This document shows positions 1-64,000 of a stretch of 64,000 bases of DNA, one piece after another. The DNA is taken from the IMG/VR virus record IMGVR_UViG_3300046168_000024. One strand, 5' to 3'. Numbering within the stretch: position 1 is the stretch's first letter; each line of letters opens with the position of its first letter. A program made the translations under genes and the position numbers. The DNA comes from an uncultured virus (IMG/VR IMGVR_UViG_3300046168_000024). Its lineage: Duplodnaviria; Heunggongvirae; Uroviricota; Caudoviricetes. Under the pieces are notes generated by a model. That model saw only the letters and a program-made list of their open reading frames with translations. It did not search any database and had not been told where the DNA came from.

Positions 1-283
1 GTGTTGACTTTGGTGCTTTCTCTAACCCCGCTAGGGCTGTGGTAGAGAGTTCTAACCTCTCGGCTAGTTGTTGCACTATTTCTAATTTTGTTTCAGGTTT
101 CTCTCCAGTTTTGGTGACATATTCTGTCTTTAGATAAACTCCTTCCCTACTTAGTTTACCTATGATAGATTTTATACTCTTGTCCATACTTTTAGCTAGA
201 TTTTCTACTGTTTCTCTAGTCGGATTAGCACTATACTGTTCTATCATTTGCTCTACTTGTTCTTCTGTGTAGTTTACTGCCAT
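1..283 (-). CDS. T5 A2-like DNA-binding protein, paralog 1 (3' end beyond window)
   Basis: Not in ORF track; my translation MAVNYTEEQVEQMIEQYSANPTRETVENLAKSMDKSIKSIIGKLSREGVYLKTEYVTKTGEKPETKLEIVQQLAERLELSTTALAGLEKAPKST is clearly similar to 5399..5710 (NYT, P.RETV, SII.KLSREGVY, TKTGE). Confidence 0.75.
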   Translation of the reverse strand, partial: MAVNYTEEQVEQMIEQYSANPTRETVENLAKSMDKSIKSIIGKLSREGVYLKTEYVTKTGEKPETKLEIVQQLAERLELSTTALAGLEKAPKST

Positions 284-438
284 AGTTTATTCTCCCATTT
301 TTCTACTTGTTTAGCTACTCTAAAATTAGACCAGCCCCATTCTTCAGCTGCTATCTCTATAGCCTCCTCTTTGCCATACTTCAGTTCCCAACCCATAAAG
401 TCTACTTCCATATCATCTAGTGTATCAAGATAACTCAT
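274..438 (-). CDS. small hypothetical early protein
   Basis: MSYLDTLDDMEV...; overlaps neighbours in operon fashion. Confidence 0.6.
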   Translation of the reverse strand: MSYLDTLDDMEVDFMGWELKYGKEEAIEIAAEEWGWSNFRVAKQVEKWENKLWQ

Positions 439-691
439 TATTAAATCTCTCCCACTCATCTATTAGTCTATCGTTTTTCAACTGACTTGGCACTAATTCT
501 ATGTCGTTTCTAGTTATTCTACCATCATTGTATTCAATGTCTAGAACTCCTACTTCTTTTACTACTTCGGGTTCTGGCTCATACCACATCGAATTTAGAC
601 TATGTGCATGAAGCGATTTCACTCCTCTAGCCCATTCCTCTGCAGCGATCTGTTTAGCTCGTTTTACTACTCTATCATGGTATTGTGTCAT
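425..691 (-). CDS. hypothetical early protein
   Basis: 88 aa ORF with GGAG RBS, co-directional with cluster. Confidence 0.75.
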   Translation of the reverse strand: MTQYHDRVVKRAKQIAAEEWARGVKSLHAHSLNSMWYEPEPEVVKEVGVLDIEYNDGRITRNDIELVPSQLKNDRLIDEWERFNNELS

Positions 692-823
692 AATATCTCC
701 AATGTTCCTCTATCAAAGAATTGATATACTAGCTCATCACAGTATCCTTGTGGTTCCCACTTCTCTCCTTTGTAGCTACCTTTTACTAATTCGTATTCTT
801 CCCACCAGTCAAAGTCATCTGAT

Positions 824-1307
824 TCAAACCAGCTTTCCTTCTTTACCAAATGCTGTTAATAGAACTTCGTTTAGTTCTTCACCATCTATTTCATCAGTGT
901 CGTCATAGCACTCTCCACCTTCAATAAAGTAAGTGGTTTTTCCTACAAAGTTTCTGAACTCATCTTCATAAGTCATGGTAGCAGTTGGTTTAGTTCCTAA
1001 ACTCATTATGTATATACTGCACTAGATGTTTTACAAAGGGTATTGGTGGACTCCATGCTGAATATCCACTAAAGTAATCTTCATGATATTCTTCAACATG
1101 ACACCACTTTGCTCCAATATTCTCAATACCCCAGTTATACCAACCTTCTTCATCATATTCGGTAGGGTATATAGGTAATTTCTCTATTTCATACTCCAAC
1201 CAACCATGTGTCGTTTTACTACTAATGTTTTCCATTAGAAATTGCAGTAGTTTACTTTCTTTTTCATCAATGTCAAAAGTGACATGAAAATGTACATTAT
1301 TTGCCAT
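824..1307 (-). CDS. DUF1281/YubB-like ferredoxin-fold protein (frameshifted near 1000)
   Basis: WYNWGIENIGAKW and SAWSPP motifs; GGAG RBS before MANNVH; continues into 824..1006 frame if one T is removed near 1000. Confidence 0.55.
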
Positions 1308-1526
1308 TAGTTTACTACTCCAAAACGCAGCTTCGTATTCGGACTTACTAATCAAAACAAGCTGTTCATCTCGAATTGTCCTTCCATCTTCTAGGTCTAT
1401 CAACATATGTGTCGAATTTCTACTCACATGACCAAACCATCTAGGTTTGCTATCCTCTGGGTATCGTATTGCTACTATTTTACTACCATTTGCTTCCATT
1501 CCTACTTTATAATGTCTACTCGCCAT
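1308..1526 (-). CDS. hypothetical protein (appears fused to next gene in ORF track)
   Basis: MASRHYKVGMEAN... preceded by GAGGGAAG; 3' end uncertain, probable indel. Confidence 0.45.
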
Positions 1527-1662
1527 ATTCTTCCCTCTCTTTCTTTTTAGCCCAGTCACTCCATGTTATGAAAAACATAGGCAATACTATTGTTGCAAAT
1601 CCAAACAATGCAATAAATGTAATTAACTCTCCAATACTCATATATCTCCTTCCTGTCTGCTC

Positions 1663-2076
1663 TCAGACCTTGCTACCCTCAAAACCATTTGGGTATCGCT
1701 TTTCAAGTTTGTTTATATTTTCGTCCATTACTTCATCAGGTGTAAATCCAAGTGCGATACAACCTTGAACCCAATACCAAAGGACATCTCCTAGTTCTCT
1801 TTTCATGTGGAATATTTCATCAGCACTGAACTTACTATCTGATTGAAATACTTTTTTCTTTACTACTTCGGCAAACTCTCCACTTTCTGCCATCATACCT
1901 ATCAATGCGGTCATTAGTCTTGCCATATCTATTTCTTGGTCAATCACTTCACTACCTTGCATTGTATAAGTTCCTCGTAGATACTCTACTCTGTCACACA
2001 TTTTGGTCGTATCCTTACTTGCTCCAGAGGTAGTTGTGTCTACAAACTTTGCGTAGTCATTAATTTTACTTTCCAA
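1663..2076 (-). CDS. mazG: MazG-like nucleotide pyrophosphohydrolase
   Basis: GMMAESGEFAEVVKK, RELGDVLWY, ENINKLEKRYPNGF motifs; C-terminus probably frameshifted by an extra G. Confidence 0.85.
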   Translation of the reverse strand: MESKINDYAKFVDTTTSGASKDTTKMCDRVEYLRGTYTMQGSEVIDQEIDMARLMTALIGMMAESGEFAEVVKKKVFQSDSKFSADEIFHMKRELGDVLWYWVQGCIALGFTPDEVMDENINKLEKRYPNGFEGSKV

Positions 2077-2373
2077 TATCTTTTACCTCTTTTTTTGGTA
2101 TCACTTGGTATGCACCTTTGTTATAAGCAATTGATACCGTGTATTGCTTACTGATTTCTTTCTTATATGAAGTATCTTCAGGTGTTTGATACTCCTTCAC
2201 TTTTGCACTAGGATAGGTCGTTTGTTTACTACTTTTTTGTCGTTTTATTACTATTTATATCACTTTTAGTTGCTTTTTTGCCACTTATTAGTCACTTTTT
2301 TTAGTAGTTTTCCTCACTTTTTTTCCTTTTCTCTGCCATGTATATCATAACTCATGCTACCTTTAACTATCAT
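2065..2373 (-). pseudogene. disrupted (or error-containing) phage hypothetical gene
   Basis: Starts MIVKGSMSYDIHGR, later frame reads ...SIAYNKGAYQVIP; stops and frameshifts in the A-rich middle. Confidence 0.4.
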
Positions 2374-2575
2374 TTTTGTAATCCCCCATGTCTATGTTGT
2401 AGATTTCGCACAATCTGTTTAGCATTAGTTCATACTCTAGTGTTAATTCTACAATGTGTTCGTTAAGATGTTGCAAATCATCAAGGCACAACTTTATTTC
2501 ATCTTCATGCTTTTTCAGTTCTACCTTGATTTTATCCCCCTCTGTGACAGTAGGGAACTGTATAATTTTACCCAT
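2363..2575 (-). CDS. coiled-coil hypothetical protein
   Basis: MGKIIQFP N-terminus typical of phage small proteins; heptad pattern. Confidence 0.7.
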   Translation of the reverse strand: MGKIIQFPTVTEGDKIKVELKKHEDEIKLCLDDLQHLNEHIVELTLEYELMLNRLCEIYNIDMGDYKNDS

Positions 2576-3035
2576 TATTTAAAACCCCTCAAAAATGTGG
2601 TCTATCATTACTAGCACAAATGTGCCTATGATACAGAACACTATTAAGCAAGTGTATACTTCTACAAACCACTCACCCATAGTTATTATCGTCATCGTTG
2701 TTGCTAAAGTATATAAATACTAGAAACATAGCAACTAGAATTATTACTGTGTAATCCATTCAAATCCTCCTACTAATAACATTACTACTATCGCTCCGAT
2801 ACCGAAACCTATCAGTATCCACTCTGTTGGGTCGTCCTTGTCAAAGGGTTTCCATACTTCGTGATTGGCTTTCCCTCAATCCAACCATAACCTTTCCACT
2901 TATCTTTCATCAGCAAAGCCTCCTGTATATAAATCTACTAGGTATGACTCTATTAGATCGATGTAGTCTTGATAACTGTCATACTCTCCACTTATAGTAT
3001 CGTAAGCATACTTCATTGCTCTTAGCATATCCTCT

Positions 3036-3284
3036 TTAGGAATTTGAAAACGCATCTATGATGTGTCCATCATGGTCTTTGTCAAAGTTAGGGTAGTATG
3101 ATAATTCATTTTGCACTTCTTGTAGTTCTAAAACACCATAGATTATGCACTCATAGAACTCCTCTACTTTCTTCATAACTGTCCAAAGTGAGTGGGAATG
3201 AAAAAAGAGCAACCCATCGCTCTCATCTTGAACGGGTTGCTCTTTGTATTTGTCATTGAATAGTTTGTTTTTGATACTACTCAT
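3036..3284 (-). CDS. hypothetical protein
   Basis: 82 aa, GAGGAG RBS. Confidence 0.6.
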   Translation of the reverse strand: MSSIKNKLFNDKYKEQPVQDESDGLLFFHSHSLWTVMKKVEEFYECIIYGVLELQEVQNELSYYPNFDKDHDGHIIDAFSNS

Positions 3285-3451
3285 TAGGTTGCTCCTCTAC
3301 TTTTTGAAAGGTTGTGCCATCACAGTATCCTACCATTTTTCTTCTGTGTATCTCTTTACGAGCATACTTACCTTCAACACTCTGGTCGTTTTCCTAACTT
3401 AGACAATGCCCTTGTCAGTGAATTGCATATAATCGTGCCATAACTGTTTCA

Positions 3452-3637
3452 TTACTTCACTCCTTCGGATAATCTATCCAATTCGTCATAATCATACTCT
3501 TTGTTGATAATGATTTTTACTTTTCTTTTGTTTGCTCCTACCACTGTGTGGTCAAGAACTAAGCCATTTTTTGCTAGAGCATTTACTTTTCTTTTGAATG
3601 TTCCATACTCTTTTTGTGTCAATATTGCTGTTGTCAT
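3452..3637 (-). CDS. hypothetical protein
   Basis: 61 aa, co-directional, purine-rich RBS. Confidence 0.6.
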   Translation of the reverse strand: MTTAILTQKEYGTFKRKVNALAKNGLVLDHTVVGANKRKVKIIINKEYDYDELDRLSEGVK

Positions 3638-3767
3638 TTGCCTTGCCCCCTATATGCTTTATGTGAACGCTTCTTGTGTTTGTTCATGTTAATACTGAAT
3701 GTGCTTTTGTTGTTGCCTTGTGAAGTCTTTTTCACATGACTGATATGTCCTTTACTCCATGATGCCA

Positions 3768-3986
3768 TTACACACTCTCCTTAGTAGCCCATACCACTTT
3801 GATACCTCTACGGGTTAGTTCGTTCATACACTTTTGCACTACCTTTGGTTTCGCATTTGAACTATTGATGTAGTCAAATAACTCCTGCTTTGGTGTGTTG
3901 TGTATGAAATAATGTTTCATCTTTTGCTTTGCAGCAGGAATACCTCTTTTGTATTCTCTATGTGATTTCTTAAATTTCATTGGCAT
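3768..3986 (-). CDS. basic hypothetical protein
   Basis: AAGGAG RBS, first gene after promoter at 4035-4063. Confidence 0.7.
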   Translation of the reverse strand: MPMKFKKSHREYKRGIPAAKQKMKHYFIHNTPKQELFDYINSSNAKPKVVQKCMNELTRRGIKVVWATKESV

Positions 3987-4033
3987 AACGCACACTCCTT
4001 ATTTAATTTGGTTATTATTTTTTATATGAGTAT

Positions 4034-4062
4034 ATTATACTCGGTTTGAGAGGTCTTGTCAA
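4034..4062 (-). promoter_or_regulatory. sigma70-type early promoter
   Basis: TTGACA-17 bp-TATAAT on minus strand with A-rich upstream element. Confidence 0.85.
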
Positions 4063-4110
4063 GAACTATTTTTAAAAAGGTAGGAAATTTTGATGTTAAG
4101 TTTTTTGAAG

Positions 4111-4140
4111 GAAAAAGAAAGGGAGTATGAAACTCCCTTT
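4111..4140 (-). terminator. intrinsic terminator closing the large ncRNA
   Basis: AAAGGGAGT-TTCAT-ACTCCCTTT followed by CTTTTT on minus strand. Confidence 0.85.
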
Positions 4141-5067
4141 ACTAATACAAGTCGCAACGCGTGTGGGACAGGGGACACTATCAAAGAAGTTCCAATACTT
4201 GGTTGAATACTATGACTTTCACATGGTTATCCAACACCCCCCAAATCCCATTCTTGCCTTGCCATTTCAGTCTGTGCTAGGTCATTTTTACTTCGCTTGA
4301 CTACCGAATCGGTTGCAGAGGCGAGCATTAGTGGACAATTTGGTTATCTCATATACTATCTAGTTGTATCTGCCCCTCTTACCCTACTACAATCTCGGAT
4401 TTATTTACAGCTAACCTCAAACGATTGTGTGGGATATCCTCGCAGGATACGATGCAATCTCTCTCTAAATCAGATTGCTTACCCTTGAAACAACTGTGCT
4501 CACATTCCTTGGTGGGGTTGACAGCTAAAGCTGAATCTCGCCTCGCACACTGAGTTGTTAAAAGTGTTGGTTTGGTCGAGAACTCCAACAAACTCCTGAC
4601 TTTGATTAAGCTAGTGTCAGACTAACTAGGTTTGCTACTTGCTGTGTCGGTTTACACCTTTGGCTTTCATCTGATATTTTCGTTGTATCCACCCGTTCAA
4701 TCACGCTTATATCTATCTGTTTCACTTCTGATTGTATAAGAAAATCCCGAAGGTTTAAAGTCTTCCGACTAGCAAAAGCGAGTGTAGAACTTACTACTTA
4801 CCACCGACTGCCTTGCCTACTTGAATTTGGACTTATCGGACTTACTTTGGATTTACTGAATGTCTACCACTCTAACTCTCTTTACGCAGTGCCGTCCTGC
4901 GAACATAACTCGACTTTTCATGGTTGGTCACGATGCTTAGAAATATCTCTTATGTTGAGTATCAAACTTACACCGACTAGACACTTAGGACATGCTAGTT
5001 TGCCCCCCATCGTTCAAAGCAGTTGGGTCGCTGTATTTATTTACTTTTTGTTTTTTTTTCAAAATAT
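4112..5067 (-). ncRNA. putative large (~950 nt) structured non-coding RNA
   Basis: Own consensus promoter and terminator; more GC-rich than flanks; no RBS-led ORF; many stems with GNRA/UUCG loops. Confidence 0.7.
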
Positions 5068-5073
5068 AGATAT

Positions 5074-5102
5074 ATTATATCCACTTTCTAACCATTTGTC
5101 AA
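5074..5102 (-). promoter_or_regulatory. consensus sigma70 promoter driving the large ncRNA
   Basis: TTGACA (5102-5097), 17 bp, TATAAT (5079-5074). Confidence 0.85.
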
Positions 5103-5211
5103 GAAGAATTTTGATTTATTTACTACTTGGTTGGTAATAAATCAATTCAGTCCCAACGGGTGTGATACTTTCGTTTTCTCACTTGGTTTCCCTTTTTCTA
5201 AATATAAGTAT

Positions 5212-5240
5212 ATTATACTCACTCTAGAACCATTTGTCAA
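5212..5240 (-). promoter_or_regulatory. second tandem consensus promoter
   Basis: TTGACAAATGGTT...AGT..GTATAAT, near-duplicate of the 5074-5102 promoter. Confidence 0.8.
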
Positions 5241-5276
5241 CAAAAACTTTACATTATTTGTTGAAACTTCACTTAA

Positions 5277-5344
5277 GTCAAGGTGTTGGAGTTGAACCAA
5301 CCACTTCCTGAATAAGGCGTGCTTCCGCAGACACTTACCCTGAC
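5277..5344 (-). ncRNA. tRNA-like element with shrunken anticodon arm
   Basis: GTCAGGGT/ACCTTGAC acceptor-like stem, D-like arm, GTTGG-TTCAACT-CCAAC T-arm, only CCT-TATTC-AGG at the anticodon position. Confidence 0.55.
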
Positions 5345-5398
5345 TAGGCTCGTCGCCCTGACTTAAATGGGTTAGTATGGCTAACCACTCCTTGACAA

Positions 5399-5710
5399 TT
5401 ATTGTGAGATTGCGTCAACCAATCTTTGTAGGTCTTGCTTTCCAGCTTTGACAAAAGTAGGTAGTTCGATTCCGAAGTGCTCAGAAATAGTGTTTACTAG
5501 CTCACTCTTTTGAACTACAGGCTCGCCTGTTTTAGTTGTTCTAGGTTGTGCTTTGTAAACTCCTTCTCTTGATAACTTAGCAATGATACTTCTTGTAGTT
5601 TTGCCTAATTCTTGTGCAAGTGCGTCTACTGTTTCCCTTGAAGGGTTTTCTTGGTAGGCTTTAGTCATAGATGCTACCATTTCATCTGTATAATTTTTAG
5701 CGTTTGCCAT
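5399..5710 (-). CDS. T5 A2-like pre-early DNA-binding protein
   Basis: Start MANAKNYT after GGGAG RBS and a promoter at ~5751-5778; RSIIAKLSREGVYK resembles the T5 A2 SVRSKL...YQK segment. Confidence 0.7.
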   Translation of the reverse strand: MANAKNYTDEMVASMTKAYQENPSRETVDALAQELGKTTRSIIAKLSREGVYKAQPRTTKTGEPVVQKSELVNTISEHFGIELPTFVKAGKQDLQRLVDAISQ

Positions 5711-6047
5711 TTTAATAACTCCCATTATTTTTAATATCTTATATTGTATATTATATCCAAAGTATCCTCGTTTGTCAACCACTTTTTGTAAAAACTTTGA
5801 TTTTTGTGCATCAAGTGGAGTGTCTGTTGAGGTTTTATCTTTTTTCATAATATGTATATTATAGGCGATGTGATTAGTCATGTCAAGAAGAAATGCGAAT
5901 TATTTATAAAAATGCACATCGTTATTTCGGGGGCAGGGACGCGAAACCTCACAGCGGGTGTGCACAAATCTCCAAAAAACGCAAAATTTCTCTTGACACC
6001 CGCGCAAATCTGTGCTAAACTATAAATAAGTCTTATTATAGACTAAT

Positions 6048-6120
6048 ACATCACTTTGACACTCCGTTTTATCACTTTAGCACTTCGTTTATGCACTTCA
6101 GTTTTGCACTTTGGCGCCGG
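6048..6120. repeat. short CACT(T/C) repeats, cluster 1
   Basis: about six CACTT/CACTC units at 9-15 bp spacing ending in CACTTTGGCGC. Confidence 0.55.
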
Positions 6121-6240
6121 AGGTGGCTTTAAGCGGGTAAAGTGGCGTATTTATGCGGGTTTTGACGAAACAATCGATAATTAAAGTGGTTTTCACGAAA
6201 CAGACTAGCAATATAAAAAATTCTTCGATAAATGCGAAAA

Positions 6241-6280
6241 TTCTCTTGACACCCGCCTCAGAGTATGATAAAATCGGCGC
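6241..6280 (+). promoter_or_regulatory. rightward promoter of a repeated class
   Basis: TTCTCTTGACACCCGC (also at ~5988) and TATGATAAAATCGGCGC (also at 9073-9089). Confidence 0.65.
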
Positions 6281-6371
6281 GATTTGATGCACAGATTATG
6301 CGAAGTAAAATAATTGAATTATTTTCGCTTTACCTATTGATATTTCTAATAAAGTGCGTATAATACATATT

Positions 6372-6512
6372 ATGAAAAACGAAAAGAAAGTTGAAAAAAC
6401 AAAAGCAACATTAGTTCGTGAAGTGGAAGCTAAATTCAAAGTAAAAGATGGTTTCTTTGACTCTTTAGAGAGAGCTAACAAAGAAACAATTGTCAAATTA
6501 CTCTCCCTTTAA
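6372..6512 (+). CDS. 46-aa protein resembling the A2 C-terminal domain, probably leaderless
   Basis: MKNEKKVEKTKATLVREVEAKFKVKDGFFDSLERANKETIVKLLSL; TATAAT at 6359-6364 just before ATG, no RBS. Confidence 0.6.
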   Translation: MKNEKKVEKTKATLVREVEAKFKVKDGFFDSLERANKETIVKLLSL

Positions 6513-6600
6513 GTGAACAGTTGTCTAAAATTCGAAGTGTAAGTTACTTTGTTCCTCAAAACTAGGCAAAAGTCCCTATTGGCACGGGACTGAGCTCGCC

Positions 6601-6647
6601 AAACCCGACAAATGTCCCCGAGGAACGGACAGGCGTCGGGTTTTTTT
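6601..6647 (+). terminator. intrinsic terminator
   Basis: AAACCCGAC...GTCGGGTTT plus T-run, internal TGTCC/GGACA stem. Confidence 0.7.
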
Positions 6648-6732
6648 GTGAATTATTTTAAATTTTTCCCTTGACAAAAGTAAAAATGTGTGCTACAATA
6701 CTAGGGTGGCGGGCGGGATACCCACGGAGACT

Positions 6733-6752
6733 TGGGGATAACCTGTGGATAA
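6733..6752. promoter_or_regulatory. tandem DnaA boxes
   Basis: TGGGGATAA (1 mismatch) and perfect TGTGGATAA (reverse complement of TTATCCACA). Confidence 0.6.
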
Positions 6753-6770
6753 GTCGGCTTCGCCAAGGTA

Positions 6771-6858
6771 GACTTTGCACTTGTTTCGCTTTCGCACTCT
6801 GGCGCACAAGCGCTTCGCTTTACCACTTCACTTTTTCACTCTGGCGCAGAGCGCACTG
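6771..6858. repeat. short CACT/CGCTT repeats, cluster 2
   Basis: CACTCTGGCGCA twice, TTCGCTTT twice, further CACTT units. Confidence 0.55.
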
Positions 6859-6909
6859 ATGCAGTTCTCTAAATCTCAGGCAGGGGGTATCCCTCAAAAT
6901 TAATTGACG

Positions 6910-7188
6910 AAAAAAAGAGTGAGGGTGGGAAATCTTGAATAATCGCAATTTCCCAATCCTCAGAAGGTGGTCTTTGTTAATCCGAAAATTAGCATTTTTT
7001 CCTTCTTTTTGAAAAGTGGCAGTTATCTTGAAAGTTCGTAGAAGTTCGGTTGATGTTTTCCCTTCTCGGTTCTATCTAAGAAAATCTGATCTTTTCTCAT
7101 TTTCCCCAAGTTCTCGATCTTGCGATAAAGTCTTGGTGTCAATCCCCTATTTTCTGTTTTCCCTTTAAGGTGTGTTTCCTTAGTTGAT
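6910..7188 (-). ncRNA. putative ~280-nt structured RNA
   Basis: TTGACA-16-TATAAT promoter at 7222-7195, consecutive hairpins, terminal stem plus T-run; only 25-aa and 11-aa mini-ORFs. Confidence 0.4.
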
Positions 7189-7364
7189 ATAATCATTATA
7201 AGGATTTTCTGTCCTATGTCAACAATTATTTTAAATTAATTTAATAAATTCACAATAATAAAAATCTGTAATACTAATACAATTAGAGGTATTACAGTTC
7301 TTATAAGTTCCATAATGTGATTATACTTATCAAGCCACCTTTCAAATCTATAAATTTTGTTCAT

Positions 7365-7400
7365 AAAAAAAGGGAGTAAGTTTATTGGACTTACTCCCTT
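7365..7400 (-). terminator. intrinsic terminator after HAD gene
   Basis: AAGGGAGTAAGT-CCAATAA-ACTTACTCCCTT-TTTTT. Confidence 0.85.
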
Positions 7401-7413
7401 AGGTTGTTAGAAA

Positions 7414-7929
7414 CTAAGCAAATCGCTTGTTCCATATTCTCGCATTAACTGTTTCAACATTTCCATATTTTCGGATAGCAGTTAAATTTGCTGTCCTATC
7501 ATCATAGAAATATTTCTTTAGTTTTGCGAATTGCTTGAAATTCCAAAAGTGTCGCAGTTGCTTTGCTTTTAGAATATCATCTCTAGTAATGTTATCCTTA
7601 GGTCTTGAATAAATATAATCATAGTAAATACCCATTGAATGAATATATTCCAAATCATATTCTCCAAGTTCTCTAGCTGTGCAAATTATGACAATGTTTC
7701 CATTTTCATAATCTTGTCTTAACTGCCAATACATAGGAAGTAAATCATCTTTAAAAATGTTTTCCTTAGTATTGTTAGCTTTCCAATTAGCCAAGTCTAG
7801 TTCCCCATTTTCCATATATTTTGTTCGGTGGCTACTATCAATGATAGTTCCATCTAAATCATATATGCAAATTTTCGGATTAACAAAGTTTAGAATTCTA
7901 GGTATAAATTGAGTTTTAAGTTTCAACAT
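7414..7929 (-). CDS. HAD-superfamily phosphatase (possible T5 Dmp analogue)
   Basis: YDLDGT motif I, CTAR motif II, K, YDDR motif IV; pre-early position. Confidence 0.8.
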   Translation of the reverse strand: MLKLKTQFIPRILNFVNPKICIYDLDGTIIDSSHRTKYMENGELDLANWKANNTKENIFKDDLLPMYWQLRQDYENGNIVIICTARELGEYDLEYIHSMGIYYDYIYSRPKDNITRDDILKAKQLRHFWNFKQFAKLKKYFYDDRTANLTAIRKYGNVETVNARIWNKRFA

Positions 7930-8083
7930 CTTTTAAACCCTCTTTAATTTTCTGCTTTGCTCTTTGTTCCATATGTCGCCAAGCTCTATCATATGATTTT
8001 GCTTTTAGCCATTCTTCCCTAGTTGCAAAGCCGAATTTTTCCCATTCTTCTTTTTTAGTTTCAAATAAATCAAGTTGTTTCAT
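7916..8083 (-). CDS. 55-aa hypothetical protein
   Basis: MKQLDLFETKKEEWEKFGF..., GAGGT RBS. Confidence 0.6.
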   Translation of the reverse strand: MKQLDLFETKKEEWEKFGFATREEWLKAKSYDRAWRHMEQRAKQKIKEGLKDVET

Positions 8084-8462
8084 TCTTACCTCTTTTCTTT
8101 ATTTGTTTATTAACGATTTTGTATGCTTGTAAAATACAAGATTTAATCTGATTTCCAGAACAGTAAAACCATTCTGTATAACCAAGACCTAAATTCTTGT
8201 CATTTACTTTTTCATACCCTCGCAAAATAGCAATTTCAGTTGCTATCCTTTCAATGCTTTTTGCAAGTATATTTTCGGATATAAAAACCTTTTTTATAAG
8301 GTGTTCTTGTCCTTTCAAATTTCCTGACATTCTGAAACCTGAAATTCTTCTATCTATATCCTTAGTAGTATAGCCCACCTTAGACCTAATTCTTTTGTTT
8401 TGATACAACTGATTTAGGTCTAGTTCAAGGGCATAAACTTTATCTTGAAGATTTAAATTCAT
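8070..8462 (-). CDS. T5orf172/GIY-YIG-like domain protein
   Basis: KVGYTTKDIDRRI...E...GYTEWF pattern. Confidence 0.7.
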   Translation of the reverse strand: MNLNLQDKVYALELDLNQLYQNKRIRSKVGYTTKDIDRRISGFRMSGNLKGQEHLIKKVFISENILAKSIERIATEIAILRGYEKVNDKNLGLGYTEWFYCSGNQIKSCILQAYKIVNKQIKKRGKNETT

Positions 8463-8650
8463 GCTCTATCTTTTAAAGGTGTTTTAGTTTCAATATTCCA
8501 ATTCATTACCAATGCGACTAGATCAGATTTATTCGATCTGTCAAATGCAGTAAATGGAGTTAAACCCTCATTCATAAGAAATTCATTGATTTCTCTTTGC
8601 ATTGTCGCCTTTGGTAAATTCTCAAAATAAACTATTTTTTCTTTAGCCAT
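8459..8650 (-). CDS. 63-aa protein with A2 C-terminal-like motif
   Basis: GAGGT RBS; KATMQREI...FDRSNKSDLVAL resembles 6372..6512. Confidence 0.7.
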   Translation of the reverse strand: MAKEKIVYFENLPKATMQREINEFLMNEGLTPFTAFDRSNKSDLVALVMNWNIETKTPLKDRA

Positions 8651-8849
8651 TTTATTACCTCGTTTATTAACTACCTACATCTTATAGGGTGTAGATTTCC
8701 CTAGTTCTTTTATGTCGTTCTTGTTTTCATAACCGAAGTTAAGATTGTCTCCACGACCCCGACCAATATTTTATAAGGCGTTCTCGGTAATCCTTATATC
8801 TATAATATCAAAGTGATTGAAAAAATCAAGCAAAATCACAGTGATTTTT

Positions 8850-9175
8850 TCCTTGACTTTTCCCTAAATATAGTGTAAAAAAATATGAAAAAAAGTGTTG
8901 CTTTTTTCTTGAAATTGTGGTAGGAAAATTTGAAAAAAAGTGTTGCAAAAAATTCAATCATGGTTTAAAATAACTGTAAGTTATTTTAAACCAAGCCTCC
9001 CAAATCCACCAAGACAAGCCGATAAAATCAATCGATCTTTTTTCGAAAAAAACCTTGACAAATCTTGACAGATATGATAAAATCGGCGCCCCAAATGAGA
9101 ATGATTATCATTTACAATATTAAAAATAATTGTAGAAAAGTGTTGACAAGTATTGAATAATGCTTATAATAATAG
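8850..9175 (+). promoter_or_regulatory. stack of rightward sigma70-like promoters with A-tracts
   Basis: repeated AAAAGTGTTG(C/A) -35 contexts at ~8892, ~8936, ~9136; TTGACA-17-TAAAAT at 9055-9083. Confidence 0.65.
9093..9113. promoter_or_regulatory. Fur-box-like palindrome
   Basis: AAATGAGAATGATTATCATTT; one mismatch to the 7-1-7 TGATAATnATTATCA consensus. Confidence 0.55.
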
Positions 9176-9205
9176 GTATGTTAAACAAAAAAAGGAGAAA
9201 TTAAC

Positions 9206-9448
9206 ATGGAATATATAATAACAGTAGCAGTATTTTTCTTAGTAGCGATAGGATTAATGTATGCAGTATCAAGTGAGGGATCGAACCCTACACGCCAGCA
9301 GATGAGGAATAGAATTAAGATGCAAAGAGCGTGGAAGAGGTTTAAGAGAACATTAAAAGTTGATGAGGTTCTTGCTCCCTTTATAGGTGGATTAATCATA
9401 ATATTCTTTGTGTTAGTCTTTACATTCAAATTACATGGAGTTATATAA
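9206..9448 (+). CDS. small two-TM membrane protein
   Basis: AAGGAG RBS, hydrophobic N- and C-terminal segments. Confidence 0.7.
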   Translation: MEYIITVAVFFLVAIGLMYAVSSEGSNPTRQQMRNRIKMQRAWKRFKRTLKVDEVLAPFIGGLIIIFFVLVFTFKLHGVI

Positions 9449-9672
9449 TGAAGAGCTATAAAATTAAAGTTCAATTGCGTGGTGGTAGTGGCTATCTGGA
9501 AACAGTAGAGCTAACAGAAAAAGAGGTAATATGGTTCTTAAATAAGAATGATATAAACGGCTGTTGGACGAAGTTATGCCAATCTATAGAGGATAGATTA
9601 GGAATGAGAATTATAGGGCATTTTAATCTTATTAGCTATTTTATAGATGATGAGGAATTTCCCTTACATTAA
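9448..9672 (+). CDS. hypothetical protein
   Basis: TAATG coupling, GGAG RBS. Confidence 0.7.
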   Translation: MKSYKIKVQLRGGSGYLETVELTEKEVIWFLNKNDINGCWTKLCQSIEDRLGMRIIGHFNLISYFIDDEEFPLH

Positions 9673-9787
9673 AAAGTTCTCCAAAGGGGGTGAAATTCCC
9701 CCAATTTATTTTTAAAATAAATGTAAATAAATGTTGCATAATTGAGAATTATCATGTTATAATATATTTATATTAAGGAGAAAGAAA

Positions 9788-9958
9788 ATGAAAAAACAAG
9801 ACCAAGACCTAACAAAAGCTGAATTACAAAAAGCAATCAATCAGCTAATCAGGTTAAAAGGCAACGCCCAAGTATGGAACGGATTTAACAAACATATGAA
9901 AGGAGCGATAGTCTACAGGATTGGGAAGTTTGAGAGATTGCTAAGAGAGAAAGGTTGA
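9788..9958 (+). CDS. 56-aa hypothetical protein
   Basis: AAGGAG RBS, own promoter (~9734-9763), terminator-like hairpin overlapping its 3' end (AGAGAGAAAGGT/ACCTTCTCTCTTTT). Confidence 0.65.
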   Translation: MKKQDQDLTKAELQKAINQLIRLKGNAQVWNGFNKHMKGAIVYRIGKFERLLREKG

Positions 9959-10106
9959 CACCTTCTCTCTTTTGTGGTAAGGGGGGTTAGTAGACCTGCC
10001 CTGCCACCCTCACTCTAATACCCCCACGCGTACAACTTTTTAAAAAATCGCGAATCAATAAAAAGACGCGGCGAGTACATCGTGACGATGCTTCCAAAAA
10101 TACTTC

Positions 10107-10136
10107 TTGACACGAGGATGAAATTTTGATATAATT
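10107..10136 (+). promoter_or_regulatory. late-class promoter 1
   Basis: TTGACACGAG...TTTTGATATAATT; same class at ~18507, ~24121, ~46592. Confidence 0.75.
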
Positions 10137-10141
10137 CAAGT

Positions 10142-10600
10142 ATGAAGAATGAAATTGTAACCAAGATGAGTCCAGAGGGATTAGAAATCGCGAACGCATA
10201 CTTAGAGCTGGGGAATCTTCCGTCAGTGTGTGCACGATTAAGTATAGATGAAAATACCGTACAAGAGTACCTAGGTAAACGAGAAATTAAACAATACATC
10301 GACCAAGTATACTTAGACACAGGTTACAGAAATAGATTTAAATTAGCAACAACGCTTGACGATATAATAGACAAGAAGCTAGAAGAATCAGAAGAGAGTC
10401 AAATTTATACTAATAAAGACTTAGCAGATTTAATACAAATGGCACATAAAATGCGTATGGATGAAATTAAAGCCATGGCAGAGTTAGAAAAAGCAAAAGC
10501 CTCTAACATAAAGAACCAGACTAACGTACAGATTAATAGTGAGTTACCTTTTGGACAAGGCAACTACGGTAAACTTATGGAAAAATTACTAACAAAATAG
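10142..10600 (+). CDS. terS: terminase small subunit (T5-like)
   Basis: MSPEG..IANAY, GYRNR, KKLEE.EE, AHKMRMDE, NQTNVQ match T5 TerS pattern. Confidence 0.85.
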   Translation: MKNEIVTKMSPEGLEIANAYLELGNLPSVCARLSIDENTVQEYLGKREIKQYIDQVYLDTGYRNRFKLATTLDDIIDKKLEESEESQIYTNKDLADLIQMAHKMRMDEIKAMAELEKAKASNIKNQTNVQINSELPFGQGNYGKLMEKLLTK

Positions 10601-10608
10601 GAGAGCTT

Positions 10609-10794
10609 ATGATATATAGCACATATGTAGACGGCAATAGAAAAGCCGATGTTATCAAATTAGACAATCACTGGGGTTGTCGATTATACGAAGATGGAAA
10701 ACTTATAACAACAGAGTTTTACAAAGGGCATAGTGAAGCATACGCAGAAGATGCAGCAGAGAACTATGTACTAGGAATAAAAAATGCCGTATAG
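10609..10794 (+). CDS. hypothetical protein
   Basis: AGGAG RBS; YAEDAAENYVLG C-terminus. Confidence 0.7.
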   Translation: MIYSTYVDGNRKADVIKLDNHWGCRLYEDGKLITTEFYKGHSEAYAEDAAENYVLGIKNAV

Positions 10795-11227
10795 CAAAGA
10801 AGTAAATGATAGATTCTACGGAGTACTGAATAATCCACAGGAGTTCAGTGTAGGACGCTTCGACCCAAAAGACCCAGACGTAGCAACTGGCATGACTGGA
10901 GCACCCGCTTGTGGTGACGTCATGAAGTTACAATTAAAACTTGACCACGATGAAAAGATACTAGATGTCAAGTTCAAGACATATGGATGCGGTAGTGCAA
11001 TTGCCTCGTCCACCCTGTTCGTAGATATGCTGAAAGGCAAAACTATCGAACAAGCCAAACAAATAAAAGATAGAGATATCGCTGAGGCATTACAGTTGCC
11101 TCCTATTAAATTACACTGTTCTGTTCTAGCCGAAGATTCTATTAAGAAAGCAATAGAAAATTGGGAGGAAAAAATTGAACATAGGAAACATAATCAATAC
11201 GATTCATCGCTTGATGAAATCGGGTAG
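10784..11227 (+). CDS. iscU: Fe-S cluster scaffold IscU
   Basis: GAPACGDVMKLQ, FKTYGCGSAIASS, LPPIKLHCSVLAED. Confidence 0.95.
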   Translation: MPYSKEVNDRFYGVLNNPQEFSVGRFDPKDPDVATGMTGAPACGDVMKLQLKLDHDEKILDVKFKTYGCGSAIASSTLFVDMLKGKTIEQAKQIKDRDIAEALQLPPIKLHCSVLAEDSIKKAIENWEEKIEHRKHNQYDSSLDEIG

Positions 11228-11239
11228 GATTCATAAAGT

Positions 11240-11617
11240 ATGGAAAATCAGTGGATTGAAATAACAGATGAAGCAATCACCAAGATTTTGGAGAAACAGG
11301 AAACAGAACGTTTCCTGGCAATCCGTCTTGGTATTACTGGTGGCGGCTGTGCTGGTTTTGAATATGTATTTGATAAATGCAACGATGAACCAACTCAAGA
11401 AGACGTGCGATTGGATTATGGAAAGTTTGGGGTGGTAATTAATAAGATGTCAATTCCATACTTACTAGGAATGACACTAGACTACCAAAAAGAAGGATTG
11501 AACGAAGTATTTAAATTTATCAATCCAAAAGAACAATCCGCGTGTGGATGTGGCGTCTCAATCAATTTCGATTTAGAACAAGTAAATAAAGACAAAATAT
11601 TAGCAATACAACTATAA
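11240..11617 (+). CDS. iscA: Fe-S cluster carrier IscA/HesB
   Basis: GGCAGFEY and NP....CGCG.S motifs. Confidence 0.9.
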   Translation: MENQWIEITDEAITKILEKQETERFLAIRLGITGGGCAGFEYVFDKCNDEPTQEDVRLDYGKFGVVINKMSIPYLLGMTLDYQKEGLNEVFKFINPKEQSACGCGVSINFDLEQVNKDKILAIQL

Positions 11618-11919
11618 TGGAAGAATATACAATATTTAATTTTATAAGTGATGTAGGAGCCCCTATAGCCGCAGCGTTATTTATGGGTGCTTTCATATTT
11701 ATCATTATAAGAAAGATAATGGAAGATGTAGTTGGCAATACTGAAGAGTTAAAAGGTATCTGCAAAATGTTGGTTACTAGAATTAAAGTAATGAACAATG
11801 ACATGATACGAATAGATGTAAGCGTTAGTTCTGCACTTGAACTTACACCAGATTTAAAAAGAATATCAAGAGCAGAAAATTTTGTAGAAGATGGCACTAT
11901 AGATGCAAGGAGAGACTAA
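11617..11919 (+). CDS. single-TM membrane protein, paralog A
   Basis: N-terminal TM (VGAPIAAALF), MNNDMIR motif. Confidence 0.75.
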   Translation: MEEYTIFNFISDVGAPIAAALFMGAFIFIIIRKIMEDVVGNTEELKGICKMLVTRIKVMNNDMIRIDVSVSSALELTPDLKRISRAENFVEDGTIDARRD

Positions 11920-12083
11920 TGCAAAACTGGTTGTTTAATAAAATGGCACCTTATGCGTTAAAGTTTAGAGAATGGTCTAAAGGTAAACTCTGGATTCAAA
12001 TACCACTATGGATTTTAATATTATGGATGTTAGGAATATTTAATCCTTACTGGTGCGTATATCCAGTCTGTTGGATTCAATAA
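11919..12083 (+). CDS. 54-aa Trp-rich membrane peptide
   Basis: MQNWLFNKMAPY...WCVYPVCWIQ; AGGAG RBS, TAATG coupling on both sides. Confidence 0.65.
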   Translation: MQNWLFNKMAPYALKFREWSKGKLWIQIPLWILILWMLGIFNPYWCVYPVCWIQ

Positions 12084-12343
12084 TGGATTGGATGGAAGAT
12101 GCTGCAGAAGCAGTTCAACAGTTCGGATTCCCTATAATAGCTATGCTCGGTCTTGGATACTTTGTCTATTTTGTTTGGACTACAATCACGGAAAAAATCG
12201 ACCCAGCAACTGAAGATATGAAAATGACCGTTCTAAAGTTAATAGACCAAATTAGAATGATGGACAATGATATGATTCGCTTGCAAGAGAAACTGGACAC
12301 AGTTTTACAGATGAAAGAAAATGAACGAAAGAAAACTAAATAA
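12083..12343 (+). CDS. single-TM membrane protein, paralog B (holin-like)
   Basis: QFGFPIIAML TM, MDNDMIR motif, coiled-coil tail. Confidence 0.7.
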   Translation: MDWMEDAAEAVQQFGFPIIAMLGLGYFVYFVWTTITEKIDPATEDMKMTVLKLIDQIRMMDNDMIRLQEKLDTVLQMKENERKKTK

Positions 12344-12857
12344 TAGAATTTCGAACGGTGTAGTTGGAACATTAATAGCTTTAAGCTTTATAGTAATTGC
12401 ATCAGACTTAAATGCTACAGAAATAGTACATAAATTTGGTTCGCCTAGTTTTAGTGGGATTAATCAATCTGCACACTATTTAACTATTGACGAACAAGAA
12501 AGAACAAGAAAAGATGCACTTGCACAAAAAGCTCAAGATGCATTAGACGAGGCCCAAAGAGAAGCAGACAATACAACTCTCGCTAAATTCTTAAGAAACC
12601 TAGAAAGCAGAATTTATTCTACACTTGCAAAGGATATATCAGAATCTTTATTTGATTATAACAATCCTGGCACACTAGAGAATCCTGTAACTGGAGAAAT
12701 CTGGTTAGAAGGCAACAGAATAATTTGGACAAATAACGGAGTCACAATCACTCTAGTAGTTGAAGAATGGTTAGATGGAGTGTTGTTATCAACAACAACT
12801 ATCGAAATACCAGTCGGAAGCTTCGGGGGATGTTTTAGTGACTGCGCGACTGGCTAA
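12321..12857 (+). CDS. csgF: curli assembly factor CsgF-like
   Basis: signal peptide then EIVHKFGSPSFSG...HYL.I, F..NLESRIY, TTTIEIP. Confidence 0.8.
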   Translation: MNERKLNNRISNGVVGTLIALSFIVIASDLNATEIVHKFGSPSFSGINQSAHYLTIDEQERTRKDALAQKAQDALDEAQREADNTTLAKFLRNLESRIYSTLAKDISESLFDYNNPGTLENPVTGEIWLEGNRIIWTNNGVTITLVVEEWLDGVLLSTTTIEIPVGSFGGCFSDCATG

Positions 12858-13734
12858 TGTATTAGCGCCTTTACTACTTGTCGGCTGTGCTTCATTTGGA
12901 GCACCGCAACAATATGACAACTGTTATAAATTCGAAGAAGGATTTAATAAAGATGTTGTAACAGGAATTGCAAAAGCAGGCACAGATAGAATGATATGTA
13001 GGACAGGACCTGTCATACAGCCTAGCGCTACTCAACAATTACTCAATTTACCATACCCCAACCAAAAGACAGTTGTAGCAGTATACAACTTTGGAGATAA
13101 CTCGGGTCAAAGAAAAGGTGGAGACAATATAGCTAGTTTTAGTACTGCTGTAACCCAGGGAGCTCACCATATTTTGATTGAAGCTTTGAGGGACGCAGGT
13201 AGAGGAAATTGGTTTGTAGTCGTAGAGAGAACTGGACTTGATGCTTTGACAAAAGAAAGACAACTTGTAAGAAGTACTTTTGAAGCATACAATAAAGGGG
13301 CAGATGGAAAAACAATTTTAAAACCACTACTATATGCAGGAATGATTATAGAAGGTGGTATAGTTAGTTATGATACTAACATAAGAACTGGTGGTAACGG
13401 TGCTCGATATCTAGGAATAGGTATGAAGAATCAATATCGTGAGGATGTCGTTACAGTAACATTAAGAGCTGTATTAGTTCAAACAGGGGAGGTCTTGTTA
13501 AATGTTACAACCACAAAAACTATACTATCTACTGGAGGTGGAGGCGATGTATTCAGGTTTATAGAACTTGGGACAGAACTCGTTGAAATCGAAAGTGGTA
13601 GTACAGAGAACGAGCCAGTAGGACAAGCTGTAAGAGCTGCTATAGAAGCAGCTGTATATGGCCTAGTTGTCCAGGGACTCGAAAAAGAGGTTTGGGACTT
13701 CGACTACCCAAGCCTGGGAGAAAAGAATGAATAA
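12838..13734 (+). CDS. csgG: curli secretion channel CsgG lipoprotein
   Basis: lipobox LVGC; VAVYNF.D.SGQRK, FSTAVTQG, WFVVVER.GL..L.KERQ, GG.GARYLGIG, QYRED; GTG start after GGGGGA. Confidence 0.92.
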   Translation: MTARLANVLAPLLLVGCASFGAPQQYDNCYKFEEGFNKDVVTGIAKAGTDRMICRTGPVIQPSATQQLLNLPYPNQKTVVAVYNFGDNSGQRKGGDNIASFSTAVTQGAHHILIEALRDAGRGNWFVVVERTGLDALTKERQLVRSTFEAYNKGADGKTILKPLLYAGMIIEGGIVSYDTNIRTGGNGARYLGIGMKNQYREDVVTVTLRAVLVQTGEVLLNVTTTKTILSTGGGGDVFRFIELGTELVEIESGSTENEPVGQAVRAAIEAAVYGLVVQGLEKEVWDFDYPSLGEKNE

Positions 13735-14404
13735 GATAATTGGACTATTCGCGATTGTTCTATCTTTTTCAGCGTTCGCGGGTAATAATGATTTATATAT
13801 TACTCAAACAGGTACAGGACTTACTTTGACTATTGACCAAATAGGTGCTACTAACAATGTTGGTACATCTCAAAATAGAGCAACTTTGTCAGGTACTTCA
13901 ATGACAGTAGACATAGACCAGATTGGAGATACTAACTCCTTCTTGGCTTCACTACTTCAAGGCAACTCATCTAGTTGGACTTACAAAGTCACTGGTGATA
14001 GTAACACCGCTACTTTAGCAGGTGGAGCTTCAGGAGATATTGCTAGTTCCGATTTTGACTATATCACGATTGGTGACAGTAATACTCTTTCATGGACTCA
14101 GGGTGCTGCTTCGACAGCTACTGGAGCCAACACCGACTTTGCTATAACAGGAACTTCAAATGCCGTAACAGGTACTTGTGAAGTTGTGGGTTGTATAAAT
14201 AATTGGACTATTAGTGGAAACAGTAATAGTATTACTACATTACAGACAGGTTCTGCTGACCATCAAATCACAGCATCTTTAACTGGAAGTTCTAATACTG
14301 TAACTATTGACCAAACTGATACTGCAAGTACGAACGTTGCAAACATAGTATCTACCACGTCAAGTGGTACTATTGATGTAGATCAATGCGCATCTGGCTG
14401 TTAA
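13727..14404 (+). CDS. curlin-repeat secreted protein 1 (CsgA/B-like)
   Basis: signal peptide; repeated xxQxGxxN / GxSN beta-arc units. Confidence 0.75.
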   Translation: MNKIIGLFAIVLSFSAFAGNNDLYITQTGTGLTLTIDQIGATNNVGTSQNRATLSGTSMTVDIDQIGDTNSFLASLLQGNSSSWTYKVTGDSNTATLAGGASGDIASSDFDYITIGDSNTLSWTQGAASTATGANTDFAITGTSNAVTGTCEVVGCINNWTISGNSNSITTLQTGSADHQITASLTGSSNTVTIDQTDTASTNVANIVSTTSSGTIDVDQCASGC

Positions 14405-15486
14405 TACTTCTCAGTATACCGGCCTTTTCAACAGAAATAGGAGAGATATCTGAGCTAAAAGGAAACGGAGAGATTACTAGAGTAAACTCTAGTGAAACTT
14501 TTACCGCAGAACTAGACTCAGATATCTTTTCATTCGATGATGTAAGAACCGGAAACGGTAGACTTGCAATAGAGTTCTTAGATGACTCTGTAGTTAAATT
14601 GACAGAACACTCGAAATTAATTATAGATGAATATATCTTTGACCCAGACCCAAGTAAGAGTAAAATGTCTCTTCAAATGGCATCTGGAACAGCTCGATTT
14701 ATTTCGGGCGCTTTTGGAAAAATTAATAAAGAAAACATAACTATTAATACTCCAACAGCAACTATCGGTATTCGTGGTACAGACTTTACAACAACTGTAG
14801 ACGAATTAGGCAGAAGCTTAGTTATACTACTACCTGATAAAAATGGAGATTCATCAGGAGAGATAACAGTAACAACTGCAGCAGGAGTAGAGATACTCAA
14901 TGAGCCTTTTCAGGCTACTATGGTTTCAGCATGGGAACAACCACCCACACAAGCTGTTACTCTAGCAAACATGACACTTGGACTAATTGATAATATGTTG
15001 ATAGTTCAAAGACCAGACGAAGTCGAACAAGCAGTAGAAGAACAACAAGCAGGAACTTCACCTACCGCAGATTTAGATAAAGACTTTTTCGAAGATGCAC
15101 CAGACTTAAATTGTGATGCTCTAGTAGAGGAATGTGACGAAGAAAATGATGAAGTTACAAGACTAGACATTGACTTATTAAGTGTAGAGTTTCTCGTAGA
15201 TTTACTGGCACTAGTGGAGACTACTAGTAAAAAGAGAAACCAGACTTCAGAACTAAATGGAGTAGAACTCGAAGGTATCATTGCAGGCTTTGACCCAATA
15301 TACCAAACATACACTTTCGTGGAAGAAGGAATGATTTATTTTGTACACGAAGGACAGAACAACTACGATATAGGTATCGATATAAATGCAGGTACTTATT
15401 TATACATAAACAACGCAGGAGTAATATTGGAGGTAAATATAAATGGTGCGGGTGATAACGTTATTATTATTAATCAGTCCCCTTAG
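14386..15486 (+). CDS. FecR-domain secreted protein
   Basis: signal peptide; D.VRTG.G...I.F.DDS...L.E.S.L.I and INTPTATIGIRGTDF. Confidence 0.8.
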   Translation: MRIWLLILLSIPAFSTEIGEISELKGNGEITRVNSSETFTAELDSDIFSFDDVRTGNGRLAIEFLDDSVVKLTEHSKLIIDEYIFDPDPSKSKMSLQMASGTARFISGAFGKINKENITINTPTATIGIRGTDFTTTVDELGRSLVILLPDKNGDSSGEITVTTAAGVEILNEPFQATMVSAWEQPPTQAVTLANMTLGLIDNMLIVQRPDEVEQAVEEQQAGTSPTADLDKDFFEDAPDLNCDALVEECDEENDEVTRLDIDLLSVEFLVDLLALVETTSKKRNQTSELNGVELEGIIAGFDPIYQTYTFVEEGMIYFVHEGQNNYDIGIDINAGTYLYINNAGVILEVNINGAGDNVIIINQSP

Positions 15487-16237
15487 TTTTGCTGGGGATA
15501 ATGAAGTTTCAATTATAACTAAAGGAACTAATAATCAAATTACTACTAAGCAAATTGGTAATGGTAATACTACTAATATTCTTTGTGGTGCAAACTCAAG
15601 TGGTTCTGTGCCCGGTAGTAACTATACCTCTCATTCTTGCACTAATGCCGTATGGAATGTCAGTGTTGACGGAAACAGTAATAGTGTTAGAATGTATACT
15701 GTATGGTCAAACAATATAGGAAATGAAAGCACCATAACTATAGAGGGTAATGATAACTACGCATATATTGACCAAGACGAAGATGATAATACTGTAACTA
15801 TTACTCAAACAGGAAACAGTAATCACGCAGAAGCATTAGGCTCAGGAGATGACAATGTTTACTCAACAACTCAAACAGGAAATAATAAGTATAGCAAAAT
15901 ATTCTTTTTCGGGGATGATTCTGATATCACTGTTAATCAGTATGGTACTGGCACACACAATTCTTATATCTATGGAAATGGTATTGCGCACAATAACTCG
16001 GTAAATGTCATTCAATATGGCAGCGGTAATAAGGATGCAGACATATTCTTTTATAGTGCTGATAATGATGTAGATTTAACACAATACGGAACAGGAGCTC
16101 ATGTAGCAAATATGAAGTTTTATACAACAGACTACAATGTAGATGTTACTCAACTAGGGTCTACGAATCAAACATACACAGCTACATTTAATTGCACTCA
16201 AAACTGCACAAAAACTATAAGTATAACCCAACAATGA
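15443..16237 (+). CDS. curlin-repeat secreted protein 2
   Basis: signal peptide; ~23-aa repeats N.V.I.Q.G..N/H. Confidence 0.75.
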   Translation: MVRVITLLLLISPLSFAGDNEVSIITKGTNNQITTKQIGNGNTTNILCGANSSGSVPGSNYTSHSCTNAVWNVSVDGNSNSVRMYTVWSNNIGNESTITIEGNDNYAYIDQDEDDNTVTITQTGNSNHAEALGSGDDNVYSTTQTGNNKYSKIFFFGDDSDITVNQYGTGTHNSYIYGNGIAHNNSVNVIQYGSGNKDADIFFYSADNDVDLTQYGTGAHVANMKFYTTDYNVDVTQLGSTNQTYTATFNCTQNCTKTISITQQ

Positions 16238-16734
16238 AAAGAGATAAAATTAGAGACAGTATAGAACTTACTACTTTAATAAGTATATTTCTATTTTCAG
16301 TACTAGCACTAACCCCTAATGTAAACGCCTACGAATTACCAGACACTCCTTTTGATTTTGAACAAATGAAGGCAGACGCAGAACTAATCAAACAATCAGA
16401 TAAACCTTTATTCGACCTCAAAATTGAAGAACCAGTTTCAACTGTTCAGTGGGTTACATTCGGAACATTACAAATTGCAGACATCTATACCACATACCGT
16501 GGACTTAAATATAATTGTGTTAGAGAAGTAAATCCAATTGCTGGAGAAAGACCATCAGTACCAAAGATGTTCTTTATTAAAACAGCAGTTCTTTCCCCGG
16601 CAATCTATGCGGAACGACAAACACTAACACTAAAACCAAAAACTATGGATGAAATAAATTTTCTAATGGCAATAGTTGTAAATCATAATTACAAAGTATG
16701 GCATAAAGCAGAACAAAGATGTATCAAAAGATAA
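16234..16734 (+). CDS. secreted/membrane hypothetical protein
   Basis: hydrophobic N-terminus; ADIYTT..GL...E.NP motif; ATGA coupling. Confidence 0.65.
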   Translation: MKRDKIRDSIELTTLISIFLFSVLALTPNVNAYELPDTPFDFEQMKADAELIKQSDKPLFDLKIEEPVSTVQWVTFGTLQIADIYTTYRGLKYNCVREVNPIAGERPSVPKMFFIKTAVLSPAIYAERQTLTLKPKTMDEINFLMAIVVNHNYKVWHKAEQRCIKR

Positions 16735-18503
16735 TCACAATAGTACTATTTATGGGATTGCTTATCTGGAATCCATACCCTTTTCAAGTTTTAGAACTAA
16801 AAACCTTTGATTGGTTTATAATGAATACTGAGCCTGTACAAAATGACAATATTGTAATAGTAGACTTAGACGAAGAATTTATAAAAGATTACAAAGGTTG
16901 GCCACTACCTAGAACAGCTTTCGCAGACTTAATAGCAACAACAAGAGCTGTATCAGGAATAACAGTGCTTATGCCTAATCCCGATATTCGTAATACTGGA
17001 AATGACGAAGTATTGGCACTAAGAATGAATTATACACCAACAGTCCTTGCTAGTGCAGCATCGACACAAGTAACTGGCACTAACCCTCATGTAGGTACTG
17101 CCCAGTTAGGAGAGGACCCATTACCATGGCTATATCAATACCCAGGAATTTTACCTACAGAATCTATGCTGGCGTCAAAGGCAAAGGGACTAGGAGTAGT
17201 AACCGCTACACCGGAAATAGACGGGGTTACTCGTCGTATTCCCCTAGTCGTAAACGTAGGGTCAAAATTATACCCAAGCTTCGGACTAGAACTCTTAAGA
17301 GTAGGAACAGGCGATATAAGTTACCAAATAAAAACAGAAGAACAGGGTTTAGCTTGGGTTAGAGTCCCAACTTATCCTGTAATGAATACAGATGCAAATG
17401 GACGTATCTGGTTAAACTGGAACACAAAATTTTACAAACAAACAGCGAAGGAATATCTTAGTAATCCAATTCAAGCTCCCTTCGTTATATTCGGCACGAC
17501 TGCAGAGGGTGTAACAAACCCTGTGCCGACCCCTGCGGGGGCTAAGTATCCTCATGAGATACAAGCAAACATTTTACACAACCTTATTCAAGGTACAGCA
17601 CCTAGTTCACCTACTTGGGCTTCTGCAGCTGAGTATGGAATCGGACTACTTGCCCTCATCATTTTAGCACTAGCTACAAGGTCAGTTTGGTTATCGGTAC
17701 CGAGTTTAGTACTTGTTGTCGGTGGTTCTTCTTATGGAGCCTGGTATGCCTATCAATCTTCGTATCTCATAGACGCTAGTGGAATCGTAATTATCTGCGT
17801 TTTGTTTTGGGCATATCATTCGTTTCTGAGTTTCATATCCGAGTATCGTCAGAAACTTCGAATCAAACAACAATTCGGCACGTACGTTAGTCCCGACTTG
17901 GTTAAAAAACTCCAGGAAGACCCATCATTGCTGAGATTGGGTGGGTCAACAGAACAACTAACTTTTCTTTTCTCGGATATACGAGGATTTACCCCGATTT
18001 CTGAAAAATACCAAAAGAATCCGCAAGGACTTACTGTTCTGATTAATAGATTTTTAGACAATCAAACTAAGATAATTCTCAAACATGGGGGAACAATAGA
18101 CAAATATATGGGAGACTGCATCATGGCATTTTGGGGTGCTCCTCTTCCAGACGAAAACCATAAGCAAAATGCAACAGCTGCCTTGATAGAAATGAAAAAG
18201 GCATTGGAGGAATTAAATGAAAGATTCAGAGAAGAAGGCCTGGATACGATTAATACGGGCGCGGGCATCAACACCGGCCTCTGTGTCGTCGGAAACTTTG
18301 GAAGTAGCAGTAGGTTTGATTACAGTGTTCTTGGTGATAGCGTCAATCTGGCTGCTAGGTTAGAATCAAGTTGTAAGAATTACGATGTGGATAATGTCAT
18401 TTCTGAGCACAGCTTGGTTGATGGCTACGAGTACGACTTTCTTGACGAAGTAACTGTCAAAGGTAAGTCCGAACCTGTTAAAATCTACACCATACGAAAA
18501 TAG
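16719..18503 (+). CDS. CHASE2-domain class III adenylate cyclase
   Basis: CHASE2 (WPLPR, DGVTRR.PL), TM helices, FSDIRGFT, IDKYMGDCIMAFWG, DYSVLGDSVNLAARLE, VKGK. Confidence 0.92.
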   Translation: MYQKIITIVLFMGLLIWNPYPFQVLELKTFDWFIMNTEPVQNDNIVIVDLDEEFIKDYKGWPLPRTAFADLIATTRAVSGITVLMPNPDIRNTGNDEVLALRMNYTPTVLASAASTQVTGTNPHVGTAQLGEDPLPWLYQYPGILPTESMLASKAKGLGVVTATPEIDGVTRRIPLVVNVGSKLYPSFGLELLRVGTGDISYQIKTEEQGLAWVRVPTYPVMNTDANGRIWLNWNTKFYKQTAKEYLSNPIQAPFVIFGTTAEGVTNPVPTPAGAKYPHEIQANILHNLIQGTAPSSPTWASAAEYGIGLLALIILALATRSVWLSVPSLVLVVGGSSYGAWYAYQSSYLIDASGIVIICVLFWAYHSFLSFISEYRQKLRIKQQFGTYVSPDLVKKLQEDPSLLRLGGSTEQLTFLFSDIRGFTPISEKYQKNPQGLTVLINRFLDNQTKIILKHGGTIDKYMGDCIMAFWGAPLPDENHKQNATAALIEMKKALEELNERFREEGLDTINTGAGINTGLCVVGNFGSSSRFDYSVLGDSVNLAARLESSCKNYDVDNVISEHSLVDGYEYDFLDEVTVKGKSEPVKIYTIRK

Positions 18504-18506
18504 TAC

Positions 18507-18536
18507 TTGACATGAGGTACTAATTTTGATATAATT
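18507..18536 (+). promoter_or_regulatory. late-class promoter 2
   Basis: TTGACATGAG...TTTTGATATAATT. Confidence 0.75.
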
Positions 18537-18560
18537 ATCATGTAGTTAATACAAAAGTTT

Positions 18561-18797
18561 ATGGAGAAAGCATTGGACTCAGATATACAGAAGAACGCAA
18601 CAGGCATCATTGACCTAGATAAAAGACTGTCTAGCCACGAGACTATGTGCGAAGAAAGATGGAAAACATGCTTCAATCGTTTTGATGACATGGATAAATC
18701 TATAGGTAGAATCGAAACTATACTAATAGGAGCATCAGGAAGCTTAATAGCAGGCGGTGCCATATTAATATTGGCCATGTACAACATACACGTTTAG
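18561..18797 (+). CDS. coiled-coil plus C-terminal TM protein (XhlA/holin-like)
   Basis: RL..HE..C.ERW, C-terminal hydrophobic helix. Confidence 0.6.
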   Translation: MEKALDSDIQKNATGIIDLDKRLSSHETMCEERWKTCFNRFDDMDKSIGRIETILIGASGSLIAGGAILILAMYNIHV

Positions 18798-18806
18798 GAG
18801 AAAACA

Positions 18807-18977
18807 ATGGAATTAGATTATAATAAAAAAGATATATCAAAATCCCCGAAAGCAAAAGCAGTAGAATACGATATGAGCGTACTGTATTGCAAAAGAGGAA
18901 TTTGGTACGCTGTTAAAAATGAACAGAAAATGAAGTTCAACAGCAAAGAAGAGGCAATCAAATGGCTGGAGAAATAA
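18807..18977 (+). CDS. 56-aa hypothetical protein
   Basis: AGGAG RBS, MELDYNKKD...EEAIKWLEK. Confidence 0.6.
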   Translation: MELDYNKKDISKSPKAKAVEYDMSVLYCKRGIWYAVKNEQKMKFNSKEEAIKWLEK

Positions 18978-19111
18978 AGAAAGCTTTAGAAGAAGCTGTC
19001 GAAAAAGACAATGAAGCACCAGAACTTAATGCTAGAGTCAGAAAACTACTAGCTCGCAAGAAAAGATTGCAAAGAAAAAACAGACAAAAAATACCACCTT
19101 CATTAAAGTGA
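18962..19111 (+). CDS. 49-aa basic hypothetical protein
   Basis: GAGG RBS, overlapping neighbours. Confidence 0.55.
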   Translation: MAGEIKKALEEAVEKDNEAPELNARVRKLLARKKRLQRKNRQKIPPSLK

Positions 19112-19269
19112 AGAAGAAACTCAAACATCAAGACAGATTAAAAATATGTCAAGAGTGTCCAAACTATAGTAAGTTTTGGAAAACTTGTAAAATCTGTATG
19201 TGTTTTATGCCCCTCAAGACTAAATTACGATGGGCGGAGTGTCCGGACGAGCCACCTCGTTGGACTTAG
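19108..19269 (+). CDS. Cys-rich small protein (DUF6171-like)
   Basis: RLKICQECP...CKICMCFMPLKT....ECP....W; GTGA coupling. Confidence 0.65.
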   Translation: MKKKLKHQDRLKICQECPNYSKFWKTCKICMCFMPLKTKLRWAECPDEPPRWT

Positions 19270-19278
19270 GAGATACTT

Positions 19279-19341
19279 ATGCCTTATCATTATGGTAAGA
19301 AAAAGAAGAAGAAAAAGTCAAAGGGCAGGAAGAAGAAGTAG
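19279..19341 (+). CDS. 20-aa poly-lysine peptide
   Basis: AGGAG RBS; MPYHYGKKKKKKKSKGRKKK. Confidence 0.55.
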   Translation: MPYHYGKKKKKKKSKGRKKK

Positions 19342-19346
19342 CACTC

Positions 19347-19455
19347 AGGAGGTGACAACAATCTAGGAGTAGATGACCTTATACTAAAGCGAAAACGCAT
19401 GAAGTAACAATTCATGACACGGAATAAAAAATGAGGGGTCTCTACTCCGCCTTTT
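19347..19455 (+). ncRNA. putative structured RNA element
   Basis: GGAGTAGA.GACC pairs with GGTC.TCTACTCC; internal GCG-AAAA-CGC and CATGAA/TTCATG hairpins. Confidence 0.45.
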
Positions 19456-19465
19456 AGGAGAAAAA

Positions 19466-19597
19466 ATGAAATACTTAAAAATGATATGGAATATCATAAC
19501 AGGTAAAGATAAGAACTGGGATGGAACAGTTGACATCAAAGACAAGATGATGGCAGCTAAAGAAAAAACAGAGATTAGTCAATTTAAACCAAAATGA
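19466..19597 (+). CDS. 43-aa peptide with DxNxDGxVD Ca-binding-like motif
   Basis: AGGAG RBS; DKNWDGTVDIKD. Confidence 0.6.
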   Translation: MKYLKMIWNIITGKDKNWDGTVDIKDKMMAAKEKTEISQFKPK

Positions 19598-20076
19598 TTA
19601 GAACAATAAATCAAGCGTACCGAATGTATAAAAATGTTAGTAGCAGTGGACAGAATGTCAAAGCTATTAGCTATGAAACTGCATCGGCAAAGCGTAATTT
19701 TAATGTTAGTCAAAAGTCGTATGTGATGTACTTTCACAATCATACAGTCACACCTAATTTTACTACTGAAAAAATAGAAAGTGTAGGAGAAGGTAGCTGG
19801 TTCGAAAAAATAAAACATAATTATTGGTGGGGAGCAGATTCTCCACTTCTAACTATTACTGTAAGAAATAAACAAGAAGCAACTAAGTTCGAGAATACTC
19901 AAAGCAAGTTCGCGGGTTTAACAATTATTACAGTCGACACTATGATGGTGTTTAGACTTCAACCAGATGATGACGGAAATGTACGATTAGTACGACTTAT
20001 GAAGAGCCCAGGCTTGCCTTGGTTACGCGGAGATTTAGACTTACTCAAATTAGGTGCAGTTTGCAATTACACTTAA
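19594..20076 (+). CDS. hypothetical protein
   Basis: 160 aa ORF, ATGA coupling. Confidence 0.6.
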   Translation: MIRTINQAYRMYKNVSSSGQNVKAISYETASAKRNFNVSQKSYVMYFHNHTVTPNFTTEKIESVGEGSWFEKIKHNYWWGADSPLLTITVRNKQEATKFENTQSKFAGLTIITVDTMMVFRLQPDDDGNVRLVRLMKSPGLPWLRGDLDLLKLGAVCNYT

Positions 20077-20148
20077 AGTAAGATAAAACGCGCAAGACCT
20101 TAAGGTTTTTCGCAAAAGAGTACTTTTTAGTACGCAGGGGAGAAAATT

Positions 20149-20325
20149 ATGTTAGAATTTCTTACATGGTTAGTAGCATGGATTCAATTGATTCCATGGA
20201 TTGTAGCAGCAGCATCATTGATTGCAGCTCTTACACCTACTCCAGTTGACGATGGACTAGTCAAGAAAGCATATCATGTGCTTGATTGGTTTGCATTGAA
20301 TGTTGGTAAAGCAAAAGATAAATAA
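20149..20325 (+). CDS. 58-aa holin-like membrane protein
   Basis: TM then AALTPTPVDD...LDWFALNVGKAK; GGGGAG RBS. Confidence 0.6.
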   Translation: MLEFLTWLVAWIQLIPWIVAAASLIAALTPTPVDDGLVKKAYHVLDWFALNVGKAKDK

Positions 20326-20477
20326 TGCCTGTAATTAAGGTTAAACGCGGATACAAATGGGGTAAATCTGGAAAGGTTTACCCAACCCGCAAACAAGCAG
20401 AAAGGCAAGGCAGAGCAGTTTATGCTTCTGGATATAAGAAACGAAATGGCAAAAAGAAGAAAAAGAAAAGCCGCTAA
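20325..20477 (+). CDS. 50-aa highly basic protein
   Basis: MPVIKVKRGYKWGKSGKVY...QGRAVYASG; TAATG coupling. Confidence 0.65.
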   Translation: MPVIKVKRGYKWGKSGKVYPTRKQAERQGRAVYASGYKKRNGKKKKKKSR

Positions 20478-20646
20478 AAAGAGACCTGTACCAACAAATC
20501 CAAGTCTCTACGCTAGGATAAAAGCCCAAGCAAAGAGAAAATTTAAGGTATATCCATCAGCTTATGCTAATGGGTGGCTAGTAAGGACTTACAAAGCCAA
20601 AGGTGGTCGGTATCGAATGGGTACTGGTCGTAAGAGGAGAAAGTAA
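20446..20646 (+). CDS. basic protein (DUF5872-like)
   Basis: PTNPSLY...AKRKFKVYPSAYANGWLV..YK.KGG. Confidence 0.7.
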   Translation: MAKRRKRKAAKKRPVPTNPSLYARIKAQAKRKFKVYPSAYANGWLVRTYKAKGGRYRMGTGRKRRK

Positions 20647-20804
20647 TGCCACGAGGTAAAGGAACATATGGTAAAAAGAAAGGCCGTCCAATGAAAAAGA
20701 AAGCTGGAAGAAAAGGAATGAAACCTTGTTTAACAGCAAAGCAAAAGAAGTTACCAAAAGCACTTCAAGCTGGTATTCGTAAGAAGAACAGACCTTGTAG
20801 ATAA
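20646..20804 (+). CDS. 52-aa highly basic protein
   Basis: MPRGKGTYGKKKGRP...LTAKQKKLPKALQ; GAGGAG RBS. Confidence 0.65.
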   Translation: MPRGKGTYGKKKGRPMKKKAGRKGMKPCLTAKQKKLPKALQAGIRKKNRPCR

Positions 20805-21088
20805 TGGCGAAACCAAAAGGCGGACTGACTAAATGGTTCAAAGAAGGATGGGTTGACATCTCTCGTAAGAGAAAAGGCGGAGGCTATATGCCTTGTGGTC
20901 GTAAGTCAGCAAGAAAAAGTAAAAGAGGATATCCTAAATGCGTTCCTGCTAGCAAAGCCGCTAGAATGACTAAGTCTCAGATAAGGTCAGCAGTTACAAG
21001 AAAAAGAAAAGCAGGTAATCCAGGTGGAAAACCTCGTAATGTTTCCACTTTTGTAAAAAGAGGTAGAAAGAAAAAAAGGAGTAGATAA
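20804..21088 (+). CDS. basic protein
   Basis: GGLTKWFKEGWVDI...CGR...YPKCVP. Confidence 0.75.
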   Translation: MAKPKGGLTKWFKEGWVDISRKRKGGGYMPCGRKSARKSKRGYPKCVPASKAARMTKSQIRSAVTRKRKAGNPGGKPRNVSTFVKRGRKKKRSR

Positions 21089-21285
21089 TGATAAGAAGCC
21101 AACTCAAAGAAAAATTCGAAGTTTCGAATGAGCTGAGTGGGATTGAAAGAAAGTTAGCAGTAAGAATATACGAGCAACGAAAATATCTACAAAAATTAAG
21201 TAAATTGAAAGACTACGCAACAATGCGTAAGTGTAACTTTCAGAGGAAACAACTAGAGTTGTTAAAAGGAGAACTAAATGGCTAA
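21088..21285 (+). CDS. hypothetical protein
   Basis: AAGGAG RBS, coupled. Confidence 0.6.
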   Translation: MIRSQLKEKFEVSNELSGIERKLAVRIYEQRKYLQKLSKLKDYATMRKCNFQRKQLELLKGELNG

Positions 21286-21541
21286 GTTTTTAAGCGGACC
21301 AACTGGTATTCATAATACACAGAAGATTCGAAAACATGTACTCAAAAGGGGTATAACAAGAGATATGAACTCTGCAGCTGGAACTGTTGTAAACAGTAAA
21401 AATGCAGGTAGCTATGAAGCTTTCAGATATGCAGCAGCACCTAAAGCAGTCGGACCAAGATATGGCAAGACTCTTAGACCAAAAGCAGCTAGATTCGGAA
21501 AGAAAACTTCAGGAAGAATATTACCAAGAAGAGGTAGATAA
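21278..21541 (+). CDS. basic hypothetical protein
   Basis: AAGGAG RBS, K/R-rich. Confidence 0.7.
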   Translation: MAKFLSGPTGIHNTQKIRKHVLKRGITRDMNSAAGTVVNSKNAGSYEAFRYAAAPKAVGPRYGKTLRPKAARFGKKTSGRILPRRGR

Positions 21542-21543
21542 TA

Positions 21544-22089
21544 ATGATTAGGGTCACAGATAATTTTTTGACAAAAGAACAATGTCAAAATATAATAAAT
21601 AGTTTTCATACTTGGGAAAGAGATAAAATAATTAATGATACCTCTAGACCAGAGAAAACTTTCAGTAAAGAACAGTTAGATGCTAATACTGAGATTGACC
21701 CTGAAGGTTATAAAATTAGACAAGTATCTCAGTCAGGTACTGATTATATTACAGAATGGGATGGACTTCCTGTTTACAGATGTAAAGTTATGAAGTATGA
21801 CGAAGGAGACTTCGTTGAAGAACATAGAGATAGTCTATGGATGTGCCAAAGTAATTATTGGAAACCAAATACTAATCAAAGAGCAAAAGACTTGATGGTA
21901 ATACCACTAAATGATGATTATGAAGGTGGAGAGTTTACAGTAAATGGAACAGAAATAAAACAAAAGATAGGGTCAGTAATTCAAATGCCACAATCTGGTA
22001 TTCCAGGATTTAGACCCAGACCTAAGCATGGAGTTAAAGAAGTAACAAAAGGTACTAGATACTCTATGGTATTTTGGAACTTTGAATGA
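21544..22089 (+). CDS. 2OG-Fe(II) oxygenase (prolyl hydroxylase-like)
   Basis: HRD...LNDDYEGGEF...HGV..VTKGTRYS.V.W. Confidence 0.88.
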   Translation: MIRVTDNFLTKEQCQNIINSFHTWERDKIINDTSRPEKTFSKEQLDANTEIDPEGYKIRQVSQSGTDYITEWDGLPVYRCKVMKYDEGDFVEEHRDSLWMCQSNYWKPNTNQRAKDLMVIPLNDDYEGGEFTVNGTEIKQKIGSVIQMPQSGIPGFRPRPKHGVKEVTKGTRYSMVFWNFE

Positions 22090-22235
22090 AAAAAGTAAAA
22101 GCGCCTAAAGGATTTCATTGGATGAAGACCAAATCGGGAGTTCGTTTAATGAAACATAAGGGCAAGTATAAAAAGCATCAAGGGTCTTCGCTGTATCATC
22201 AGTTTAAGACTGTAAAAATGCACTCACCACTATAA
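22086..22235 (+). CDS. 49-aa basic protein
   Basis: MKKVKAPKGFHWMK...RLMKH; ATGA/TAATG coupling. Confidence 0.6.
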   Translation: MKKVKAPKGFHWMKTKSGVRLMKHKGKYKKHQGSSLYHQFKTVKMHSPL

Positions 22236-22576
22236 TGGCACTAAGTAAAGCAGAAAAAGCAAGATTAAAACGGGTTGGACTCTCAGGTTTGAACAAACCA
22301 AAAAGAACACCCAAACACAAAACCAAGAAAGCTGTAGTAGCTGTAAGGGTTGGTGGTAGAATAAAGATAATTAGATTCGGAGCGCAAGGCATGGGTCATA
22401 ATTATAGCGCAGCAGCAAGGAAGAGTTTTAAAGCTAGACACGGTAGAAATATTCGTAAAGGTAAATCTTCTGCAGCTTACTGGGCAAATAAAGTCTTCTG
22501 GGCAGGAAAGGGCGGTTCTAGTAAAAGACCACCTAGGTCTCAGAAGCATGTTAAAGGTATAAAAAGGAGAAGATAA
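22235..22576 (+). CDS. basic protein
   Basis: NKPKRTP.H.TK...IIRFGAQG...RKSFKARH...SAAYWANKV.W. Confidence 0.75.
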   Translation: MALSKAEKARLKRVGLSGLNKPKRTPKHKTKKAVVAVRVGGRIKIIRFGAQGMGHNYSAAARKSFKARHGRNIRKGKSSAAYWANKVFWAGKGGSSKRPPRSQKHVKGIKRRR

Positions 22577-22800
22577 TGCAAGAAGTAAGTGGACAAAAGT
22601 TATGGCTAGATGAAGCTATGACTCACTCAGAGGGCTTCCTAACAACATTAGTTAACAGGGAAGGAGAAAGAGATTTATCAACAGCTGAGAAAAATATGAA
22701 GCACATCGTTGCGTCTTACTGCTATCTATACCACAAGGCACAAGAACTCGGGTTTCTTGATGAGGATTCAGATTTATTTTTTAACGAGAAAATACATTGA
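22576..22800 (+). CDS. acidic hypothetical protein
   Basis: AAGGAG RBS, coupled to terL. Confidence 0.65.
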   Translation: MQEVSGQKLWLDEAMTHSEGFLTTLVNREGERDLSTAEKNMKHIVASYCYLYHKAQELGFLDEDSDLFFNEKIH

Positions 22801-24098
22801 TAGAAGTTAGTAGAAAAGATGTAATCTCCGATAGCCTGATGTCTTATCAAGAACAAGCCAGGTTTATAAAGTTACCTATGGAAGGGTATCTTGACTTATT
22901 AGGTATCACACCTAATAGTTCTCAAAATGCAATAATCAATGCAATTAATAATCCTAAATATCGTTTTATATGCGCCGCTGTCTCTCGTAGACAGGGTAAA
23001 ACTTATATTGCAAATATTATAGGTCAGTTAGTCACTTTAGTACCCAATTGTAATGTACTTTTAATGTCGCCTAACTACTCATTATCACAAATATCTTTTG
23101 ACTTACAAAGACAACTAATAAAACATTTTGACTTAGAAGTATTGAGAGATAATGCAAAAGATAAAGTTATTGAATTAAGTAATCATTCTACTATTCGTAT
23201 GGGTTCAATCAATCAGGTTGATTCAGTAGTTGGTAGAAGTTATGATTTAATTATCTTTGACGAGGCAGCACTTGTGGATGGCAGAGATGCGTTCAATGTA
23301 GCACTAAGACCTACACTAGATAAAGAAAACTCAAAAGCACTATTTATATCTACTCCAAGGGGTAGAAATAATTGGTTTGCTGAGTTCTGGAACAGAGGCT
23401 TTTCAGGAGAGTATCCAGAATGGTGTTCAGTTAGAGCAACCTATCATGAAAATCCTCGTATATCTGATACTGATATTGAAGAAGCTAAAAAGACTATGTC
23501 TGAAGCTGAGTTCAATCAAGAATACATGGCTGACTTTAATGTCTTCGAAGGACAAGTCTGGGCATTTAATCATCAAGAGTGTGTAGCAGATTTATCAGAA
23601 ATAGATACAAAAAGAATGGATATATTCGCAGGAATGGACGTAGGTTACAAGGACCCTACTGCTTTCTGTGTCATGGCATACGATTGGAACGATGACAAGT
23701 TTTATTTACTAGACGAATATTTAAACAGTGAAAGAACAACAGAACAACACGCAGTAGAAATAAGAAAACTAATCCATAAATGGAATATTGATTACATTTA
23801 TATAGATTCTGCAGCTCAACAAACAAGATTTGACTTTGCACAAAACTATGACATTACTACTATTAATGCTAAGAAATCAGTACTAGATGGTATAGGTTAT
23901 GTAGCCGGTATTGTAGATAATGATAAGTTAACTGTACATCAATCTTGCACTGAGTCATTGTTAAGTTTAGACCAATATCAGTGGGACCCAAATCCTAATT
24001 TGATGAAAGAAAAACCTAAACATAGCTATGCCTCTCACATGGCTGATGCGATTCGATATGCACTCTACTCGTTTGAGACACATGCCACTACCTTTTAA
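22797..24098 (+). CDS. terL: terminase large subunit (T5-like)
   Basis: Walker A SRRQGKT, Walker B LIIFDEAA, ISTPRG, nuclease GMDVGYKD, SHMADAIRY. Confidence 0.95.
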   Translation: MIEVSRKDVISDSLMSYQEQARFIKLPMEGYLDLLGITPNSSQNAIINAINNPKYRFICAAVSRRQGKTYIANIIGQLVTLVPNCNVLLMSPNYSLSQISFDLQRQLIKHFDLEVLRDNAKDKVIELSNHSTIRMGSINQVDSVVGRSYDLIIFDEAALVDGRDAFNVALRPTLDKENSKALFISTPRGRNNWFAEFWNRGFSGEYPEWCSVRATYHENPRISDTDIEEAKKTMSEAEFNQEYMADFNVFEGQVWAFNHQECVADLSEIDTKRMDIFAGMDVGYKDPTAFCVMAYDWNDDKFYLLDEYLNSERTTEQHAVEIRKLIHKWNIDYIYIDSAAQQTRFDFAQNYDITTINAKKSVLDGIGYVAGIVDNDKLTVHQSCTESLLSLDQYQWDPNPNLMKEKPKHSYASHMADAIRYALYSFETHATTF

Positions 24099-24120
24099 TA
24101 ACTCCTTGAAAAAATAGTTC

Positions 24121-24150
24121 TTGACATGAGCTATAAAATTTGTTAAAATT
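24121..24150 (+). promoter_or_regulatory. late-class promoter 3
   Basis: AAAATAGTTCTTGACATGAG...TTTGTTAAAATT. Confidence 0.7.
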
Positions 24151-24169
24151 CTAATATACAAGTAGGTTT

Positions 24170-24544
24170 ATGACTTTAAAAAGAGATTTAGTTAAGTATG
24201 TTCGTGACAAAGCCAAGTCGAAATATAAGAAAGAGGCGGAATGTTACATCTGTGGAAGTACGGAGAATCTGGACTTTCATCATTTTTATGGATTAACTGA
24301 GTTACTAGAATCGTGGATGAAAAATAAAGACATCACGGTTGAAACCGAAGAAGAGATACTAGAACTTCGTGAAGTATTTATAAAAGAAAACGAAGATAAA
24401 GTTTATAAACAAGCTGTTACATTATGTCATATGCATCACCTAAGATTGCATAACATATACGGAAAAAGACCTAAGCTAATAACAGCAAAGAAACAACAAC
24501 GCTGGGTCGAGATACAAAGGAATAAATATGGCATGGTACGATAG
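24170..24544 (+). CDS. HNH-type nicking endonuclease (T5-like)
   Basis: KRD....RD..KS.YKK, CYICG...LDFHH, TLC..HH..LH; between terL and portal as in T5. Confidence 0.8.
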   Translation: MTLKRDLVKYVRDKAKSKYKKEAECYICGSTENLDFHHFYGLTELLESWMKNKDITVETEEEILELREVFIKENEDKVYKQAVTLCHMHHLRLHNIYGKRPKLITAKKQQRWVEIQRNKYGMVR

Positions 24545-25739
24545 ATTTTTGGGTAGGACAGAAGAAAAACAAAATCCTGCTCAATACGTAATATCAAGGG
24601 ACGAGGGTCTCACGATTGATAGTAGAGAGAATGTTCTCAACTATCGAAATGCCTACGAAACATTAGAAATAGTAAACAGGGCAGTCAACATGATAGTGGA
24701 TGACGCTGCTGAGATACCATTCGATGTGGGAGAAAAGATTCAGGGTATAACACCTATTAAGAAAGATCTACGAAGAACACGAGTAGACTTATTAATGAAC
24801 AAAGAACCGAATCCATTTCAAGACATAAGCACATTTAAAAGAAATCTTTTAGTAGACTTTATGATTGATGGTAACATCTTTGTTTATTTCGATGGTGCAC
24901 ATCTGTACCATCTTCCAGCAGACCATGTTACAATCTATAGTGATGATAAACAATATGTTGAAAAATATACATATGACCACTCAATAGATTACAGTCCATC
25001 AGAAATTATACATATAAAAGAAAACAGTTTTAACTCTATTTATAGAGGAGTTCCTAGATTAAAACCTGCTTTAAGAACTATGCAGTTACTTTCAAGCATG
25101 AGAAAATTCCAGGATAACTTCTTTAAAAATGGGGCAATACCAGGATTGGTATTAAAATCACCTAACACTCTTTCTGAAAAAATCAAAGAAAGAATGTTAC
25201 AGGCTTGGGTTGCTAGATACAATCCCCAGTCTGGAGGTAGAAGGCCATTGTTTTTAGACGGTGGTTTAGAGGTTGAAGACTTAACGGAAATTAACTTTAA
25301 GGAATTAGACTTTCAAGAAGGAATAGCTTCAAATGAAAAGATAATTCTTAAAGCTATAGGTGTTCCACCAATATTGATGGATAGTGGTAATAATGCAAAT
25401 TTAAGACCTAACCATCGATTATATTATTTAGAAACCATACTACCAATTATTAATAAAATTGCGTATGCTTTCGAGAGATACTTCGGTTTCAAACTTGACG
25501 AAGATGTAACAGGTATTCCTGCTTTACAGCCCGAGTTAAGAGACCAAGCAGCTTATTATGCTACTCTTGTTAACACAGGAATTATGACACCGAACGAAGC
25601 AAGGGAGGCATTAAGGCTTGAGCAAATTGAAGGGTTTGATACACCAAGAATTCCTGCGAATATCGCAGGTTCAGCCTCAAATCCAGAGGAAGGCGGTAGA
25701 CCCCAAGAAGGTCCGCCAAGCGAGGAAGAAGAATTATGA
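24528..25739 (+). CDS. portal protein (HK97/T5 family)
   Basis: PNPFQ, GN, EIIHIK, FFKNGA.PG, GVPP.L, GIMTPNEAR. Confidence 0.92.
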   Translation: MAWYDRFLGRTEEKQNPAQYVISRDEGLTIDSRENVLNYRNAYETLEIVNRAVNMIVDDAAEIPFDVGEKIQGITPIKKDLRRTRVDLLMNKEPNPFQDISTFKRNLLVDFMIDGNIFVYFDGAHLYHLPADHVTIYSDDKQYVEKYTYDHSIDYSPSEIIHIKENSFNSIYRGVPRLKPALRTMQLLSSMRKFQDNFFKNGAIPGLVLKSPNTLSEKIKERMLQAWVARYNPQSGGRRPLFLDGGLEVEDLTEINFKELDFQEGIASNEKIILKAIGVPPILMDSGNNANLRPNHRLYYLETILPIINKIAYAFERYFGFKLDEDVTGIPALQPELRDQAAYYATLVNTGIMTPNEAREALRLEQIEGFDTPRIPANIAGSASNPEEGGRPQEGPPSEEEEL

Positions 25740-26002
25740 CAAAAGATATGATGATAAAGGGTTTATCCGAGTTCATAGCCAGCAAAGGCGTTGACACTAT
25801 GGATTTAAAAACCTATAAAAGTTTTGGCAACGATGTACCTGTGAAGGACTATCTTTTAAAAAGATATTTTGGTTCATGGAACAGAGTATTATCAGTTGTT
25901 AAGAAAAGATATCCTATCTCGGTAGCACCTGTTGAAGTAAAGGTTGAAAAACCTGCACCTAAACCAAAAGCTAAAAAAGAGGTAAAAGATGTCAAAAAGT
26001 AA
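25736..26002 (+). CDS. hypothetical protein
   Basis: RYFGSWN motif; GAGG RBS. Confidence 0.65.
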   Translation: MTKDMMIKGLSEFIASKGVDTMDLKTYKSFGNDVPVKDYLLKRYFGSWNRVLSVVKKRYPISVAPVEVKVEKPAPKPKAKKEVKDVKK

Positions 26003-28046
26003 CGAAAAGATATATCAATGGACTAGCACTTTTAAATCATTAGGTGAAACTGATGATGGAGGAGTTAATATCAAAGGGTCTGCAAGTACAAACGGACTAG
26101 ATAGAGCTGGAGATATTATTGAATCAGAAGCATGGATGAAAGGTGGATTGGATAACTATAAAGGTAACCCAATTATTCTTTTTAATCATGACTACAATAA
26201 ACCAATTGGCAGAGCAAGTGGTTTAGAAGTAACCGATAAAGGCTTAGAGATAACTGCAAAGATATCTAAAGCTGCCGGCGATGTAACTCAATTAGTTAAA
26301 GACGGAGTCCTTGGAGCATTTTCTGTTGGTTTCAGATGCAAGGATTCAGAATATATGACTGAAACTGACGGATATAAAATAAAGGACGCGGAACTTTTTG
26401 AAGTTTCTGTAGTATCAGTGCCTTGCAACCAGGGGGCAACCTTTGGCTTAGCAAAGTCATTTGATAGTATGGCGGATTACAGAAAGTACCAAAGTGAATT
26501 TTTACAGGCTAACTCAAACGCGACAGCAGACGCTGTTAAAATTGAGCAGCCAAGCGAGGAGAAATCCTCATCAACGGAGACTGATATGTCAGAAGATAAA
26601 AAATCTCCTGAAGTAGCTTTTGACCTTGAATCATTTGCGAAAGATGTAGCAGAAAAAACTGCAACAACTATTGCTATGAAACAAGCGGAGCAAAAAGCAG
26701 CCGACCAAAAAGCAGAAGCCGAGCATGCTGAAAAGCAAGCAGAAGTAGAAGCTAACGAAAAGGTTGCTCAAGAAGCAAAACAGGAAGAGCAAAAAACAGT
26801 TATCGAAGCTGGATTATCAGGCGCTGAGAGACTCATGAACGACGTAGAGAAACGAGTTTCTGAAAAGCATGAAGACTTAAAAACAGTTGTAGACTCATTA
26901 GAGCAACAACTAGCTGAGAAATCAGAAGAAATCATGTCAATCAGAGAATCAAAAAGAATCTTTGCGGACAGAAATGGTCAAGGCGACTGGAAAAAAGCTT
27001 TCGAAAACGACATCATTGATGCAAAATTTGCTGGTTTAGCGACTGGTAAAGGATGGAACAATGATTATGCGAAAAACGTTATGGAAAAAGCTAACGCCAT
27101 GAGTGGTGTTGGAGTTTCTTCAGACGATTTTGAGCAGATTGTTTCAACAAACATCGAAAGAGATATTCAGAACGAATTAGTATTAGCCCCTCTATTTAGA
27201 GAAATACCAATGACTTCTGCTAACATGATTATCCCAATATTACCAGATAGTGGTTATGCCGAATTTACAGGCAACCAAGCTGCTACAGGTTCAAGCCCAC
27301 ACGGTAACTTAGCCCAAACAGGCGATACTTACGGCTCACCATACGGTGGTATTGATTTAACAGAAAGAACTCTTTCAACCAAAAAACTCATTTCACAATC
27401 ATACTTAGGTAATGAAACTGAAGAAGATGCAATTATGCCAATCTTACCTCTCATCAGAGAATCAATGGTAAGGTCTCATGCAAGAGCTATTGAAAATAGT
27501 ATCCTAGCAGGTGACGACGCTGACGGCGCATTTGGTACTGGTGGAGCTTCATTCGAAGGTCTACTACACTTAGCTAGAAATGACAGTGACTTTACACAGT
27601 CAGGAACAGCTTTCGCAACAGACACAGTTACAGCAGCTGAGTTACTTTCAATGAGAAAGAATATGGGCAAATACGGTGTTAACCCTTCAGAAGTGGTTTA
27701 TATCGTATCTCAAAGAACTTACTTTGAATTGCTAGAAGACGCTGAGTTCCAAGATGCTAACCTAGTTGGCGACATGGCTACTAAGCTAAACGGTGAAATT
27801 GGTCAAGTATTCGGTTCAAGAGTACTATTATGTGACGAATTTGCTACACCAGCAGTTAGTAAGTTTGCAGCAATCGCTGTATACCCAAGAAACTATGTAA
27901 TACCAAGATTAAGAGGTGTTACTATTGAGTCAGACTACGAAGTAGCTAATCAAAGAAGAGTCCTAGTGGCTTCTCAAAGAATTGGCTTCACCGACCTAAT
28001 CGACGGTGCAACTTCTAAGTGGGGACACATGTACAAAGCTTCTTAA
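25989..28046 (+). CDS. prohead protease fused in frame to major capsid protein
   Basis: N-terminal HK97 protease (ILFNHD, FSVGF, EVSVVSVPCN), coiled-coil delta domain, HK97-fold MCP; internal GGAGA-N5-ATG at 26586. Confidence 0.88.
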   Translation: MSKSNEKIYQWTSTFKSLGETDDGGVNIKGSASTNGLDRAGDIIESEAWMKGGLDNYKGNPIILFNHDYNKPIGRASGLEVTDKGLEITAKISKAAGDVTQLVKDGVLGAFSVGFRCKDSEYMTETDGYKIKDAELFEVSVVSVPCNQGATFGLAKSFDSMADYRKYQSEFLQANSNATADAVKIEQPSEEKSSSTETDMSEDKKSPEVAFDLESFAKDVAEKTATTIAMKQAEQKAADQKAEAEHAEKQAEVEANEKVAQEAKQEEQKTVIEAGLSGAERLMNDVEKRVSEKHEDLKTVVDSLEQQLAEKSEEIMSIRESKRIFADRNGQGDWKKAFENDIIDAKFAGLATGKGWNNDYAKNVMEKANAMSGVGVSSDDFEQIVSTNIERDIQNELVLAPLFREIPMTSANMIIPILPDSGYAEFTGNQAATGSSPHGNLAQTGDTYGSPYGGIDLTERTLSTKKLISQSYLGNETEEDAIMPILPLIRESMVRSHARAIENSILAGDDADGAFGTGGASFEGLLHLARNDSDFTQSGTAFATDTVTAAELLSMRKNMGKYGVNPSEVVYIVSQRTYFELLEDAEFQDANLVGDMATKLNGEIGQVFGSRVLLCDEFATPAVSKFAAIAVYPRNYVIPRLRGVTIESDYEVANQRRVLVASQRIGFTDLIDGATSKWGHMYKAS

Positions 28047-28063
28047 TAGCTTTACAGGTTTTT

Positions 28064-28091
28064 GGTGGTTTACCTATAAATCACCACTTTT
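28064..28091 (+). terminator. terminator after capsid gene
   Basis: GGTGGTTTA-CCTA-TAAATCACC-ACTTTT. Confidence 0.7.
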
Positions 28092-28097
28092 AATATT

Positions 28098-28694
28098 ATG
28101 GCAGATTTAATAACAGTAAATGAATACAAGGATGCGGAAGGTCTTCGAGGCGAGAAGGATGATGACCGTCTAAATGTTATTGTACCACAAATTTCAGACT
28201 TAGTAAAGAAATATTGCGGTATATCATTTGTTGACTACTATAGTACAAATAAAGTTGAAACTTTCTCAATAGATGATACGTACACATCAACGATAATAGT
28301 CAGCGAGAGTCCGTTAGTCGAAGTGAGTAAAGTAGAAGAAAGAACAAGTTATTCTGGAGCTTATACAGAATTAACTACAGGAAACTATGAATACTATGTA
28401 GACTTAGAAGCCGATGCAATTATAAGAACAAATGCAGAGGGCAAGCCACTACCATTTAAACAAGGAGTTGGAGCAGTAAAAGTAACATACAAAGCAGGAT
28501 ATAGTACTACGCCAAAAGATTTACAACTTGCATTATTTGATTTAGTTAATTACTATATGAAAGATGAGCATAAAGAAAGAAGAACACTTGGCGGAGCAAC
28601 TTTACAAAATCAAGGTACTGCAGGAATTAGAACTTCCACAGACTTTCCAGACCACATCAAAAGGGTACTGGATTTGTATAGAGTTGTGATTTAA
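28098..28694 (+). CDS. head completion/head-tail adaptor
   Basis: V.Y.AGY...P.DLQLA, FPDHIKRVLDLYR. Confidence 0.85.
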   Translation: MADLITVNEYKDAEGLRGEKDDDRLNVIVPQISDLVKKYCGISFVDYYSTNKVETFSIDDTYTSTIIVSESPLVEVSKVEERTSYSGAYTELTTGNYEYYVDLEADAIIRTNAEGKPLPFKQGVGAVKVTYKAGYSTTPKDLQLALFDLVNYYMKDEHKERRTLGGATLQNQGTAGIRTSTDFPDHIKRVLDLYRVVI

Positions 28695-30181
28695 TGGCAA
28701 TAAAACAATTAAAAAAAGAAATAATAAAAATATGTACTGACGCTAATAATAAAACAAGAGCAGAATTAAGTAAACACAAAATTGAAGCTTATGTATACAA
28801 TAGAAAGTACATTAAAGAGTGGGCTAGATATAGCTGTGAGTATTTAGGACTAGAAAAGAAAGGCAATTACATAAATGGTATGGTAAAAGCATTTTTAGAC
28901 TCAACTGAACAAAGTTTTAAAACAAGTAATGAGCCTTTTCATGTTAGTAGATTTAAAAAAGAATTAACAGTAGTAAAAGTAGATAGAACAACTGCAAGTA
29001 GAGAATCAGGCTCTAGTAGTAGAGAAAAGAAAGCTACTGGTGCAGGAAAAGAAGCAGCTTTAAAATCTCTAGAACAGGCAGCTGGTGTTTCTATTTTAAG
29101 TGGACATAGAACAAGGCTAAAAACAGGTATGCACGGACACCATGGTGGACCTCTAACATCTGACCCTAAAACTACTTTAGGTATGGAATCAGTTAGAGAT
29201 AATATGCCACGAAGTGATTCAGGTTTAGGAGATTTGATTGATAGTTTAAATCAAAGAACTCCTGCAGACACTTTAAGAGATGTTGTAGTAGGTTTATTTA
29301 GTGATGTTATTGATGCTGAAATGCAATTACATAACTTACCAAATCAAGTAATGGCAACTAGGAATATAAGAACTCCTAACCCTGTAACAAAAAAGTATGT
29401 ATTAACTAGAGCAATCCAAGTAAAATTTGCACTAGGCTCAGGTAGTACTGCAAAAGGACAAGCCTATACCAAGGCTATGAAAGAATGGGACGAAGGAAGA
29501 GGAGGCAAACTAGCTAAGAAAATTGAAAGTATTTTGGCAGATGTTGAAAATAAAATAAATAGTTTTATAATTAAACACATGGCATCAAACTCTTATAATC
29601 AATTAATGATAGGAGCTAGTCCAGGTATAATAGATAATGTACTAGTAGAAACTCCTAAGTTGTTAGTAAAAAGTATTTTTCCTCATAAAAGTAACCCTGA
29701 TATGAGATTAAAAGTTAATAAAGCTTTATTTAAGAAAATGGCAACACCTAAAAAAGCTAGTAGTGGATTTCAAAAACCTAAAAAGAAGAAAGGTGGAAGA
29801 GTAAAACTTATTAGAAGAAATGGATTACCACCAATAGGAGGCAATATTAGAACAGATGCATTAGGAACAAATCCTATAGCATTAAGAAATTTGTTAAATG
29901 ATATTTTACCTCAGGCAATAGCCCAAAATATGACATCTCCAGCACTTAGATTTAGAACAGGGAGATTTGCAAACTCAGTAAGAGTTTCAAATGTAACACA
30001 AGGACCAAGAGGAGGGAATACAATGATAGAAACAACTTATCGACAAGACCCTTATGAAACTTTTGCTCCAGGGGGTAAAAAATATACTTACCAAAGAGAC
30101 CCCGAAAGACTAATAAAGAAAACGGTAAGACAAGTAGCAACAGGTATGATTGGTACTAGATTCGGTGTAGGAGTCAACTAA
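28694..30181 (+). CDS. neck/tail completion protein (T5 p143-like C-terminus, extended)
   Basis: LRFRTGRFANSV...PYETF...RDP..LI; synteny. Confidence 0.65.
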   Translation: MAIKQLKKEIIKICTDANNKTRAELSKHKIEAYVYNRKYIKEWARYSCEYLGLEKKGNYINGMVKAFLDSTEQSFKTSNEPFHVSRFKKELTVVKVDRTTASRESGSSSREKKATGAGKEAALKSLEQAAGVSILSGHRTRLKTGMHGHHGGPLTSDPKTTLGMESVRDNMPRSDSGLGDLIDSLNQRTPADTLRDVVVGLFSDVIDAEMQLHNLPNQVMATRNIRTPNPVTKKYVLTRAIQVKFALGSGSTAKGQAYTKAMKEWDEGRGGKLAKKIESILADVENKINSFIIKHMASNSYNQLMIGASPGIIDNVLVETPKLLVKSIFPHKSNPDMRLKVNKALFKKMATPKKASSGFQKPKKKKGGRVKLIRRNGLPPIGGNIRTDALGTNPIALRNLLNDILPQAIAQNMTSPALRFRTGRFANSVRVSNVTQGPRGGNTMIETTYRQDPYETFAPGGKKYTYQRDPERLIKKTVRQVATGMIGTRFGVGVN

Positions 30182-30642
30182 TGGATACGGCAACAGCAAG
30201 AAGATATTCAACGCGTCGTCGAGCTATAGTTGAAGCACTATGCACACAACTTGAACAAATAAATGGTAGTGCACCATTTAGAACTTCAGTCTCTAATGTA
30301 GAAAGAAGACTAAAGTTTTGGGACGAAGTGAACGAATTTCCTACTATACATGTAGGAGCAGGAGCAGAAACTCGTGAATATGAAGGAGCGGGTTTCAGAT
30401 TTAGATTTTTAAGAATAACAGTTCGATGTTATGTTAGTGACGACAACGATGTCATTCTAGCACTCGAAGAATTGTTAGAAGATGTTGAAAGTGTACTGGA
30501 GGATAATGATCCACTGGTTTATACAGATTCAACAGGAACATCTCAGTCTACAGTTCAAACAACAATTGCAACAGTAGACACAGATGAAGGAGTTCTCGAA
30601 CCTCTAGGCGTAGGTGAAATCGTCTGTGAGATTCGATATTAA
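30181..30642 (+). CDS. tail terminator protein (T5 p142-like)
   Basis: KFWDEV.EFP, E.R.Y, TDEG.L.P.GVGE; synteny. Confidence 0.8.
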   Translation: MDTATARRYSTRRRAIVEALCTQLEQINGSAPFRTSVSNVERRLKFWDEVNEFPTIHVGAGAETREYEGAGFRFRFLRITVRCYVSDDNDVILALEELLEDVESVLEDNDPLVYTDSTGTSQSTVQTTIATVDTDEGVLEPLGVGEIVCEIRY

Positions 30643-30655
30643 TTAGGAGAATAAA

Positions 30656-31924
30656 ATGGCATTTTTCTTTAGTAGAGATACCAAAGTGTTTATGAAATGG
30701 GCATATGATTCCAATAATACAGCGCTATATGAGCTGCCCGTATTAGATGGATTTTCATTTTCTCAATCTACAAACACATCCGAGGTGACTTTAAGTGAGG
30801 CTGCAAACTCATCAGGCTATAGTAAAAGAGGTAGAGCAATGTTTACTGACTCTTTTGCACCAGCTGAATGGAGTTTTAGTACTTATGTAAGACCAACAAC
30901 ATCTGATACAGGTGCCGCAGCGGCGTCTAATCAACATGCTGGTAATGCAAAAGCATTTGCAGTTGAAGGTCCTTTATGGGCGGCTATGTCAGCAAACACT
31001 TATGACAATGCTATCGCTGGTTCAGGCGACGGTAAAGTCTTTGATAGTGCAAAAGCTACATACGGACCGAACGTATTTGATTTTCAAAACTCAAACCAAG
31101 TTGCACTTGGAGTCTTTGATTTATTCTTTGTGTTAGGAGCAGCAAAAGATTCAACTTCAGGTTTATATGAAACAGGACAAGACGGAGTAACCGTCTACAA
31201 ACTAGCAAATTGCTCAGTTGGTTCTGCATCAGTAGACTTCGATATTGAAGGTATTGCTCAAGTAGCATGGAGTGGTCAAGGACAATCAATAGAAGAGGCA
31301 GCATCAGTTAACACTGGTACTTCAGCAACTAATGATTCAAACTCTCAATCAGTAGCAGCGGAAACAAGCGACGGATTGATTAACGAAGGAATTAGTTCAA
31401 CCTCTAACTATGTTAGAAACAAATTAACAGACTTAACAATGGTTTATGACCATGCTAATACTTCTGGAACAAAAGGTTTATTAGGTTCAAGTAACACTAC
31501 TTATAGTATGACACTAACAGGTGGAAATGTTACTATTGAAAATAACCTAACTTATCTAACACCAGAAACATTAGGTTCAGTTAACCTCCCATTAGGACAT
31601 GTAATGGGAACAAGGTCAGTATCAGGTAACTTTACCTGCTATTTAAATGATACAAGTGAAGGTTCACTACAATTATTTGAAGACCTACAAGAATCAAGAG
31701 GTGTGATTACAAACGCATTTGACTTAAAATTCGCAGTTGGTGGACAAAACAGTACGCCAAGAATGAATCTTGAGATGGCCAAATGTCACCTTGAGTTACC
31801 TAGTCACAGTATTGAAGATGTGATATCCGTGGACGTTAATTTCCACGCGTTACCAACAGATTTATCTTCAGGTACAAAAGCTAGTGCAACAAACGAACTG
31901 AAAGTAACTTATGCCGCAGGCTAA
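30656..31924 (+). CDS. major tail tube protein (T5 pb6-like)
   Basis: SRDTKV, VLDGFSFSQ, PAEWSFSTY.RP, DIEGIA...WSG, NN.TYLTPE.L. Confidence 0.88.
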   Translation: MAFFFSRDTKVFMKWAYDSNNTALYELPVLDGFSFSQSTNTSEVTLSEAANSSGYSKRGRAMFTDSFAPAEWSFSTYVRPTTSDTGAAAASNQHAGNAKAFAVEGPLWAAMSANTYDNAIAGSGDGKVFDSAKATYGPNVFDFQNSNQVALGVFDLFFVLGAAKDSTSGLYETGQDGVTVYKLANCSVGSASVDFDIEGIAQVAWSGQGQSIEEAASVNTGTSATNDSNSQSVAAETSDGLINEGISSTSNYVRNKLTDLTMVYDHANTSGTKGLLGSSNTTYSMTLTGGNVTIENNLTYLTPETLGSVNLPLGHVMGTRSVSGNFTCYLNDTSEGSLQLFEDLQESRGVITNAFDLKFAVGGQNSTPRMNLEMAKCHLELPSHSIEDVISVDVNFHALPTDLSSGTKASATNELKVTYAAG

Positions 31925-31936
31925 GTGAACTAACCC

Positions 31937-31963
31937 GAGAGGGTGGAGACACCCTCTCATTTT
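31937..31963 (+). terminator. terminator after tail tube gene
   Basis: GAGAGGGT-GGAGAC-ACCCTCTC-ATTTT. Confidence 0.75.
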
Positions 31964-31976
31964 ATAGGAAAAGAAA

Positions 31977-32410
31977 TGACAGAACAAGTAAAACAACAAC
32001 CAGTATCGCTTAAGAGTCTAATGACTCCAAGCAAAACAGTATCAATAGATTATCCTGGGTATGACGGCTTTTGTGTGGAACTAACCTATTTAGCTAGAGA
32101 AGAATTAGTTAAATTAAGAAATAGATGTGTCAAACAAGTTTTAAATAAAAAGACTCGTGCTTTTGAAGAAAAACTTGATGAAGATTTATTTATGCAGGAA
32201 TATGTTTCATCAATAATCAAGGGGTGGACAGGCTTAAAATTCAAATACTTAGAAGAGTTTCTATTGGTAGATATAAGTGGACAAGACCCTGAGAAAGAAT
32301 TAGATTTCAACGCTGAAAATGCGGAGTTACTAATGAAAAACTCAAGCGACTTTGATCAATGGGTAACCGATACTGTAGGTGACCTGGAAAATTTTACGCA
32401 GAGCAAGTAA
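31977..32410 (+). CDS. tail assembly chaperone
   Basis: between tail tube and tape measure; ends with slippery A-AAT-TTT. Confidence 0.8.
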
Positions 32411-32787
32411 AAAGAGTACTTGCACTTATTGAACAAAATTTTAAAGATACAAGTATAGATATTGACAAATATTTAGCAATTTGTGAACAACTAGGAGAAG
32501 AACCTGACCCTGCAAAGATGCCTCTTGAAAGAGGTAATCTCCCTGTAGAGGTACAGGAAGCATACCATTTACATGATATGCTCTCCGACCGTTGGGATGG
32601 AATGAATGGCTATTATCTCGGCAAGGATTATACTGCTTTAGACACTTATATAAAAGTATTAAAAATAGAAGATGTAAAAACAACTCTATATTTTTTAAAA
32701 CATATAGAATATTATAATTCAGATACACTGAATAAGAAAATCAAGCAGAAAAGAGATGCAGAGGAGCGAAAGCAGAAAAGTAGATAA
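32389..32787 (+). CDS. tail assembly chaperone -1 frameshift extension
   Basis: A AAT TTT at 32389-32395; the -1 frame (YAEQVKRVL...) is open through the 32518..32787 ORF. Confidence 0.75.
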   Translation, partial: KFYAEQVKRVLALIEQNFKDTSIDIDKYLAICEQLGEEPDPAKMPLERGNLPVEVQEAYHLHDMLSDRWDGMNGYYLGKDYTALDTYIKVLKIEDVKTTLYFLKHIEYYNSDTLNKKIKQKRDAEERKQKSR

Positions 32788-35700
32788 TGGCAGGTAAAAA
32801 AGTACAAGGCGGCACCATCACCTTCAAAATCAATGATGATGGTAGTCTATCCTTATTTGAAAAGAAAGCGAAAAAAGCTGGACAAGCTGTAAAGAAAGTA
32901 GGTAAATCTGCAGGGGATACTCGTAGAAATCTACAGTCTATGTCAGGTCGTGTCGAATCAGGCACTAAAGGTTTTTCTCGTATGCAACAAGGCACAGGTG
33001 GTCTTGTACAATCTTACGCTATTCTAGCATCTACTCTATTCGCAGTTGGAGCAGCTTTCCGAGCAATGGAAAATGCTGCCAACATAGAAAACCAAATGAA
33101 AGGTTTTCGTTCCTTAGCACAAATAACAGGTACTTCTATGTTAGCTATCACTTCTAGTGTTAGAGCGGCTACTGGAGGTATGCTCGATTTTCAAACCGCA
33201 GCACAACAAACTGCTATAGCAACCGCAGCAGGATTCACAAAAAACCAAATCGTAGAACTTTCAGAAGGAGCTAAATTAGCTTCTGTTACTCTTGGTCGTG
33301 ATTTAACAGATTCCTTTAACAGATTAATAAGAGGTGTGACGAAAGCAGAACCCGAACTATTAGATGAATTAGGTATCATATTAAGACTAGATATTGCAAC
33401 AAGAAGTTTTGCAGCAGCAAATGGATTAGTAGCAGAAAAGTTAACAATCGGTGAAAGAAGATTAGCGGTGTTCGAAGAAGTACAAAGACAGTTAATAAAT
33501 AACTTTGGAGCAATGCAAGATGAAGCAAATGAATTTTTAAATCCATTTTCAAAATTAAGTGTAGCCGTTCAAGATTTAGTTATAGAACTACAAAAATTAC
33601 CTTTAGGAGCCTTCTCTTCTTTAGTTGAATTTCTAACTAGAAATATAGGAGCTTTGATGGTTGTTATGACAATGTTTGCAAGTTCTATAATATCCCAAAT
33701 CGTCCCTTCTCTCGGTAATATGAAACAATCCTTCTTAGATGTATCAGTAGCAGCAACTAATCAGCAGAAGAGTTTAAAAGCAAATGTTAATGTACAAAAA
33801 GCAAAAATTAAAGAAATAGAATCTAAATTTATTGCTTCAGAAGCTAAGAAGAATATAATGTTCAAAAAAGAGTTAAAAAGAAGAGGAATCACTCAAAAAT
33901 CTTTCAATGCTATGACAATAGCAGACCAGAAAAAACTTATTCAAAAAATGATAATGGAAGACAAAAAAGGTGTGTCTGCAACAGGAAGAGCAAACAAACA
34001 AAGACAAGCTTCTTATCAAGCTATGTTTAAGAAAATAGAATTGGCATCAGCAAAATCAGCAAAAACATTAGGTGCACACGCAAGAATAATGGGAGCCAAT
34101 CTAATGATGATGGTAAGGCAACCAGCTATTTTAACATCAAGAGCAATAGGAGCAATAGGTACAGCTGCTGTAGCAGCAGCTCCTAAATTAGCCCTATTAG
34201 GTTCAATATTTAATGCAACTCTAGGAATAGCGATGGCATTTTTTACTTTAAAATTTGTTGTAGATTTCTTACCAGGAATACAAAAGATAAATGAAGCTCT
34301 TGATAAGATGAAAGAAAAATTAAAAGCATCACAAGTAGTTTTAACAGAAATGGCTTTTTCTTTTGATGAAAGACTATTAAATAGTAAATTAGAAAGTATA
34401 AAAGAATCTTTCTTTAAATCAGATGGTAGTGTAGACTCCATAGCTGGAGCTCTTAGAGCAGCGAACGCAGAATTAGAGTACTTTGGAAAATTAACAGGTA
34501 ATCTTGAATTAGGAATGAATGAAAAAGCATTTAAAAAGTACATTGATAAAATTACAATGGAGACCATACGAGATATGGGAGACTCTGGTTTAGTAAGTGC
34601 TTTTGGTGGTACTATGAATGCTCTGTCAGCGTCTGGTGGTGCTGTACAAACTGTACCACAAATGTTAGACCCAAACTATAAAATGGTAACACAAGACTCA
34701 GCAGCTTTACAAGCCGCATCAGAACTGATGGCTTCAAGACTATTAGAAAATGTTGCTTTAGCTATGAGAACAGGAGATACAGTAAAAGCAAGAGACTTAC
34801 TTGCAACAGCTTTTGGAGATACAATTGCTGACTCTGCTATGGAAGGCTTTGCAGAGGCAAAGGGCAGTAGTAGAGCAATGGCAGGTCTTATGGAAGACTT
34901 ACAACAGGAGTTAGGAGATAATCCTCTTAAAATATTTGAATTTGACTTTGTAAATAATGAAATAACAGGATTACGTGAAAATTTTATACTAGCTTTAAGA
35001 AAAGCGAATGATTTAGTAGCAGCAATTAATAGAGTGCCAGGTATTTTATCAGGAACAAGAGAAGCTTCCAAATCTTTAGCAGAAGCATTTGGTCAACAAT
35101 ACCTAAACCTAGTACTATTGAAAAAAATGCAAATCAAATTGAAACTATATTAAATGAGTTTGTAGATAAAAAAGGTAATATAAAAGATTTAAACTCAGAA
35201 GAATTAAAATTAACTGCTAGTATTGTTTCAGTACTAGAAGATGAACTCGCAATAAAAGCACTAACTGCAGAACAAGCCAAAGACATATTAGAAGCAGAAA
35301 AAGAGAGATTAAGATTAGTAGACTTTAGATTAGATACTTTTAAAACTTTAATGGCTCTTTCAAAAGCTGAAATGAATAATCTAAAATTTGTTAATACTAG
35401 AACTTCAAAAAGATATCAAACAGAACAAAAAATATTTGATTTAAGAATGCAAATGCAGAATAATATCGATAAAGAAGAACAAAAATTTTCTAAACTTGTT
35501 AAATATGGAACTGACCAACAAAACAATATTGATAGACAAGCAGACGGAGTCAGGGCTGTAAATAGAGAATTAGAAGTTCAAGTAGAATTATTAGAAGCAA
35601 GCTTACATAGAACAGAAATGTTAATGAAAGGTTTATTAGAAACTTTTGATTCATCTGCCGCTAAAAATTTAGCAACTTTAATTGATACTGCAAATTTAGG

Positions 35701-36755
35701 AGAGTTTGGAGGTAAAGAGTTTATGAAAAACTTAGCCGAAGACTTGAAGAAAACTGCAGCAAAATCATTGGCAGAAGGTATGGTAGATTCAGTAACAGAC
35801 AAATTAACTCCTGCAAGATTCAAACTTAATAAAAAATTAGACCCAGCACAAAAGATAATGGCAGCACACAAATACCATATAGACTCTTAGCAGATATATT
35901 AAATCAACATGCCAAAGCTATAGGAAGTTCTTTAGGAGTAAGTTCAAGTGGACTAGACCCAACAGACCCAAATCAAATGACATATGGAGGATTATTTGGT
36001 GGCGATAAAACAAACTTAGAAGGTGGTTTTGTAGATACAATAAAAGGTAAATTATCAGGAATGAAAGATTTCATATTTGGTAAAAAAGGACAAGTATATA
36101 GCGGCTTTGACCATGCTGCCGTTCTTGACCCTACAAGAAAACATGCACCAGGCATGAAAGCTTTACCAGAAGGATTAACAGACGAGCAAAAAGCAACACT
36201 TGTTGGAGGCGGTGAAGTTGATACTTCTCTACCTAATATATTTGAAAGAGTATTTGGAGCAGATGGAATGTTTGCAAAAGTAGGTAAAAAAATCTTTGGA
36301 GAGGGCGGAATGTTCTCAAAATAGGTGCAAGTTTATTTGGAGAAGGTGGAATGTTATCAGGTTTATTTGGAGGCGGAGATGGTAGTGGACTCTCAGGATT
36401 CTTAGGAAAAATATTTGGAGGCGCTACTGGAGTAGCTACTGGAGGAGTCATAGGATTAGCAAACGGGGGTGTAGCTAAATACTCTGCAGGAGGTATTGCA
36501 AGACAACCAACTTACTTAGTAGGAGAAGGAAAACAGCATGAAGCAGTAGTTCCTTTACCTAACAACAGAAGTATTCCTGTAGACTTAGGAAATGGCTCAG
36601 GAGCAACAAACAATACAAGTATAACAGTCAATATGGCTGACGGAAGTTCACAGACAACTAGTGATGGTGCTGCAGGTCTTGCACAAGCAATTGATGCAGC
36701 AGTACAAAGCACTATAGAAAAAGAACTTAGACCTGGGGGAATATTAGCAGGATAA
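32787..36755 (+). CDS. tape measure protein (split by probable sequence errors near 35100, 35890, 36320)
   Basis: T5 pb2-like RGVTKAEPELLDELGI; helical A/K/L-rich; C-terminal VGEG..EAVVPL and E.RPGG.L. Confidence 0.85.
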
Positions 36756-37136
36756 TGGCATTAGGATTTAGCACAGGAGGGTCTTTCGGAAATAGAACAA
36801 TAGTACCAGATAGAGGTATGTCTAAAAGAAATGAACCAGCAGTTTTTATTGCTGAGTTGGAGATGGCTACGAACAAAGAATAGCAAATGGAATAAATAAT
36901 CTAAAACAAGAGTTTAATGTTAGTTTTGCAACTAGAGAAAAAGCAGAATAGATGATATAGTTGGATTTTTTGAAAGTACAAATGGTGTAACAGCATTTAA
37001 TTTTACATTTGCAGATACAAATGCAAGTGGTAACGAAGAAACTGTAAAAGTGTATGTAAAAGAGTTTAGTCAGAACTGGGATTATGATGACTATTATACT
37101 TTAAGTGCAACATTTAAAAGGGTATATGAAGCATAA
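36755..37136 (+). CDS. distal tail protein (lambda M-like; two apparent 1-nt deletions)
   Basis: VPDRGM...(F)GDGYEQRIANGINN...SATFKRVYEA across frames. Confidence 0.75.
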
Positions 37137-38362
37137 TGGCAGAGAATATTGCAGTAAAAGATTTACAGAAGCTTGACCCAGGGTCAGAGCTTGTCTGCCT
37201 ATATGAGCTAGAATACGCAAAAGGAAGTTTTATTTACTTCATGTCTGGACTTGATACTGATTTAACTACAGTTCAAATGAGAGACTATAATACAAACTCT
37301 CAAATTAATACTTATATTGCTATACCAGCAAAAGTGCAAGGATTAGAATATAAAAATGACGGAGCTATAGCCAGACCTTCAGTAACCATAGCAAATGCAA
37401 GTAACGCTTTTTCAAATGCAATAGGTACTATAGATTACGATACTTTTCTTGGATTAAAATTTATAAAAAGAACAACATTGAAAAAGTACTTACATGGGGA
37501 AGGTTCAGCAACTAATCCACCAACTGAGTTTCCAAGAGACATTTATCTCATGGATAGAATTAAAGGAAAAACTAAAACTACTGTACAGATAGAATGTGTT
37601 GCTCCCTTTGACTTACAGGGAGTAAAAATTCCAGCAAGAAATGTACTTCCTGATAGATGTCCTTTTATTTATCAAGGAGCAGGAGAACATTTAGATAATT
37701 ATAAAAAAGCACAAAGTGGTTGTACTTGGCATGTAGAAGGTAAGTATAAATCTCATGTAGCCGCGTACGCAGACGGAACAGAATATACTCTCTATGTAAA
37801 TACAGATGACGAATATATCATTCCTAGTAGTACAAGTTTTTCTACATATACAAGTGGAGCTGTTACAGCAGATAGTTATTATAAAACAACAAAGACAATA
37901 ACAAGATACAATGCTGATGGTACAACTTCTAGCGTAACTCTAAATAACTACTGGCAAGCCGTTGCAGCTAACAATGCTCCAGGAACTCCAGCAGATGATA
38001 ATACTGCATATAAAAGAGTTAGAGTTTATGCCGCATACTCACATGGAACTGAATATTTTACTTATAGTGATGATAGAGATAATGATTATGTAGTTTTTAC
38101 AGACAATACAGCAAGCTCTTCTACAAATGGCAAAGTCTTATTATGGAAAGCAAAGAAAGCAAATCAAAGTACACACCCAATTCCAGGAGCAGGAGTTTGG
38201 GAAAGAGGAGATGGATGTAGTAAACGAACTGAAGGATGTAAAATGAGATTTGGTTTTGCTCCTAAATCAGTAGGAACAGCAAGTTCTACTGGTAAAGCTA
38301 GTACTAATACTGATGCAAACTTACCTTTTGGTGGTTATCCAGCATCTAAGGCGTTCACATGA
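37136..38362 (+). CDS. minor tail protein L-like
   Basis: LQKLDPGS, RP..TIAN, RT..KYL, C.F.YQG, D.CSK...GC..RF, LPFGG.P. Confidence 0.85.
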   Translation: MAENIAVKDLQKLDPGSELVCLYELEYAKGSFIYFMSGLDTDLTTVQMRDYNTNSQINTYIAIPAKVQGLEYKNDGAIARPSVTIANASNAFSNAIGTIDYDTFLGLKFIKRTTLKKYLHGEGSATNPPTEFPRDIYLMDRIKGKTKTTVQIECVAPFDLQGVKIPARNVLPDRCPFIYQGAGEHLDNYKKAQSGCTWHVEGKYKSHVAAYADGTEYTLYVNTDDEYIIPSSTSFSTYTSGAVTADSYYKTTKTITRYNADGTTSSVTLNNYWQAVAANNAPGTPADDNTAYKRVRVYAAYSHGTEYFTYSDDRDNDYVVFTDNTASSSTNGKVLLWKAKKANQSTHPIPGAGVWERGDGCSKRTEGCKMRFGFAPKSVGTASSTGKASTNTDANLPFGGYPASKAFT

Positions 38363-38671
38363 TGGAAGAAATTTATACACACGCTAGTAAAGAAGCACCA
38401 AGGGAGTGTTGTGGGCTTGTTATACAAGAGGGTATTAATGAAAAATATATTCCTATGGAAAATATTTCCCCACAAAAAAATACATTTGAAATGGACTCAA
38501 AAACTTTCGCACAATATCAATTAAATTCGAAAATAAAATATGTAGTCCATAGTCACTATGACCAAAAATCAACGCCAAGCGAAGTTGACAAGGATACAAT
38601 GTCGAGAGATTGGAATACCTTATTTAATCGTTTCTTATCCCGACAAAGAATACACAATTATACAACCATGA
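38359..38671 (+). CDS. tail tip protein K-like (JAB/MPN domain; frameshift near 38593)
   Basis: PRECCG, VVHSH, PS..D; removing one G restores IQCREIGIPYLIVSYP. Confidence 0.75.
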
Positions 38672-39366
38672 CTAGAAATATTTATTTAAAAGGAAGAATG
38701 GGTAAACTATTCGGAGAGCATCATAGACTGAATGTGAAGACAGTCCAGGAAGCTATGCATGCAATAGATACTATGAAAGGCGGTCTTCGTCAATATCTTA
38801 TAGACTGTACAGAAAATAATGTAAAATTTTCAGTACAAAAAGGAGAGGATTTCTTATCAAATCAAACTGCAGGAATAGAGTTAGGAAAAGATGATATAAT
38901 TATTACTCCAGTTCCTAGAGGTTCTGCAAAAGATGGTCTTACAGAACTTATTATTGGAGTAATATTAATTATTGTTGGTTTTAGTATGGGTGACCCAGAC
39001 ACAGTAAGTAGAGGAGCACAACTTTTAATATCTATTGGTACATCTTTAGCTTTACAAGGTATAGTAACATTACTAACTGATGAGCCCGACGTGCCTCAAT
39101 GAGGAAGAATCTAGTATGTTCAATGGCCCAATAAATAACACTAAATCAGGAGTACCCGTACCTTTATGTTTCGGAAAAATGGAAGTAGGTGGAGCGGTAG
39201 TAAACTTCGGATTTACAGACACTAGAATTCAAGGTAATCAAGGGATATCAATTCGTTAGTAAAGGAACAAGGAAACGGCGAAGGTTCTGGTGGCGGTGGC
39301 GGTGGAGCTGGTGGCTCAGATAATAGTGGCGGTAATTCAAACTGGATTCAACAGGAGGCTCATTAA
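38668..39366 (+). CDS. tail assembly protein I-like (frameshifted near 39095)
   Basis: MTRNIYLKG..G..FG; FNGP.N....GVPVPLCFG in the next frame. Confidence 0.75.
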
Positions 39367-42300
39367 TGGCACAAAATACATCACAAGGTAGTACAAGAGG
39401 TTCAGCGCCTCTCGATTCCGCAGGAGTAAAGTCTAGTGGACTTATTCGTGCTCAAACTGCTGTTATCTATGATTTATTATCTGAAGGACCTATTGAAGGA
39501 CTGGTAGATGGTGTTGCAAGTATTAGATTAAACGACAATCCTGTTGCAAATGCTACAAATGCTACTGCAATATCTCCGCAAAGATCTTTTGATGCTGGTT
39601 ATGTTCACGGAACAGGAGTAATTACAGATAATTCAACAGGTAATATATTTAGCGGTGCTTCTATATCCGATGGAACAAGAGAAATAATAGTACAAGGCGC
39701 AAGTAAAAGAACAACTTCTTCTATTAATTGTGTAGCAGGTAACAATATTGTTCTTTCTACAAATAGTGGAAATATGTCTTTTGCAGCAAGTGATGTTTGG
39801 GATGGCGTTGGTATACAACCAATGATTCGTATTGATGGGGCTGGGCGTAATGGCGGACAACTCATAGCAGGAATCACAGAACAAATAAACACAACTGCAA
39901 TAAGAGTAGATACAGTTCCTATGACAACTGTAACAAATACAAAAGCATACTTAGATTTAAAAGATACTGTAGATAGTTTTAGTGGTAATACTGCTACTAT
40001 TACAGCCGCAGGAGTAACTGTTGCAAATACTGGTGTACAAATGGGAAGTCCTTCTCGAACAGAACAACAACAACCTTTATATAACTACGAAAACTTTGGA
40101 TTTGCATTTAGAACAGGAGAGCGTGAACAAGAATGGTTACCTACTCCAGCAGGTATAGGTAGTGCTTCTATTGCTCACTCAGTATCAGGAGGAGCTCTTG
40201 GTACTACACAAAATACAGGATATCCTAGTGCAAGTTCTTTTGGGTTTAAAGAAACAACATCATACTCAGGAAATGCTTTAGTAGTAACTTCTTCTACAAT
40301 GGGAGTTGGAAATCCTTCAGAAGTAGATGCAGTTAAAGTAACTTTACAGTTTAATACTATGATTTCACAAAAAGAAAATGGTAAGCTTGGTCCTGGGTTT
40401 GCTGAATACAGAATCAAATTCGGATATTCTAGAGACGGTGGAAGTAGTTATACAGATGTAACAAAAGTAGGTAGAGCTACAATTGCTACTAGTACATCCT
40501 CTTATCATAGAAATGGTAGAACAAAAGACGCACAAAGTGGCATTATATCAGCAAAAACTAAACAACCATTCAATCATGTTTATACTTTTGATATAAGTAA
40601 ATATCAACCATTTGATGCTTACAGATTAACAATTGAAAGAATCTCAGCAGTTAATCAAAAAGAAAATAGTTGGCAACAAAATAATAGTGGTACTGTAAAA
40701 CAAATTGAAAATATTATTACTGATAAATTAACTTTCCCATATTCTGCATATGCAGGGGTTGTTGTAGATGCGAAAGATTTTCAACAAATACCAAAAAGAA
40801 GTTATGAAATTCGTGGACTAAAAGTAAAAGTTCCTACAAATTATTTTCCGCTTGATGAAGCAAACACAGCAACAGGAGTAAGAAGAACTACAGCTTCTTA
40901 TCAAAGAAATGTAAGTACAGGAGCAGAAGAAAGTTCCGTACAAGATTGGGATGGTAATTTTAGAGGAGACCAAAAAACTTTTACAAGTGCTACTCATGCA
41001 AACTATGAACCAGTATATACAAACAACCCTATTTGGGTATTTTATGACTTACTAACAAATCAAAGATACGGATTAGGTAAATACTTAGATGAAGACTTTG
41101 ACTTTAGTAGCATAGATAAATATACTTTATTTCAATTAGCAAAGTATTGTGATGAATTAGTTCCTGATGGAAAAGGTGGAACAGAACCTAGATTTACTAC
41201 TAACTTATATGTTCAGAAAGACCAAGACGCAATTAAATTTTTAAAGAACTTAGCTTCTCAACTAAGAGCCATGTTAGTATGGTACAATGGACAAGTAACT
41301 CTTGGAATGAATCAACAAAAAGGAGCTATTTATACTTTCTCAAAATCAAATGTAATTGATGGAGAATTTAATTATGCAGGTACGGCAGGTAGATTTAGAA
41401 ATAATCAGATAGCAGTAAGTTGGAATGACCCAGAGAATGGCTATAAACAAGCAGTAGAAGTTGTAGAAGACCACGATGACATTGCAAAAACAGGTAAAGT
41501 TAGAAGAAAAAATGTTGCAGCCTATGGCTGTACTTCACAAGGACAAGCTGTAAGACATGGTAAATACCAATTGTTATCAGAACAACTTGAAAAAGAAGTA
41601 GTAACATTTAAAACAGGATTAAATGCATTAGGTTTAAAACCTGGTGATGTCATAAAAGTACAAGATTCAGATTTACAAGATATAGTTGCAAGTGGTCGTG
41701 TTACTACTTCAGCTTCTTCTACAACAACAATTATAAGAACAGACAGAGATTTAAGTTCATTCTTAAATAATAGTGATAATTTTAAATTACACTTAATATA
41801 CCCAAATGGTGGTGCTTATTTGGCACAGCCTCTGGCTACTATTAATTCAACTTCTTATACACAAGGAGATTTAATACTACTTGATGAAGATGGAGCAGCT
41901 GTTGATAGTCACGCTAAAGCTAGTAATATAAAAGATGATAGTGGAGCAGTTGTACAAACTTATTGGTCAGATGACCTTAGAATAGAAACTCAAGCAGTAA
42001 GCTCTTTTAATACTACATCTATAACTGTATCAAGCGCATTTAGTTCTGCACCAAACGGTGAAGTAATATATACAGTTTCAGGAGAGACTGATGATAATGT
42101 TAAAATTGCAGGTAGTTTTAAAGAGTATATTATTTCGAGTATAAAACATGAAGATGATATGCAAGTAAGTATTGCAGCAGCAGCTTATGAATCAGGCAAA
42201 TTTGATGCAGTAGATAGAGGTTGGAAAGTTCCAGAATATCCCGATACTTTATATAAACCTCCCGCAAGAACAGATGAAATTCCTGTACCAATAGGATTAA

Positions 42301-45300
42301 CTGCACAGATAGTACCAGGAAGTTCAAATGGAGGAGACAATGTAGGAGATGGAGATAACAATAATGACTACTCTATCGTATTAAATTGGACTCACCCAAC
42401 TACACAAAGAACAGATTCAAATGGTAATGATTTAGTAGATGTTTATGAACATTTAGTAGGTTATAATATTCAACATAATTTAGACTTAGAAAATGATGAT
42501 AGAGATAGTAATAGAGAATTTACAACTGTATTCTTAGACTCTAATAATAAATCAGACTATGTATTTAGTAATGTTGTACCAGGAGCAGCTTATAAATTTA
42601 GAGTTCAAACAGTAGCTACAAATGGTAGAACTTCTGGTTGGGTACAAAGACAAGTAAGCTTCCCAGATAGTGCTTATGCAATATTTGGACAAGGAGCTAT
42701 ATCTGCTGGTATGAATCACTTAATACAAAAAGGCGGTATATTAACAACAGTTGTAAATGTAAATAGTACTAATGGTACTACAACTTTTGCAAATACTACT
42801 TATGTATTTACTCCACCAAATAGTGTTCCAGCAATAACAGTTTCAAACGGTAATGCCGCAAAAACAGTACAAGACGGATTCAATAATTTAGCAGATGGTG
42901 GCACAGGTTTCTTACTATATGATTATAGTGATACTAGTGACCCTTTAAAAGCAATTACCCTTGTAGAAGATACAAGTGCAATAGATGCAGTAACAAGTGC
43001 TAAGTATAATTATCAATTTATGGCACAGCTTGGAGCATCGAATAATGACTTAACTCAAGCAAGTGGAACAGTATCAGCAACAGCAGGATTACCAGAACTT
43101 ACAGGTAGTAGTACAACTTTTACTTCTGACTTTACGGAAGGAGATGTTATCGCAATAGATACAGCAGGAGCCACTAGATTTATGGCAAAAATTGTAGAGA
43201 TAGAAAGCGATACTTCTCTAGTAATGGATAGTAGCCCAAGTAGAGCATATAGTGGAAAAACTGTTCATAAACAAGGTTTAACATACGACCATTTAAAAGA
43301 TAGTATTTTAGGACAAATTTCAAGAAGTGGAAGTACTTATAGTTATACTCCATTTACAAATAAAATGAAAGTTGATACCTCTGATGAAATCGGTGGTAAT
43401 ACAATCACATCAGTACAGATATTAGCAAACTCTGTTAACTCTACTATTATTCAAGCTAATTCAATAGGAGCAGCAGCAATAGTAGCAGGGCAGATTAACA
43501 ACTCACACATAGCAGCAAACTCAATAGATTCTGCACAAATAGTAGCAGGAGAAATAGATTCTTCCCATATATCAGCAAACTCAATAGGCAGTGCAGCTAT
43601 AACAGCCAACGCAATAGGTAGTTCAGAAATATCTGCAAACTCAATAGGTAGTGTAGCCGTTACAGCTAATGCTATAGGAAGCTCAGAAATTGCAGCTAAT
43701 TCAATTGGAACAGTAGCGATTGCAGCTAATAGTATTACATCCTCACAGTTAACATCAAACGCAGTAGGCTCTTTTACAGTCACAGCTAATAGTATTACAA
43801 ATGTAGAAATCGCCGCAAACAGTATAGGCAGTTCAGAAATAGCTGCTAATTCAGTTAATGGTACAATACTAATAGGAAATTCAGTAGGAAGTAGTGAAAT
43901 AGCAGTTAACTCTGTAAATGGTATTATCATAGCAGATGGAGCTATTGATGCAGCAGGTAAATTAGGAAATGCTATTATCTCAGGAACTAAGTTAGCAGAC
44001 AACTCTATAAATGATTCAAGAATAGTTGCAGCCAATGTAATTGATACTAGTATGATAGCTGCCAACAGTATTACAGCAGCTCTTGTTGCAGCAAATGCTA
44101 TTCAAACTTCAGAAATTCAAGCAAACTCAGTAAATGCAGTTCTTATAGCTGCAAACTCTATTACTAATAATCAAATAGCAATTAACTCTGTAAATAGTGT
44201 TGTTATTCAAAATGATGGGGTAACTGGAGATAATATAACAGCTAACTCAATTACTGCCGCAAAAATTGTAGGTGGTACTATAACTAATGCAGAAATAAAT
44301 GCTTCAGCAGGAATTACATTTGCAAAAATATCCGTGTCCGATGGAGACATTGATGGTGCAAAAATATCCGCAAACGGTAATATTACTAGTGCTATGATTG
44401 GGTCAGTCGCGGCTGGCACACTTACAGGAACAATAGGCACTGCACAAATAGCCGCGTGTGCTATCACATCAGCACTAATAGCTGCAAATTCTATTGATAC
44501 AGCAGAAATAAAAACAGGTAGTATTGATACTATACATATTGCTTCAAATCAGATTACAAATGCATTGATAGCTGCAGACGCTGTTGAAAACGCAACCATA
44601 AAAGGAAATGCTATTACAAATGCTAAAATATCCTCATCAGATTCTTTAACTCTAAATATTGAGGGAGGAACAACAGGGGGCTGGACAGTTACCTCTGGTG
44701 CTTTCTCAGGTGGAAGTCCAACAGTACAAGCAAACAATTTTACAAATCAGGGAATACAATTAAATAGTGCAGGGTCAATTCATGCAAAAGAATTCCATAT
44801 TGACTCATCAGGAAATGCTAAGTTCAAAGGAACACTAGAAGGAGATGATATAACCGTAAACGGAAACTTAATTCTACCTTCATCAGGTGCAAATACAGCA
44901 GGTGGTACAATAGGAACTTTCCAAAACAATACTATGGACAATAAGTTTATTACTACTATTGGAACAGGAGCAGGATTCTATCAAGGCTTTGTAAGATTAA
45001 CAGGGGGAACAAACCATGTTAAGACTATTTCAATCCAAATCAGAGACGGAAGTTCTACAGCAAGTGAAGGAAATCTAATATATGAAACTCCTAGGGTAGA
45101 CCAATATACAGCAGGAAACCTATCAGAAGGTAGACTATTCTCTAGTGCACAAACAGCTAATATGCCGATTGCATTTAGTTATACAGGCTCCTCAACTATT
45201 GCAGCTTTTGTAAGAGCACAGGGAGATGGAGCAGAAACATTAGGGTCAGCTGAAGCAAGATTTATCAAGTTTGGAACTACAGACCCAATATATAGTTTTG

Positions 45301-46106
45301 CTAACCAAACAGGTGTAGCAGTGAGTAGTACTTTTTTCTCTAACACACAAGTTGTTGGTGGATTTGCAGGGACTAAAACTGTAAGTGTAACTAATCCTTC
45401 ATTCACAAGATTTAGTATCGATGGCGGAGCATTTGGAAATTCTTCAGTAAATATTGCAAACGGTAGTTACATAAATGTAGAAATAACTTCTGCATCAAGT
45501 AATTCAACTACTAGAAGTACAGTAGTCACTATCGGTGAAAGTACACAAGGTTTTTCAGTAACAACAGGAGGCACCTCTGGAGGCGGAGGTGGAGGCGGAG
45601 GTGGCGGAGGCTGCTTTGTTGAAGGAACTCCTGTCGTTATGTCAGATGGTTCATTGAAAGCAATAGAAGCAGTCGCTGTAAATGATAGTGTAAAATCATT
45701 TAAGCACTCTACCTTAGACGCAAGTAGTGAGGATGCATGGGAAACTTGGACTGCTACAGAAATTGCAAGTGGAAGTTTTGGTACTTCAACAGTAAAAGCA
45801 AGAACAGATGCTCATGAATATAATAATTACTATTGGATTAATTACAATCTAAAAGTTACAAACGAACATCCAATGTTAGCTTTTAAAGATGGAGTATTCA
45901 AATTCGTAGAAGTCTCAAATCTAGCAGTCGGTGACTATTTAATATTAGAGGACGGCTCAAGAGAAGAGATATTTGCAATACCACAAAAAACAATAAATTG
46001 TCTTACTTATAATATGGATGTGGAAGAAGATGATACTTATGTAGTTAAAGGTGGTAATGGTAATGGATATATAGCACATAACGTAGGAGGCAATCAGAAA
46101 CAATAA
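39366..46106 (+). CDS. central tail tip/host specificity protein J-like with decapeptide repeats and C-terminal Hint domain
   Basis: DLLSEGPIEGLV, YTNNP.W...DLLT..RYGLG, YCDELVPDGKGG.EPRF, GCTS.GQA.R; IxANSI repeats; CFVEGT...AHN. Confidence 0.92.
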   Translation: MAQNTSQGSTRGSAPLDSAGVKSSGLIRAQTAVIYDLLSEGPIEGLVDGVASIRLNDNPVANATNATAISPQRSFDAGYVHGTGVITDNSTGNIFSGASISDGTREIIVQGASKRTTSSINCVAGNNIVLSTNSGNMSFAASDVWDGVGIQPMIRIDGAGRNGGQLIAGITEQINTTAIRVDTVPMTTVTNTKAYLDLKDTVDSFSGNTATITAAGVTVANTGVQMGSPSRTEQQQPLYNYENFGFAFRTGEREQEWLPTPAGIGSASIAHSVSGGALGTTQNTGYPSASSFGFKETTSYSGNALVVTSSTMGVGNPSEVDAVKVTLQFNTMISQKENGKLGPGFAEYRIKFGYSRDGGSSYTDVTKVGRATIATSTSSYHRNGRTKDAQSGIISAKTKQPFNHVYTFDISKYQPFDAYRLTIERISAVNQKENSWQQNNSGTVKQIENIITDKLTFPYSAYAGVVVDAKDFQQIPKRSYEIRGLKVKVPTNYFPLDEANTATGVRRTTASYQRNVSTGAEESSVQDWDGNFRGDQKTFTSATHANYEPVYTNNPIWVFYDLLTNQRYGLGKYLDEDFDFSSIDKYTLFQLAKYCDELVPDGKGGTEPRFTTNLYVQKDQDAIKFLKNLASQLRAMLVWYNGQVTLGMNQQKGAIYTFSKSNVIDGEFNYAGTAGRFRNNQIAVSWNDPENGYKQAVEVVEDHDDIAKTGKVRRKNVAAYGCTSQGQAVRHGKYQLLSEQLEKEVVTFKTGLNALGLKPGDVIKVQDSDLQDIVASGRVTTSASSTTTIIRTDRDLSSFLNNSDNFKLHLIYPNGGAYLAQPLATINSTSYTQGDLILLDEDGAAVDSHAKASNIKDDSGAVVQTYWSDDLRIETQAVSSFNTTSITVSSAFSSAPNGEVIYTVSGETDDNVKIAGSFKEYIISSIKHEDDMQVSIAAAAYESGKFDAVDRGWKVPEYPDTLYKPPARTDEIPVPIGLTAQIVPGSSNGGDNVGDGDNNNDYSIVLNWTHPTTQRTDSNGNDLVDVYEHLVGYNIQHNLDLENDDRDSNREFTTVFLDSNNKSDYVFSNVVPGAAYKFRVQTVATNGRTSGWVQRQVSFPDSAYAIFGQGAISAGMNHLIQKGGILTTVVNVNSTNGTTTFANTTYVFTPPNSVPAITVSNGNAAKTVQDGFNNLADGGTGFLLYDYSDTSDPLKAITLVEDTSAIDAVTSAKYNYQFMAQLGASNNDLTQASGTVSATAGLPELTGSSTTFTSDFTEGDVIAIDTAGATRFMAKIVEIESDTSLVMDSSPSRAYSGKTVHKQGLTYDHLKDSILGQISRSGSTYSYTPFTNKMKVDTSDEIGGNTITSVQILANSVNSTIIQANSIGAAAIVAGQINNSHIAANSIDSAQIVAGEIDSSHISANSIGSAAITANAIGSSEISANSIGSVAVTANAIGSSEIAANSIGTVAIAANSITSSQLTSNAVGSFTVTANSITNVEIAANSIGSSEIAANSVNGTILIGNSVGSSEIAVNSVNGIIIADGAIDAAGKLGNAIISGTKLADNSINDSRIVAANVIDTSMIAANSITAALVAANAIQTSEIQANSVNAVLIAANSITNNQIAINSVNSVVIQNDGVTGDNITANSITAAKIVGGTITNAEINASAGITFAKISVSDGDIDGAKISANGNITSAMIGSVAAGTLTGTIGTAQIAACAITSALIAANSIDTAEIKTGSIDTIHIASNQITNALIAADAVENATIKGNAITNAKISSSDSLTLNIEGGTTGGWTVTSGAFSGGSPTVQANNFTNQGIQLNSAGSIHAKEFHIDSSGNAKFKGTLEGDDITVNGNLILPSSGANTAGGTIGTFQNNTMDNKFITTIGTGAGFYQGFVRLTGGTNHVKTISIQIRDGSSTASEGNLIYETPRVDQYTAGNLSEGRLFSSAQTANMPIAFSYTGSSTIAAFVRAQGDGAETLGSAEARFIKFGTTDPIYSFANQTGVAVSSTFFSNTQVVGGFAGTKTVSVTNPSFTRFSIDGGAFGNSSVNIANGSYINVEITSASSNSTTRSTVVTIGESTQGFSVTTGGTSGGGGGGGGGGGCFVEGTPVVMSDGSLKAIEAVAVNDSVKSFKHSTLDASSEDAWETWTATEIASGSFGTSTVKARTDAHEYNNYYWINYNLKVTNEHPMLAFKDGVFKFVEVSNLAVGDYLILEDGSREEIFAIPQKTINCLTYNMDVEEDDTYVVKGGNGNGYIAHNVGGNQKQ

Positions 46107-46549
46107 TGAATTGGATAATACAAACAGGAACAGATGGTAATGGAGACCCAATAACAACCACACTTGATGTGCAATGGAATTGGACTTATGCCTATGTAGG
46201 ACATGAAACACAAAACTTTGTTAATAATCAATGTATGCCAAGAAGAAGAGAATCAGATATGGTAAAAACTGTATCTATGACAGTTACAGGAACAGATACA
46301 ACTACTGGTAATGCCTCTAGTTTAACTAGCGGACAATCAGACCAAACTCATTCTGAAACATTAAGTATACCACTTCCTTGGAGACATAAAGCAAATGGCG
46401 AGTTATCTGGCTTTGTTACCCCCTACGAAAATGTAACGGAAACAATGATGTTAAATTGGGCAAAGACTATAATGGCAGATAGCGACAAAGCTCAAGCGTT
46501 AGAGATACAATTTGCCACGGTACTATATGGCTCAGGTACCTATGGATAA
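46106..46549 (+). CDS. hypothetical tail-associated protein
   Basis: TAATG coupling; F.PYEN.TE....NW.K motif. Confidence 0.65.
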   Translation: MNWIIQTGTDGNGDPITTTLDVQWNWTYAYVGHETQNFVNNQCMPRRRESDMVKTVSMTVTGTDTTTGNASSLTSGQSDQTHSETLSIPLPWRHKANGELSGFVTPYENVTETMMLNWAKTIMADSDKAQALEIQFATVLYGSGTYG

Positions 46550-46591
46550 CCATTACTTATGCGTTGTTCCAATGCTTCCCAAAAATAGTTC

Positions 46592-46621
46592 TTGACATGA
46601 CCTCGAGTTTTTGATATAATT
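46592..46621 (+). promoter_or_regulatory. late-class promoter 4
   Basis: AAAATAGTTCTTGACATGAC...TTTTGATATAATT. Confidence 0.75.
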
Positions 46622-46641
46622 TAGCATATAGGAGTATAAAT

Positions 46642-46980
46642 ATGGCAGCAGGAACTTATGATATTGTAGTCGACCAAGGGTCTGACTTTACAATTCAAAT
46701 ACAGATAGCACAAGACGGGTCGAATGTGAACTTAAGTACACATTCCGTACGAGCACAACTGCGTCCAACTCCTAGTTCAGCAACAAAAACTGCAGACTTC
46801 ACTTGTTCTATTAGCGATGCCGCTAATGGAGTTATGAAGATGGCTTTGACTAACACAGTCACAGCAGGTATATCTGCAGGAAAATATTATTACGATTTAG
46901 AACTAGTAAATACAAATACAAGTACTGTAACTAGACTAATTCAAGGCGTCGCAAGAGTCACACAGGAAGTTACACGATAA
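46642..46980 (+). CDS. BppU-like fibre anchoring/collar protein
   Basis: YDI.VDQGSDF, G.Y.YDLEL, RLIQG...V..EVTR. Confidence 0.75.
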   Translation: MAAGTYDIVVDQGSDFTIQIQIAQDGSNVNLSTHSVRAQLRPTPSSATKTADFTCSISDAANGVMKMALTNTVTAGISAGKYYYDLELVNTNTSTVTRLIQGVARVTQEVTR

Positions 46981-47363
46981 TGGCTACCAAATTAACTATT
47001 ACTCCTAATACAACAGCAATTTCAGCCACCAGTAACACTACAACGCTTACGATATCATCAGCAGTTGGAGGGGCATCCTCTGACGCAGCAGGTATAACTT
47101 TCGAAAATGCGGTCTCTGGATTTGATGGCGCTAACAATAATATAAAAGACGCATTAAATTATCTTGCAAATAATTTCTTTGTGCAAACATCAGCTCCTAC
47201 TGCAGGAACAACAAACCTAGCAGAAGGAGACTTATTTTATGATACTGATGACAATCAGTTAAAGATCTACCGAGAGATTAGCGCTGGAACATTTCAATTT
47301 GTACCTATAATGATAGGGAACGCTTCGAGTGATTCAGACACGGTAGACGCAGGGAGCTTTTAG
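46980..47363 (+). CDS. virion structural protein
   Basis: AP......EGDLFYDTDD.QLKIY, terminal DAGSF. Confidence 0.7.
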   Translation: MATKLTITPNTTAISATSNTTTLTISSAVGGASSDAAGITFENAVSGFDGANNNIKDALNYLANNFFVQTSAPTAGTTNLAEGDLFYDTDDNQLKIYREISAGTFQFVPIMIGNASSDSDTVDAGSF

Positions 47364-47381
47364 CTCATATAGGAAACAATC

Positions 47382-49163
47382 ATGGCACAAACCATTAAAA
47401 TTAAAAGAAGTAGTAGCACCGCCGCTCCTGGTTCTCTGGTAGCTGGTGAGTTAGCGTATTCTAGTAATTCGCAGAAACTTTATGTCGGAGCTCCGAGTGA
47501 CGGAACAGTTACAGCTATAGGTGGAGATTTATATGTAAATATGCTCGACCACACAGCTGGTACACTTACAGCAAGTTCAGCAATTATTGTTGATGCAAGT
47601 AGTAAGATTAATCAGCTAAAATCTGGTAACATAGTAGTTACTGGGTCATCAGATACAATTTCAACAAGCTCAGGAGCATTAACACTCTCAGCAGCAGGTA
47701 ACTTAGTCTTAGCACATGGCGGAACTTTAGACTTAGATAACCAAGCAACCTCTCTTACAATTATAGACAACCAAGCAGCAGCTCTTGATATAAATGAAGG
47801 CGGAAATTCATACATCAAATGTACTACTACAAATAGTGGCGAAAAAGTTGTTATCGGTAAAGATATCGAAATGGCTAATGATGTATCATTGCTATCAGAT
47901 GCAGCAGTTCTTAATTTCGGAGCAGGTAAAGATGTAAGTGTAACTCATGTACATGATACAGGTTTACTACTTAACTCAACAAGACAATTACAATTCGGAG
48001 ATTCAGGCACATACATTCACCAATCAGCAGACGGAGTTTTAGACTTAGTATCTGACAGTGAAATAGAAATCAATGGTACAACTATTGATATGAATGGTGC
48101 GGTAGACATCTCTGGAACACTAGAATCAACAGGTAATTTTAGTGTAAACAATAACAAATTTAATGTAACCGCAGGTTCAGGTAATACAAATGTAGCTGGT
48201 ACACTTACTGCAAATGGCGATGTAGATTGCGATGCAGCTTTGAATGTAGATGGAGCAACAACTCTAAATGGTAATGTTACTTTAGGTAACGCAGGTAGTG
48301 ATACCGTTACTGTTACAGGTACAGCAACATTTACTCCATCAGCAGATTTTGACGGAGGCTTCACAGTAGCAGGCTCACAAACTATCAATATGGGTAGTAA
48401 CAGAGTCCAGGGTGTAGCAACTCCAACAGCAACAACTGATGCAGCAACTAAAGGTTATGTAGATAGTGTCAAACAAGCACTAGATATAAAAGATTCAGTA
48501 AAGTTAGCAACAACAGCTAATTTAGCAGCAGCTTACAACAATGGGTCATCTGGAGTAGGAGCAACTCTTACTATGGATGCATCAGGAACTGTCACAATTG
48601 ATGGTGTAGTAAGTGCAGTAAATGATAGAGTCTTAATAAAAGACCAATCATCAGGAGTTCAGAATGGTATCTATAAAGTCAGCACAGCAGGTGCTGTCGG
48701 TGTAGCAGGAGTTTTCACAAGAGTTGAAGACGCTGATAGTTCAGCACAAGTTACAGGTGGATTATTTACATTCGTTGAATCAGGTTCTACAAACGCTGAC
48801 AACGCTTATGTATTAACATCTATAACAGGTACAGCAACTATGGGCTCAGACGCCCTCACATTTACACAGTTCTCAGGAGCTGGACAAGTTACAGCAGGAA
48901 CTGGTCTTGGTAAATCAGGTAATACTTTATCAGTAAATGTAGATAATACTTCATTAGAAATAGTTTCTGATACTCTACAAATTAAAGGATTAGACAACGC
49001 TATCTCCGAAGGTGATTTAATATTCGGAGCAAATACAGGTGGTCAATTTACCACTCTAGCAATAGGCACATACGACTCAACAAATTCAGTAGGACAAGTA
49101 CTTCAAGTTGGGAATAATGGAACAGTAACATGGAGCAACACATTAGACGGAGGAACATTCTAA
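47382..49163 (+). CDS. tail fibre protein
   Basis: IKIKRS...P..L..GELAY, DAATKGYVD, RVLIKDQ....QNGIY, terminal LDGGTF. Confidence 0.8.
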   Translation: MAQTIKIKRSSSTAAPGSLVAGELAYSSNSQKLYVGAPSDGTVTAIGGDLYVNMLDHTAGTLTASSAIIVDASSKINQLKSGNIVVTGSSDTISTSSGALTLSAAGNLVLAHGGTLDLDNQATSLTIIDNQAAALDINEGGNSYIKCTTTNSGEKVVIGKDIEMANDVSLLSDAAVLNFGAGKDVSVTHVHDTGLLLNSTRQLQFGDSGTYIHQSADGVLDLVSDSEIEINGTTIDMNGAVDISGTLESTGNFSVNNNKFNVTAGSGNTNVAGTLTANGDVDCDAALNVDGATTLNGNVTLGNAGSDTVTVTGTATFTPSADFDGGFTVAGSQTINMGSNRVQGVATPTATTDAATKGYVDSVKQALDIKDSVKLATTANLAAAYNNGSSGVGATLTMDASGTVTIDGVVSAVNDRVLIKDQSSGVQNGIYKVSTAGAVGVAGVFTRVEDADSSAQVTGGLFTFVESGSTNADNAYVLTSITGTATMGSDALTFTQFSGAGQVTAGTGLGKSGNTLSVNVDNTSLEIVSDTLQIKGLDNAISEGDLIFGANTGGQFTTLAIGTYDSTNSVGQVLQVGNNGTVTWSNTLDGGTF

Positions 49164-49164
49164 T

Positions 49165-49374
49165 ATGTCTCACACGATTAAAGTAAAAAGGTCAGAAACA
49201 GCAGGGTCAACTCCTTCTGCATCCGACCTATCAACACACGAGATTGCAATGAACGTAAATGACGGTAAGTTATTTACTAAAGCAGCCAACGGTTCAATAG
49301 TAGAAGTAGCAACCAGGTCAGAAGCCGGAGCTACAGAAGGAGACGTACTAGCGTTCGCAATCGCATTAGGATAA
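49165..49374 (+). CDS. small fibre-associated protein
   Basis: IKVKRS...P....L...EIA.N..DGKLF; C-terminal AIALG. Confidence 0.7.
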   Translation: MSHTIKVKRSETAGSTPSASDLSTHEIAMNVNDGKLFTKAANGSIVEVATRSEAGATEGDVLAFAIALG

Positions 49375-49378
49375 AATT

Positions 49379-49711
49379 ATGGCATCAGCATTTAAATCAG
49401 CAAGTTCAGTAAATGTAGGGACTTCCCTCACTACTGTATATACCTGCCCTGGAAGTACCACTTCAACTATTATTGGTTGTTATATCTGTAATCAGAGTGG
49501 TGGTCAGATAGAGGCAGACTTACAATTTTATGACGCAAGTTCAACGAATCATGTAAGTATATTATTTGGAACACCAATCGCTGGTGATTCAACAGTTGCT
49601 GCAATCGGTGGAGATGCAAAGGTAGTACTAGAGGCCGGCGACGCTATAAAGGTTAAAAGCAATGTAGCCAGTAGCATGGACGTAGTACTTTCATATTTGG
49701 AGCAAACATAA
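49379..49711 (+). CDS. virion structural protein
   Basis: MASAFK...VYTCP...KVVLE.GD.IKV...D..LSYLE. Confidence 0.7.
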   Translation: MASAFKSASSVNVGTSLTTVYTCPGSTTSTIIGCYICNQSGGQIEADLQFYDASSTNHVSILFGTPIAGDSTVAAIGGDAKVVLEAGDAIKVKSNVASSMDVVLSYLEQT

Positions 49712-49712
49712 G

Positions 49713-52502
49713 ATGGCACTTATAGGAAAACAAAACGCATTAGTTTCAGTACTTGAAGCAAATGCAGTAGGAAGCAGTGAAATTGTTTCTAATTCCGTAA
49801 CTGCGAGTGAAATAGCAGCAAACGCTGTTGGTAGTTCAGAGATTTCAGCAAACGCTGTTGGAACATCTGAGATTGCTACTAACGCTATTGCAGCAGCTCA
49901 GTTACAAGCAAGTGCTATTACAGCCGTAGCAGATAACTCTATTGACGCAGCTGCTATAGCAGAAAACTCAGTAGATTCTTCAGAATTAGTCACAGGTTCA
50001 ATAGACGCTATTCATTTAGCAACAGGAGCAGTTACAACTGCTAAAATAGGAGCAGACCAAGTAACTAACTCAGAGTTAGCAGCAAACTCAGTCTCTTCAA
50101 CAGAAATCGCACTCAACTCAATCAATGCGAGTGAACTAGCAATAAATTCCGTAACAGGTACAGCAATAGCAGATAACACTATAGACGGAACAAAAATTGC
50201 ATCGAATAGTATTTTAACAAGACATATTGATGACAATCAAATTACTACTGACCAGATAGCAGGAAATACAATTGCTACTGCGAACATAGCAGATAATGCA
50301 GTAGATGGTTCAAAGATAGCATCAAACAGTATTTTAACAAGACACATAGACGATGGTCAGATTACAACAGACCAAATACTCAATGCAACAATAGTAGCAG
50401 GGGATATAGCAAGTGATGCAGTTATTACTGCAAAGATACTAAACGCAAATGTAACAACAGCAAAAATAGCAGACAATGCAATTACAGCAGCTAAGTTACC
50501 TTCTGGAGTTATAGCTTCAGACCATATCACAGATGGTACTATTGTATCAGGAGATATAGCAGCAAATACTATTGCAACATCCAATATAGCAGATAATGCT
50601 GTAGATGGAACTAAGATTGCTCAAAATAGTATTTTAACAAAACATATAGATGACGGTCAAGTAGATACTGCACAGCTAGCCGCTGACGCAGTAGACGGTA
50701 CTAAGATAGCTGATGATGCAATTAACAGCGAACATCTTGTAGATGGCAGTGTTGATACTGTTCATATTGCTGCAGGTAATATAACAACAGCAAAAATTGC
50801 AGATAACAATGTAACTTCAGCAAAAATAGCAACAGACCAAGTACTAGCTAAACACATAGCAGCTGGTGCAGTAGATTCAAGCGAGATAGCAGCTAACGCT
50901 GTATCAGCCTCTGAACTTAAATCAGATGCACTTGGTGGTCAAACATTCACAGGTAATGTCACACTATCAGGTAACTTAACAGTTAATGGTACAACAACTA
51001 CTGCGGCATCAACAAACACAGTTATTTCAGATAAGTTAATCGAACTTGCAAACGGCACATCAGGTTCTCCATCAGGAGATATGGGTATTGTTCTCGAAAG
51101 AGGAAGTTCTGATAATGTATTCATAGGTTGGGATGAAAGTGCAGACAGAGTAAGATTTGCAACTACAACAGCAACAGGTGCATCAACTGGAGACTTATCT
51201 CTTACAAATGCAAATATACAAGCAGGTAGACTTTATGGAGATGTAACAGGTGCTTTAACAGGTAACGCTGATACAGCAACTACTCTAGCAACAACAAGAG
51301 CTTTCTCTTTAACAGGAGATGTAACTGCTTCAGCTATTAACTTTAATGGCGGAGCTGCAGTAGCTTTATCAACATCTTTAGCCGCAAACACAGTAGATAG
51401 CGCAGAATTAGTAACTGGCAGTATAGATGCAATACACATTGCAGCAAACGCAGTAACATCAGCTAAGATAGGGGCTAACCAAGTAGGTTCAAGTGAGATT
51501 GCTCAGAATAGTATTCTTACTCAACATATTGACGATGGACAAGTAGGAGCAGCTCAATTAGCAAGTGATGCAGTAACATCAGCTAAGATAGGAGATAACG
51601 CTATCAATAGTGTAGCATTTATATCAAGCGGTCTAATTACATCAGACTTAATATCAAATGGCACTATTGCAACAGCAGACGTAGCAGATAATGCAATTAC
51701 TACTGCTAAAATAGCAACCAATAGTATTACAACTTTAATGATTGCAGATGATGCAGTTACATCAGCTAAAATAGCAGACAATGCTATATTAACACAGCAT
51801 ATTGATGATAACCAAATTACTACTGACCAGATAGCCGCAAACACAATTGCAACTGGTAATATTGCTGATAACGCAGTAGATGGCACAAAGATAGCACAGA
51901 ATAGTATTCTTACTAGACATATTGACGATGCACAGGTTAACACTGCTCAACTAGCAGGTAACTCTGTAACAGCCGCAAAGATACAAGCAAACGCTGTTGG
52001 GTCAAGTGAGATAGCAGCTAACTCAGTATCAGCTTCTGAACTTAAATCAGATGCTTTAAGTGGGCAATCATTTACAGGTACTGCACAGATAGCAATAGTT
52101 AATGCTTCTACAAGATTAAAAGCACAGCTTATTGGTATTCAAGACCCAAATCCACCACAAAAATTCCACATAGACGAAGTAGCTGGTATGGATGTTGGTA
52201 CAGGAAGTTCATCTTCTACAGCACAATTCACACTTAACTCATTCAGCGCATCAGTATTTAGAAGTGCTGAATATACAGTACAAGTTACAAATTCCACAGA
52301 TAGTGATTATCAAACTTTAAAGATAGTACTATTCCATGATGGAACAACAGTTTATTTAACACAGTACGCTTCTATATTTGACAATGGTGCTCAGGCAACC
52401 TTTGATGCAGATATAAATAGTGGAAATGTTAGATTAAGAGCAACGCCAGCAAGTGGAGACACAATGGCATACAAGTTCATTAGAACAACAATAGAGGTAT
52501 AA
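49713..52502 (+). CDS. long tail fibre with 10-aa repeats
   Basis: dozens of IAxNAV/ITxxK and ILTRHIDD decapeptides; C-terminal FRSAEY.VQ domain. Confidence 0.8.
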   Translation: MALIGKQNALVSVLEANAVGSSEIVSNSVTASEIAANAVGSSEISANAVGTSEIATNAIAAAQLQASAITAVADNSIDAAAIAENSVDSSELVTGSIDAIHLATGAVTTAKIGADQVTNSELAANSVSSTEIALNSINASELAINSVTGTAIADNTIDGTKIASNSILTRHIDDNQITTDQIAGNTIATANIADNAVDGSKIASNSILTRHIDDGQITTDQILNATIVAGDIASDAVITAKILNANVTTAKIADNAITAAKLPSGVIASDHITDGTIVSGDIAANTIATSNIADNAVDGTKIAQNSILTKHIDDGQVDTAQLAADAVDGTKIADDAINSEHLVDGSVDTVHIAAGNITTAKIADNNVTSAKIATDQVLAKHIAAGAVDSSEIAANAVSASELKSDALGGQTFTGNVTLSGNLTVNGTTTTAASTNTVISDKLIELANGTSGSPSGDMGIVLERGSSDNVFIGWDESADRVRFATTTATGASTGDLSLTNANIQAGRLYGDVTGALTGNADTATTLATTRAFSLTGDVTASAINFNGGAAVALSTSLAANTVDSAELVTGSIDAIHIAANAVTSAKIGANQVGSSEIAQNSILTQHIDDGQVGAAQLASDAVTSAKIGDNAINSVAFISSGLITSDLISNGTIATADVADNAITTAKIATNSITTLMIADDAVTSAKIADNAILTQHIDDNQITTDQIAANTIATGNIADNAVDGTKIAQNSILTRHIDDAQVNTAQLAGNSVTAAKIQANAVGSSEIAANSVSASELKSDALSGQSFTGTAQIAIVNASTRLKAQLIGIQDPNPPQKFHIDEVAGMDVGTGSSSSTAQFTLNSFSASVFRSAEYTVQVTNSTDSDYQTLKIVLFHDGTTVYLTQYASIFDNGAQATFDADINSGNVRLRATPASGDTMAYKFIRTTIEV

Positions 52503-52504
52503 TA

Positions 52505-52729
52505 ATGGGAACTAAATTAAATTTTAACATTGAAGACGCAGGTTTATCTGTGGATGGAAGTGAAAAGTTTAACTCGAGTGGAGCTGCACAAAATATAACT
52601 ATAAGCGGCGATAAAATAACATCAGGTACTGTAGCAAGTGCCAGACTACCATACACTATTAGAACAAATGCTCCAACGGGCACCGAGTCTACATCTAGTG
52701 GTCACATATGGTTTATATACTCGAGTTAA
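52505..52729 (+). CDS. small fibre adaptor-like protein
   Basis: ITSGTV..ARLP, AP......GHIWFIY. Confidence 0.65.
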   Translation: MGTKLNFNIEDAGLSVDGSEKFNSSGAAQNITISGDKITSGTVASARLPYTIRTNAPTGTESTSSGHIWFIYSS

Positions 52730-52732
52730 TAA

Positions 52733-55111
52733 ATGGCACTATATGTTAACGACAGCGGAACACTTCGACAGATTTCCTTTTTGGCAATCAATGATAGTGG
52801 TACGCTTAGAAGAATCAATGAAGTCTATGTAAATGACGGTGGGTCTCTTGAAGGCCCATTCACTATTACACATACAACAAGTAGAAATACTGCGACTTCA
52901 ACTTCTACCATTTCTGGTTTACAGTTAACAACATATAACACAACAACTACATTTAACACTCAACAAAGTACAGTTACAACAACTGTCTTTAATACATCAA
53001 CTACATTTAATACTAGTAAAGCAACAGGAAGTTCAAGAAGTACAACAACAACTTATAATACAACTCAGACAACAACAACTGCGTTTACTACTACAACTGC
53101 TTTTACTACTACTACGACCTTTACAACTACACAAGGTACAACAACTGCGTTTACTACAACGACTGCTTTTACTACAACGACTACATTTAACACAAGTAAA
53201 ACAACATCGACTACAGGTTCTACAACGACTGCATATACTACTACTACAACCTTTGAGACAACTCAAAGTACAACTACTAATTATAATACAACAACTGCGT
53301 ATACAACTACCTATGATACAACAATTAGTACAAGTAGAACTACAACATTCGCTACAACAACAGCGTATGAGGATAATACTAGCTTTGCTACTACAAGAAC
53401 AACTACCTTCGCTACTACAACAGCGTATGAGGATAATACTAGCTTTGCTACTACTAGAACTACAACATTCGCTACTGATACTGCATATGTAGATAATACA
53501 GGGCAGTCTACTACTAGAACTACAACATTCGCTACATCGACAGCTTATGTAGATAATACAGGGCAGTCTACTACTAGAACTACCACATTTGCAACAGCAA
53601 CAGCTTATGTAGACAACACAGGTCAATCAACAAGTAGAACTACAACATTTGCCACTACTACTGCATATGTAGATAATACATCTCAGTCAACAGCATATGA
53701 TACTACATTTAGTACTAATACTGCTAGAAATACAAATACTTCTAGAGGCACTGCGTTTACAAACTCTACTGCCTTTGCTACTAATACAAGTAGAAACACT
53801 GCGTTTACTAACTCAACTTCTTTTGCAACTAACACTTCAAGAAACACGAATACGGCTAGAGGTACTGCGTTTACAAATGCAACTGGATTTACAAATAACA
53901 CTACTAGAGAAACAGAGTATATAATAAGTTTCTGCCCAGAAGGTGGCACAAATATGGATATGAGGAACACCTCATTTGCTACTAATACTTCAAGAAATAC
54001 AAATACAAGTAGAAACACCGCATTTACAAATGCAACTGGATTTACAAATAATACTAGTAGAAATACGAATACGGCTAGAGGCACAGGATTTACAAATAAT
54101 ACTAGTAGAAACACTAACACTTCTAGAAACACAGCATTTACAAACTCTACAGGATTTACAAACAATACTACACAGGGTACAAGTAGAACAACTTCTTTTG
54201 CAACAAATACTTCAAGAAGTACTAATACATCACAGTCAACTTCTTATACTACAACATTTGCTACTAATACTGCAAGAAATACAAATACTTCACAGTCAAC
54301 ATCTTATACTACTACATTTAGTACTAACACTGCAAGAAGCACTAACACTTCTCAGTCAACAAGTTATACTACTACATTTAGTACTAATACAACTAGAAGC
54401 ACAAACACTTCTCAGTCAACAAGCTATAATACTGTTAGACTATCGAATACTTCAAGAAGTACTAATACATCACAGTCAACAAGTTATAATACAGAGAGAC
54501 TATCGAATACTGCTAGAAGTACAAATACATCTCAGTCAACTTCTTACGAAACTTCCTATGCGACTTCAAGAGCAAGCTCACGAAGCACAGGAACAAGTAG
54601 AACTACGACTACAACATTTGATACTACACAATCAACAGCTTCAAGTAGAAGTACAGCAACTGCTAAGAATACTACTACTACTTATGAAACTACTCAAGGA
54701 ACAACAACTACTAGAAGTACTGCGTCAAGTAGAAGTACAACAACAACATTTAATACTCAACAAAGTACAGCTAGTTCAAGAAGTACTGCATCAAGTAGAG
54801 ATACTACTACAACCTTTGAAACAGCAACAACTACAACAACTGCGTATGATACTACTACAACCTTTGAGACAAGCAAGACAACATCAAGTTCTAGAGGTAC
54901 AACTACCACTACAACATTTAATACAACAAGGGCATCTGCTACAAGCAGAAACACTGACCACTTAACAACAACAACATTCAATACTTCAACAACAGTATTT
55001 GAAAGAACAACCGCCAGCTCAGCAGGAACTCTATTTGACACAGAAGTCTCGAGTCTAGAAGATTATGGATTCTCTTACTGGGACGGCTCACAATGGAGCG
55101 AATCTAACTAA
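52733..55111 (+). CDS. Thr-rich self-complementary repeat protein (putative hairpin fibre)
   Basis: N-terminal YVNDxG repeats, Thr-dominated 4/6-residue units mirrored around EYIISFCPEGGTNMDMR, C-terminal YWDGSQW. Confidence 0.85.
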   Translation: MALYVNDSGTLRQISFLAINDSGTLRRINEVYVNDGGSLEGPFTITHTTSRNTATSTSTISGLQLTTYNTTTTFNTQQSTVTTTVFNTSTTFNTSKATGSSRSTTTTYNTTQTTTTAFTTTTAFTTTTTFTTTQGTTTAFTTTTAFTTTTTFNTSKTTSTTGSTTTAYTTTTTFETTQSTTTNYNTTTAYTTTYDTTISTSRTTTFATTTAYEDNTSFATTRTTTFATTTAYEDNTSFATTRTTTFATDTAYVDNTGQSTTRTTTFATSTAYVDNTGQSTTRTTTFATATAYVDNTGQSTSRTTTFATTTAYVDNTSQSTAYDTTFSTNTARNTNTSRGTAFTNSTAFATNTSRNTAFTNSTSFATNTSRNTNTARGTAFTNATGFTNNTTRETEYIISFCPEGGTNMDMRNTSFATNTSRNTNTSRNTAFTNATGFTNNTSRNTNTARGTGFTNNTSRNTNTSRNTAFTNSTGFTNNTTQGTSRTTSFATNTSRSTNTSQSTSYTTTFATNTARNTNTSQSTSYTTTFSTNTARSTNTSQSTSYTTTFSTNTTRSTNTSQSTSYNTVRLSNTSRSTNTSQSTSYNTERLSNTARSTNTSQSTSYETSYATSRASSRSTGTSRTTTTTFDTTQSTASSRSTATAKNTTTTYETTQGTTTTRSTASSRSTTTTFNTQQSTASSRSTASSRDTTTTFETATTTTTAYDTTTTFETSKTTSSSRGTTTTTTFNTTRASATSRNTDHLTTTTFNTSTTVFERTTASSAGTLFDTEVSSLEDYGFSYWDGSQWSESN

Positions 55112-55275
55112 TGGCAGGATTTGAAAAAGAAAAAGGTATTACACCAGAGTATGTAAACAAGAAAATGGAATCAATGCTTACAGCAATATATGATGTAATA
55201 GAAGAAAACGAACATAGAATGAGAAAGATGGAACAAGTCATCTTCGAGCTAAAGAATGGTAAAGGCAAAGAATAA
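55111..55275 (+). CDS. 54-aa coiled-coil protein
   Basis: TAATG coupling; MAGFEKEKGITPEYVNKKME... Confidence 0.6.
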   Translation: MAGFEKEKGITPEYVNKKMESMLTAIYDVIEENEHRMRKMEQVIFELKNGKGKE

Positions 55276-56143
55276 ATTACAAGCCTTAAGCATTAATGAA
55301 GAAGTCGGTGATATAGCAACTCACTGGTTAAAATCAGGCTCAGCTTTTAGACCCTCAGAAGACTTAGTAATATTAAATGAGTTTGGTAAGAAACTTCTAC
55401 CTAAAAGTCACAGAGATTTAGCATTTGAGTATGACATATGGTTTAACACAAATGAGAACTATACCATCAGAAAATGGTTATACACGGATTTTATGGGAAG
55501 GGGATTATACTTTCGAGTTCCTTCCATAAAGATTAATAATAGACTGTTTAAGGCGATTGTAAATTCCGACATAAAGATAGACGAAGAAAGAATCGACAAA
55601 GTGATGAAGAATTTACAGAACAAGTATTATCTTCATCCGAGTGAAAAATTTTACGAGAAAGTAATATTTTTACCAGGCAGCAACTTATTATGCAAACCCG
55701 ATTGTATAGACATTAGAAGGGTGGAAAAATTAGTTGAAGAAGGATATGTAATAAAACCACATCCAATAACTGCTCATATTTTTATAGCAGAACTTAGAGC
55801 AAAGTTTGGATATGATAAAGTACTAGGAAAGAAAGAGGGAGGACATGAACTTCTTCTTAATGCAACTGAAATAGCAACAGCACAGAATAGTGAAATGGGC
55901 ATCGTCGCATTACTACTAGAAAAAGATATACGAATGGTTTCTCACCCTGTAAAAAAGAGAGAGAAAAGTTTACTTACTTATGAAAGTTTTTACGAAGCAG
56001 TTGCAGGAACAGATGCAAAGAAAACAATATTAAAACTGTTCTCGGCAAAAAATTCAGGAATAATCTTTGATTTTGACGAGGACGCAGACGAAAGGCTAGA
56101 AAAGTATCTAGCAAACTTTTGGGAATACAAAATAGAACAATGA
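55256..56143 (+). CDS. putative GT-B glycosyltransferase (KpsS/capsule synthesis-like)
   Basis: IKPHP motif and NSEMG..ALL (cf. NSTxG.EAL). Confidence 0.5.
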   Translation: MVKAKNKLQALSINEEVGDIATHWLKSGSAFRPSEDLVILNEFGKKLLPKSHRDLAFEYDIWFNTNENYTIRKWLYTDFMGRGLYFRVPSIKINNRLFKAIVNSDIKIDEERIDKVMKNLQNKYYLHPSEKFYEKVIFLPGSNLLCKPDCIDIRRVEKLVEEGYVIKPHPITAHIFIAELRAKFGYDKVLGKKEGGHELLLNATEIATAQNSEMGIVALLLEKDIRMVSHPVKKREKSLLTYESFYEAVAGTDAKKTILKLFSAKNSGIIFDFDEDADERLEKYLANFWEYKIEQ

Positions 56144-57081
56144 TAGAAATAGTACATCAATATAAAAAAGACTGGAGTATGTTTACTCTAGCCTCACTCC
56201 TGGATAAGTCTAAAGACTATAGGATTCATTTATATGTCCATGAAGCAGATTGGAACGATGCTCCTATAGCATGGGCTATAGAACACTTTGATGAGATAAA
56301 AATATATCAGACTTGGTGGACAACAGAAGATACTGCAAAAATGGTATGTCATCTTAAAAACTGGTGGAAAGACAAAACGCCTAGTCTAAACAAAAGAATA
56401 TTAGTAGCAGGTGGTAATAGAATATTTTTAAGAGAGATAGTTACAGGTAATGTACCAGAAGAAAGTTTCTTTATGAAAAGTTTATCTTTCTTATCACACA
56501 AGCATAGATTCAAAGACCATTCACAATATAAAAATTACTACTCAAGAATAGGTAATCCAACATATGAGAATAGTGCTCATCAACAAGACCCAGAGATGCT
56601 TTTACTTAACTGGGATGTATTGAAAACTTTCAAAGACGAAGACTTATTCTTTCCAGGGGGAGACTTGCCACAAGACTTTTACAGCTTAGATCACAGACTA
56701 GATGCTTGTACTAACACAGCATTTATGAAAAACTTAGTTCAATTCAAGCATAGCTATATGCCTTTGTATATGAATGGTACAGTAGATTGTCTACTAGAAA
56801 AAGATTGTCTAGGTTTGAAAGAAGTTGCAGATTATAATAATATGCTAAGAAAAGGGTACAGTTTAAATGTGCAACATAAGTGGGCTATGAGAGATTATTT
56901 AAATATTCCAATCAGTGTTCAACTCGGAATACCTTGGGACTGTTATACTCGTTTGATTGATTCTATTCCTATGCAATTTAGAAATGCAAGATTAAATGAA
57001 CAGATGTTGACAAAAGCGTCGAAACAGAAAGCAACGCTTGGAAAGTTATTACAAACAGGATTTAAACTAGGTAAACTTTAA
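56140..57081 (+). CDS. hypothetical protein, possibly GT-A-like
   Basis: TLASLL...IHLYV, MLLLNWD; glycosylation cluster context. Confidence 0.5.
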   Translation: MIEIVHQYKKDWSMFTLASLLDKSKDYRIHLYVHEADWNDAPIAWAIEHFDEIKIYQTWWTTEDTAKMVCHLKNWWKDKTPSLNKRILVAGGNRIFLREIVTGNVPEESFFMKSLSFLSHKHRFKDHSQYKNYYSRIGNPTYENSAHQQDPEMLLLNWDVLKTFKDEDLFFPGGDLPQDFYSLDHRLDACTNTAFMKNLVQFKHSYMPLYMNGTVDCLLEKDCLGLKEVADYNNMLRKGYSLNVQHKWAMRDYLNIPISVQLGIPWDCYTRLIDSIPMQFRNARLNEQMLTKASKQKATLGKLLQTGFKLGKL

Positions 57082-57717
57082 TATCTCATTTTCAAGGTCT
57101 GACAAAATTTTCCACTCTATCAATCCCTGATTTTTCATATCAATTACAAGTTCTTTTTCTTTTTTGGAATGAATATTTACTTTTTGAGTATTGACTGGCA
57201 TATGCCAACTCGAAGGATTATCTTCTCCTGTTTTGAAAGGCAACTTCTTAGAAAAGAAATCGAAACCTATCAAAGTTATACTTTTACACTCACACTTTAA
57301 CAAGAAAAATAATATTGCCATAAATCCTTGTGATGGTCTCCATCCTACAGGTTTATTCGGCACAACTCCTAACTTATCATGAATATCTATTATTTCTTCA
57401 TCAGAAAACATATCCGTATATTTAAAATCTTTAGGGAGTATAGTAGTCGAAGGTTTGTTCATATGAATACGACTACGATTAAAAAGAGTAAGACAGTCAA
57501 AAAATTTTCTTGCATTTACACGAAGAAATCCTGTTACCCATATATCAGTTCTACTACCTAGACTACTTGTATAGTCATAAGGAGCTCCCCTTCCAAAACG
57601 AACAACAGTATCAAAAGATTCTATATAATCTCCATACTCGTATTGTAGAATCTCTACTGAGTTTCCTACAAGTATTAGTGTTTTATTTTTAGTAAGTTGT
57701 TGTAATGTTTTTTCCAT
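57067..57717 (-). CDS. GT29/sialyltransferase-like glycosyltransferase
   Basis: LVGNS...I.SFD.VVRF....G.RTD (L-motif-like), PSQG......C..ITLIGFDF (S-motif-like), H....E. Confidence 0.7.
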   Translation of the reverse strand: MEKTLQQLTKNKTLILVGNSVEILQYEYGDYIESFDTVVRFGRGAPYDYTSSLGSRTDIWVTGFLRVNARKFFDCLTLFNRSRIHMNKPSTTILPKDFKYTDMFSDEEIIDIHDKLGVVPNKPVGWRPSQGFMAILFFLLKCECKSITLIGFDFFSKKLPFKTGEDNPSSWHMPVNTQKVNIHSKKEKELVIDMKNQGLIEWKILSDLENEILKFT

Positions 57718-58343
57718 TCGTTTGAGTAAAGTATATTATCATGTATGTCTTGCCACGGTCCACCATCTGTAAAGTGTATTGCTTTAGGACTAGGAAAATT
57801 ATAGTAATTTACCATAGCATTATATTCTGCTGGTAACTCACCAATTTCATCCGCCCACTCCATTTCGTGTAATTGTTTGCCAGTCCAATAGTTAACTGAC
57901 CTACTGGATAGTTGAAGACATTGTGCGTTATTAAAGTACATGAGAGATGACCAATACTTTTTTGGATATGACATATTTGCTTTGCCATTCATCTTCTCAC
58001 TAGGTGTTGTTAGAAATTGAGGGTGTTTAACTACCCATACAGTTGGAGATTGAGAACTTTGTTTTACATAATCTTCGATTTCTTGTGGGTCACATCTCCA
58101 CATAAAATCTCCATCACAAAAAAGACTGTGACCTGTCCAATCAGACAGTTTAGGAACGAGGAAACGAGTGAAAGCAAACTCTGTGCTCTCACCCTGGTAC
58201 TTTCTTGAGTACATTCCTTCATCCTCTAATTTGCTTTTGATAAGAGGTATAATCTCGTGTTTTGTACTGAAGCTACGAATAGATTCAGCACATACTTCAA
58301 ATGCTTCAGGATATTCACTTTCATATCCTATGAAGATTTTCAC
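57675..58343 (-). CDS. GT-A (GT8/CDI-like) glycosyltransferase
   Basis: IFIGY, STEFAFTRFLVP, DGD, KYWSS, HFTDGGPW. Confidence 0.85.
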   Translation of the reverse strand: MKIFIGYESEYPEAFEVCAESIRSFSTKHEIIPLIKSKLEDEGMYSRKYQGESTEFAFTRFLVPKLSDWTGHSLFCDGDFMWRCDPQEIEDYVKQSSQSPTVWVVKHPQFLTTPSEKMNGKANMSYPKKYWSSLMYFNNAQCLQLSSRSVNYWTGKQLHEMEWADEIGELPAEYNAMVNYYNFPSPKAIHFTDGGPWQDIHDNILYSNEWKKHYNNLLKIKH

Positions 58344-58528
58344 GACTTTAGTCTTTCGCCTAAATCATTCACATATGCTTGACGAGCTGTTTTTAAAGCA
58401 GCTAGTGTGTTTTGAACTTCTGCTGATTTAACATCACAAAACTTTATCGCTTGTACTAATGCTTTTTGGTCGTCATCCATATCTTCTACGAGATAGTCCT
58501 TATCATCAATTTTAATTGAATTATCCAT
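58340..58528 (-). CDS. small coiled-coil protein (DUF6447-like)
   Basis: I.IDDK.Y..ED...I.F.D......LA.L.TAR.AY. Confidence 0.65.
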   Translation of the reverse strand: MDNSIKIDDKDYLVEDMDDDQKALVQAIKFCDVKSAEVQNTLAALKTARQAYVNDLGERLKS

Positions 58529-59487
58529 TATTTAAATACATCCTGCCAATTTCCTTGTGTACTAGCCTTTGCATACTCGGTAGCACGGTTTTCAAAAAAG
58601 TTGGTATGCTCAACTGCGTTGACTTGCATGTCAATCCAAGGCAATGGATTTTCTGTACTATGAAATATTTTCTTCATACCGATACCCAATAACCTTCTGT
58701 CAGCAATATATCTAATATATTCCTTGACTTCTCTTGCTGTCAAATCTGGTATATCTGCTTTATCAAAACAAATATCAATAAAGTTATCTTCTAACTCTAC
58801 TGTCTTTTCTGCAGCACAGTATATTTCGTATTTTAACTTATCAGTCCATAACTCAGGATTTTCCGCAATGAAAGTTCTAAATAGTTTTGACAATCCTTCA
58901 ACATGTAATGATTCATCACGAATACTCCATGTAACAATTTGTCCCATTCCTTTCATTAAGTTATGTCTAGGATAGTTTAGAAGGATAGCAAAGCTACTAA
59001 ATAACTGTACTCCTTCTGTAAATGCACTATATACTGCCATAGTTTTTGCCATATCAAATGGAGTGTTCATACTGAAATCTTGTAGATATTCATGTTTCTC
59101 CATCATGGCGTTAATATCAAAAAACTCTTGGTACATGTCATCTGACTTACCTAAAGTTTCTAATAATAAGGAGTATGCTTCTTGATGCACTGCTTCCATA
59201 GCAGCATAGCTAACAAGCATCATTCTTACTTCTGGTTGCTTAAATGTAGGTAAGTAATGGTGGGCATAGCCTCCACATACATCTACATCAGCTTGTGTAA
59301 AGAACTTAAATATGTTATCTAACAATGTTCGTTCTCCATCACTTAACTTTAAATTATAATCTTTAATATCATCTTGTAGTGGTACTTCATCTGGTAACCA
59401 ATGCATTTGCTGTTGTTTTTTATAGTTTTCAAATGCCCACGGATATTGAAAAGGTTTATAATATTCTCTTTCTTTTAATAAACTCAT
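58528..59487 (-). CDS. nrdB: ribonucleotide reductase class Ia beta subunit
   Basis: HWLPDEV, FFTQAD, EAVH..AY, EGVQLFSSF, IRDESLH, NFFE.R.TEY. Confidence 0.95.
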   Translation of the reverse strand: MSLLKEREYYKPFQYPWAFENYKKQQQMHWLPDEVPLQDDIKDYNLKLSDGERTLLDNIFKFFTQADVDVCGGYAHHYLPTFKQPEVRMMLVSYAAMEAVHQEAYSLLLETLGKSDDMYQEFFDINAMMEKHEYLQDFSMNTPFDMAKTMAVYSAFTEGVQLFSSFAILLNYPRHNLMKGMGQIVTWSIRDESLHVEGLSKLFRTFIAENPELWTDKLKYEIYCAAEKTVELEDNFIDICFDKADIPDLTAREVKEYIRYIADRRLLGIGMKKIFHSTENPLPWIDMQVNAVEHTNFFENRATEYAKASTQGNWQDVFK

Positions 59488-61263
59488 TTATCCCTCACAA
59501 CTTAGACAATCTTGGTTTTCAAAGATTATCTCCCTTTTAGCTTGGGAAGCAACATTATCAGCTCTACTGATAGCTTCACTCCTCAAGTAATATAATGTTT
59601 TTAAATTTTTTGCCCATGCTAACATATGTATATTATGTAGCTCTCCTTTATTTATGTCAGGAGGAAAGAACAAATTAAGACTCTGAGACTGACAAATAAA
59701 TGGCTGTCTCTCAGAAGCATGTTCTATTAGCCAGGCTTGATTAATCTCAACTGCTGTTTTGAACACATCCTTTTCCCAATCATCTAGTATATCTAAATGT
59801 TGAACACTACCTCTGTTTGCAACAATATCTTTCCAAGTTTGATTGTATATATCACTATGTCCTATTTTATTCATAAGAAGAGCGTCTAAGTATTTGTTTT
59901 TAACTAGATTACTTCCTGACTTAGTTTTCTGTGTATATGCATTTGCTCTAAATGGCTCAATACTTGGAGAAGTATTACCACATAAAATACTAGAGCTAGC
60001 ATTAGGTGCAATAGCTAATAAATGAGCATTTCGCACAGAAGCAGTATCATCATCTGGACATGCTCCTCTTTCTATTGCTAATTCTCTAGTTGTTTTATCT
60101 GCGTTTGATTTTATATAACCAAACATTTCTAAGTTTATTTGAGCTGCCATTGCACTCTCAAAAGGAATATTATTCTTTTGTAGAAATGCATGGAAACCCA
60201 TTGCGCCAAGCCCTATACTTCTCTCCCGGAAAGCACTAAACTTAGCTTTTTCTAACTGACTTGGTGCTGTATTGATAAATGATTCTAACACATTATCAAG
60301 CATACGAATCAAGTCAGGTATAAATGCAGGGTGGTTTTTCCACTTATCGTAGTACTCTAAATTTACACTAGAAAGACAACATACTGCTGTTCTTTCTTCG
60401 TCTGTTGCAAGTGTAATTTCACTACATAAGTTACTGTGATGTACTTGTAATCCTTTTCTTTTCTGAAAGTCGGGCAGATCATTTTGAACTGCGTCTTCAA
60501 ACATTAAGTAAGGCTCACCTGTTTCCATTCTATTTTGTAAGATTTTTACCCATAATGCTCTGGCACTTACAGTCTTAACCACTCGTTTGGTATGAGGGTC
60601 AATAAGAGGCCAACTATCATCGAAATTATCAAGTTTGGTAGCACTATGAATGAGTTCCATAAAATCATCTGGAACCACCACAGCATGATGAAGATTGAGG
60701 CACTTACGATTAGTGTCGCCACCAGTAGGTTTACGAACATCTAAAAACTCCTCTATTTCGGGGTGTGACATATGTAGATATGAAGCATAACTTCCCCGTC
60801 TAGTTACACCTTGGCTAAACGCCAGCATTTCTGCATCTACTACTCTCATAAAAGGTATTGCTCCAGTGGACTCTGAGCCTTTTGATGTTTTAGTCCCTGC
60901 TGAACGAACATCACTCCAAGTACCCCCGATACCACCACCAAAACTACTTAAGAAAGCATTTTCAGTAAAGTGGTCTGTTATACCCTCTCTACTATCATCA
61001 ACATAATTAAGAAAACAACTTATTGGTAAGCCTCTTCTCGTACCACCATTAGACAATACGGGAGTTGCAAACATAAACCATAGATTACTTACATAATCAT
61101 ATAAACGCTGTGCATGGTCATCGTCATCTGCAAATGTTTCTGCAGCACGAGCAAATGCTTCCTGTGGTGAGTTCTCACCTGGAATCATGTATCTATCTTT
61201 TAGAGTTGCCATTGCAAAATCGTCTAAAAGTTCATCTTTACTATAATCTATCTTCACTGACAT
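59488..61263 (-). CDS. nrdA: ribonucleotide reductase class Ia alpha subunit
   Basis: ATPVLSN, ISCF, SNLCSEI, VCCL, IAPNASSS, TLYY.RS, terminal CLSCEG. Confidence 0.95.
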   Translation of the reverse strand: MSVKIDYSKDELLDDFAMATLKDRYMIPGENSPQEAFARAAETFADDDDHAQRLYDYVSNLWFMFATPVLSNGGTRRGLPISCFLNYVDDSREGITDHFTENAFLSSFGGGIGGTWSDVRSAGTKTSKGSESTGAIPFMRVVDAEMLAFSQGVTRRGSYASYLHMSHPEIEEFLDVRKPTGGDTNRKCLNLHHAVVVPDDFMELIHSATKLDNFDDSWPLIDPHTKRVVKTVSARALWVKILQNRMETGEPYLMFEDAVQNDLPDFQKRKGLQVHHSNLCSEITLATDEERTAVCCLSSVNLEYYDKWKNHPAFIPDLIRMLDNVLESFINTAPSQLEKAKFSAFRERSIGLGAMGFHAFLQKNNIPFESAMAAQINLEMFGYIKSNADKTTRELAIERGACPDDDTASVRNAHLLAIAPNASSSILCGNTSPSIEPFRANAYTQKTKSGSNLVKNKYLDALLMNKIGHSDIYNQTWKDIVANRGSVQHLDILDDWEKDVFKTAVEINQAWLIEHASERQPFICQSQSLNLFFPPDINKGELHNIHMLAWAKNLKTLYYLRSEAISRADNVASQAKREIIFENQDCLSCEG

Positions 61264-62098
61264 AATTTTCTACCAATTTTATTATTTCTTGTCCATGCCC
61301 TAGTAATGCGGCATCAACATCATATGTTAAATCCATAAGTTTGACTCCAGTTTCAAGTCCTTCACTTCCAAACTCGTTTAAGTTCTGAATGAATTTGTAC
61401 TTTCCTTCTATCGGCAAACTCGCCATAATATCAAAAACATCTCCATATTGTTCTATTAATTGAGTAGCACGCTTTGGTCCGACTCCATCAACTCCTGGAA
61501 CGTTATCTCCTTTGTCTCCTGTTAAGCACTTATAAGTAAGAAAGTACTCAGGGTCAAATTGATAATGTTCATCCCAATTATGGACTGTTGTTTCTTTTCT
61601 AGTTACTGTCGAAAAACGACTTATTTTAGGGTCAACTAGTAAATCCCAATCTTTGTCTGAAGATATCATCCATATTTCATCAATACCAAGATTCTCTCTT
61701 TGTTGACAAATATGAGCTGCTATATCATCAGCTTCTACTCCCTGATATTTGAGAGTAAGATACCCCTTCTCTTTTAGAGTATTCATTGTTAGTTGAAACT
61801 CCGCAAGAAAATCTAAAAACTCTTGTTCTTCTTCGGGGGTTTGTTCTGCATATCGTTCCTTACGATTTGCTTTGTACTGTGGGTCAATAGACTTTCGATA
61901 GTTACTACCACCATCTCCAAGTACTACTATTTCTCCACAGTTATAGGACTTTGCAAGGGATTGAACTGTACGAACATAATCATGTTCAAAATCCAAATTA
62001 CCTTGATGTTTCCATCGAAAAGCTAAGTTGAGTCCATCAACTATTAATAAGTTCCCATTCGGGATCGGCTTTCCATGGCTCGTAAATTTTATCGCCAT
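61241..62098 (-). CDS. 5'-3' exonuclease/flap endonuclease (T5 D15-like)
   Basis: IVDGLNL.FR, YKANRK, GVEADD, S.DKDW, GDKGDNVPGV.GVGPKRA. Confidence 0.92.
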   Translation of the reverse strand: MAIKFTSHGKPIPNGNLLIVDGLNLAFRWKHQGNLDFEHDYVRTVQSLAKSYNCGEIVVLGDGGSNYRKSIDPQYKANRKERYAEQTPEEEQEFLDFLAEFQLTMNTLKEKGYLTLKYQGVEADDIAAHICQQRENLGIDEIWMISSDKDWDLLVDPKISRFSTVTRKETTVHNWDEHYQFDPEYFLTYKCLTGDKGDNVPGVDGVGPKRATQLIEQYGDVFDIMASLPIEGKYKFIQNLNEFGSEGLETGVKLMDLTYDVDAALLGHGQEIIKLVENYVSEDRL

Positions 62099-62525
62099 TT
62101 GTAAATTTTATTTCCTCTGTTTCTAAATATTTTTCAGCTAAAGTGACATAGCACCCTAACCAGTTTATGTACATATGTTTTTTGTAAAGTGGCTTTCTTG
62201 TCGTTGCCACATACCATTGAGAGTGATTTTCTTTGAATATAAGCAAAGGTTCTTGTTTCATTTCCTGTGCTTGTTTACAAAGTTTTGACCACCACCCAAC
62301 AAATTGATTACTCTTTTGAGTAAATATTTTGTGATTGAAAGCCATATCACGATAGAACTTAACTTCTATTGTAAATATGTTATGCTTATGTGGTATATAA
62401 AGGTCTCCTTTTATTTTACCACTACCACTTCCTGGAGTCTGTGTGAAAGTCAGACCAGTATGTCTATGTAACATGGCAGCGACTTTTAACTCTGCGTCAT
62501 GTCCTTTCCTTCTAGAATTAACCAA
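62037..62525 (-). CDS. Holliday junction resolvase-like (T5 D14-like)
   Basis: SR.KG...E, PGSG, KGDL, IEVK. Confidence 0.82.
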   Translation of the reverse strand: MVNSRRKGHDAELKVAAMLHRHTGLTFTQTPGSGSGKIKGDLYIPHKHNIFTIEVKFYRDMAFNHKIFTQKSNQFVGWWSKLCKQAQEMKQEPLLIFKENHSQWYVATTRKPLYKKHMYINWLGCYVTLAEKYLETEEIKFTNGDKIYEPWKADPEWELINS

Positions 62526-62739
62526 TCATCTTCTCCAGCTCTACATAACCTCCAATCTTCTCTCCATCCACAATAATCTGTGGAAATGTTCGAGCTGTCG
62601 GGAATAGTGTTTTTACATCTGTTGCTTGAAACTCTTCTCCCATCATGTTATAAATTACTTCGTGTCCTTTGTTCGTTGCTAAGTTCTTAGCTTTGACACA
62701 GTAAGGACAGTTTGGTATACTATATATTTCTACTATCAT
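62518..62739 (-). CDS. glutaredoxin
   Basis: CPYC, TFPQI, IGGY. Confidence 0.92.
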   Translation of the reverse strand: MIVEIYSIPNCPYCVKAKNLATNKGHEVIYNMMGEEFQATDVKTLFPTARTFPQIIVDGEKIGGYVELEKMIG

Positions 62740-63170
62740 TTCATTGTCTCCTCAATGAATTTTCCTATTGTGTTAATCTCTTGTTCTGAAAGCATACCTG
62801 CTTGAGCCCACATTGTAGAACTCATACTTCCGACTTCTCCTCTATTTTTATATGTATTGAGTCGGTCGATTATATACTCGGAACTTTGGCCTGCCAGTTT
62901 AGGAAATACTGCCATGCCTTGACCTTCGTTACCGTGACAAGCTGCACAACCTGCCCATAAACTTCTAATAGAACTAAATTCATCTGCACTTGCAAGTTCT
63001 TTTTTCTTCTGTTCTATCTGTGCTGGTGTACCATGAATCTTTACATATTCTGCATAACACTCGCCTGTGCAAGAGTGTGCTCCTGAGTATCCTTTATACT
63101 CTAGATTGTTATATGCTAAAGCTATGGTACATACCATAAATGTTACTATTGATAATACGTAAAACTTCAT
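62736..63170 (-). CDS. monohaem cytochrome c (c553/c4-like)
   Basis: signal peptide, CAACH, PKLAGQ..EYI, distal Met. Confidence 0.85.
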   Translation of the reverse strand: MKFYVLSIVTFMVCTIALAYNNLEYKGYSGAHSCTGECYAEYVKIHGTPAQIEQKKKELASADEFSSIRSLWAGCAACHGNEGQGMAVFPKLAGQSSEYIIDRLNTYKNRGEVGSMSSTMWAQAGMLSEQEINTIGKFIEETMK

Positions 63171-63559
63171 GCTTCTTTATCTATATCCCATCTTACCATG
63201 TTTGGTTTTGTTCTTCTTTGCCAAAACTTCCATGACTTTTGTTCTTTTCTCCACTGTAGTAACCAGGGAGCATGGTCTCTTTCTGCATCTGCAAACACTG
63301 CGTTTGTGAATGCAAGAGGTAGTAATATACATATGTGGACAATTATACTTGTTACTGTGCTATACCCTAGCCAACCCATATAGTAGGTTGCTACAAATCC
63401 AAAGTATACACTCCACATTGTAAATAATACTAACATAAAATAAGTCTGTAGACTTGGGTCGGGAATATATTTTAGTGGATTGTATCTAGCATCCATAATC
63501 ACTCTCCAACTATCAACTACAAACATTATTAATCTTCTATGTATTGGTGGTTGTTTCAT
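63167..63559 (-). CDS. membrane hypothetical protein
   Basis: MDARYNPL..IPD..., two TM helices. Confidence 0.75.
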   Translation of the reverse strand: MKQPPIHRRLIMFVVDSWRVIMDARYNPLKYIPDPSLQTYFMLVLFTMWSVYFGFVATYYMGWLGYSTVTSIIVHICILLPLAFTNAVFADAERDHAPWLLQWRKEQKSWKFWQRRTKPNMVRWDIDKEA

Positions 63560-63747
63560 ACTGCTTTTCCTATTAAGTAAAATGCCATCAGCATAGAGCC
63601 GAATACAAGTAACTGCACAATAGCCATAAAAGCTACTAACGGTATCTGTATCTCAGCCCACCAGTTAAGTTCTTTCTCTTCCCACTCCTTAAATTCTTCA
63701 GGTGTGGCGTCTCTAGGTTTGAAGTTTAAATTTAACTGCTGAGGCAC
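63556..63747 (-). CDS. small membrane protein
   Basis: C-terminal TM, coupled overlaps. Confidence 0.6.
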   Translation of the reverse strand: MPQQLNLNFKPRDATPEEFKEWEEKELNWWAEIQIPLVAFMAIVQLLVFGSMLMAFYLIGKAV

Positions 63748-64000
63748 GATATATTATCTTCTTTAATTATCTCTATCTTTTCAAGCAATGGATGAGTCCA
63801 ACCGTGAGAAACTAAATATGTATTTAGGTTTTCTTCTTTCAGTAGGACTTCCACTACTTTTTCTTTTCCTTGTTCATCTAATGCTTGATTAACTTCATCA
63901 AGAAAAAGAACATTGATTTGACTTCTACTAATCGAAGTCATTAACTTTCTAATTGCGACTAGCGTTGCAATATTTACTCTTGCTAGCTCACCTGAAGAAA
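63732..64000 (-). CDS. SbcC/Rad50-like recombination ATPase C-terminus (T5 D13-like), partial
   Basis: SSGELARVNIA signature, LFLDEV Walker B, LVSH. Confidence 0.88.
   Translation of the reverse strand, partial: SSGELARVNIATLVAIRKLMTSISRSQINVLFLDEVNQALDEQGKEKVVEVLLKEENLNTYLVSHGWTHPLLEKIEIIKEDNISCLSS

Follow-up and report, generated by a model that had tools for sequence, protein, structure and literature searches.

To our knowledge, few bacterial or phage RNAs match the transcript described here in size and complexity, the exceptions being the rRNAs, RNase P RNA, group I and group II introns, OLE, GOLLD, ROOL and HEARO. GOLLD and ROOL are encoded by phages and prophages, often near tRNA islands, and both are RNAs of unknown function that assemble into RNA-only nanocages (PMC12286853, drawn on here and below for a part of its content). 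GOLLD (RF01998) is longer than 800 nt, combines a conserved 3′ region with a variable 5′ region, includes a marine member, env-38, and forms a closed 14-mer cage; ROOL (RF03087) is about 600-700 nt long, contains multiple pseudoknots, and is very abundant and non-essential (PMC12286853). OLE is an RNA of about 600 nt encoded by a chromosomal gene of Bacillota extremophiles, and works with Oap proteins (PMC12286853). At a much smaller scale, a 2023 catalogue built from IMG/VR holds about 8,500 short structured-RNA candidates with a mean length of 67 nt (PMC10690425, likewise used in part).

The RNA considered here is encoded at positions 4112-5067, on the minus strand, of a 64,000-nt stretch of DNA from an uncultured virus of the Caudoviricetes (IMG/VR record IMGVR_UViG_3300046168_000024). 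This whole stretch is referred to as the window; all coordinates are those of the window, and all elements of the RNA lie on its minus strand. The locus is very probably a self-contained gene whose product, a non-coding RNA of about 920-950 nt, belongs to an uncatalogued family of modular, multi-pseudoknot RNAs; comparison of sequences shows this family to be large and to be carried by uncultured marine T5-like phages.

The sequence-only reading had proposed that the interval encodes either a member of the GOLLD or ROOL families or a large phage RNA of a new class. Against the 4227 families of Rfam 15, the whole window gives no match at the gathering score, the 2.5 kb and 1 kb around the RNA give no relevant match at E ≤ 10 with relaxed filters, and nine diverse relatives give none at E ≤ 5 except for an upstream tRNA in L136. 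Membership of GOLLD or ROOL is dropped on these results. RNase P RNA, tmRNA, group I and group II introns, OLE and HEARO were rejected in the same way, none of them giving an Rfam match and ARAGORN reporting 0 genes. The segments AAGUCC, ACAGA, GGUAAGAG and AACUCCACC bear a likeness, by eye, to what we take to be motifs of RNase P RNA; their order is not colinear and the RNase P model is unmatched, and this candidate, too, was set aside. The second proposal stands, on the strength of family-wide covariation, the lack of a conserved ORF and discrete RNA-library contigs: the RNA represents a new class among the giant ornate phage RNAs, comparable with GOLLD and ROOL and a member of neither.

The likeness to these two RNAs holds only loosely, at the level of giant ornate phage RNAs. 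Like GOLLD, the present RNA is a giant phage RNA beside a tRNA or tRNA-like element, with a 3′ core that is its most invariant part and a variable leader, a resemblance only; unlike GOLLD, it has other conserved motifs and no match to the model, and its family is found only in uncultured marine T5-like contigs. With ROOL it shares, again as a mere resemblance, a phage location near a tRNA (here a tRNA-like neighbor) and the possession of pseudoknots, two of which covary in the window RNA, whereas the absence of a model match, the habitat (ocean rather than rumen and Lactobacillales) and the type of phage set the two apart. OLE is likewise a large, ornate and highly conserved non-coding RNA, but it is chromosomal and has Oap proteins as partners, and its model, too, is unmatched in the window. 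The candidates of the 2023 catalogue have the IMG/VR source and a covariation-based approach in common with the present family but are far shorter on average (PMC10690425). That catalogue may contain fragments of this RNA; two of the RNA motifs and the number of the nearest contig were not found in six of its supplementary files, three further files lying outside the search. Literature searches returned no description of this RNA.

The signals that frame the gene are those of an independent transcription unit. The proximal promoter, a perfect TTGACA-17-TATAAT at 5102-5074, places the likely RNA start site at about 5067, and a second perfect copy lies in tandem upstream at 5240-5212 (12/12 matches in the promoter scan). 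At the opposite end is an intrinsic terminator (4112-4140) composed of a stem at 4118-4140, with nine pairs and a loop of five, followed by a T-rich tail whose U-tract runs to about 4112. The scans bear out the tandem promoters and the terminator that had been noticed from the sequence, in a region where promoter-like sites are frequent (42 in 2000-8000 versus 18.4 ± 4.1 in shuffles). The next gene 3′ of the RNA, a 75-aa ORF at 3995-3768, is served by a separate perfect promoter (4062-4034). Within the transcript, sequence comparison delimits an A/T-rich, little-conserved 5′ leader at 5037-5067, and the terminator is preceded by a 3′ tail (4141-4362) that is kept within the window's own subgroup: nhmmer recovers it at 92-109 bits over most of its length in L195, L199, L200, L205, L216, L229 and L230, and one block of it is also present in L091, L094 and L128.

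The composition of the interval and its lack of coding capacity are as had been described from the sequence. GC content is 0.39-0.43 across 4051-5100 and 0.32-0.35 in neighboring bins; the longest ORF in the sense direction has 70 aa and starts with TTG, and no ORF of at least 100 aa was found on the strand opposite the RNA. The longest stop-free runs of 34 family cores have median lengths of 60 aa in the sense and 71 aa in the antisense direction, compared with a median of 58 aa and a 95th percentile of 95 in shuffles. No frame of the six that pass through the most conserved motif is open across members, the minima being 8-22 codons, and indels between conserved blocks in the nhmmer comparison have lengths that are not multiples of three. 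A protein-coding gene, possibly decayed, was rejected because no frame is kept among homologues and stop-free runs equal those of shuffles. The claim that the interval is highly structured survives in part. The minimum free energy of the minus strand is ordinary (z +0.64, with 14/20 shuffles folding equally well or better; z −1.63 for the plus strand), so the claim cannot rest on thermodynamics, but it is upheld by the comparative evidence of covariation.

Contigs assembled from RNA libraries correspond closely to the predicted unit. Six RNA runs from four marine studies contain the stretch, and one run per study, picked for containing it, was placed on positions 2000-9000 of the window. In X18, a 922-nt contig covers 4116-5036 and nothing else, at a depth of 59 compared with 0-7 in adjoining bins; X20 yields a 734-nt contig at 4305-5036; and the oligo-dT library X15 yields a 1193-nt contig at 4144-5340. 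In X19, the summed depth of contigs on the RNA is in the thousands and that of flanking-gene contigs is 2-60, although such assembled contigs carry no strand, true ends or timing, and their depth cannot rank genes. The end of the 922-nt contig at 4116 falls inside the U-tract of the terminator, and contigs of two studies end at 5036, where conserved sequence starts after the A-rich leader. This shared stop hints weakly at a processed 5′ end, or could mark an assembly limit. As assembled contigs, these data agree with the earlier reading of a stand-alone transcript of about 950 nt.

The source phage appears, from its proteins, to be a distant relative of T5. Scans with Pfam and PHROG identify a terminase, a portal, a protease-capsid fusion, T5_p143 tail proteins, T5orf172, ribonucleotide reductase and MazG, and the large terminase shares 48-49% identity with its counterparts in Pectobacterium phage My1, Yersinia phage phiR2-01 and other phages of 100-122 kb, which we take to be T5-like. 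The stretch itself occurs in 20 runs from 14 studies, all of them marine, seawater or viral metagenomes; the nearest record, an IMG/VR contig, is 100% identical across the region and is of no value for covariation. A 160-aa neighbor protein has no tblastn match in GenBank phages. Elsewhere in the window, a second RNA candidate at 6890-7195 has homologues in near-identical contigs only.

Immediately upstream of the promoters, at 5277-5362 on the minus strand, is a tRNA-like element with a 7-bp acceptor stem, a canonical T arm and an aberrant middle, which matches tRNA-Sec weakly (20.9 bits), has a fold z-score of −2.33, and is not among the tRNA and tmRNA calls of ARAGORN, which number 0 in the window. 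The same upstream position is occupied by tRNA-Glu in L004 and L014 and by an Rfam tRNA (31.5 bits) in L136. The tRNA-type region of T5-like phages is dispensable, and at the level of whole genomes the RNA is accessory: the model of its 5′ domain matches one of five related large contigs, and both of those rated 100% complete are without the RNA. In one relative, the slot between the same two flanking genes is filled by a different ORF-free unit of about 970 nt, which spans promoter to next promoter and has only the S/M1 module (described below) in common with the window RNA.

Relatives were collected by several routes. Flanking proteins led to 81 related viral loci, and exact-motif scans of viral sequences returned 37, 21 and 19 stretches; a scan of metagenomes returned 51, with TARA Oceans as the source of some. 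An nhmmer search with the body of the interval finds diverged homologues in which near-invariant short blocks alternate with variable stretches. Two covariance models were built, R1 for the 5′ domain (79 positions; 53.3 bits on the window) and R2 for the 3′ core (93 positions; 87.6 bits). R1 has 27 matches in 92 viral sources (24 distinct rows) and matches 34/51 metagenome loci, and R2 has 19 matches in the viral sources and matches 50/51 metagenome loci, numbers that differ from those of independent phages in that some loci share one contig. The 5′ and 3′ domains are always on the same strand, and the 34 distinct cores that they delimit measure 461-863 nt; the conserved core spans about 600 nt, with a pseudoknot domain at its 5′ end and a nearly invariant domain at its 3′ end. 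In 29/31 members, domain 1 is preceded at a distance of 97-220 nt by a promoter with no more than one mismatch, the other two members having less than 160 nt of upstream sequence each, and in 24/31 a further promoter of this quality follows the 3′ core at 107-509 nt. Each member is therefore its own transcription unit, of about 0.75-1.5 kb.

Beyond these contigs, the 50,697 GenBank phage records contain no match to the region, and its most conserved 198 nt have none at E ≤ 1. A scan of a genome collection with a 17-mer motif returned 30 stretches, in which nhmmer gives matches of 11-12 bits at the motif alone in five and none elsewhere. Those in Halieaceae-type MAGs were considered as a clue to the host and discarded; they apparently lie within a conserved protein-coding gene, as read from variation at every third position.

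Covariation within the family supports at least 10 helices of the predicted structure, two of them pseudoknots, in alignments of which A2 and A6 are fitted to the models and in which the sequences are phylogenetically related. Compensatory helices are found in domain 1, P2y, PK2, the S-domain and the 3′ core. More global approaches were uninformative: a MAFFT alignment of 43 extracts expands to 3311 columns and is of no use for structure, an automated all-pairs helix scan of the nhmmer alignment returns mostly spurious G-U helices, and RNAalifold on the middle 215 nt recovers only P2y and one short, doubtful helix. G-U pairs are frequent within the helices themselves, as in the S-domain alignment, where GU and UG each occupy 9/12 rows at given pairs, and the abundance of such pairs in domain 1 and the S-domain indicates that the minus strand is the RNA sense.

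The conserved body begins with a leader hairpin (CCCAAC ... GAUGGG, 5006-5027), for which compensatory changes are apparent by eye in L205 (CCCUAC/GUAGGG) and L216 (CCCAAC/GUUGGG). Downstream of it is domain 1 (4880-4971), a compact double-hairpin pseudoknot supported by model R1 and by covariation. Its helices are P1a (4957-4961 with 4944-4949), P1b (4940-4943 with 4916-4919) and P1c (4897-4901 with 4885-4889), and the 7-nt loop of P1a (4950-4956) pairs with 4902-4908 to form PK1. Across 27 sequences, 91.8% of the cells in domain 1 are paired, compared with 73.6 ± 1.2% in shuffles (0/500 reach the observed value) and 33-48% with slid partners, and both sides change at 15/20 pairs. All seven pairs of PK1 are compensatory, and this pseudoknot is absent from the model behind the alignment. 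A first count on alignment A1 had given 30% pairing for PK1 owing to a register difference of one column, which sets apart the window, L097 and L138 and is resolved on A2.

Domain 2 (4673-4770), outlined by covariation, a partner-swap test and inspection by eye, contains the hairpins P2x (4759-4770) and P2z (4673-4689), both seen by eye, the helix P2y (4749-4752 with 4725-4728), in which 4/4 pairs are compensatory, and conserved single-stranded blocks, AAACAG and GUGAUUGA. The second pseudoknot, PK2, pairs 4735-4740 with 4706-4711 (CTTATA/TATAAG). When each strand is matched with its own partner, the Watson-Crick helix averages 5.14 bp and reaches at least 5 bp in 12/14 cases, whereas partners from other lineages give a mean of 3.0 bp and reach that length in 6.9%; a register-free helix test (5.5 versus 5.0) is not discriminating.

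Between domain 2 and the 3′ core lie elements of differing constancy. A variable hairpin, CUGAC/GUCAG in the window (4595-4621), was identified by eye and is replaced by CUAAGC/GCUUAG or CAAGUC/GACUUG in relatives. Next to it is a hairpin with an invariant 14-nt loop (GUUGG/CCAAC, 4566-4589), whose stem is GUAGG/CCUAC or GCUAG/CUAGC elsewhere and whose loop motif is present in 21/34 cores, allowing up to four mismatches. The S-domain (4489-4559) contains conserved internal loops and carries a cassette, M1, at its tip. In a plain MAFFT alignment, not fitted to structure, its helices S1 (4554-4559 with 4489-4494) and S2 (4545-4549 with 4495-4499) are 97.0% paired, compared with 79.6% in shuffles and 29-40% when slid, and have a covariation score of 0.528 versus 0.185.

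The 3′ core (4363-4467, model R2) is the most invariant part of the RNA, with 48 invariant columns among 13 members. It is closed by a CUGC/GCAG stem (4442-4445 with 4370-4373) with a covarying extension, the pairs of which occur as UA/CG/UG, AU/UA and AU/UA/GU, and it encloses a variable hairpin, H3c (4389-4428), and invariant purine-rich internal loops that include an 8-nt palindrome, GGAUAUCC; a CCCAC segment pairs with GU(A)GGG. The invariant stems of this core never vary, so covariation neither supports nor contradicts them. At its border is hairpin H3a (GCAAUCU/AGAUUGC, 4454-4478), which has a conserved 3′ loop half and shows, in the 13 members, CG, GC, UA and AU at one pair and AU, GC and UA at another. 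A long-range helix seen by eye, P3, failed a crude register-free test (6.5 versus 6.1 bp in shuffles).

The stems that had been read from the window sequence alone fare unevenly in this comparison. Covariation upholds CGCAG/CTGCG, AACAACT..GTGC/GCAC.AGTTGTT and, as H3a, GCAATCT/AGATTGC; CTTATA/TATAAG is retained as PK2 by the partner-swap test, and CTGAC/GTCAG and AGTC-GGAA-GACT are retained by eye only. Others give way to alternative pairings: the CUUC of CC-TTCG-GG pairs instead with a downstream GAAG, the bases of TATCC/GGATA covary with the strand after GCAG, and ACGATG/CATCGT suffers an uncompensated change in L192 and loses its bases to the conserved leader hairpin. Further candidate stems visible in the window sequence alone are CAAACT/AGTTTG, ACTAG/CTAGT, GGT-GTAA-ACC and GTTGGATA/TATTCAAC.

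The family is modular. Cassette M1 (4517-4541 in the window) forms a hairpin whose asymmetric internal loop is invariant and whose stem covaries, appearing as CAGC/GCUG, CAUC/GAUG, CAGG/CCUG or CAGU/ACUG. It is present in 20/34 cores at relative positions of 0.18-0.93, taking the place of the tip of the 3′-core hairpin in some members and residing near the 5′ end in others; a second cassette, M4, is found in 10/34 cores at positions 0.52-0.91. The entire S-domain is missing from L192, L199, L205 and L216, the closest relatives of the window's 5′ half. Peripheral stem-loop cassettes change position between members, and entire domains can be absent.

Several other explanations of the locus can be weighed against these observations. 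That it could be a cis-acting or coding transcript, whether a long leader, an antisense regulator or a small-peptide mRNA, is very improbable: short ORFs are present and oligo-dT libraries capture the RNA, but neither an ORF nor a frame is kept among members, the opposite strand has no ORF reaching 100 aa, the terminator is followed by a fresh perfect promoter (4062-4034) before the next gene, and the whole contig of one run is the interval alone. The variably spaced conserved blocks could conceivably be binding sites in the DNA itself, as at an origin of replication, a packaging site or arrays for protein binding, and TTGACA does open the reverse complement of M1; compensatory changes with many G-U pairs, however, are strand-specific and fit RNA helices, and the unit is framed by a promoter and a terminator whose bounds the RNA-library contigs match, which leaves a DNA-level element with an extremely small probability. 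There is also only a slim chance that the RNA is a GOLLD or ROOL so diverged as to be beyond the reach of narrow Rfam models. Its phage origin, its place beside a tRNA and its size of 0.8-1 kb would fit, as would the variable 5′ region alongside a conserved 3′ one and the marine origin that it has in common with GOLLD env-38 (PMC12286853), but neither the window, with filters relaxed and up to E=10, nor the nine diverse members, up to E=5, produced a match.

A ribozyme would account for the 48 invariant columns of the 3′ core and for the two pseudoknots, with the purine-rich internal loops and pseudoknots forming a catalytic core, for instance for self-processing or for processing of the adjacent tRNA-like transcript. 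Modular peripheral elements are a feature of large ribozymes, a tRNA or tRNA-like gene adjoins, and the contigs that end at 5036 in two studies would suit a processed product. Nevertheless, RNase P, group I and group II introns and all ribozyme families are unmatched even at E ≤ 10, no conserved cleavage-site signature was identified, and GOLLD, ROOL and OLE are equally conserved without known catalysis (PMC12286853, for the part drawn on here), and catalysis is accordingly an unlikely role.

Taken as a whole, the locus is probably best explained as encoding a new family of stand-alone large phage non-coding RNA that acts in trans as a scaffold or decoy. The family itself is the firmer element of this explanation; the mode of action is argued by exclusion and analogy, and it is only tentatively that we propose a stable scaffold or decoy that acts in trans on a host or phage macromolecule, perhaps in oligomeric form. 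Host RNA polymerase would make the RNA soon after DNA entry, early expression being suggested only by where the gene lies and by the sigma-70 consensus of its promoter. The RNA would then be stable and very abundant and would act in trans through its folded shape. Action in trans is suggested by the terminator and fresh promoters that separate the RNA from its neighbors, and action through the fold by where conservation is strongest, which is in internal loops and pseudoknots and not in long single strands capable of antisense pairing. The binding partner would be a host or phage macromolecule, most likely in the area of tRNA and translation or of RNA-targeting defence, since a tRNA or tRNA-like gene adjoins in a dispensable tRNA-type region. 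It could also be that the RNA works as a homo-oligomer, as the unrelated GOLLD and ROOL do.

A more ambitious version of the scaffold or decoy proposal, and a rather doubtful one, is that this RNA founds a third class of giant phage RNAs, working as RNA-only or RNA-scaffolded assemblies, distributed ocean-wide in T5-like phages, that captures or protects tRNA or translation factors or serves as a decoy for RNA-targeting host defences. The invariant core would in that case dock the exchangeable cassettes M1 and M4 for contacts between molecules or with partners, the invariant palindrome GGAUAUCC would be a dimerization site, and the assembly would come into play as infection begins. The palindrome and the movable cassettes are, speculatively, candidate contact sites.

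Whatever its role, the family is found neither in Rfam 15 nor among 50,697 GenBank phage records, yet it occurs in marine samples of 14 studies, and the known large ornate RNAs have each repaid study. It is of interest to RNA and phage biologists as a new target for structure determination and as a natural case of cassette shuffling in RNA architecture, and it offers a way to ask whether phages generally make use of cage-like or oligomeric giant RNAs. For the oceanic T5-like phages themselves, it is a possible handle on the role of their dispensable tRNA regions.

Upstream of the large non-coding RNA (window 4112-5067, minus strand) lies a tRNA-like element (5277-5362, minus): its acceptor stem has 7 bp and its T arm is canonical, but a long hairpin replaces the normal D and anticodon arms. 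ARAGORN made no tRNA call at this position, and the Rfam tRNA-Sec match reaches only 20.9 bits; a comparable element in L136, one of the contig loci compared with the window, scores 31.5 bits, above the Rfam tRNA threshold. Two other such loci, L004 and L014, carry a tRNA-Glu where the window has the tRNA-like element. One contig from X19, a marine RNA library assembled without strand or true ends, terminates at 5363, coinciding with the 5′ edge of the element.

Further from the RNA gene, arrays of short AAGTG-containing repeats (6070-6135 and 6790-6850) are situated between divergent promoters in a GC-rich, ORF-poor stretch, and may represent protein-binding iterons or an origin-like region. 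Downstream of a perfect promoter (7222-7195) is a second promoter-to-terminator unit of ~290 nt (~6890-7195, minus), in which the only ORFs are tiny, at 25 and 11 aa. X19 contig depth over this unit is very high, reaching 3851 in the bin 6914-7147, a value that cannot serve to rank genes, and all of the homologues found reside in near-identical contigs. The phage also carries an unusual auxiliary gene set on the plus strand (10784-18503), comprising NifU-like and IscA-like Fe-S assembly proteins, proteins for the secretion and assembly of curli (CsgF, CsgG and one with curlin repeats), a FecR-domain protein, and a CHASE2-adenylate/guanylate cyclase. Elsewhere in the window, 62736-63170 encodes a cytochrome c.

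Two short sequence matches touch on the RNA itself. The 17-nt motif of its 3′ core recurs exactly in ~10 Halieaceae-type marine gammaproteobacterial MAGs, within a conserved, apparently protein-coding gene. Because these genome contigs (L141-L170) share no similarity with the RNA beyond the motif, the match is treated as chance. The reverse complement of M1 (4518-4537), the movable stem-loop cassette at the tip of the S-domain, opens with the −35 consensus TTGACA, which is probably coincidental, since within the window it lacks a correctly spaced −10 hexamer.

Both RNA domains are present in five public “metagenome” contigs (L192, L196, L214, L216 and L232) of 1039-1175 nt, a length near that of the RNA itself, and these may be transcript assemblies. 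In L060 (2077-3109; L036 and L115 are the same contig), a different ORF-free unit of ~970 nt, extending from a promoter to the next promoter, occupies the slot between the counterparts of the two genes (160 aa and 75 aa) that flank the window RNA. This unit and the window RNA have only the S-domain/M1 module in common (95% over 63 nt). Domain 1 and the 3′ core are also absent from other M1-bearing loci, such as L083-L087, L092 and L096, and together with the L060 unit this suggests that such large RNAs constitute a wider mosaic superfamily.

What the first reader, a model, noticed from the sequence alone, without database searches (positions are those of the whole stretch)
52733..55111. A protein built like an RNA stem-loop: residue-level complementarity between two ~330-aa arms
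Seen: reading outward from the central segment YIISFCPEGGTNMDMR (~53917-53955), the large residues punctuating the Thr/Ser/Asn background occur at identical mirrored spacings (4, 6, once 8) on both arms. An aromatic (F/Y) on one arm faces R/Q/K on the other: R-F, F-R, F-R, R-F, R-F, F-R, F-R, R-F, F-R, F-R, R-F, R-F, F-Q, Y-R, Q-F, Y-R, F-Q, R-Y and so on. By hand count about 60 of 63 consecutive positions obey this with no register slip (exceptions I-Y, G-K, Y-T). Six 20-aa repeats on the N arm (AYxDNT..) are matched by six different, complementary 20-aa repeats on the C arm (STNTSQSTSY); where the N arm changes Q to F, the partner changes F to R. Inference: one giant antiparallel beta-hairpin (roughly 100 nm if extended at ~0.33 nm/residue) zipped by cation-pi/amide-pi pairs, with a unique tip loop as possible receptor binder. 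It could oligomerise like the T4 gp37 needle. Repeat expansions would have to be compensated on both arms. I know of no description of such a pairing code.
Basis: partly seen in the sequence, partly recalled or inferred. Interest (0 to 1): 0.92.

Follow-up and report, generated by a model that had tools for sequence, protein, structure and literature searches.

The report
Giant mirror-paired hairpin fibre protein
A marine phage tail-fibre gene encodes a threonine-rich protein whose two halves match each other residue by residue in mirror order, as if the chain folds back on itself into one very long two-stranded ribbon, an architecture not described before.

Summary
ORF 52733-55111 (792 aa, 38% Thr) has one mirror register (residue i faces 807-i). 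In it, 63 aromatic residues face R/K/Q, with no aromatic:aromatic or polar:polar clash. The best other register gives 25 and shuffles at most 22-44. All large residues lie on one face of each arm. There is no DNA or RNA palindrome.

In 37 of 37 distinct complete homologues (752-3108 aa) from viral metagenome contigs, the best register is fixed to the chain ends, so both arms grow and shrink together. I predicted the 3108-aa length of one member from a fragment before fetching it. Indels come in equal pairs, and near-identical variants show paired swaps such as Q→F with F→R. Exceptions exist: three proteins carry a one-repeat surplus on one arm.

Best reading: the stalk of a virion fibre of a T5-like marine siphovirus, made by antiparallel pairing of its two arms, with a variable tip loop and both termini at the base. 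The three-dimensional structure and oligomer state are not shown; AlphaFold2 was low-confidence.

The parts
52733..55111 (+). Whole gene, 792 codons plus stop: fold-back fibre protein
   Evidence: ORF. Intact in 37 distinct complete homologues of 752-3108 aa. No Pfam or PHROG family matches the whole protein.
52733..52882 (+). N-terminal module, residues 1-50: three ~14-aa repeats (YVNDSGTLRxI type). Presumed virion anchor.
   Evidence: 87% mean column identity over 20 homologues. Matches the N-terminus of phrog_13729 at E 1.3e-6. The same module heads ~170-aa proteins and Gly_rich_2 fibre-like proteins. The anchoring role is inferred.
52883..53920 (+). N arm, residues 51-396
   Evidence: Mirror partner of the C arm at i+j=807. 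Large residues are on one parity only, 62:2.
53921..53962 (+). Tip loop, residues 397-410 (IISFCPEGGTNMDM), unpaired
   Evidence: No complementarity across the centre. The tip differs between homologues and is rich in G, P, D and E. M410Q distinguishes two 97%-identical variants.
53963..55000 (+). C arm, residues 411-756
   Evidence: Mirror partner of the N arm. Parity 63:1.
55001..55108 (+). C-terminal module, residues 757-792 (..AGTLFDTEVSSLEDYGFSYWDGSQWSESN)
   Evidence: 86% mean column identity over 15 homologues. It lies at the same end of the stalk as the N-terminal module. It is absent in a second subfamily whose arms run to the very C-terminus.
52505..52729 (+). 74-aa gene 3 nt upstream. 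Always present next to the hairpin gene; role unknown (adaptor or chaperone is a guess).
   Evidence: Homologue found directly upstream in 12 of 12 loci examined, 52-100% identity. No Pfam or PHROG match.
49713..52502 (+). 929-aa repeat-rich tail-fibre protein upstream (context)
   Evidence: phrog_892 tail fibre protein, E 1.6e-86, 12 stretches. Syntenic in 12 of 12 loci.

Best explanation
The gene encodes the last protein of the tail-fibre module of a T5-like marine siphovirus. After a conserved 50-residue N-terminal anchor, the chain runs out for about 345 residues, turns in a 14-residue variable loop, and runs back antiparallel for about 345 residues to a conserved C-terminal module. Both ends therefore sit at the base and the loop is the distal tip.

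The two arms are beta-strands. Every second residue points to the same face. On that face each rung is either Thr:Thr or a large pair made of one aromatic (F/Y) and one long polar residue (R, Q or K). Large rungs are separated by one or two Thr:Thr rungs. The other face carries small residues (T, S, N, A, G).

The alternation of which arm holds the aromatic fixes the register, much as base pairs fix an RNA stem. The stalk can only change length by equal changes on both arms. If straight, the stalk would be about 115 nm here and about 0.5 um in the 3108-aa relative.

Shown: the pairing rule, the parity, equal arms across the family, paired indels and paired substitutions, and the genomic context.

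Inferred: that rungs are physical cross-strand contacts in a beta-ribbon, that the protein is in the virion, that the tip or stalk contacts the host, and the length. The number of chains per fibre is unknown.
For: Pairing and parity:
- One register gives 63 aromatic:RKQ rungs with 0 like-with-like; controls reach at most 44.
- Strict two-residue periodicity of the large residues, 62:2 and 63:1, is the signature of beta-strands with one decorated face.

Pair table over 22 distinct full-length homologues:
- F:R 646, F:Q 506, Y:R 445, F:K 77, Y:Q 24.
- F:F 1, Y:Y 1, R:R 1.
- In a 14-protein subset, T opposite R, Q or F occurs 0-8 times where 80-290 are expected.

Equal arms across the family:
- 37 of 37 distinct complete proteins, 752-3108 aa, have their best register 14-16 residues off the chain ends.
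- Further members of 886-1578 aa have offsets of 15-17.
- The length of 3108 aa was predicted from a 3'-open fragment and then found, with 224 rungs and 0 clashes.

Coupled changes:
- Matched indels of 20/20, 16/16 and 12/12 residues.
- Between two 97%-identical variants, 6 of 21 differences form 3 adjacent mirrored pairs, including Q258F with F549R; about 0.6 such positions are expected by chance.
- Y:R rungs have D/E two residues along the Tyr strand in 297 of 744 cases, against 1 of 1050 for F:R.

Other support:
- A second subfamily without the C-terminal module keeps the architecture (offset 47) and adds FYF facing GGG.
- AlphaFold2 on the central 200 aa gives strands 58-96/105-143, 33-38/163-168 and 2-20/181-199, all symmetric about the predicted centre (low confidence).
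- Context: a lambda/T5-like tail module with tight spacing to the fibre genes, conserved synteny in 12 of 12 loci, and TerL 48-49% identical to T5-like phages.
Against: - No confident structure. Full-length AlphaFold2 had pLDDT 32.7 and drew the N-arm 20-aa repeats as solenoid-like short strands (residues 202-335, pLDDT 50-67). The hairpin model of the centre had pLDDT 39.6, and its alignment was built from segments I centred on the predicted tip.
- A two-stranded ribbon with both faces polar, 100-500 nm long, has no solved precedent. The fold search gave no match at E<=0.001.
- The rule is not absolute. There are 19 half-occupied positions in the query.
- Unpaired class changes occur between relatives. 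Examples are Q78L, Q172D and R475V with the aromatic partner kept; in L022 versus L029, 0 of the 12 class-changing differences in the stem have a class change at the mirror position.
- Five divergent members pair only 30-46 rungs and need several small bulges.
- L082/L089 and L086 have a 20-aa surplus on one arm. L142 probably has a 30-aa deficit on one arm.
- No evidence here that the protein is in virions.
Confidence: 0.75

Rival explanations
1. The same antiparallel pairing, but inside an interwoven trimer (or other oligomer) like the T4 gp37 needle. Each chain goes out and returns, and an N arm may pair with the C arm of a neighbouring chain. The stalk would then be a six-stranded rod, not a lone two-stranded ribbon.
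For: Tail fibres are as a rule trimers (abstract and passages of PMC12143355). The gp37 tip is a solved fold-back trimer with both termini at the knob (passage in PMC9603124 sec. 2.1). The second face is made of small residues (T103, S84, N56, A54, G16) that could line a narrow core.
Against: There are only 2 His, so no HxH metal sites. There is no sequence relation to any solved chain. No second register stands out that would mark an inter-chain neighbour; the other registers reach 25 of 63, with clashes. The N-terminal module is itself a triple repeat within one chain, which would fit a monomer mimicking threefold symmetry.
Confidence: 0.3
2. An extended antiparallel homodimer without a turn. 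The N arm of chain A pairs with the C arm of chain B along the whole length, giving a double-ended rod twice as long.
For: The i+j=constant rule cannot by itself tell intra-chain from inter-chain pairing.
Against: The centre is not self-complementary and is rich in the turn formers G, P, D, E and N in every homologue. A double-ended rod would put anchors at both ends and bury the variable segment in the middle. AlphaFold2 on the centre drew a turn at residues 97-104 of the 200 (low confidence).
Confidence: 0.05
3. The arms do not touch. Each is its own parallel beta-solenoid or a disordered Thr-rich spacer, and the mirror pattern is a by-product of repeat evolution or of a nucleic-acid palindrome.
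For: Full-length AlphaFold2 drew solenoid-like strands in the N-arm repeats. Thr/Ser-rich low-complexity regions are often linkers (general knowledge). Mirrored codons can pair at 46% of nucleotide positions against 39% (sd 1.6%) in other registers.
Against: A solenoid or linker gives no reason for arms of exactly equal length in 37 of 37 proteins over a fourfold size range, for paired indels or for paired swaps. There is no inverted DNA repeat beyond one 15-nt chance match. The central 300 nt as RNA fold no better than shuffles: z -1.27, and 19 of 200 shuffles fold at least as well. The small nucleotide excess follows from TTT facing AGA/AAA; every Thr:Thr codon pair has a central C-C mismatch.
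Confidence: 0.07

Closest known systems
T4 long tail fibre tip, gp37 needle (residues 811-1026)
   Same: A phage fibre in which each chain runs to the tip and turns back, so that the N and C termini lie at the same end and the tip is a loop region (passage in PMC9603124).
   Different: The needle is about 20 nm long, with some 70 residues per direction. As I recall it, it is an interwoven trimer held by HxH-iron sites. Here the arms are 345-1500 residues, there are no HxH motifs (2 His), there is no sequence similarity, and there is a binary side-chain pairing rule that gp37 is not known to have.
Streptococcal antigen I/II adhesin stalk (A region with P region)
   Same: A long stalk made by two repeat regions of one chain folding back on each other, with a variable domain at the far end (passage in PMC6586375).
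   Different: That stalk pairs an alpha-helix with a polyproline-II helix. Here there are 2 Pro, 38% Thr and a strict two-residue periodicity, which indicates beta-strands. Different protein families, and a cell-wall adhesin rather than a phage protein.
Long beta-hairpins of pore-forming toxins and phage tail tubes (anthrax PA, CDTb, aerolysin; phi29, Andhra and P68 tail proteins)
   Same: These are the longest solved beta-hairpins, and they top the fold search with the low-confidence hairpin model.
   Different: None matches at E<=0.001. By my recollection their hairpins have tens of residues per strand and exist only as staves of many-chain barrels. Here the arms are 6-30 times longer.
phrog_13729 and other phage proteins with the triple VNDxGT(L/W)R N-terminal module
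   Same: They share the 40-residue N-terminal module (E 1.3e-6; 232 library proteins at E<=0.001). Some carry Gly_rich_2 / tail-fibre-type C-terminal parts.
   Different: Those proteins are 160-625 aa and 7-12% Thr. They show no mirror pairing: 18-34% of large residues pair, like ordinary proteins.

Membership tests
T4 gp37-type fold-back needle | The chain runs to the tip and returns, with both termini at the same end | tested here: met
   Mirror register anchored 14-16 residues from the chain ends in 37 of 37 homologues. This is inferred topology, not a structure.
T4 gp37-type fold-back needle | HxH motifs that bind iron along the needle (recalled from the gp37 structure paper, not read here) | tested here: not met
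   Only 2 His in 792 residues.
T4 gp37-type fold-back needle | Sequence similarity to gp37 or its relatives | tested here: not met
   No PDB chain at E<=1. No Pfam family above threshold. No PHROG. tblastn against 50,697 phage records found no match, with the low-complexity filter on.
T4 gp37-type fold-back needle | Homotrimer | not testable with these tools
   No usable prediction of the oligomer was obtained. It needs SEC-MALS, AUC or EM.
phrog_13729 (unknown function), N-terminal module | Match to the family profile | tested here: inconclusive
   Residues 3-44 match profile positions 5-46 of 190 at E 1.3e-6. The remaining 144 profile positions are not matched, so only the N-terminal module is shared.
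Parallel beta-solenoid / Thr-rich beta-helix | Tandem repeats stack as successive parallel rungs, with no relation needed between distant halves | tested here: inconclusive
   Full-length AlphaFold2 shows solenoid-like strands at 202-335, but at pLDDT 50-67 within a model of mean 32.7. Equal arms, paired indels and paired swaps are not expected for a solenoid.
Antigen I/II-type stalk | Alanine-rich alpha-helix paired with a proline-rich PPII helix | tested here: not met
   2 Pro, 59 Ala and 298 Thr; two-residue periodicity.
T5-like siphoviruses (genomic context only) | Large terminase related to T5-like phages; genome of about 100-120 kb with terminal repeats; lambda/T5-type tail module | tested here: met
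   TerL is 48-49% identical over 97-98% of its length to Pectobacterium phage My1, Yersinia phage phiR2-01 and Salmonella phage LVR16A. A complete relative is 105,272 bp with direct terminal repeats. Tail module shown. Family-level placement was not tested further.

The most novel reading that the evidence does not exclude
This would be a new class of protein architecture: a single chain that zips into a two-stranded beta-ribbon hundreds of nanometres long. Its register is written in a near-digital side-chain code: aromatic faces R/Q/K, Thr faces Thr, Tyr:Arg comes with an Asp/Glu on the Tyr strand, and FYF faces GGG in a sister lineage. It evolves like an RNA stem, through compensatory substitutions and compensatory indels. 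That would give phages a fibre whose length is freely tunable from about 0.1 to 0.5 um, perhaps to raise encounter rates in dilute seawater. It would also be a natural template for programmable protein nanofibres.
Probability: 0.45. Interest if true: 0.95.

Novelty: categorically new. Interest (0 to 1): 0.88.

Why it matters
Three reasons, if the arms are in physical contact as the covariation implies.

1. This would be the longest beta-hairpin known, by more than an order of magnitude. It would be the first protein family in which strand register over hundreds of residues is set by a simple two-letter pairing rule.

2. It offers a natural data set of compensatory substitutions and indels for studying how repeat proteins keep two distant regions in step. 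It also offers a design principle for length-programmable beta fibres.

3. For phage biology, it points to an unrecognised kind of tail appendage in an abundant group of T5-like marine siphoviruses. The gene's words occur in 20 public runs from 18 studies of seawater, marine or viral metagenomes. Its length varies fourfold between relatives. That makes testable the old question of how phages tune reach and host encounter in dilute environments.

Tried and rejected
- **Nucleic-acid explanation.** There is no inverted repeat apart from one 15-nt match. The RNA fold of the central 300 nt has z -1.27. The small excess of pairable nucleotides between mirrored codons (0.46 against 0.39) is explained by TTT facing AGA/AAA. 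Rejected.
- **Homology searches on the whole protein.** All empty: tblastn against phages, Pfam (only a sub-threshold 9-residue hit), PHROGs, the search for homologous proteins on the whole protein and on residues 1-58, and PDB sequences. The composition is probably the cause; relatives were found through pattern scans of viral contigs.
- **Protein Atlas.** Only viral 'hypothetical protein' clusters, and no model.
- **Complex prediction.** Three copies of residues 31-170 of the central 200 aa: no verdict (ipSAE 0.01 and 0.00, controls not run). This is not evidence either way.
- **Fold search.** Run with the low-confidence hairpin model; nothing at E<=0.001.
- **Tail-length coupling.** The TMP frame is 1379 aa with a 1483-aa hairpin protein, and 1344 aa with an 849-aa one. 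With two data points there is no sign of coupling. TMP was not found on three other contigs.
- **Own genome.** The assembly is not held. The nearest record, G001, is a 42-kb fragment without the gene.
- **Read laying.** Only short contigs were available. All joints have sides under 30 letters and are unreliable. The repeat copy numbers and the one-arm surplus variants could not be checked.
- **The search for related loci with P0015.** Nothing found.
- **Literature.** Searches listed no paper describing such a protein. Tentaclins (PMC10743442, passages) are C-type lectin plus Ig proteins and are unrelated.
- **Earlier findings of this scan.** None.
Full report
**What is there.** The window carries the structural module of a siphovirus. 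In order it encodes:
- large terminase (22797)
- portal (24528)
- a protein that hits both head-protease and major-head families (25989)
- major tail protein (30656)
- tape measure (32787)
- minor tail proteins (37136, 38359)
- a 2246-aa J-like tip protein (39366-46106)
- fibre-like proteins (47382; 49713, phrog_892)

The finding is the last gene of this block: 52733-55111 on the + strand, 792 aa. It lies 3 nt after a 74-aa gene, which itself lies 2 nt after the 929-aa fibre gene. The large terminase is 48-49% identical to those of T5-like phages. Complete relatives are 105,272 bp (with direct terminal repeats) and 102,910 bp.

The protein is 38% Thr. I scanned every possible mirror centre. 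One register (i+j=807, 1-based) gives 63 pairs of an aromatic residue facing R, K or Q, and no aromatic:aromatic or RKQ:RKQ pair. The best other register gives 25.

Controls:
- Residue shuffles reach at most 18 pairs.
- Keeping each arm's spacing and shuffling only the residue types gives 31.9 ± 3.9, max 44.
- Permuting C-arm segments gives at most 22.
- Sixteen other proteins of the window pair 12-27% of their large residues at best, against 85% here.

Pairing runs without slip from Y396:R411 to R51:F756. The large residues are spaced 4 or 6 apart. They therefore all fall on one parity of each arm, 62:2 and 63:1. That face is T, F, R, Y and Q. The other face is T, S, N, A and G.

**It is not a nucleic-acid feature.** The gene has many direct repeats but only one 15-nt inverted match. 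Thr codons facing Thr codons always mismatch at the centre. The small excess of pairable nucleotides (0.46 against 0.39 ± 0.016) comes from TTT facing AGA/AAA. The central 300 nt fold as RNA no better than shuffles, z -1.27.

**The family.** Whole-protein searches found nothing, probably because of the composition. Pattern scans of viral contigs did find relatives:
- 40 loci
- 199 relatives, of which the best 80 loci were kept
- further members (I examined 44 of that call's 80 loci and left out those on contigs I had already seen)

The N-terminal 50 and C-terminal 36 residues are conserved. The middle varies from 752 to 3108 aa.

In 37 of 37 distinct complete proteins, the best mirror register lies 14-16 residues off the chain ends. 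There are 30-224 aromatic:polar rungs and 0-3 like-with-like pairs of each kind. Additional members of 886-1578 aa have offsets of 15-17.

One test was predictive. From a 3'-open fragment whose centre lay at s=3121, I expected a full length of 3108 aa. The open frame in the parent contig is 3108 aa, with 224 rungs and no clash.

Over 22 distinct full-length proteins the pair table reads F:R 646, F:Q 506, Y:R 445, F:K 77 and Y:Q 24, against F:F 1, Y:Y 1 and R:R 1. In a 14-protein subset, Thr almost never faces a large residue: 0-8 observed where 80-290 are expected. The small-residue face shows weaker preferences: N:N is enriched, S:S and A:A are depleted.

**Coupled evolution.**
- Relative to the query, close homologues differ by equal indels on the two arms: 20/20, 16/16 and 12/12 residues.
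- Two variants that are 97% identical differ at 21 positions. Six of these form three adjacent mirrored pairs: Q258F with F549R, G257S with S550L, and V253E with T554A. About 0.6 such positions are expected by chance.
- Y:R rungs carry D/E two residues along the Tyr strand in 297 of 744 cases, against 1 of 1050 for F:R. This suggests a Tyr-Arg-acid triad.
- A second subfamily (662 and 1184 aa) lacks the C-terminal module. It still pairs mirror-wise up to its very C-terminus (offset 47), and it adds FYF facing GGG/AGG.

**Results against a perfect code.**
- The query has 19 half-occupied positions.
- Between L022 and L029, none of the 12 class-changing differences in the stem has a class change at its mirror position. 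Several simply replace the polar partner of an aromatic (Q78L, Q172D, R475V).
- Five divergent members (L096, L097, L032, L099, L101) pair only 30-46 rungs ungapped and need several small bulges.
- L034 needs three or four one-residue bulges, which raise its count from 76 to 121-123.
- L082/L089 and L086, all 1463 aa, carry a surplus of one 20-aa repeat on the N arm or on the C arm respectively. Their 1483-aa relative L084 is perfectly matched.
- L142 (1161 aa; 69 rungs, 6+6 clashes) probably lacks 30 residues on one arm compared with L143 (1191 aa; 88 rungs, 0 clashes) (not examined further).
- These unbalanced variants may be real intermediates or collapsed repeats in short-read assemblies. 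Laying contigs could not decide.

**Structure.**
- Full-length AlphaFold2 failed: mean pLDDT 32.7. It drew the N-arm 20-aa repeats as short, solenoid-like strands at pLDDT 50-67.
- For the central 200 aa, with 21 aligned homologues, it drew one long hairpin. Strands 58-96/105-143, 33-38/163-168 and 2-20/181-199 are all symmetric about the predicted centre. Confidence is low: pLDDT 39.6 overall, and 58-67 near the tip. I had cut those segments around the predicted centres, so this is not independent of my hypothesis.
- With that model, the nearest solved folds are proteins with long hairpins: phi29 and Andhra tail proteins, and the stems of binary-toxin, anthrax PA and aerolysin pores. None matches at E<=0.001.

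The structural reading therefore rests on covariation and on the two-residue periodicity, not on a model.

**How it probably works.** The N-terminal module is three ~14-aa repeats. It also heads many 160-625-aa phage proteins, some with Gly_rich_2 / tail-fibre-type C-terminal parts, and it matches the start of phrog_13729. I take it to be a docking module.

From there, the chain forms the stalk by running out and back, and the variable loop, rich in G, P, D and E, is the distal tip. At about 0.33 nm per residue, 345 rungs give about 115 nm and 1500 rungs about 0.5 um. A twisted or coiled ribbon would be shorter.

The gene order is conserved: 110-aa gene, repeat fibre, 74-aa gene, hairpin gene, 295-aa gene. 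This order holds in 12 of 12 loci examined. The 295-aa homologue also follows the hairpin gene in the distant subfamily, at 26-30% identity. This suggests partners, but I did not test any.

A receptor-binding or tethering role is inference. The gene's words are held by 20 runs from 18 studies of seawater, marine or viral metagenomes, including 6 RNA libraries. Contigs from two RNA libraries cover 27 and 26 of 30 bins. That shows presence in those libraries, not transcription.

**Comparison with known systems.**
- The T4 gp37 needle shares the fold-back topology (PMC9603124, passage). However, it is 20 nm long and unrelated in sequence, and, as I recall it, it is iron-clamped through HxH motifs. 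This protein has 2 His.
- Antigen I/II adhesins build a fold-back stalk from an alpha-helix and a PPII helix (PMC6586375, passage). That is not a beta-ribbon.
- SMC and Rad50 arms are a further analogy for length-matched antiparallel arms (recalled, not checked).
- Seven literature searches listed no description of a protein with mirror-complementary arms or of this family. Papers outside the held library could exist.

**Verdict.** The interpretation as a giant antiparallel hairpin stalk is the best-supported reading (0.75). The oligomer state, the physical nature of the rungs and the function remain open.

Noticed in passing
window 32787-36755: The tape-measure gene appears split: a 788-aa ORF followed by ORFs of 179, 115 and 134 aa. 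Relatives have single open frames of 1344-1379 aa at the matching place. This could be frameshifts, assembly errors or a real split.
   Followed up: partly
L082/L089, L086 (1463 aa) versus L084 (1483 aa); L142 versus L143: These natural variants have one repeat unit (20 aa, or probably 30 aa) present on one arm only, about 58 rungs from the tip. They are either bulged intermediates on the way to compensated length change or collapsed repeats in assemblies.
   Followed up: partly
L161:5001-6989, L168:5001-8555: A second subfamily has the same N-terminal module but no C-terminal module. Its arms pair up to the last residue, runs of FYF face GGG/AGG, and aromatics often face I/V.
   Followed up: partly
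window 55256-56143: A 295-aa protein (phrog_26179, function unknown) follows the hairpin gene in all 10 of the 12 loci that extend past the hairpin gene. It also follows it in the distant subfamily at 26-30% identity. Weak relatives occur in Vibrio KVP40-like, Caulobacter and Stenotrophomonas phages. It may be an assembly factor.
   Followed up: no
window 16719-18503: A 594-aa gene is 36-38% identical to genes annotated as adenylate/guanylate cyclase in Pelagibacter phage HTVC008M and in Methylophilales phages of the Melnitz group. This hints at a marine oligotroph host.
   Followed up: no
window 25989-28046: A single 685-aa ORF matches both head-maturation-protease families (residues 4-302) and major-head-protein families (residues 28-667).
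   Followed up: no
window 53033-53626 (-), 53683-54165 (-), 53976-54965 (+): Long ORFs of 160-329 aa lie in other frames and on the opposite strand inside the gene. They are Cys/Ser-rich or Leu/Gln-rich mirror images of the Thr codon bias and are most likely not genes.
   Followed up: no
window 49713-52502: The upstream 929-aa fibre protein is built of many ~23-aa units such as IADNAVDGTKIAQNSILTRHIDD (phrog_892, 12 stretches). Its length also varies between relatives, 749-1277 aa.
   Followed up: no
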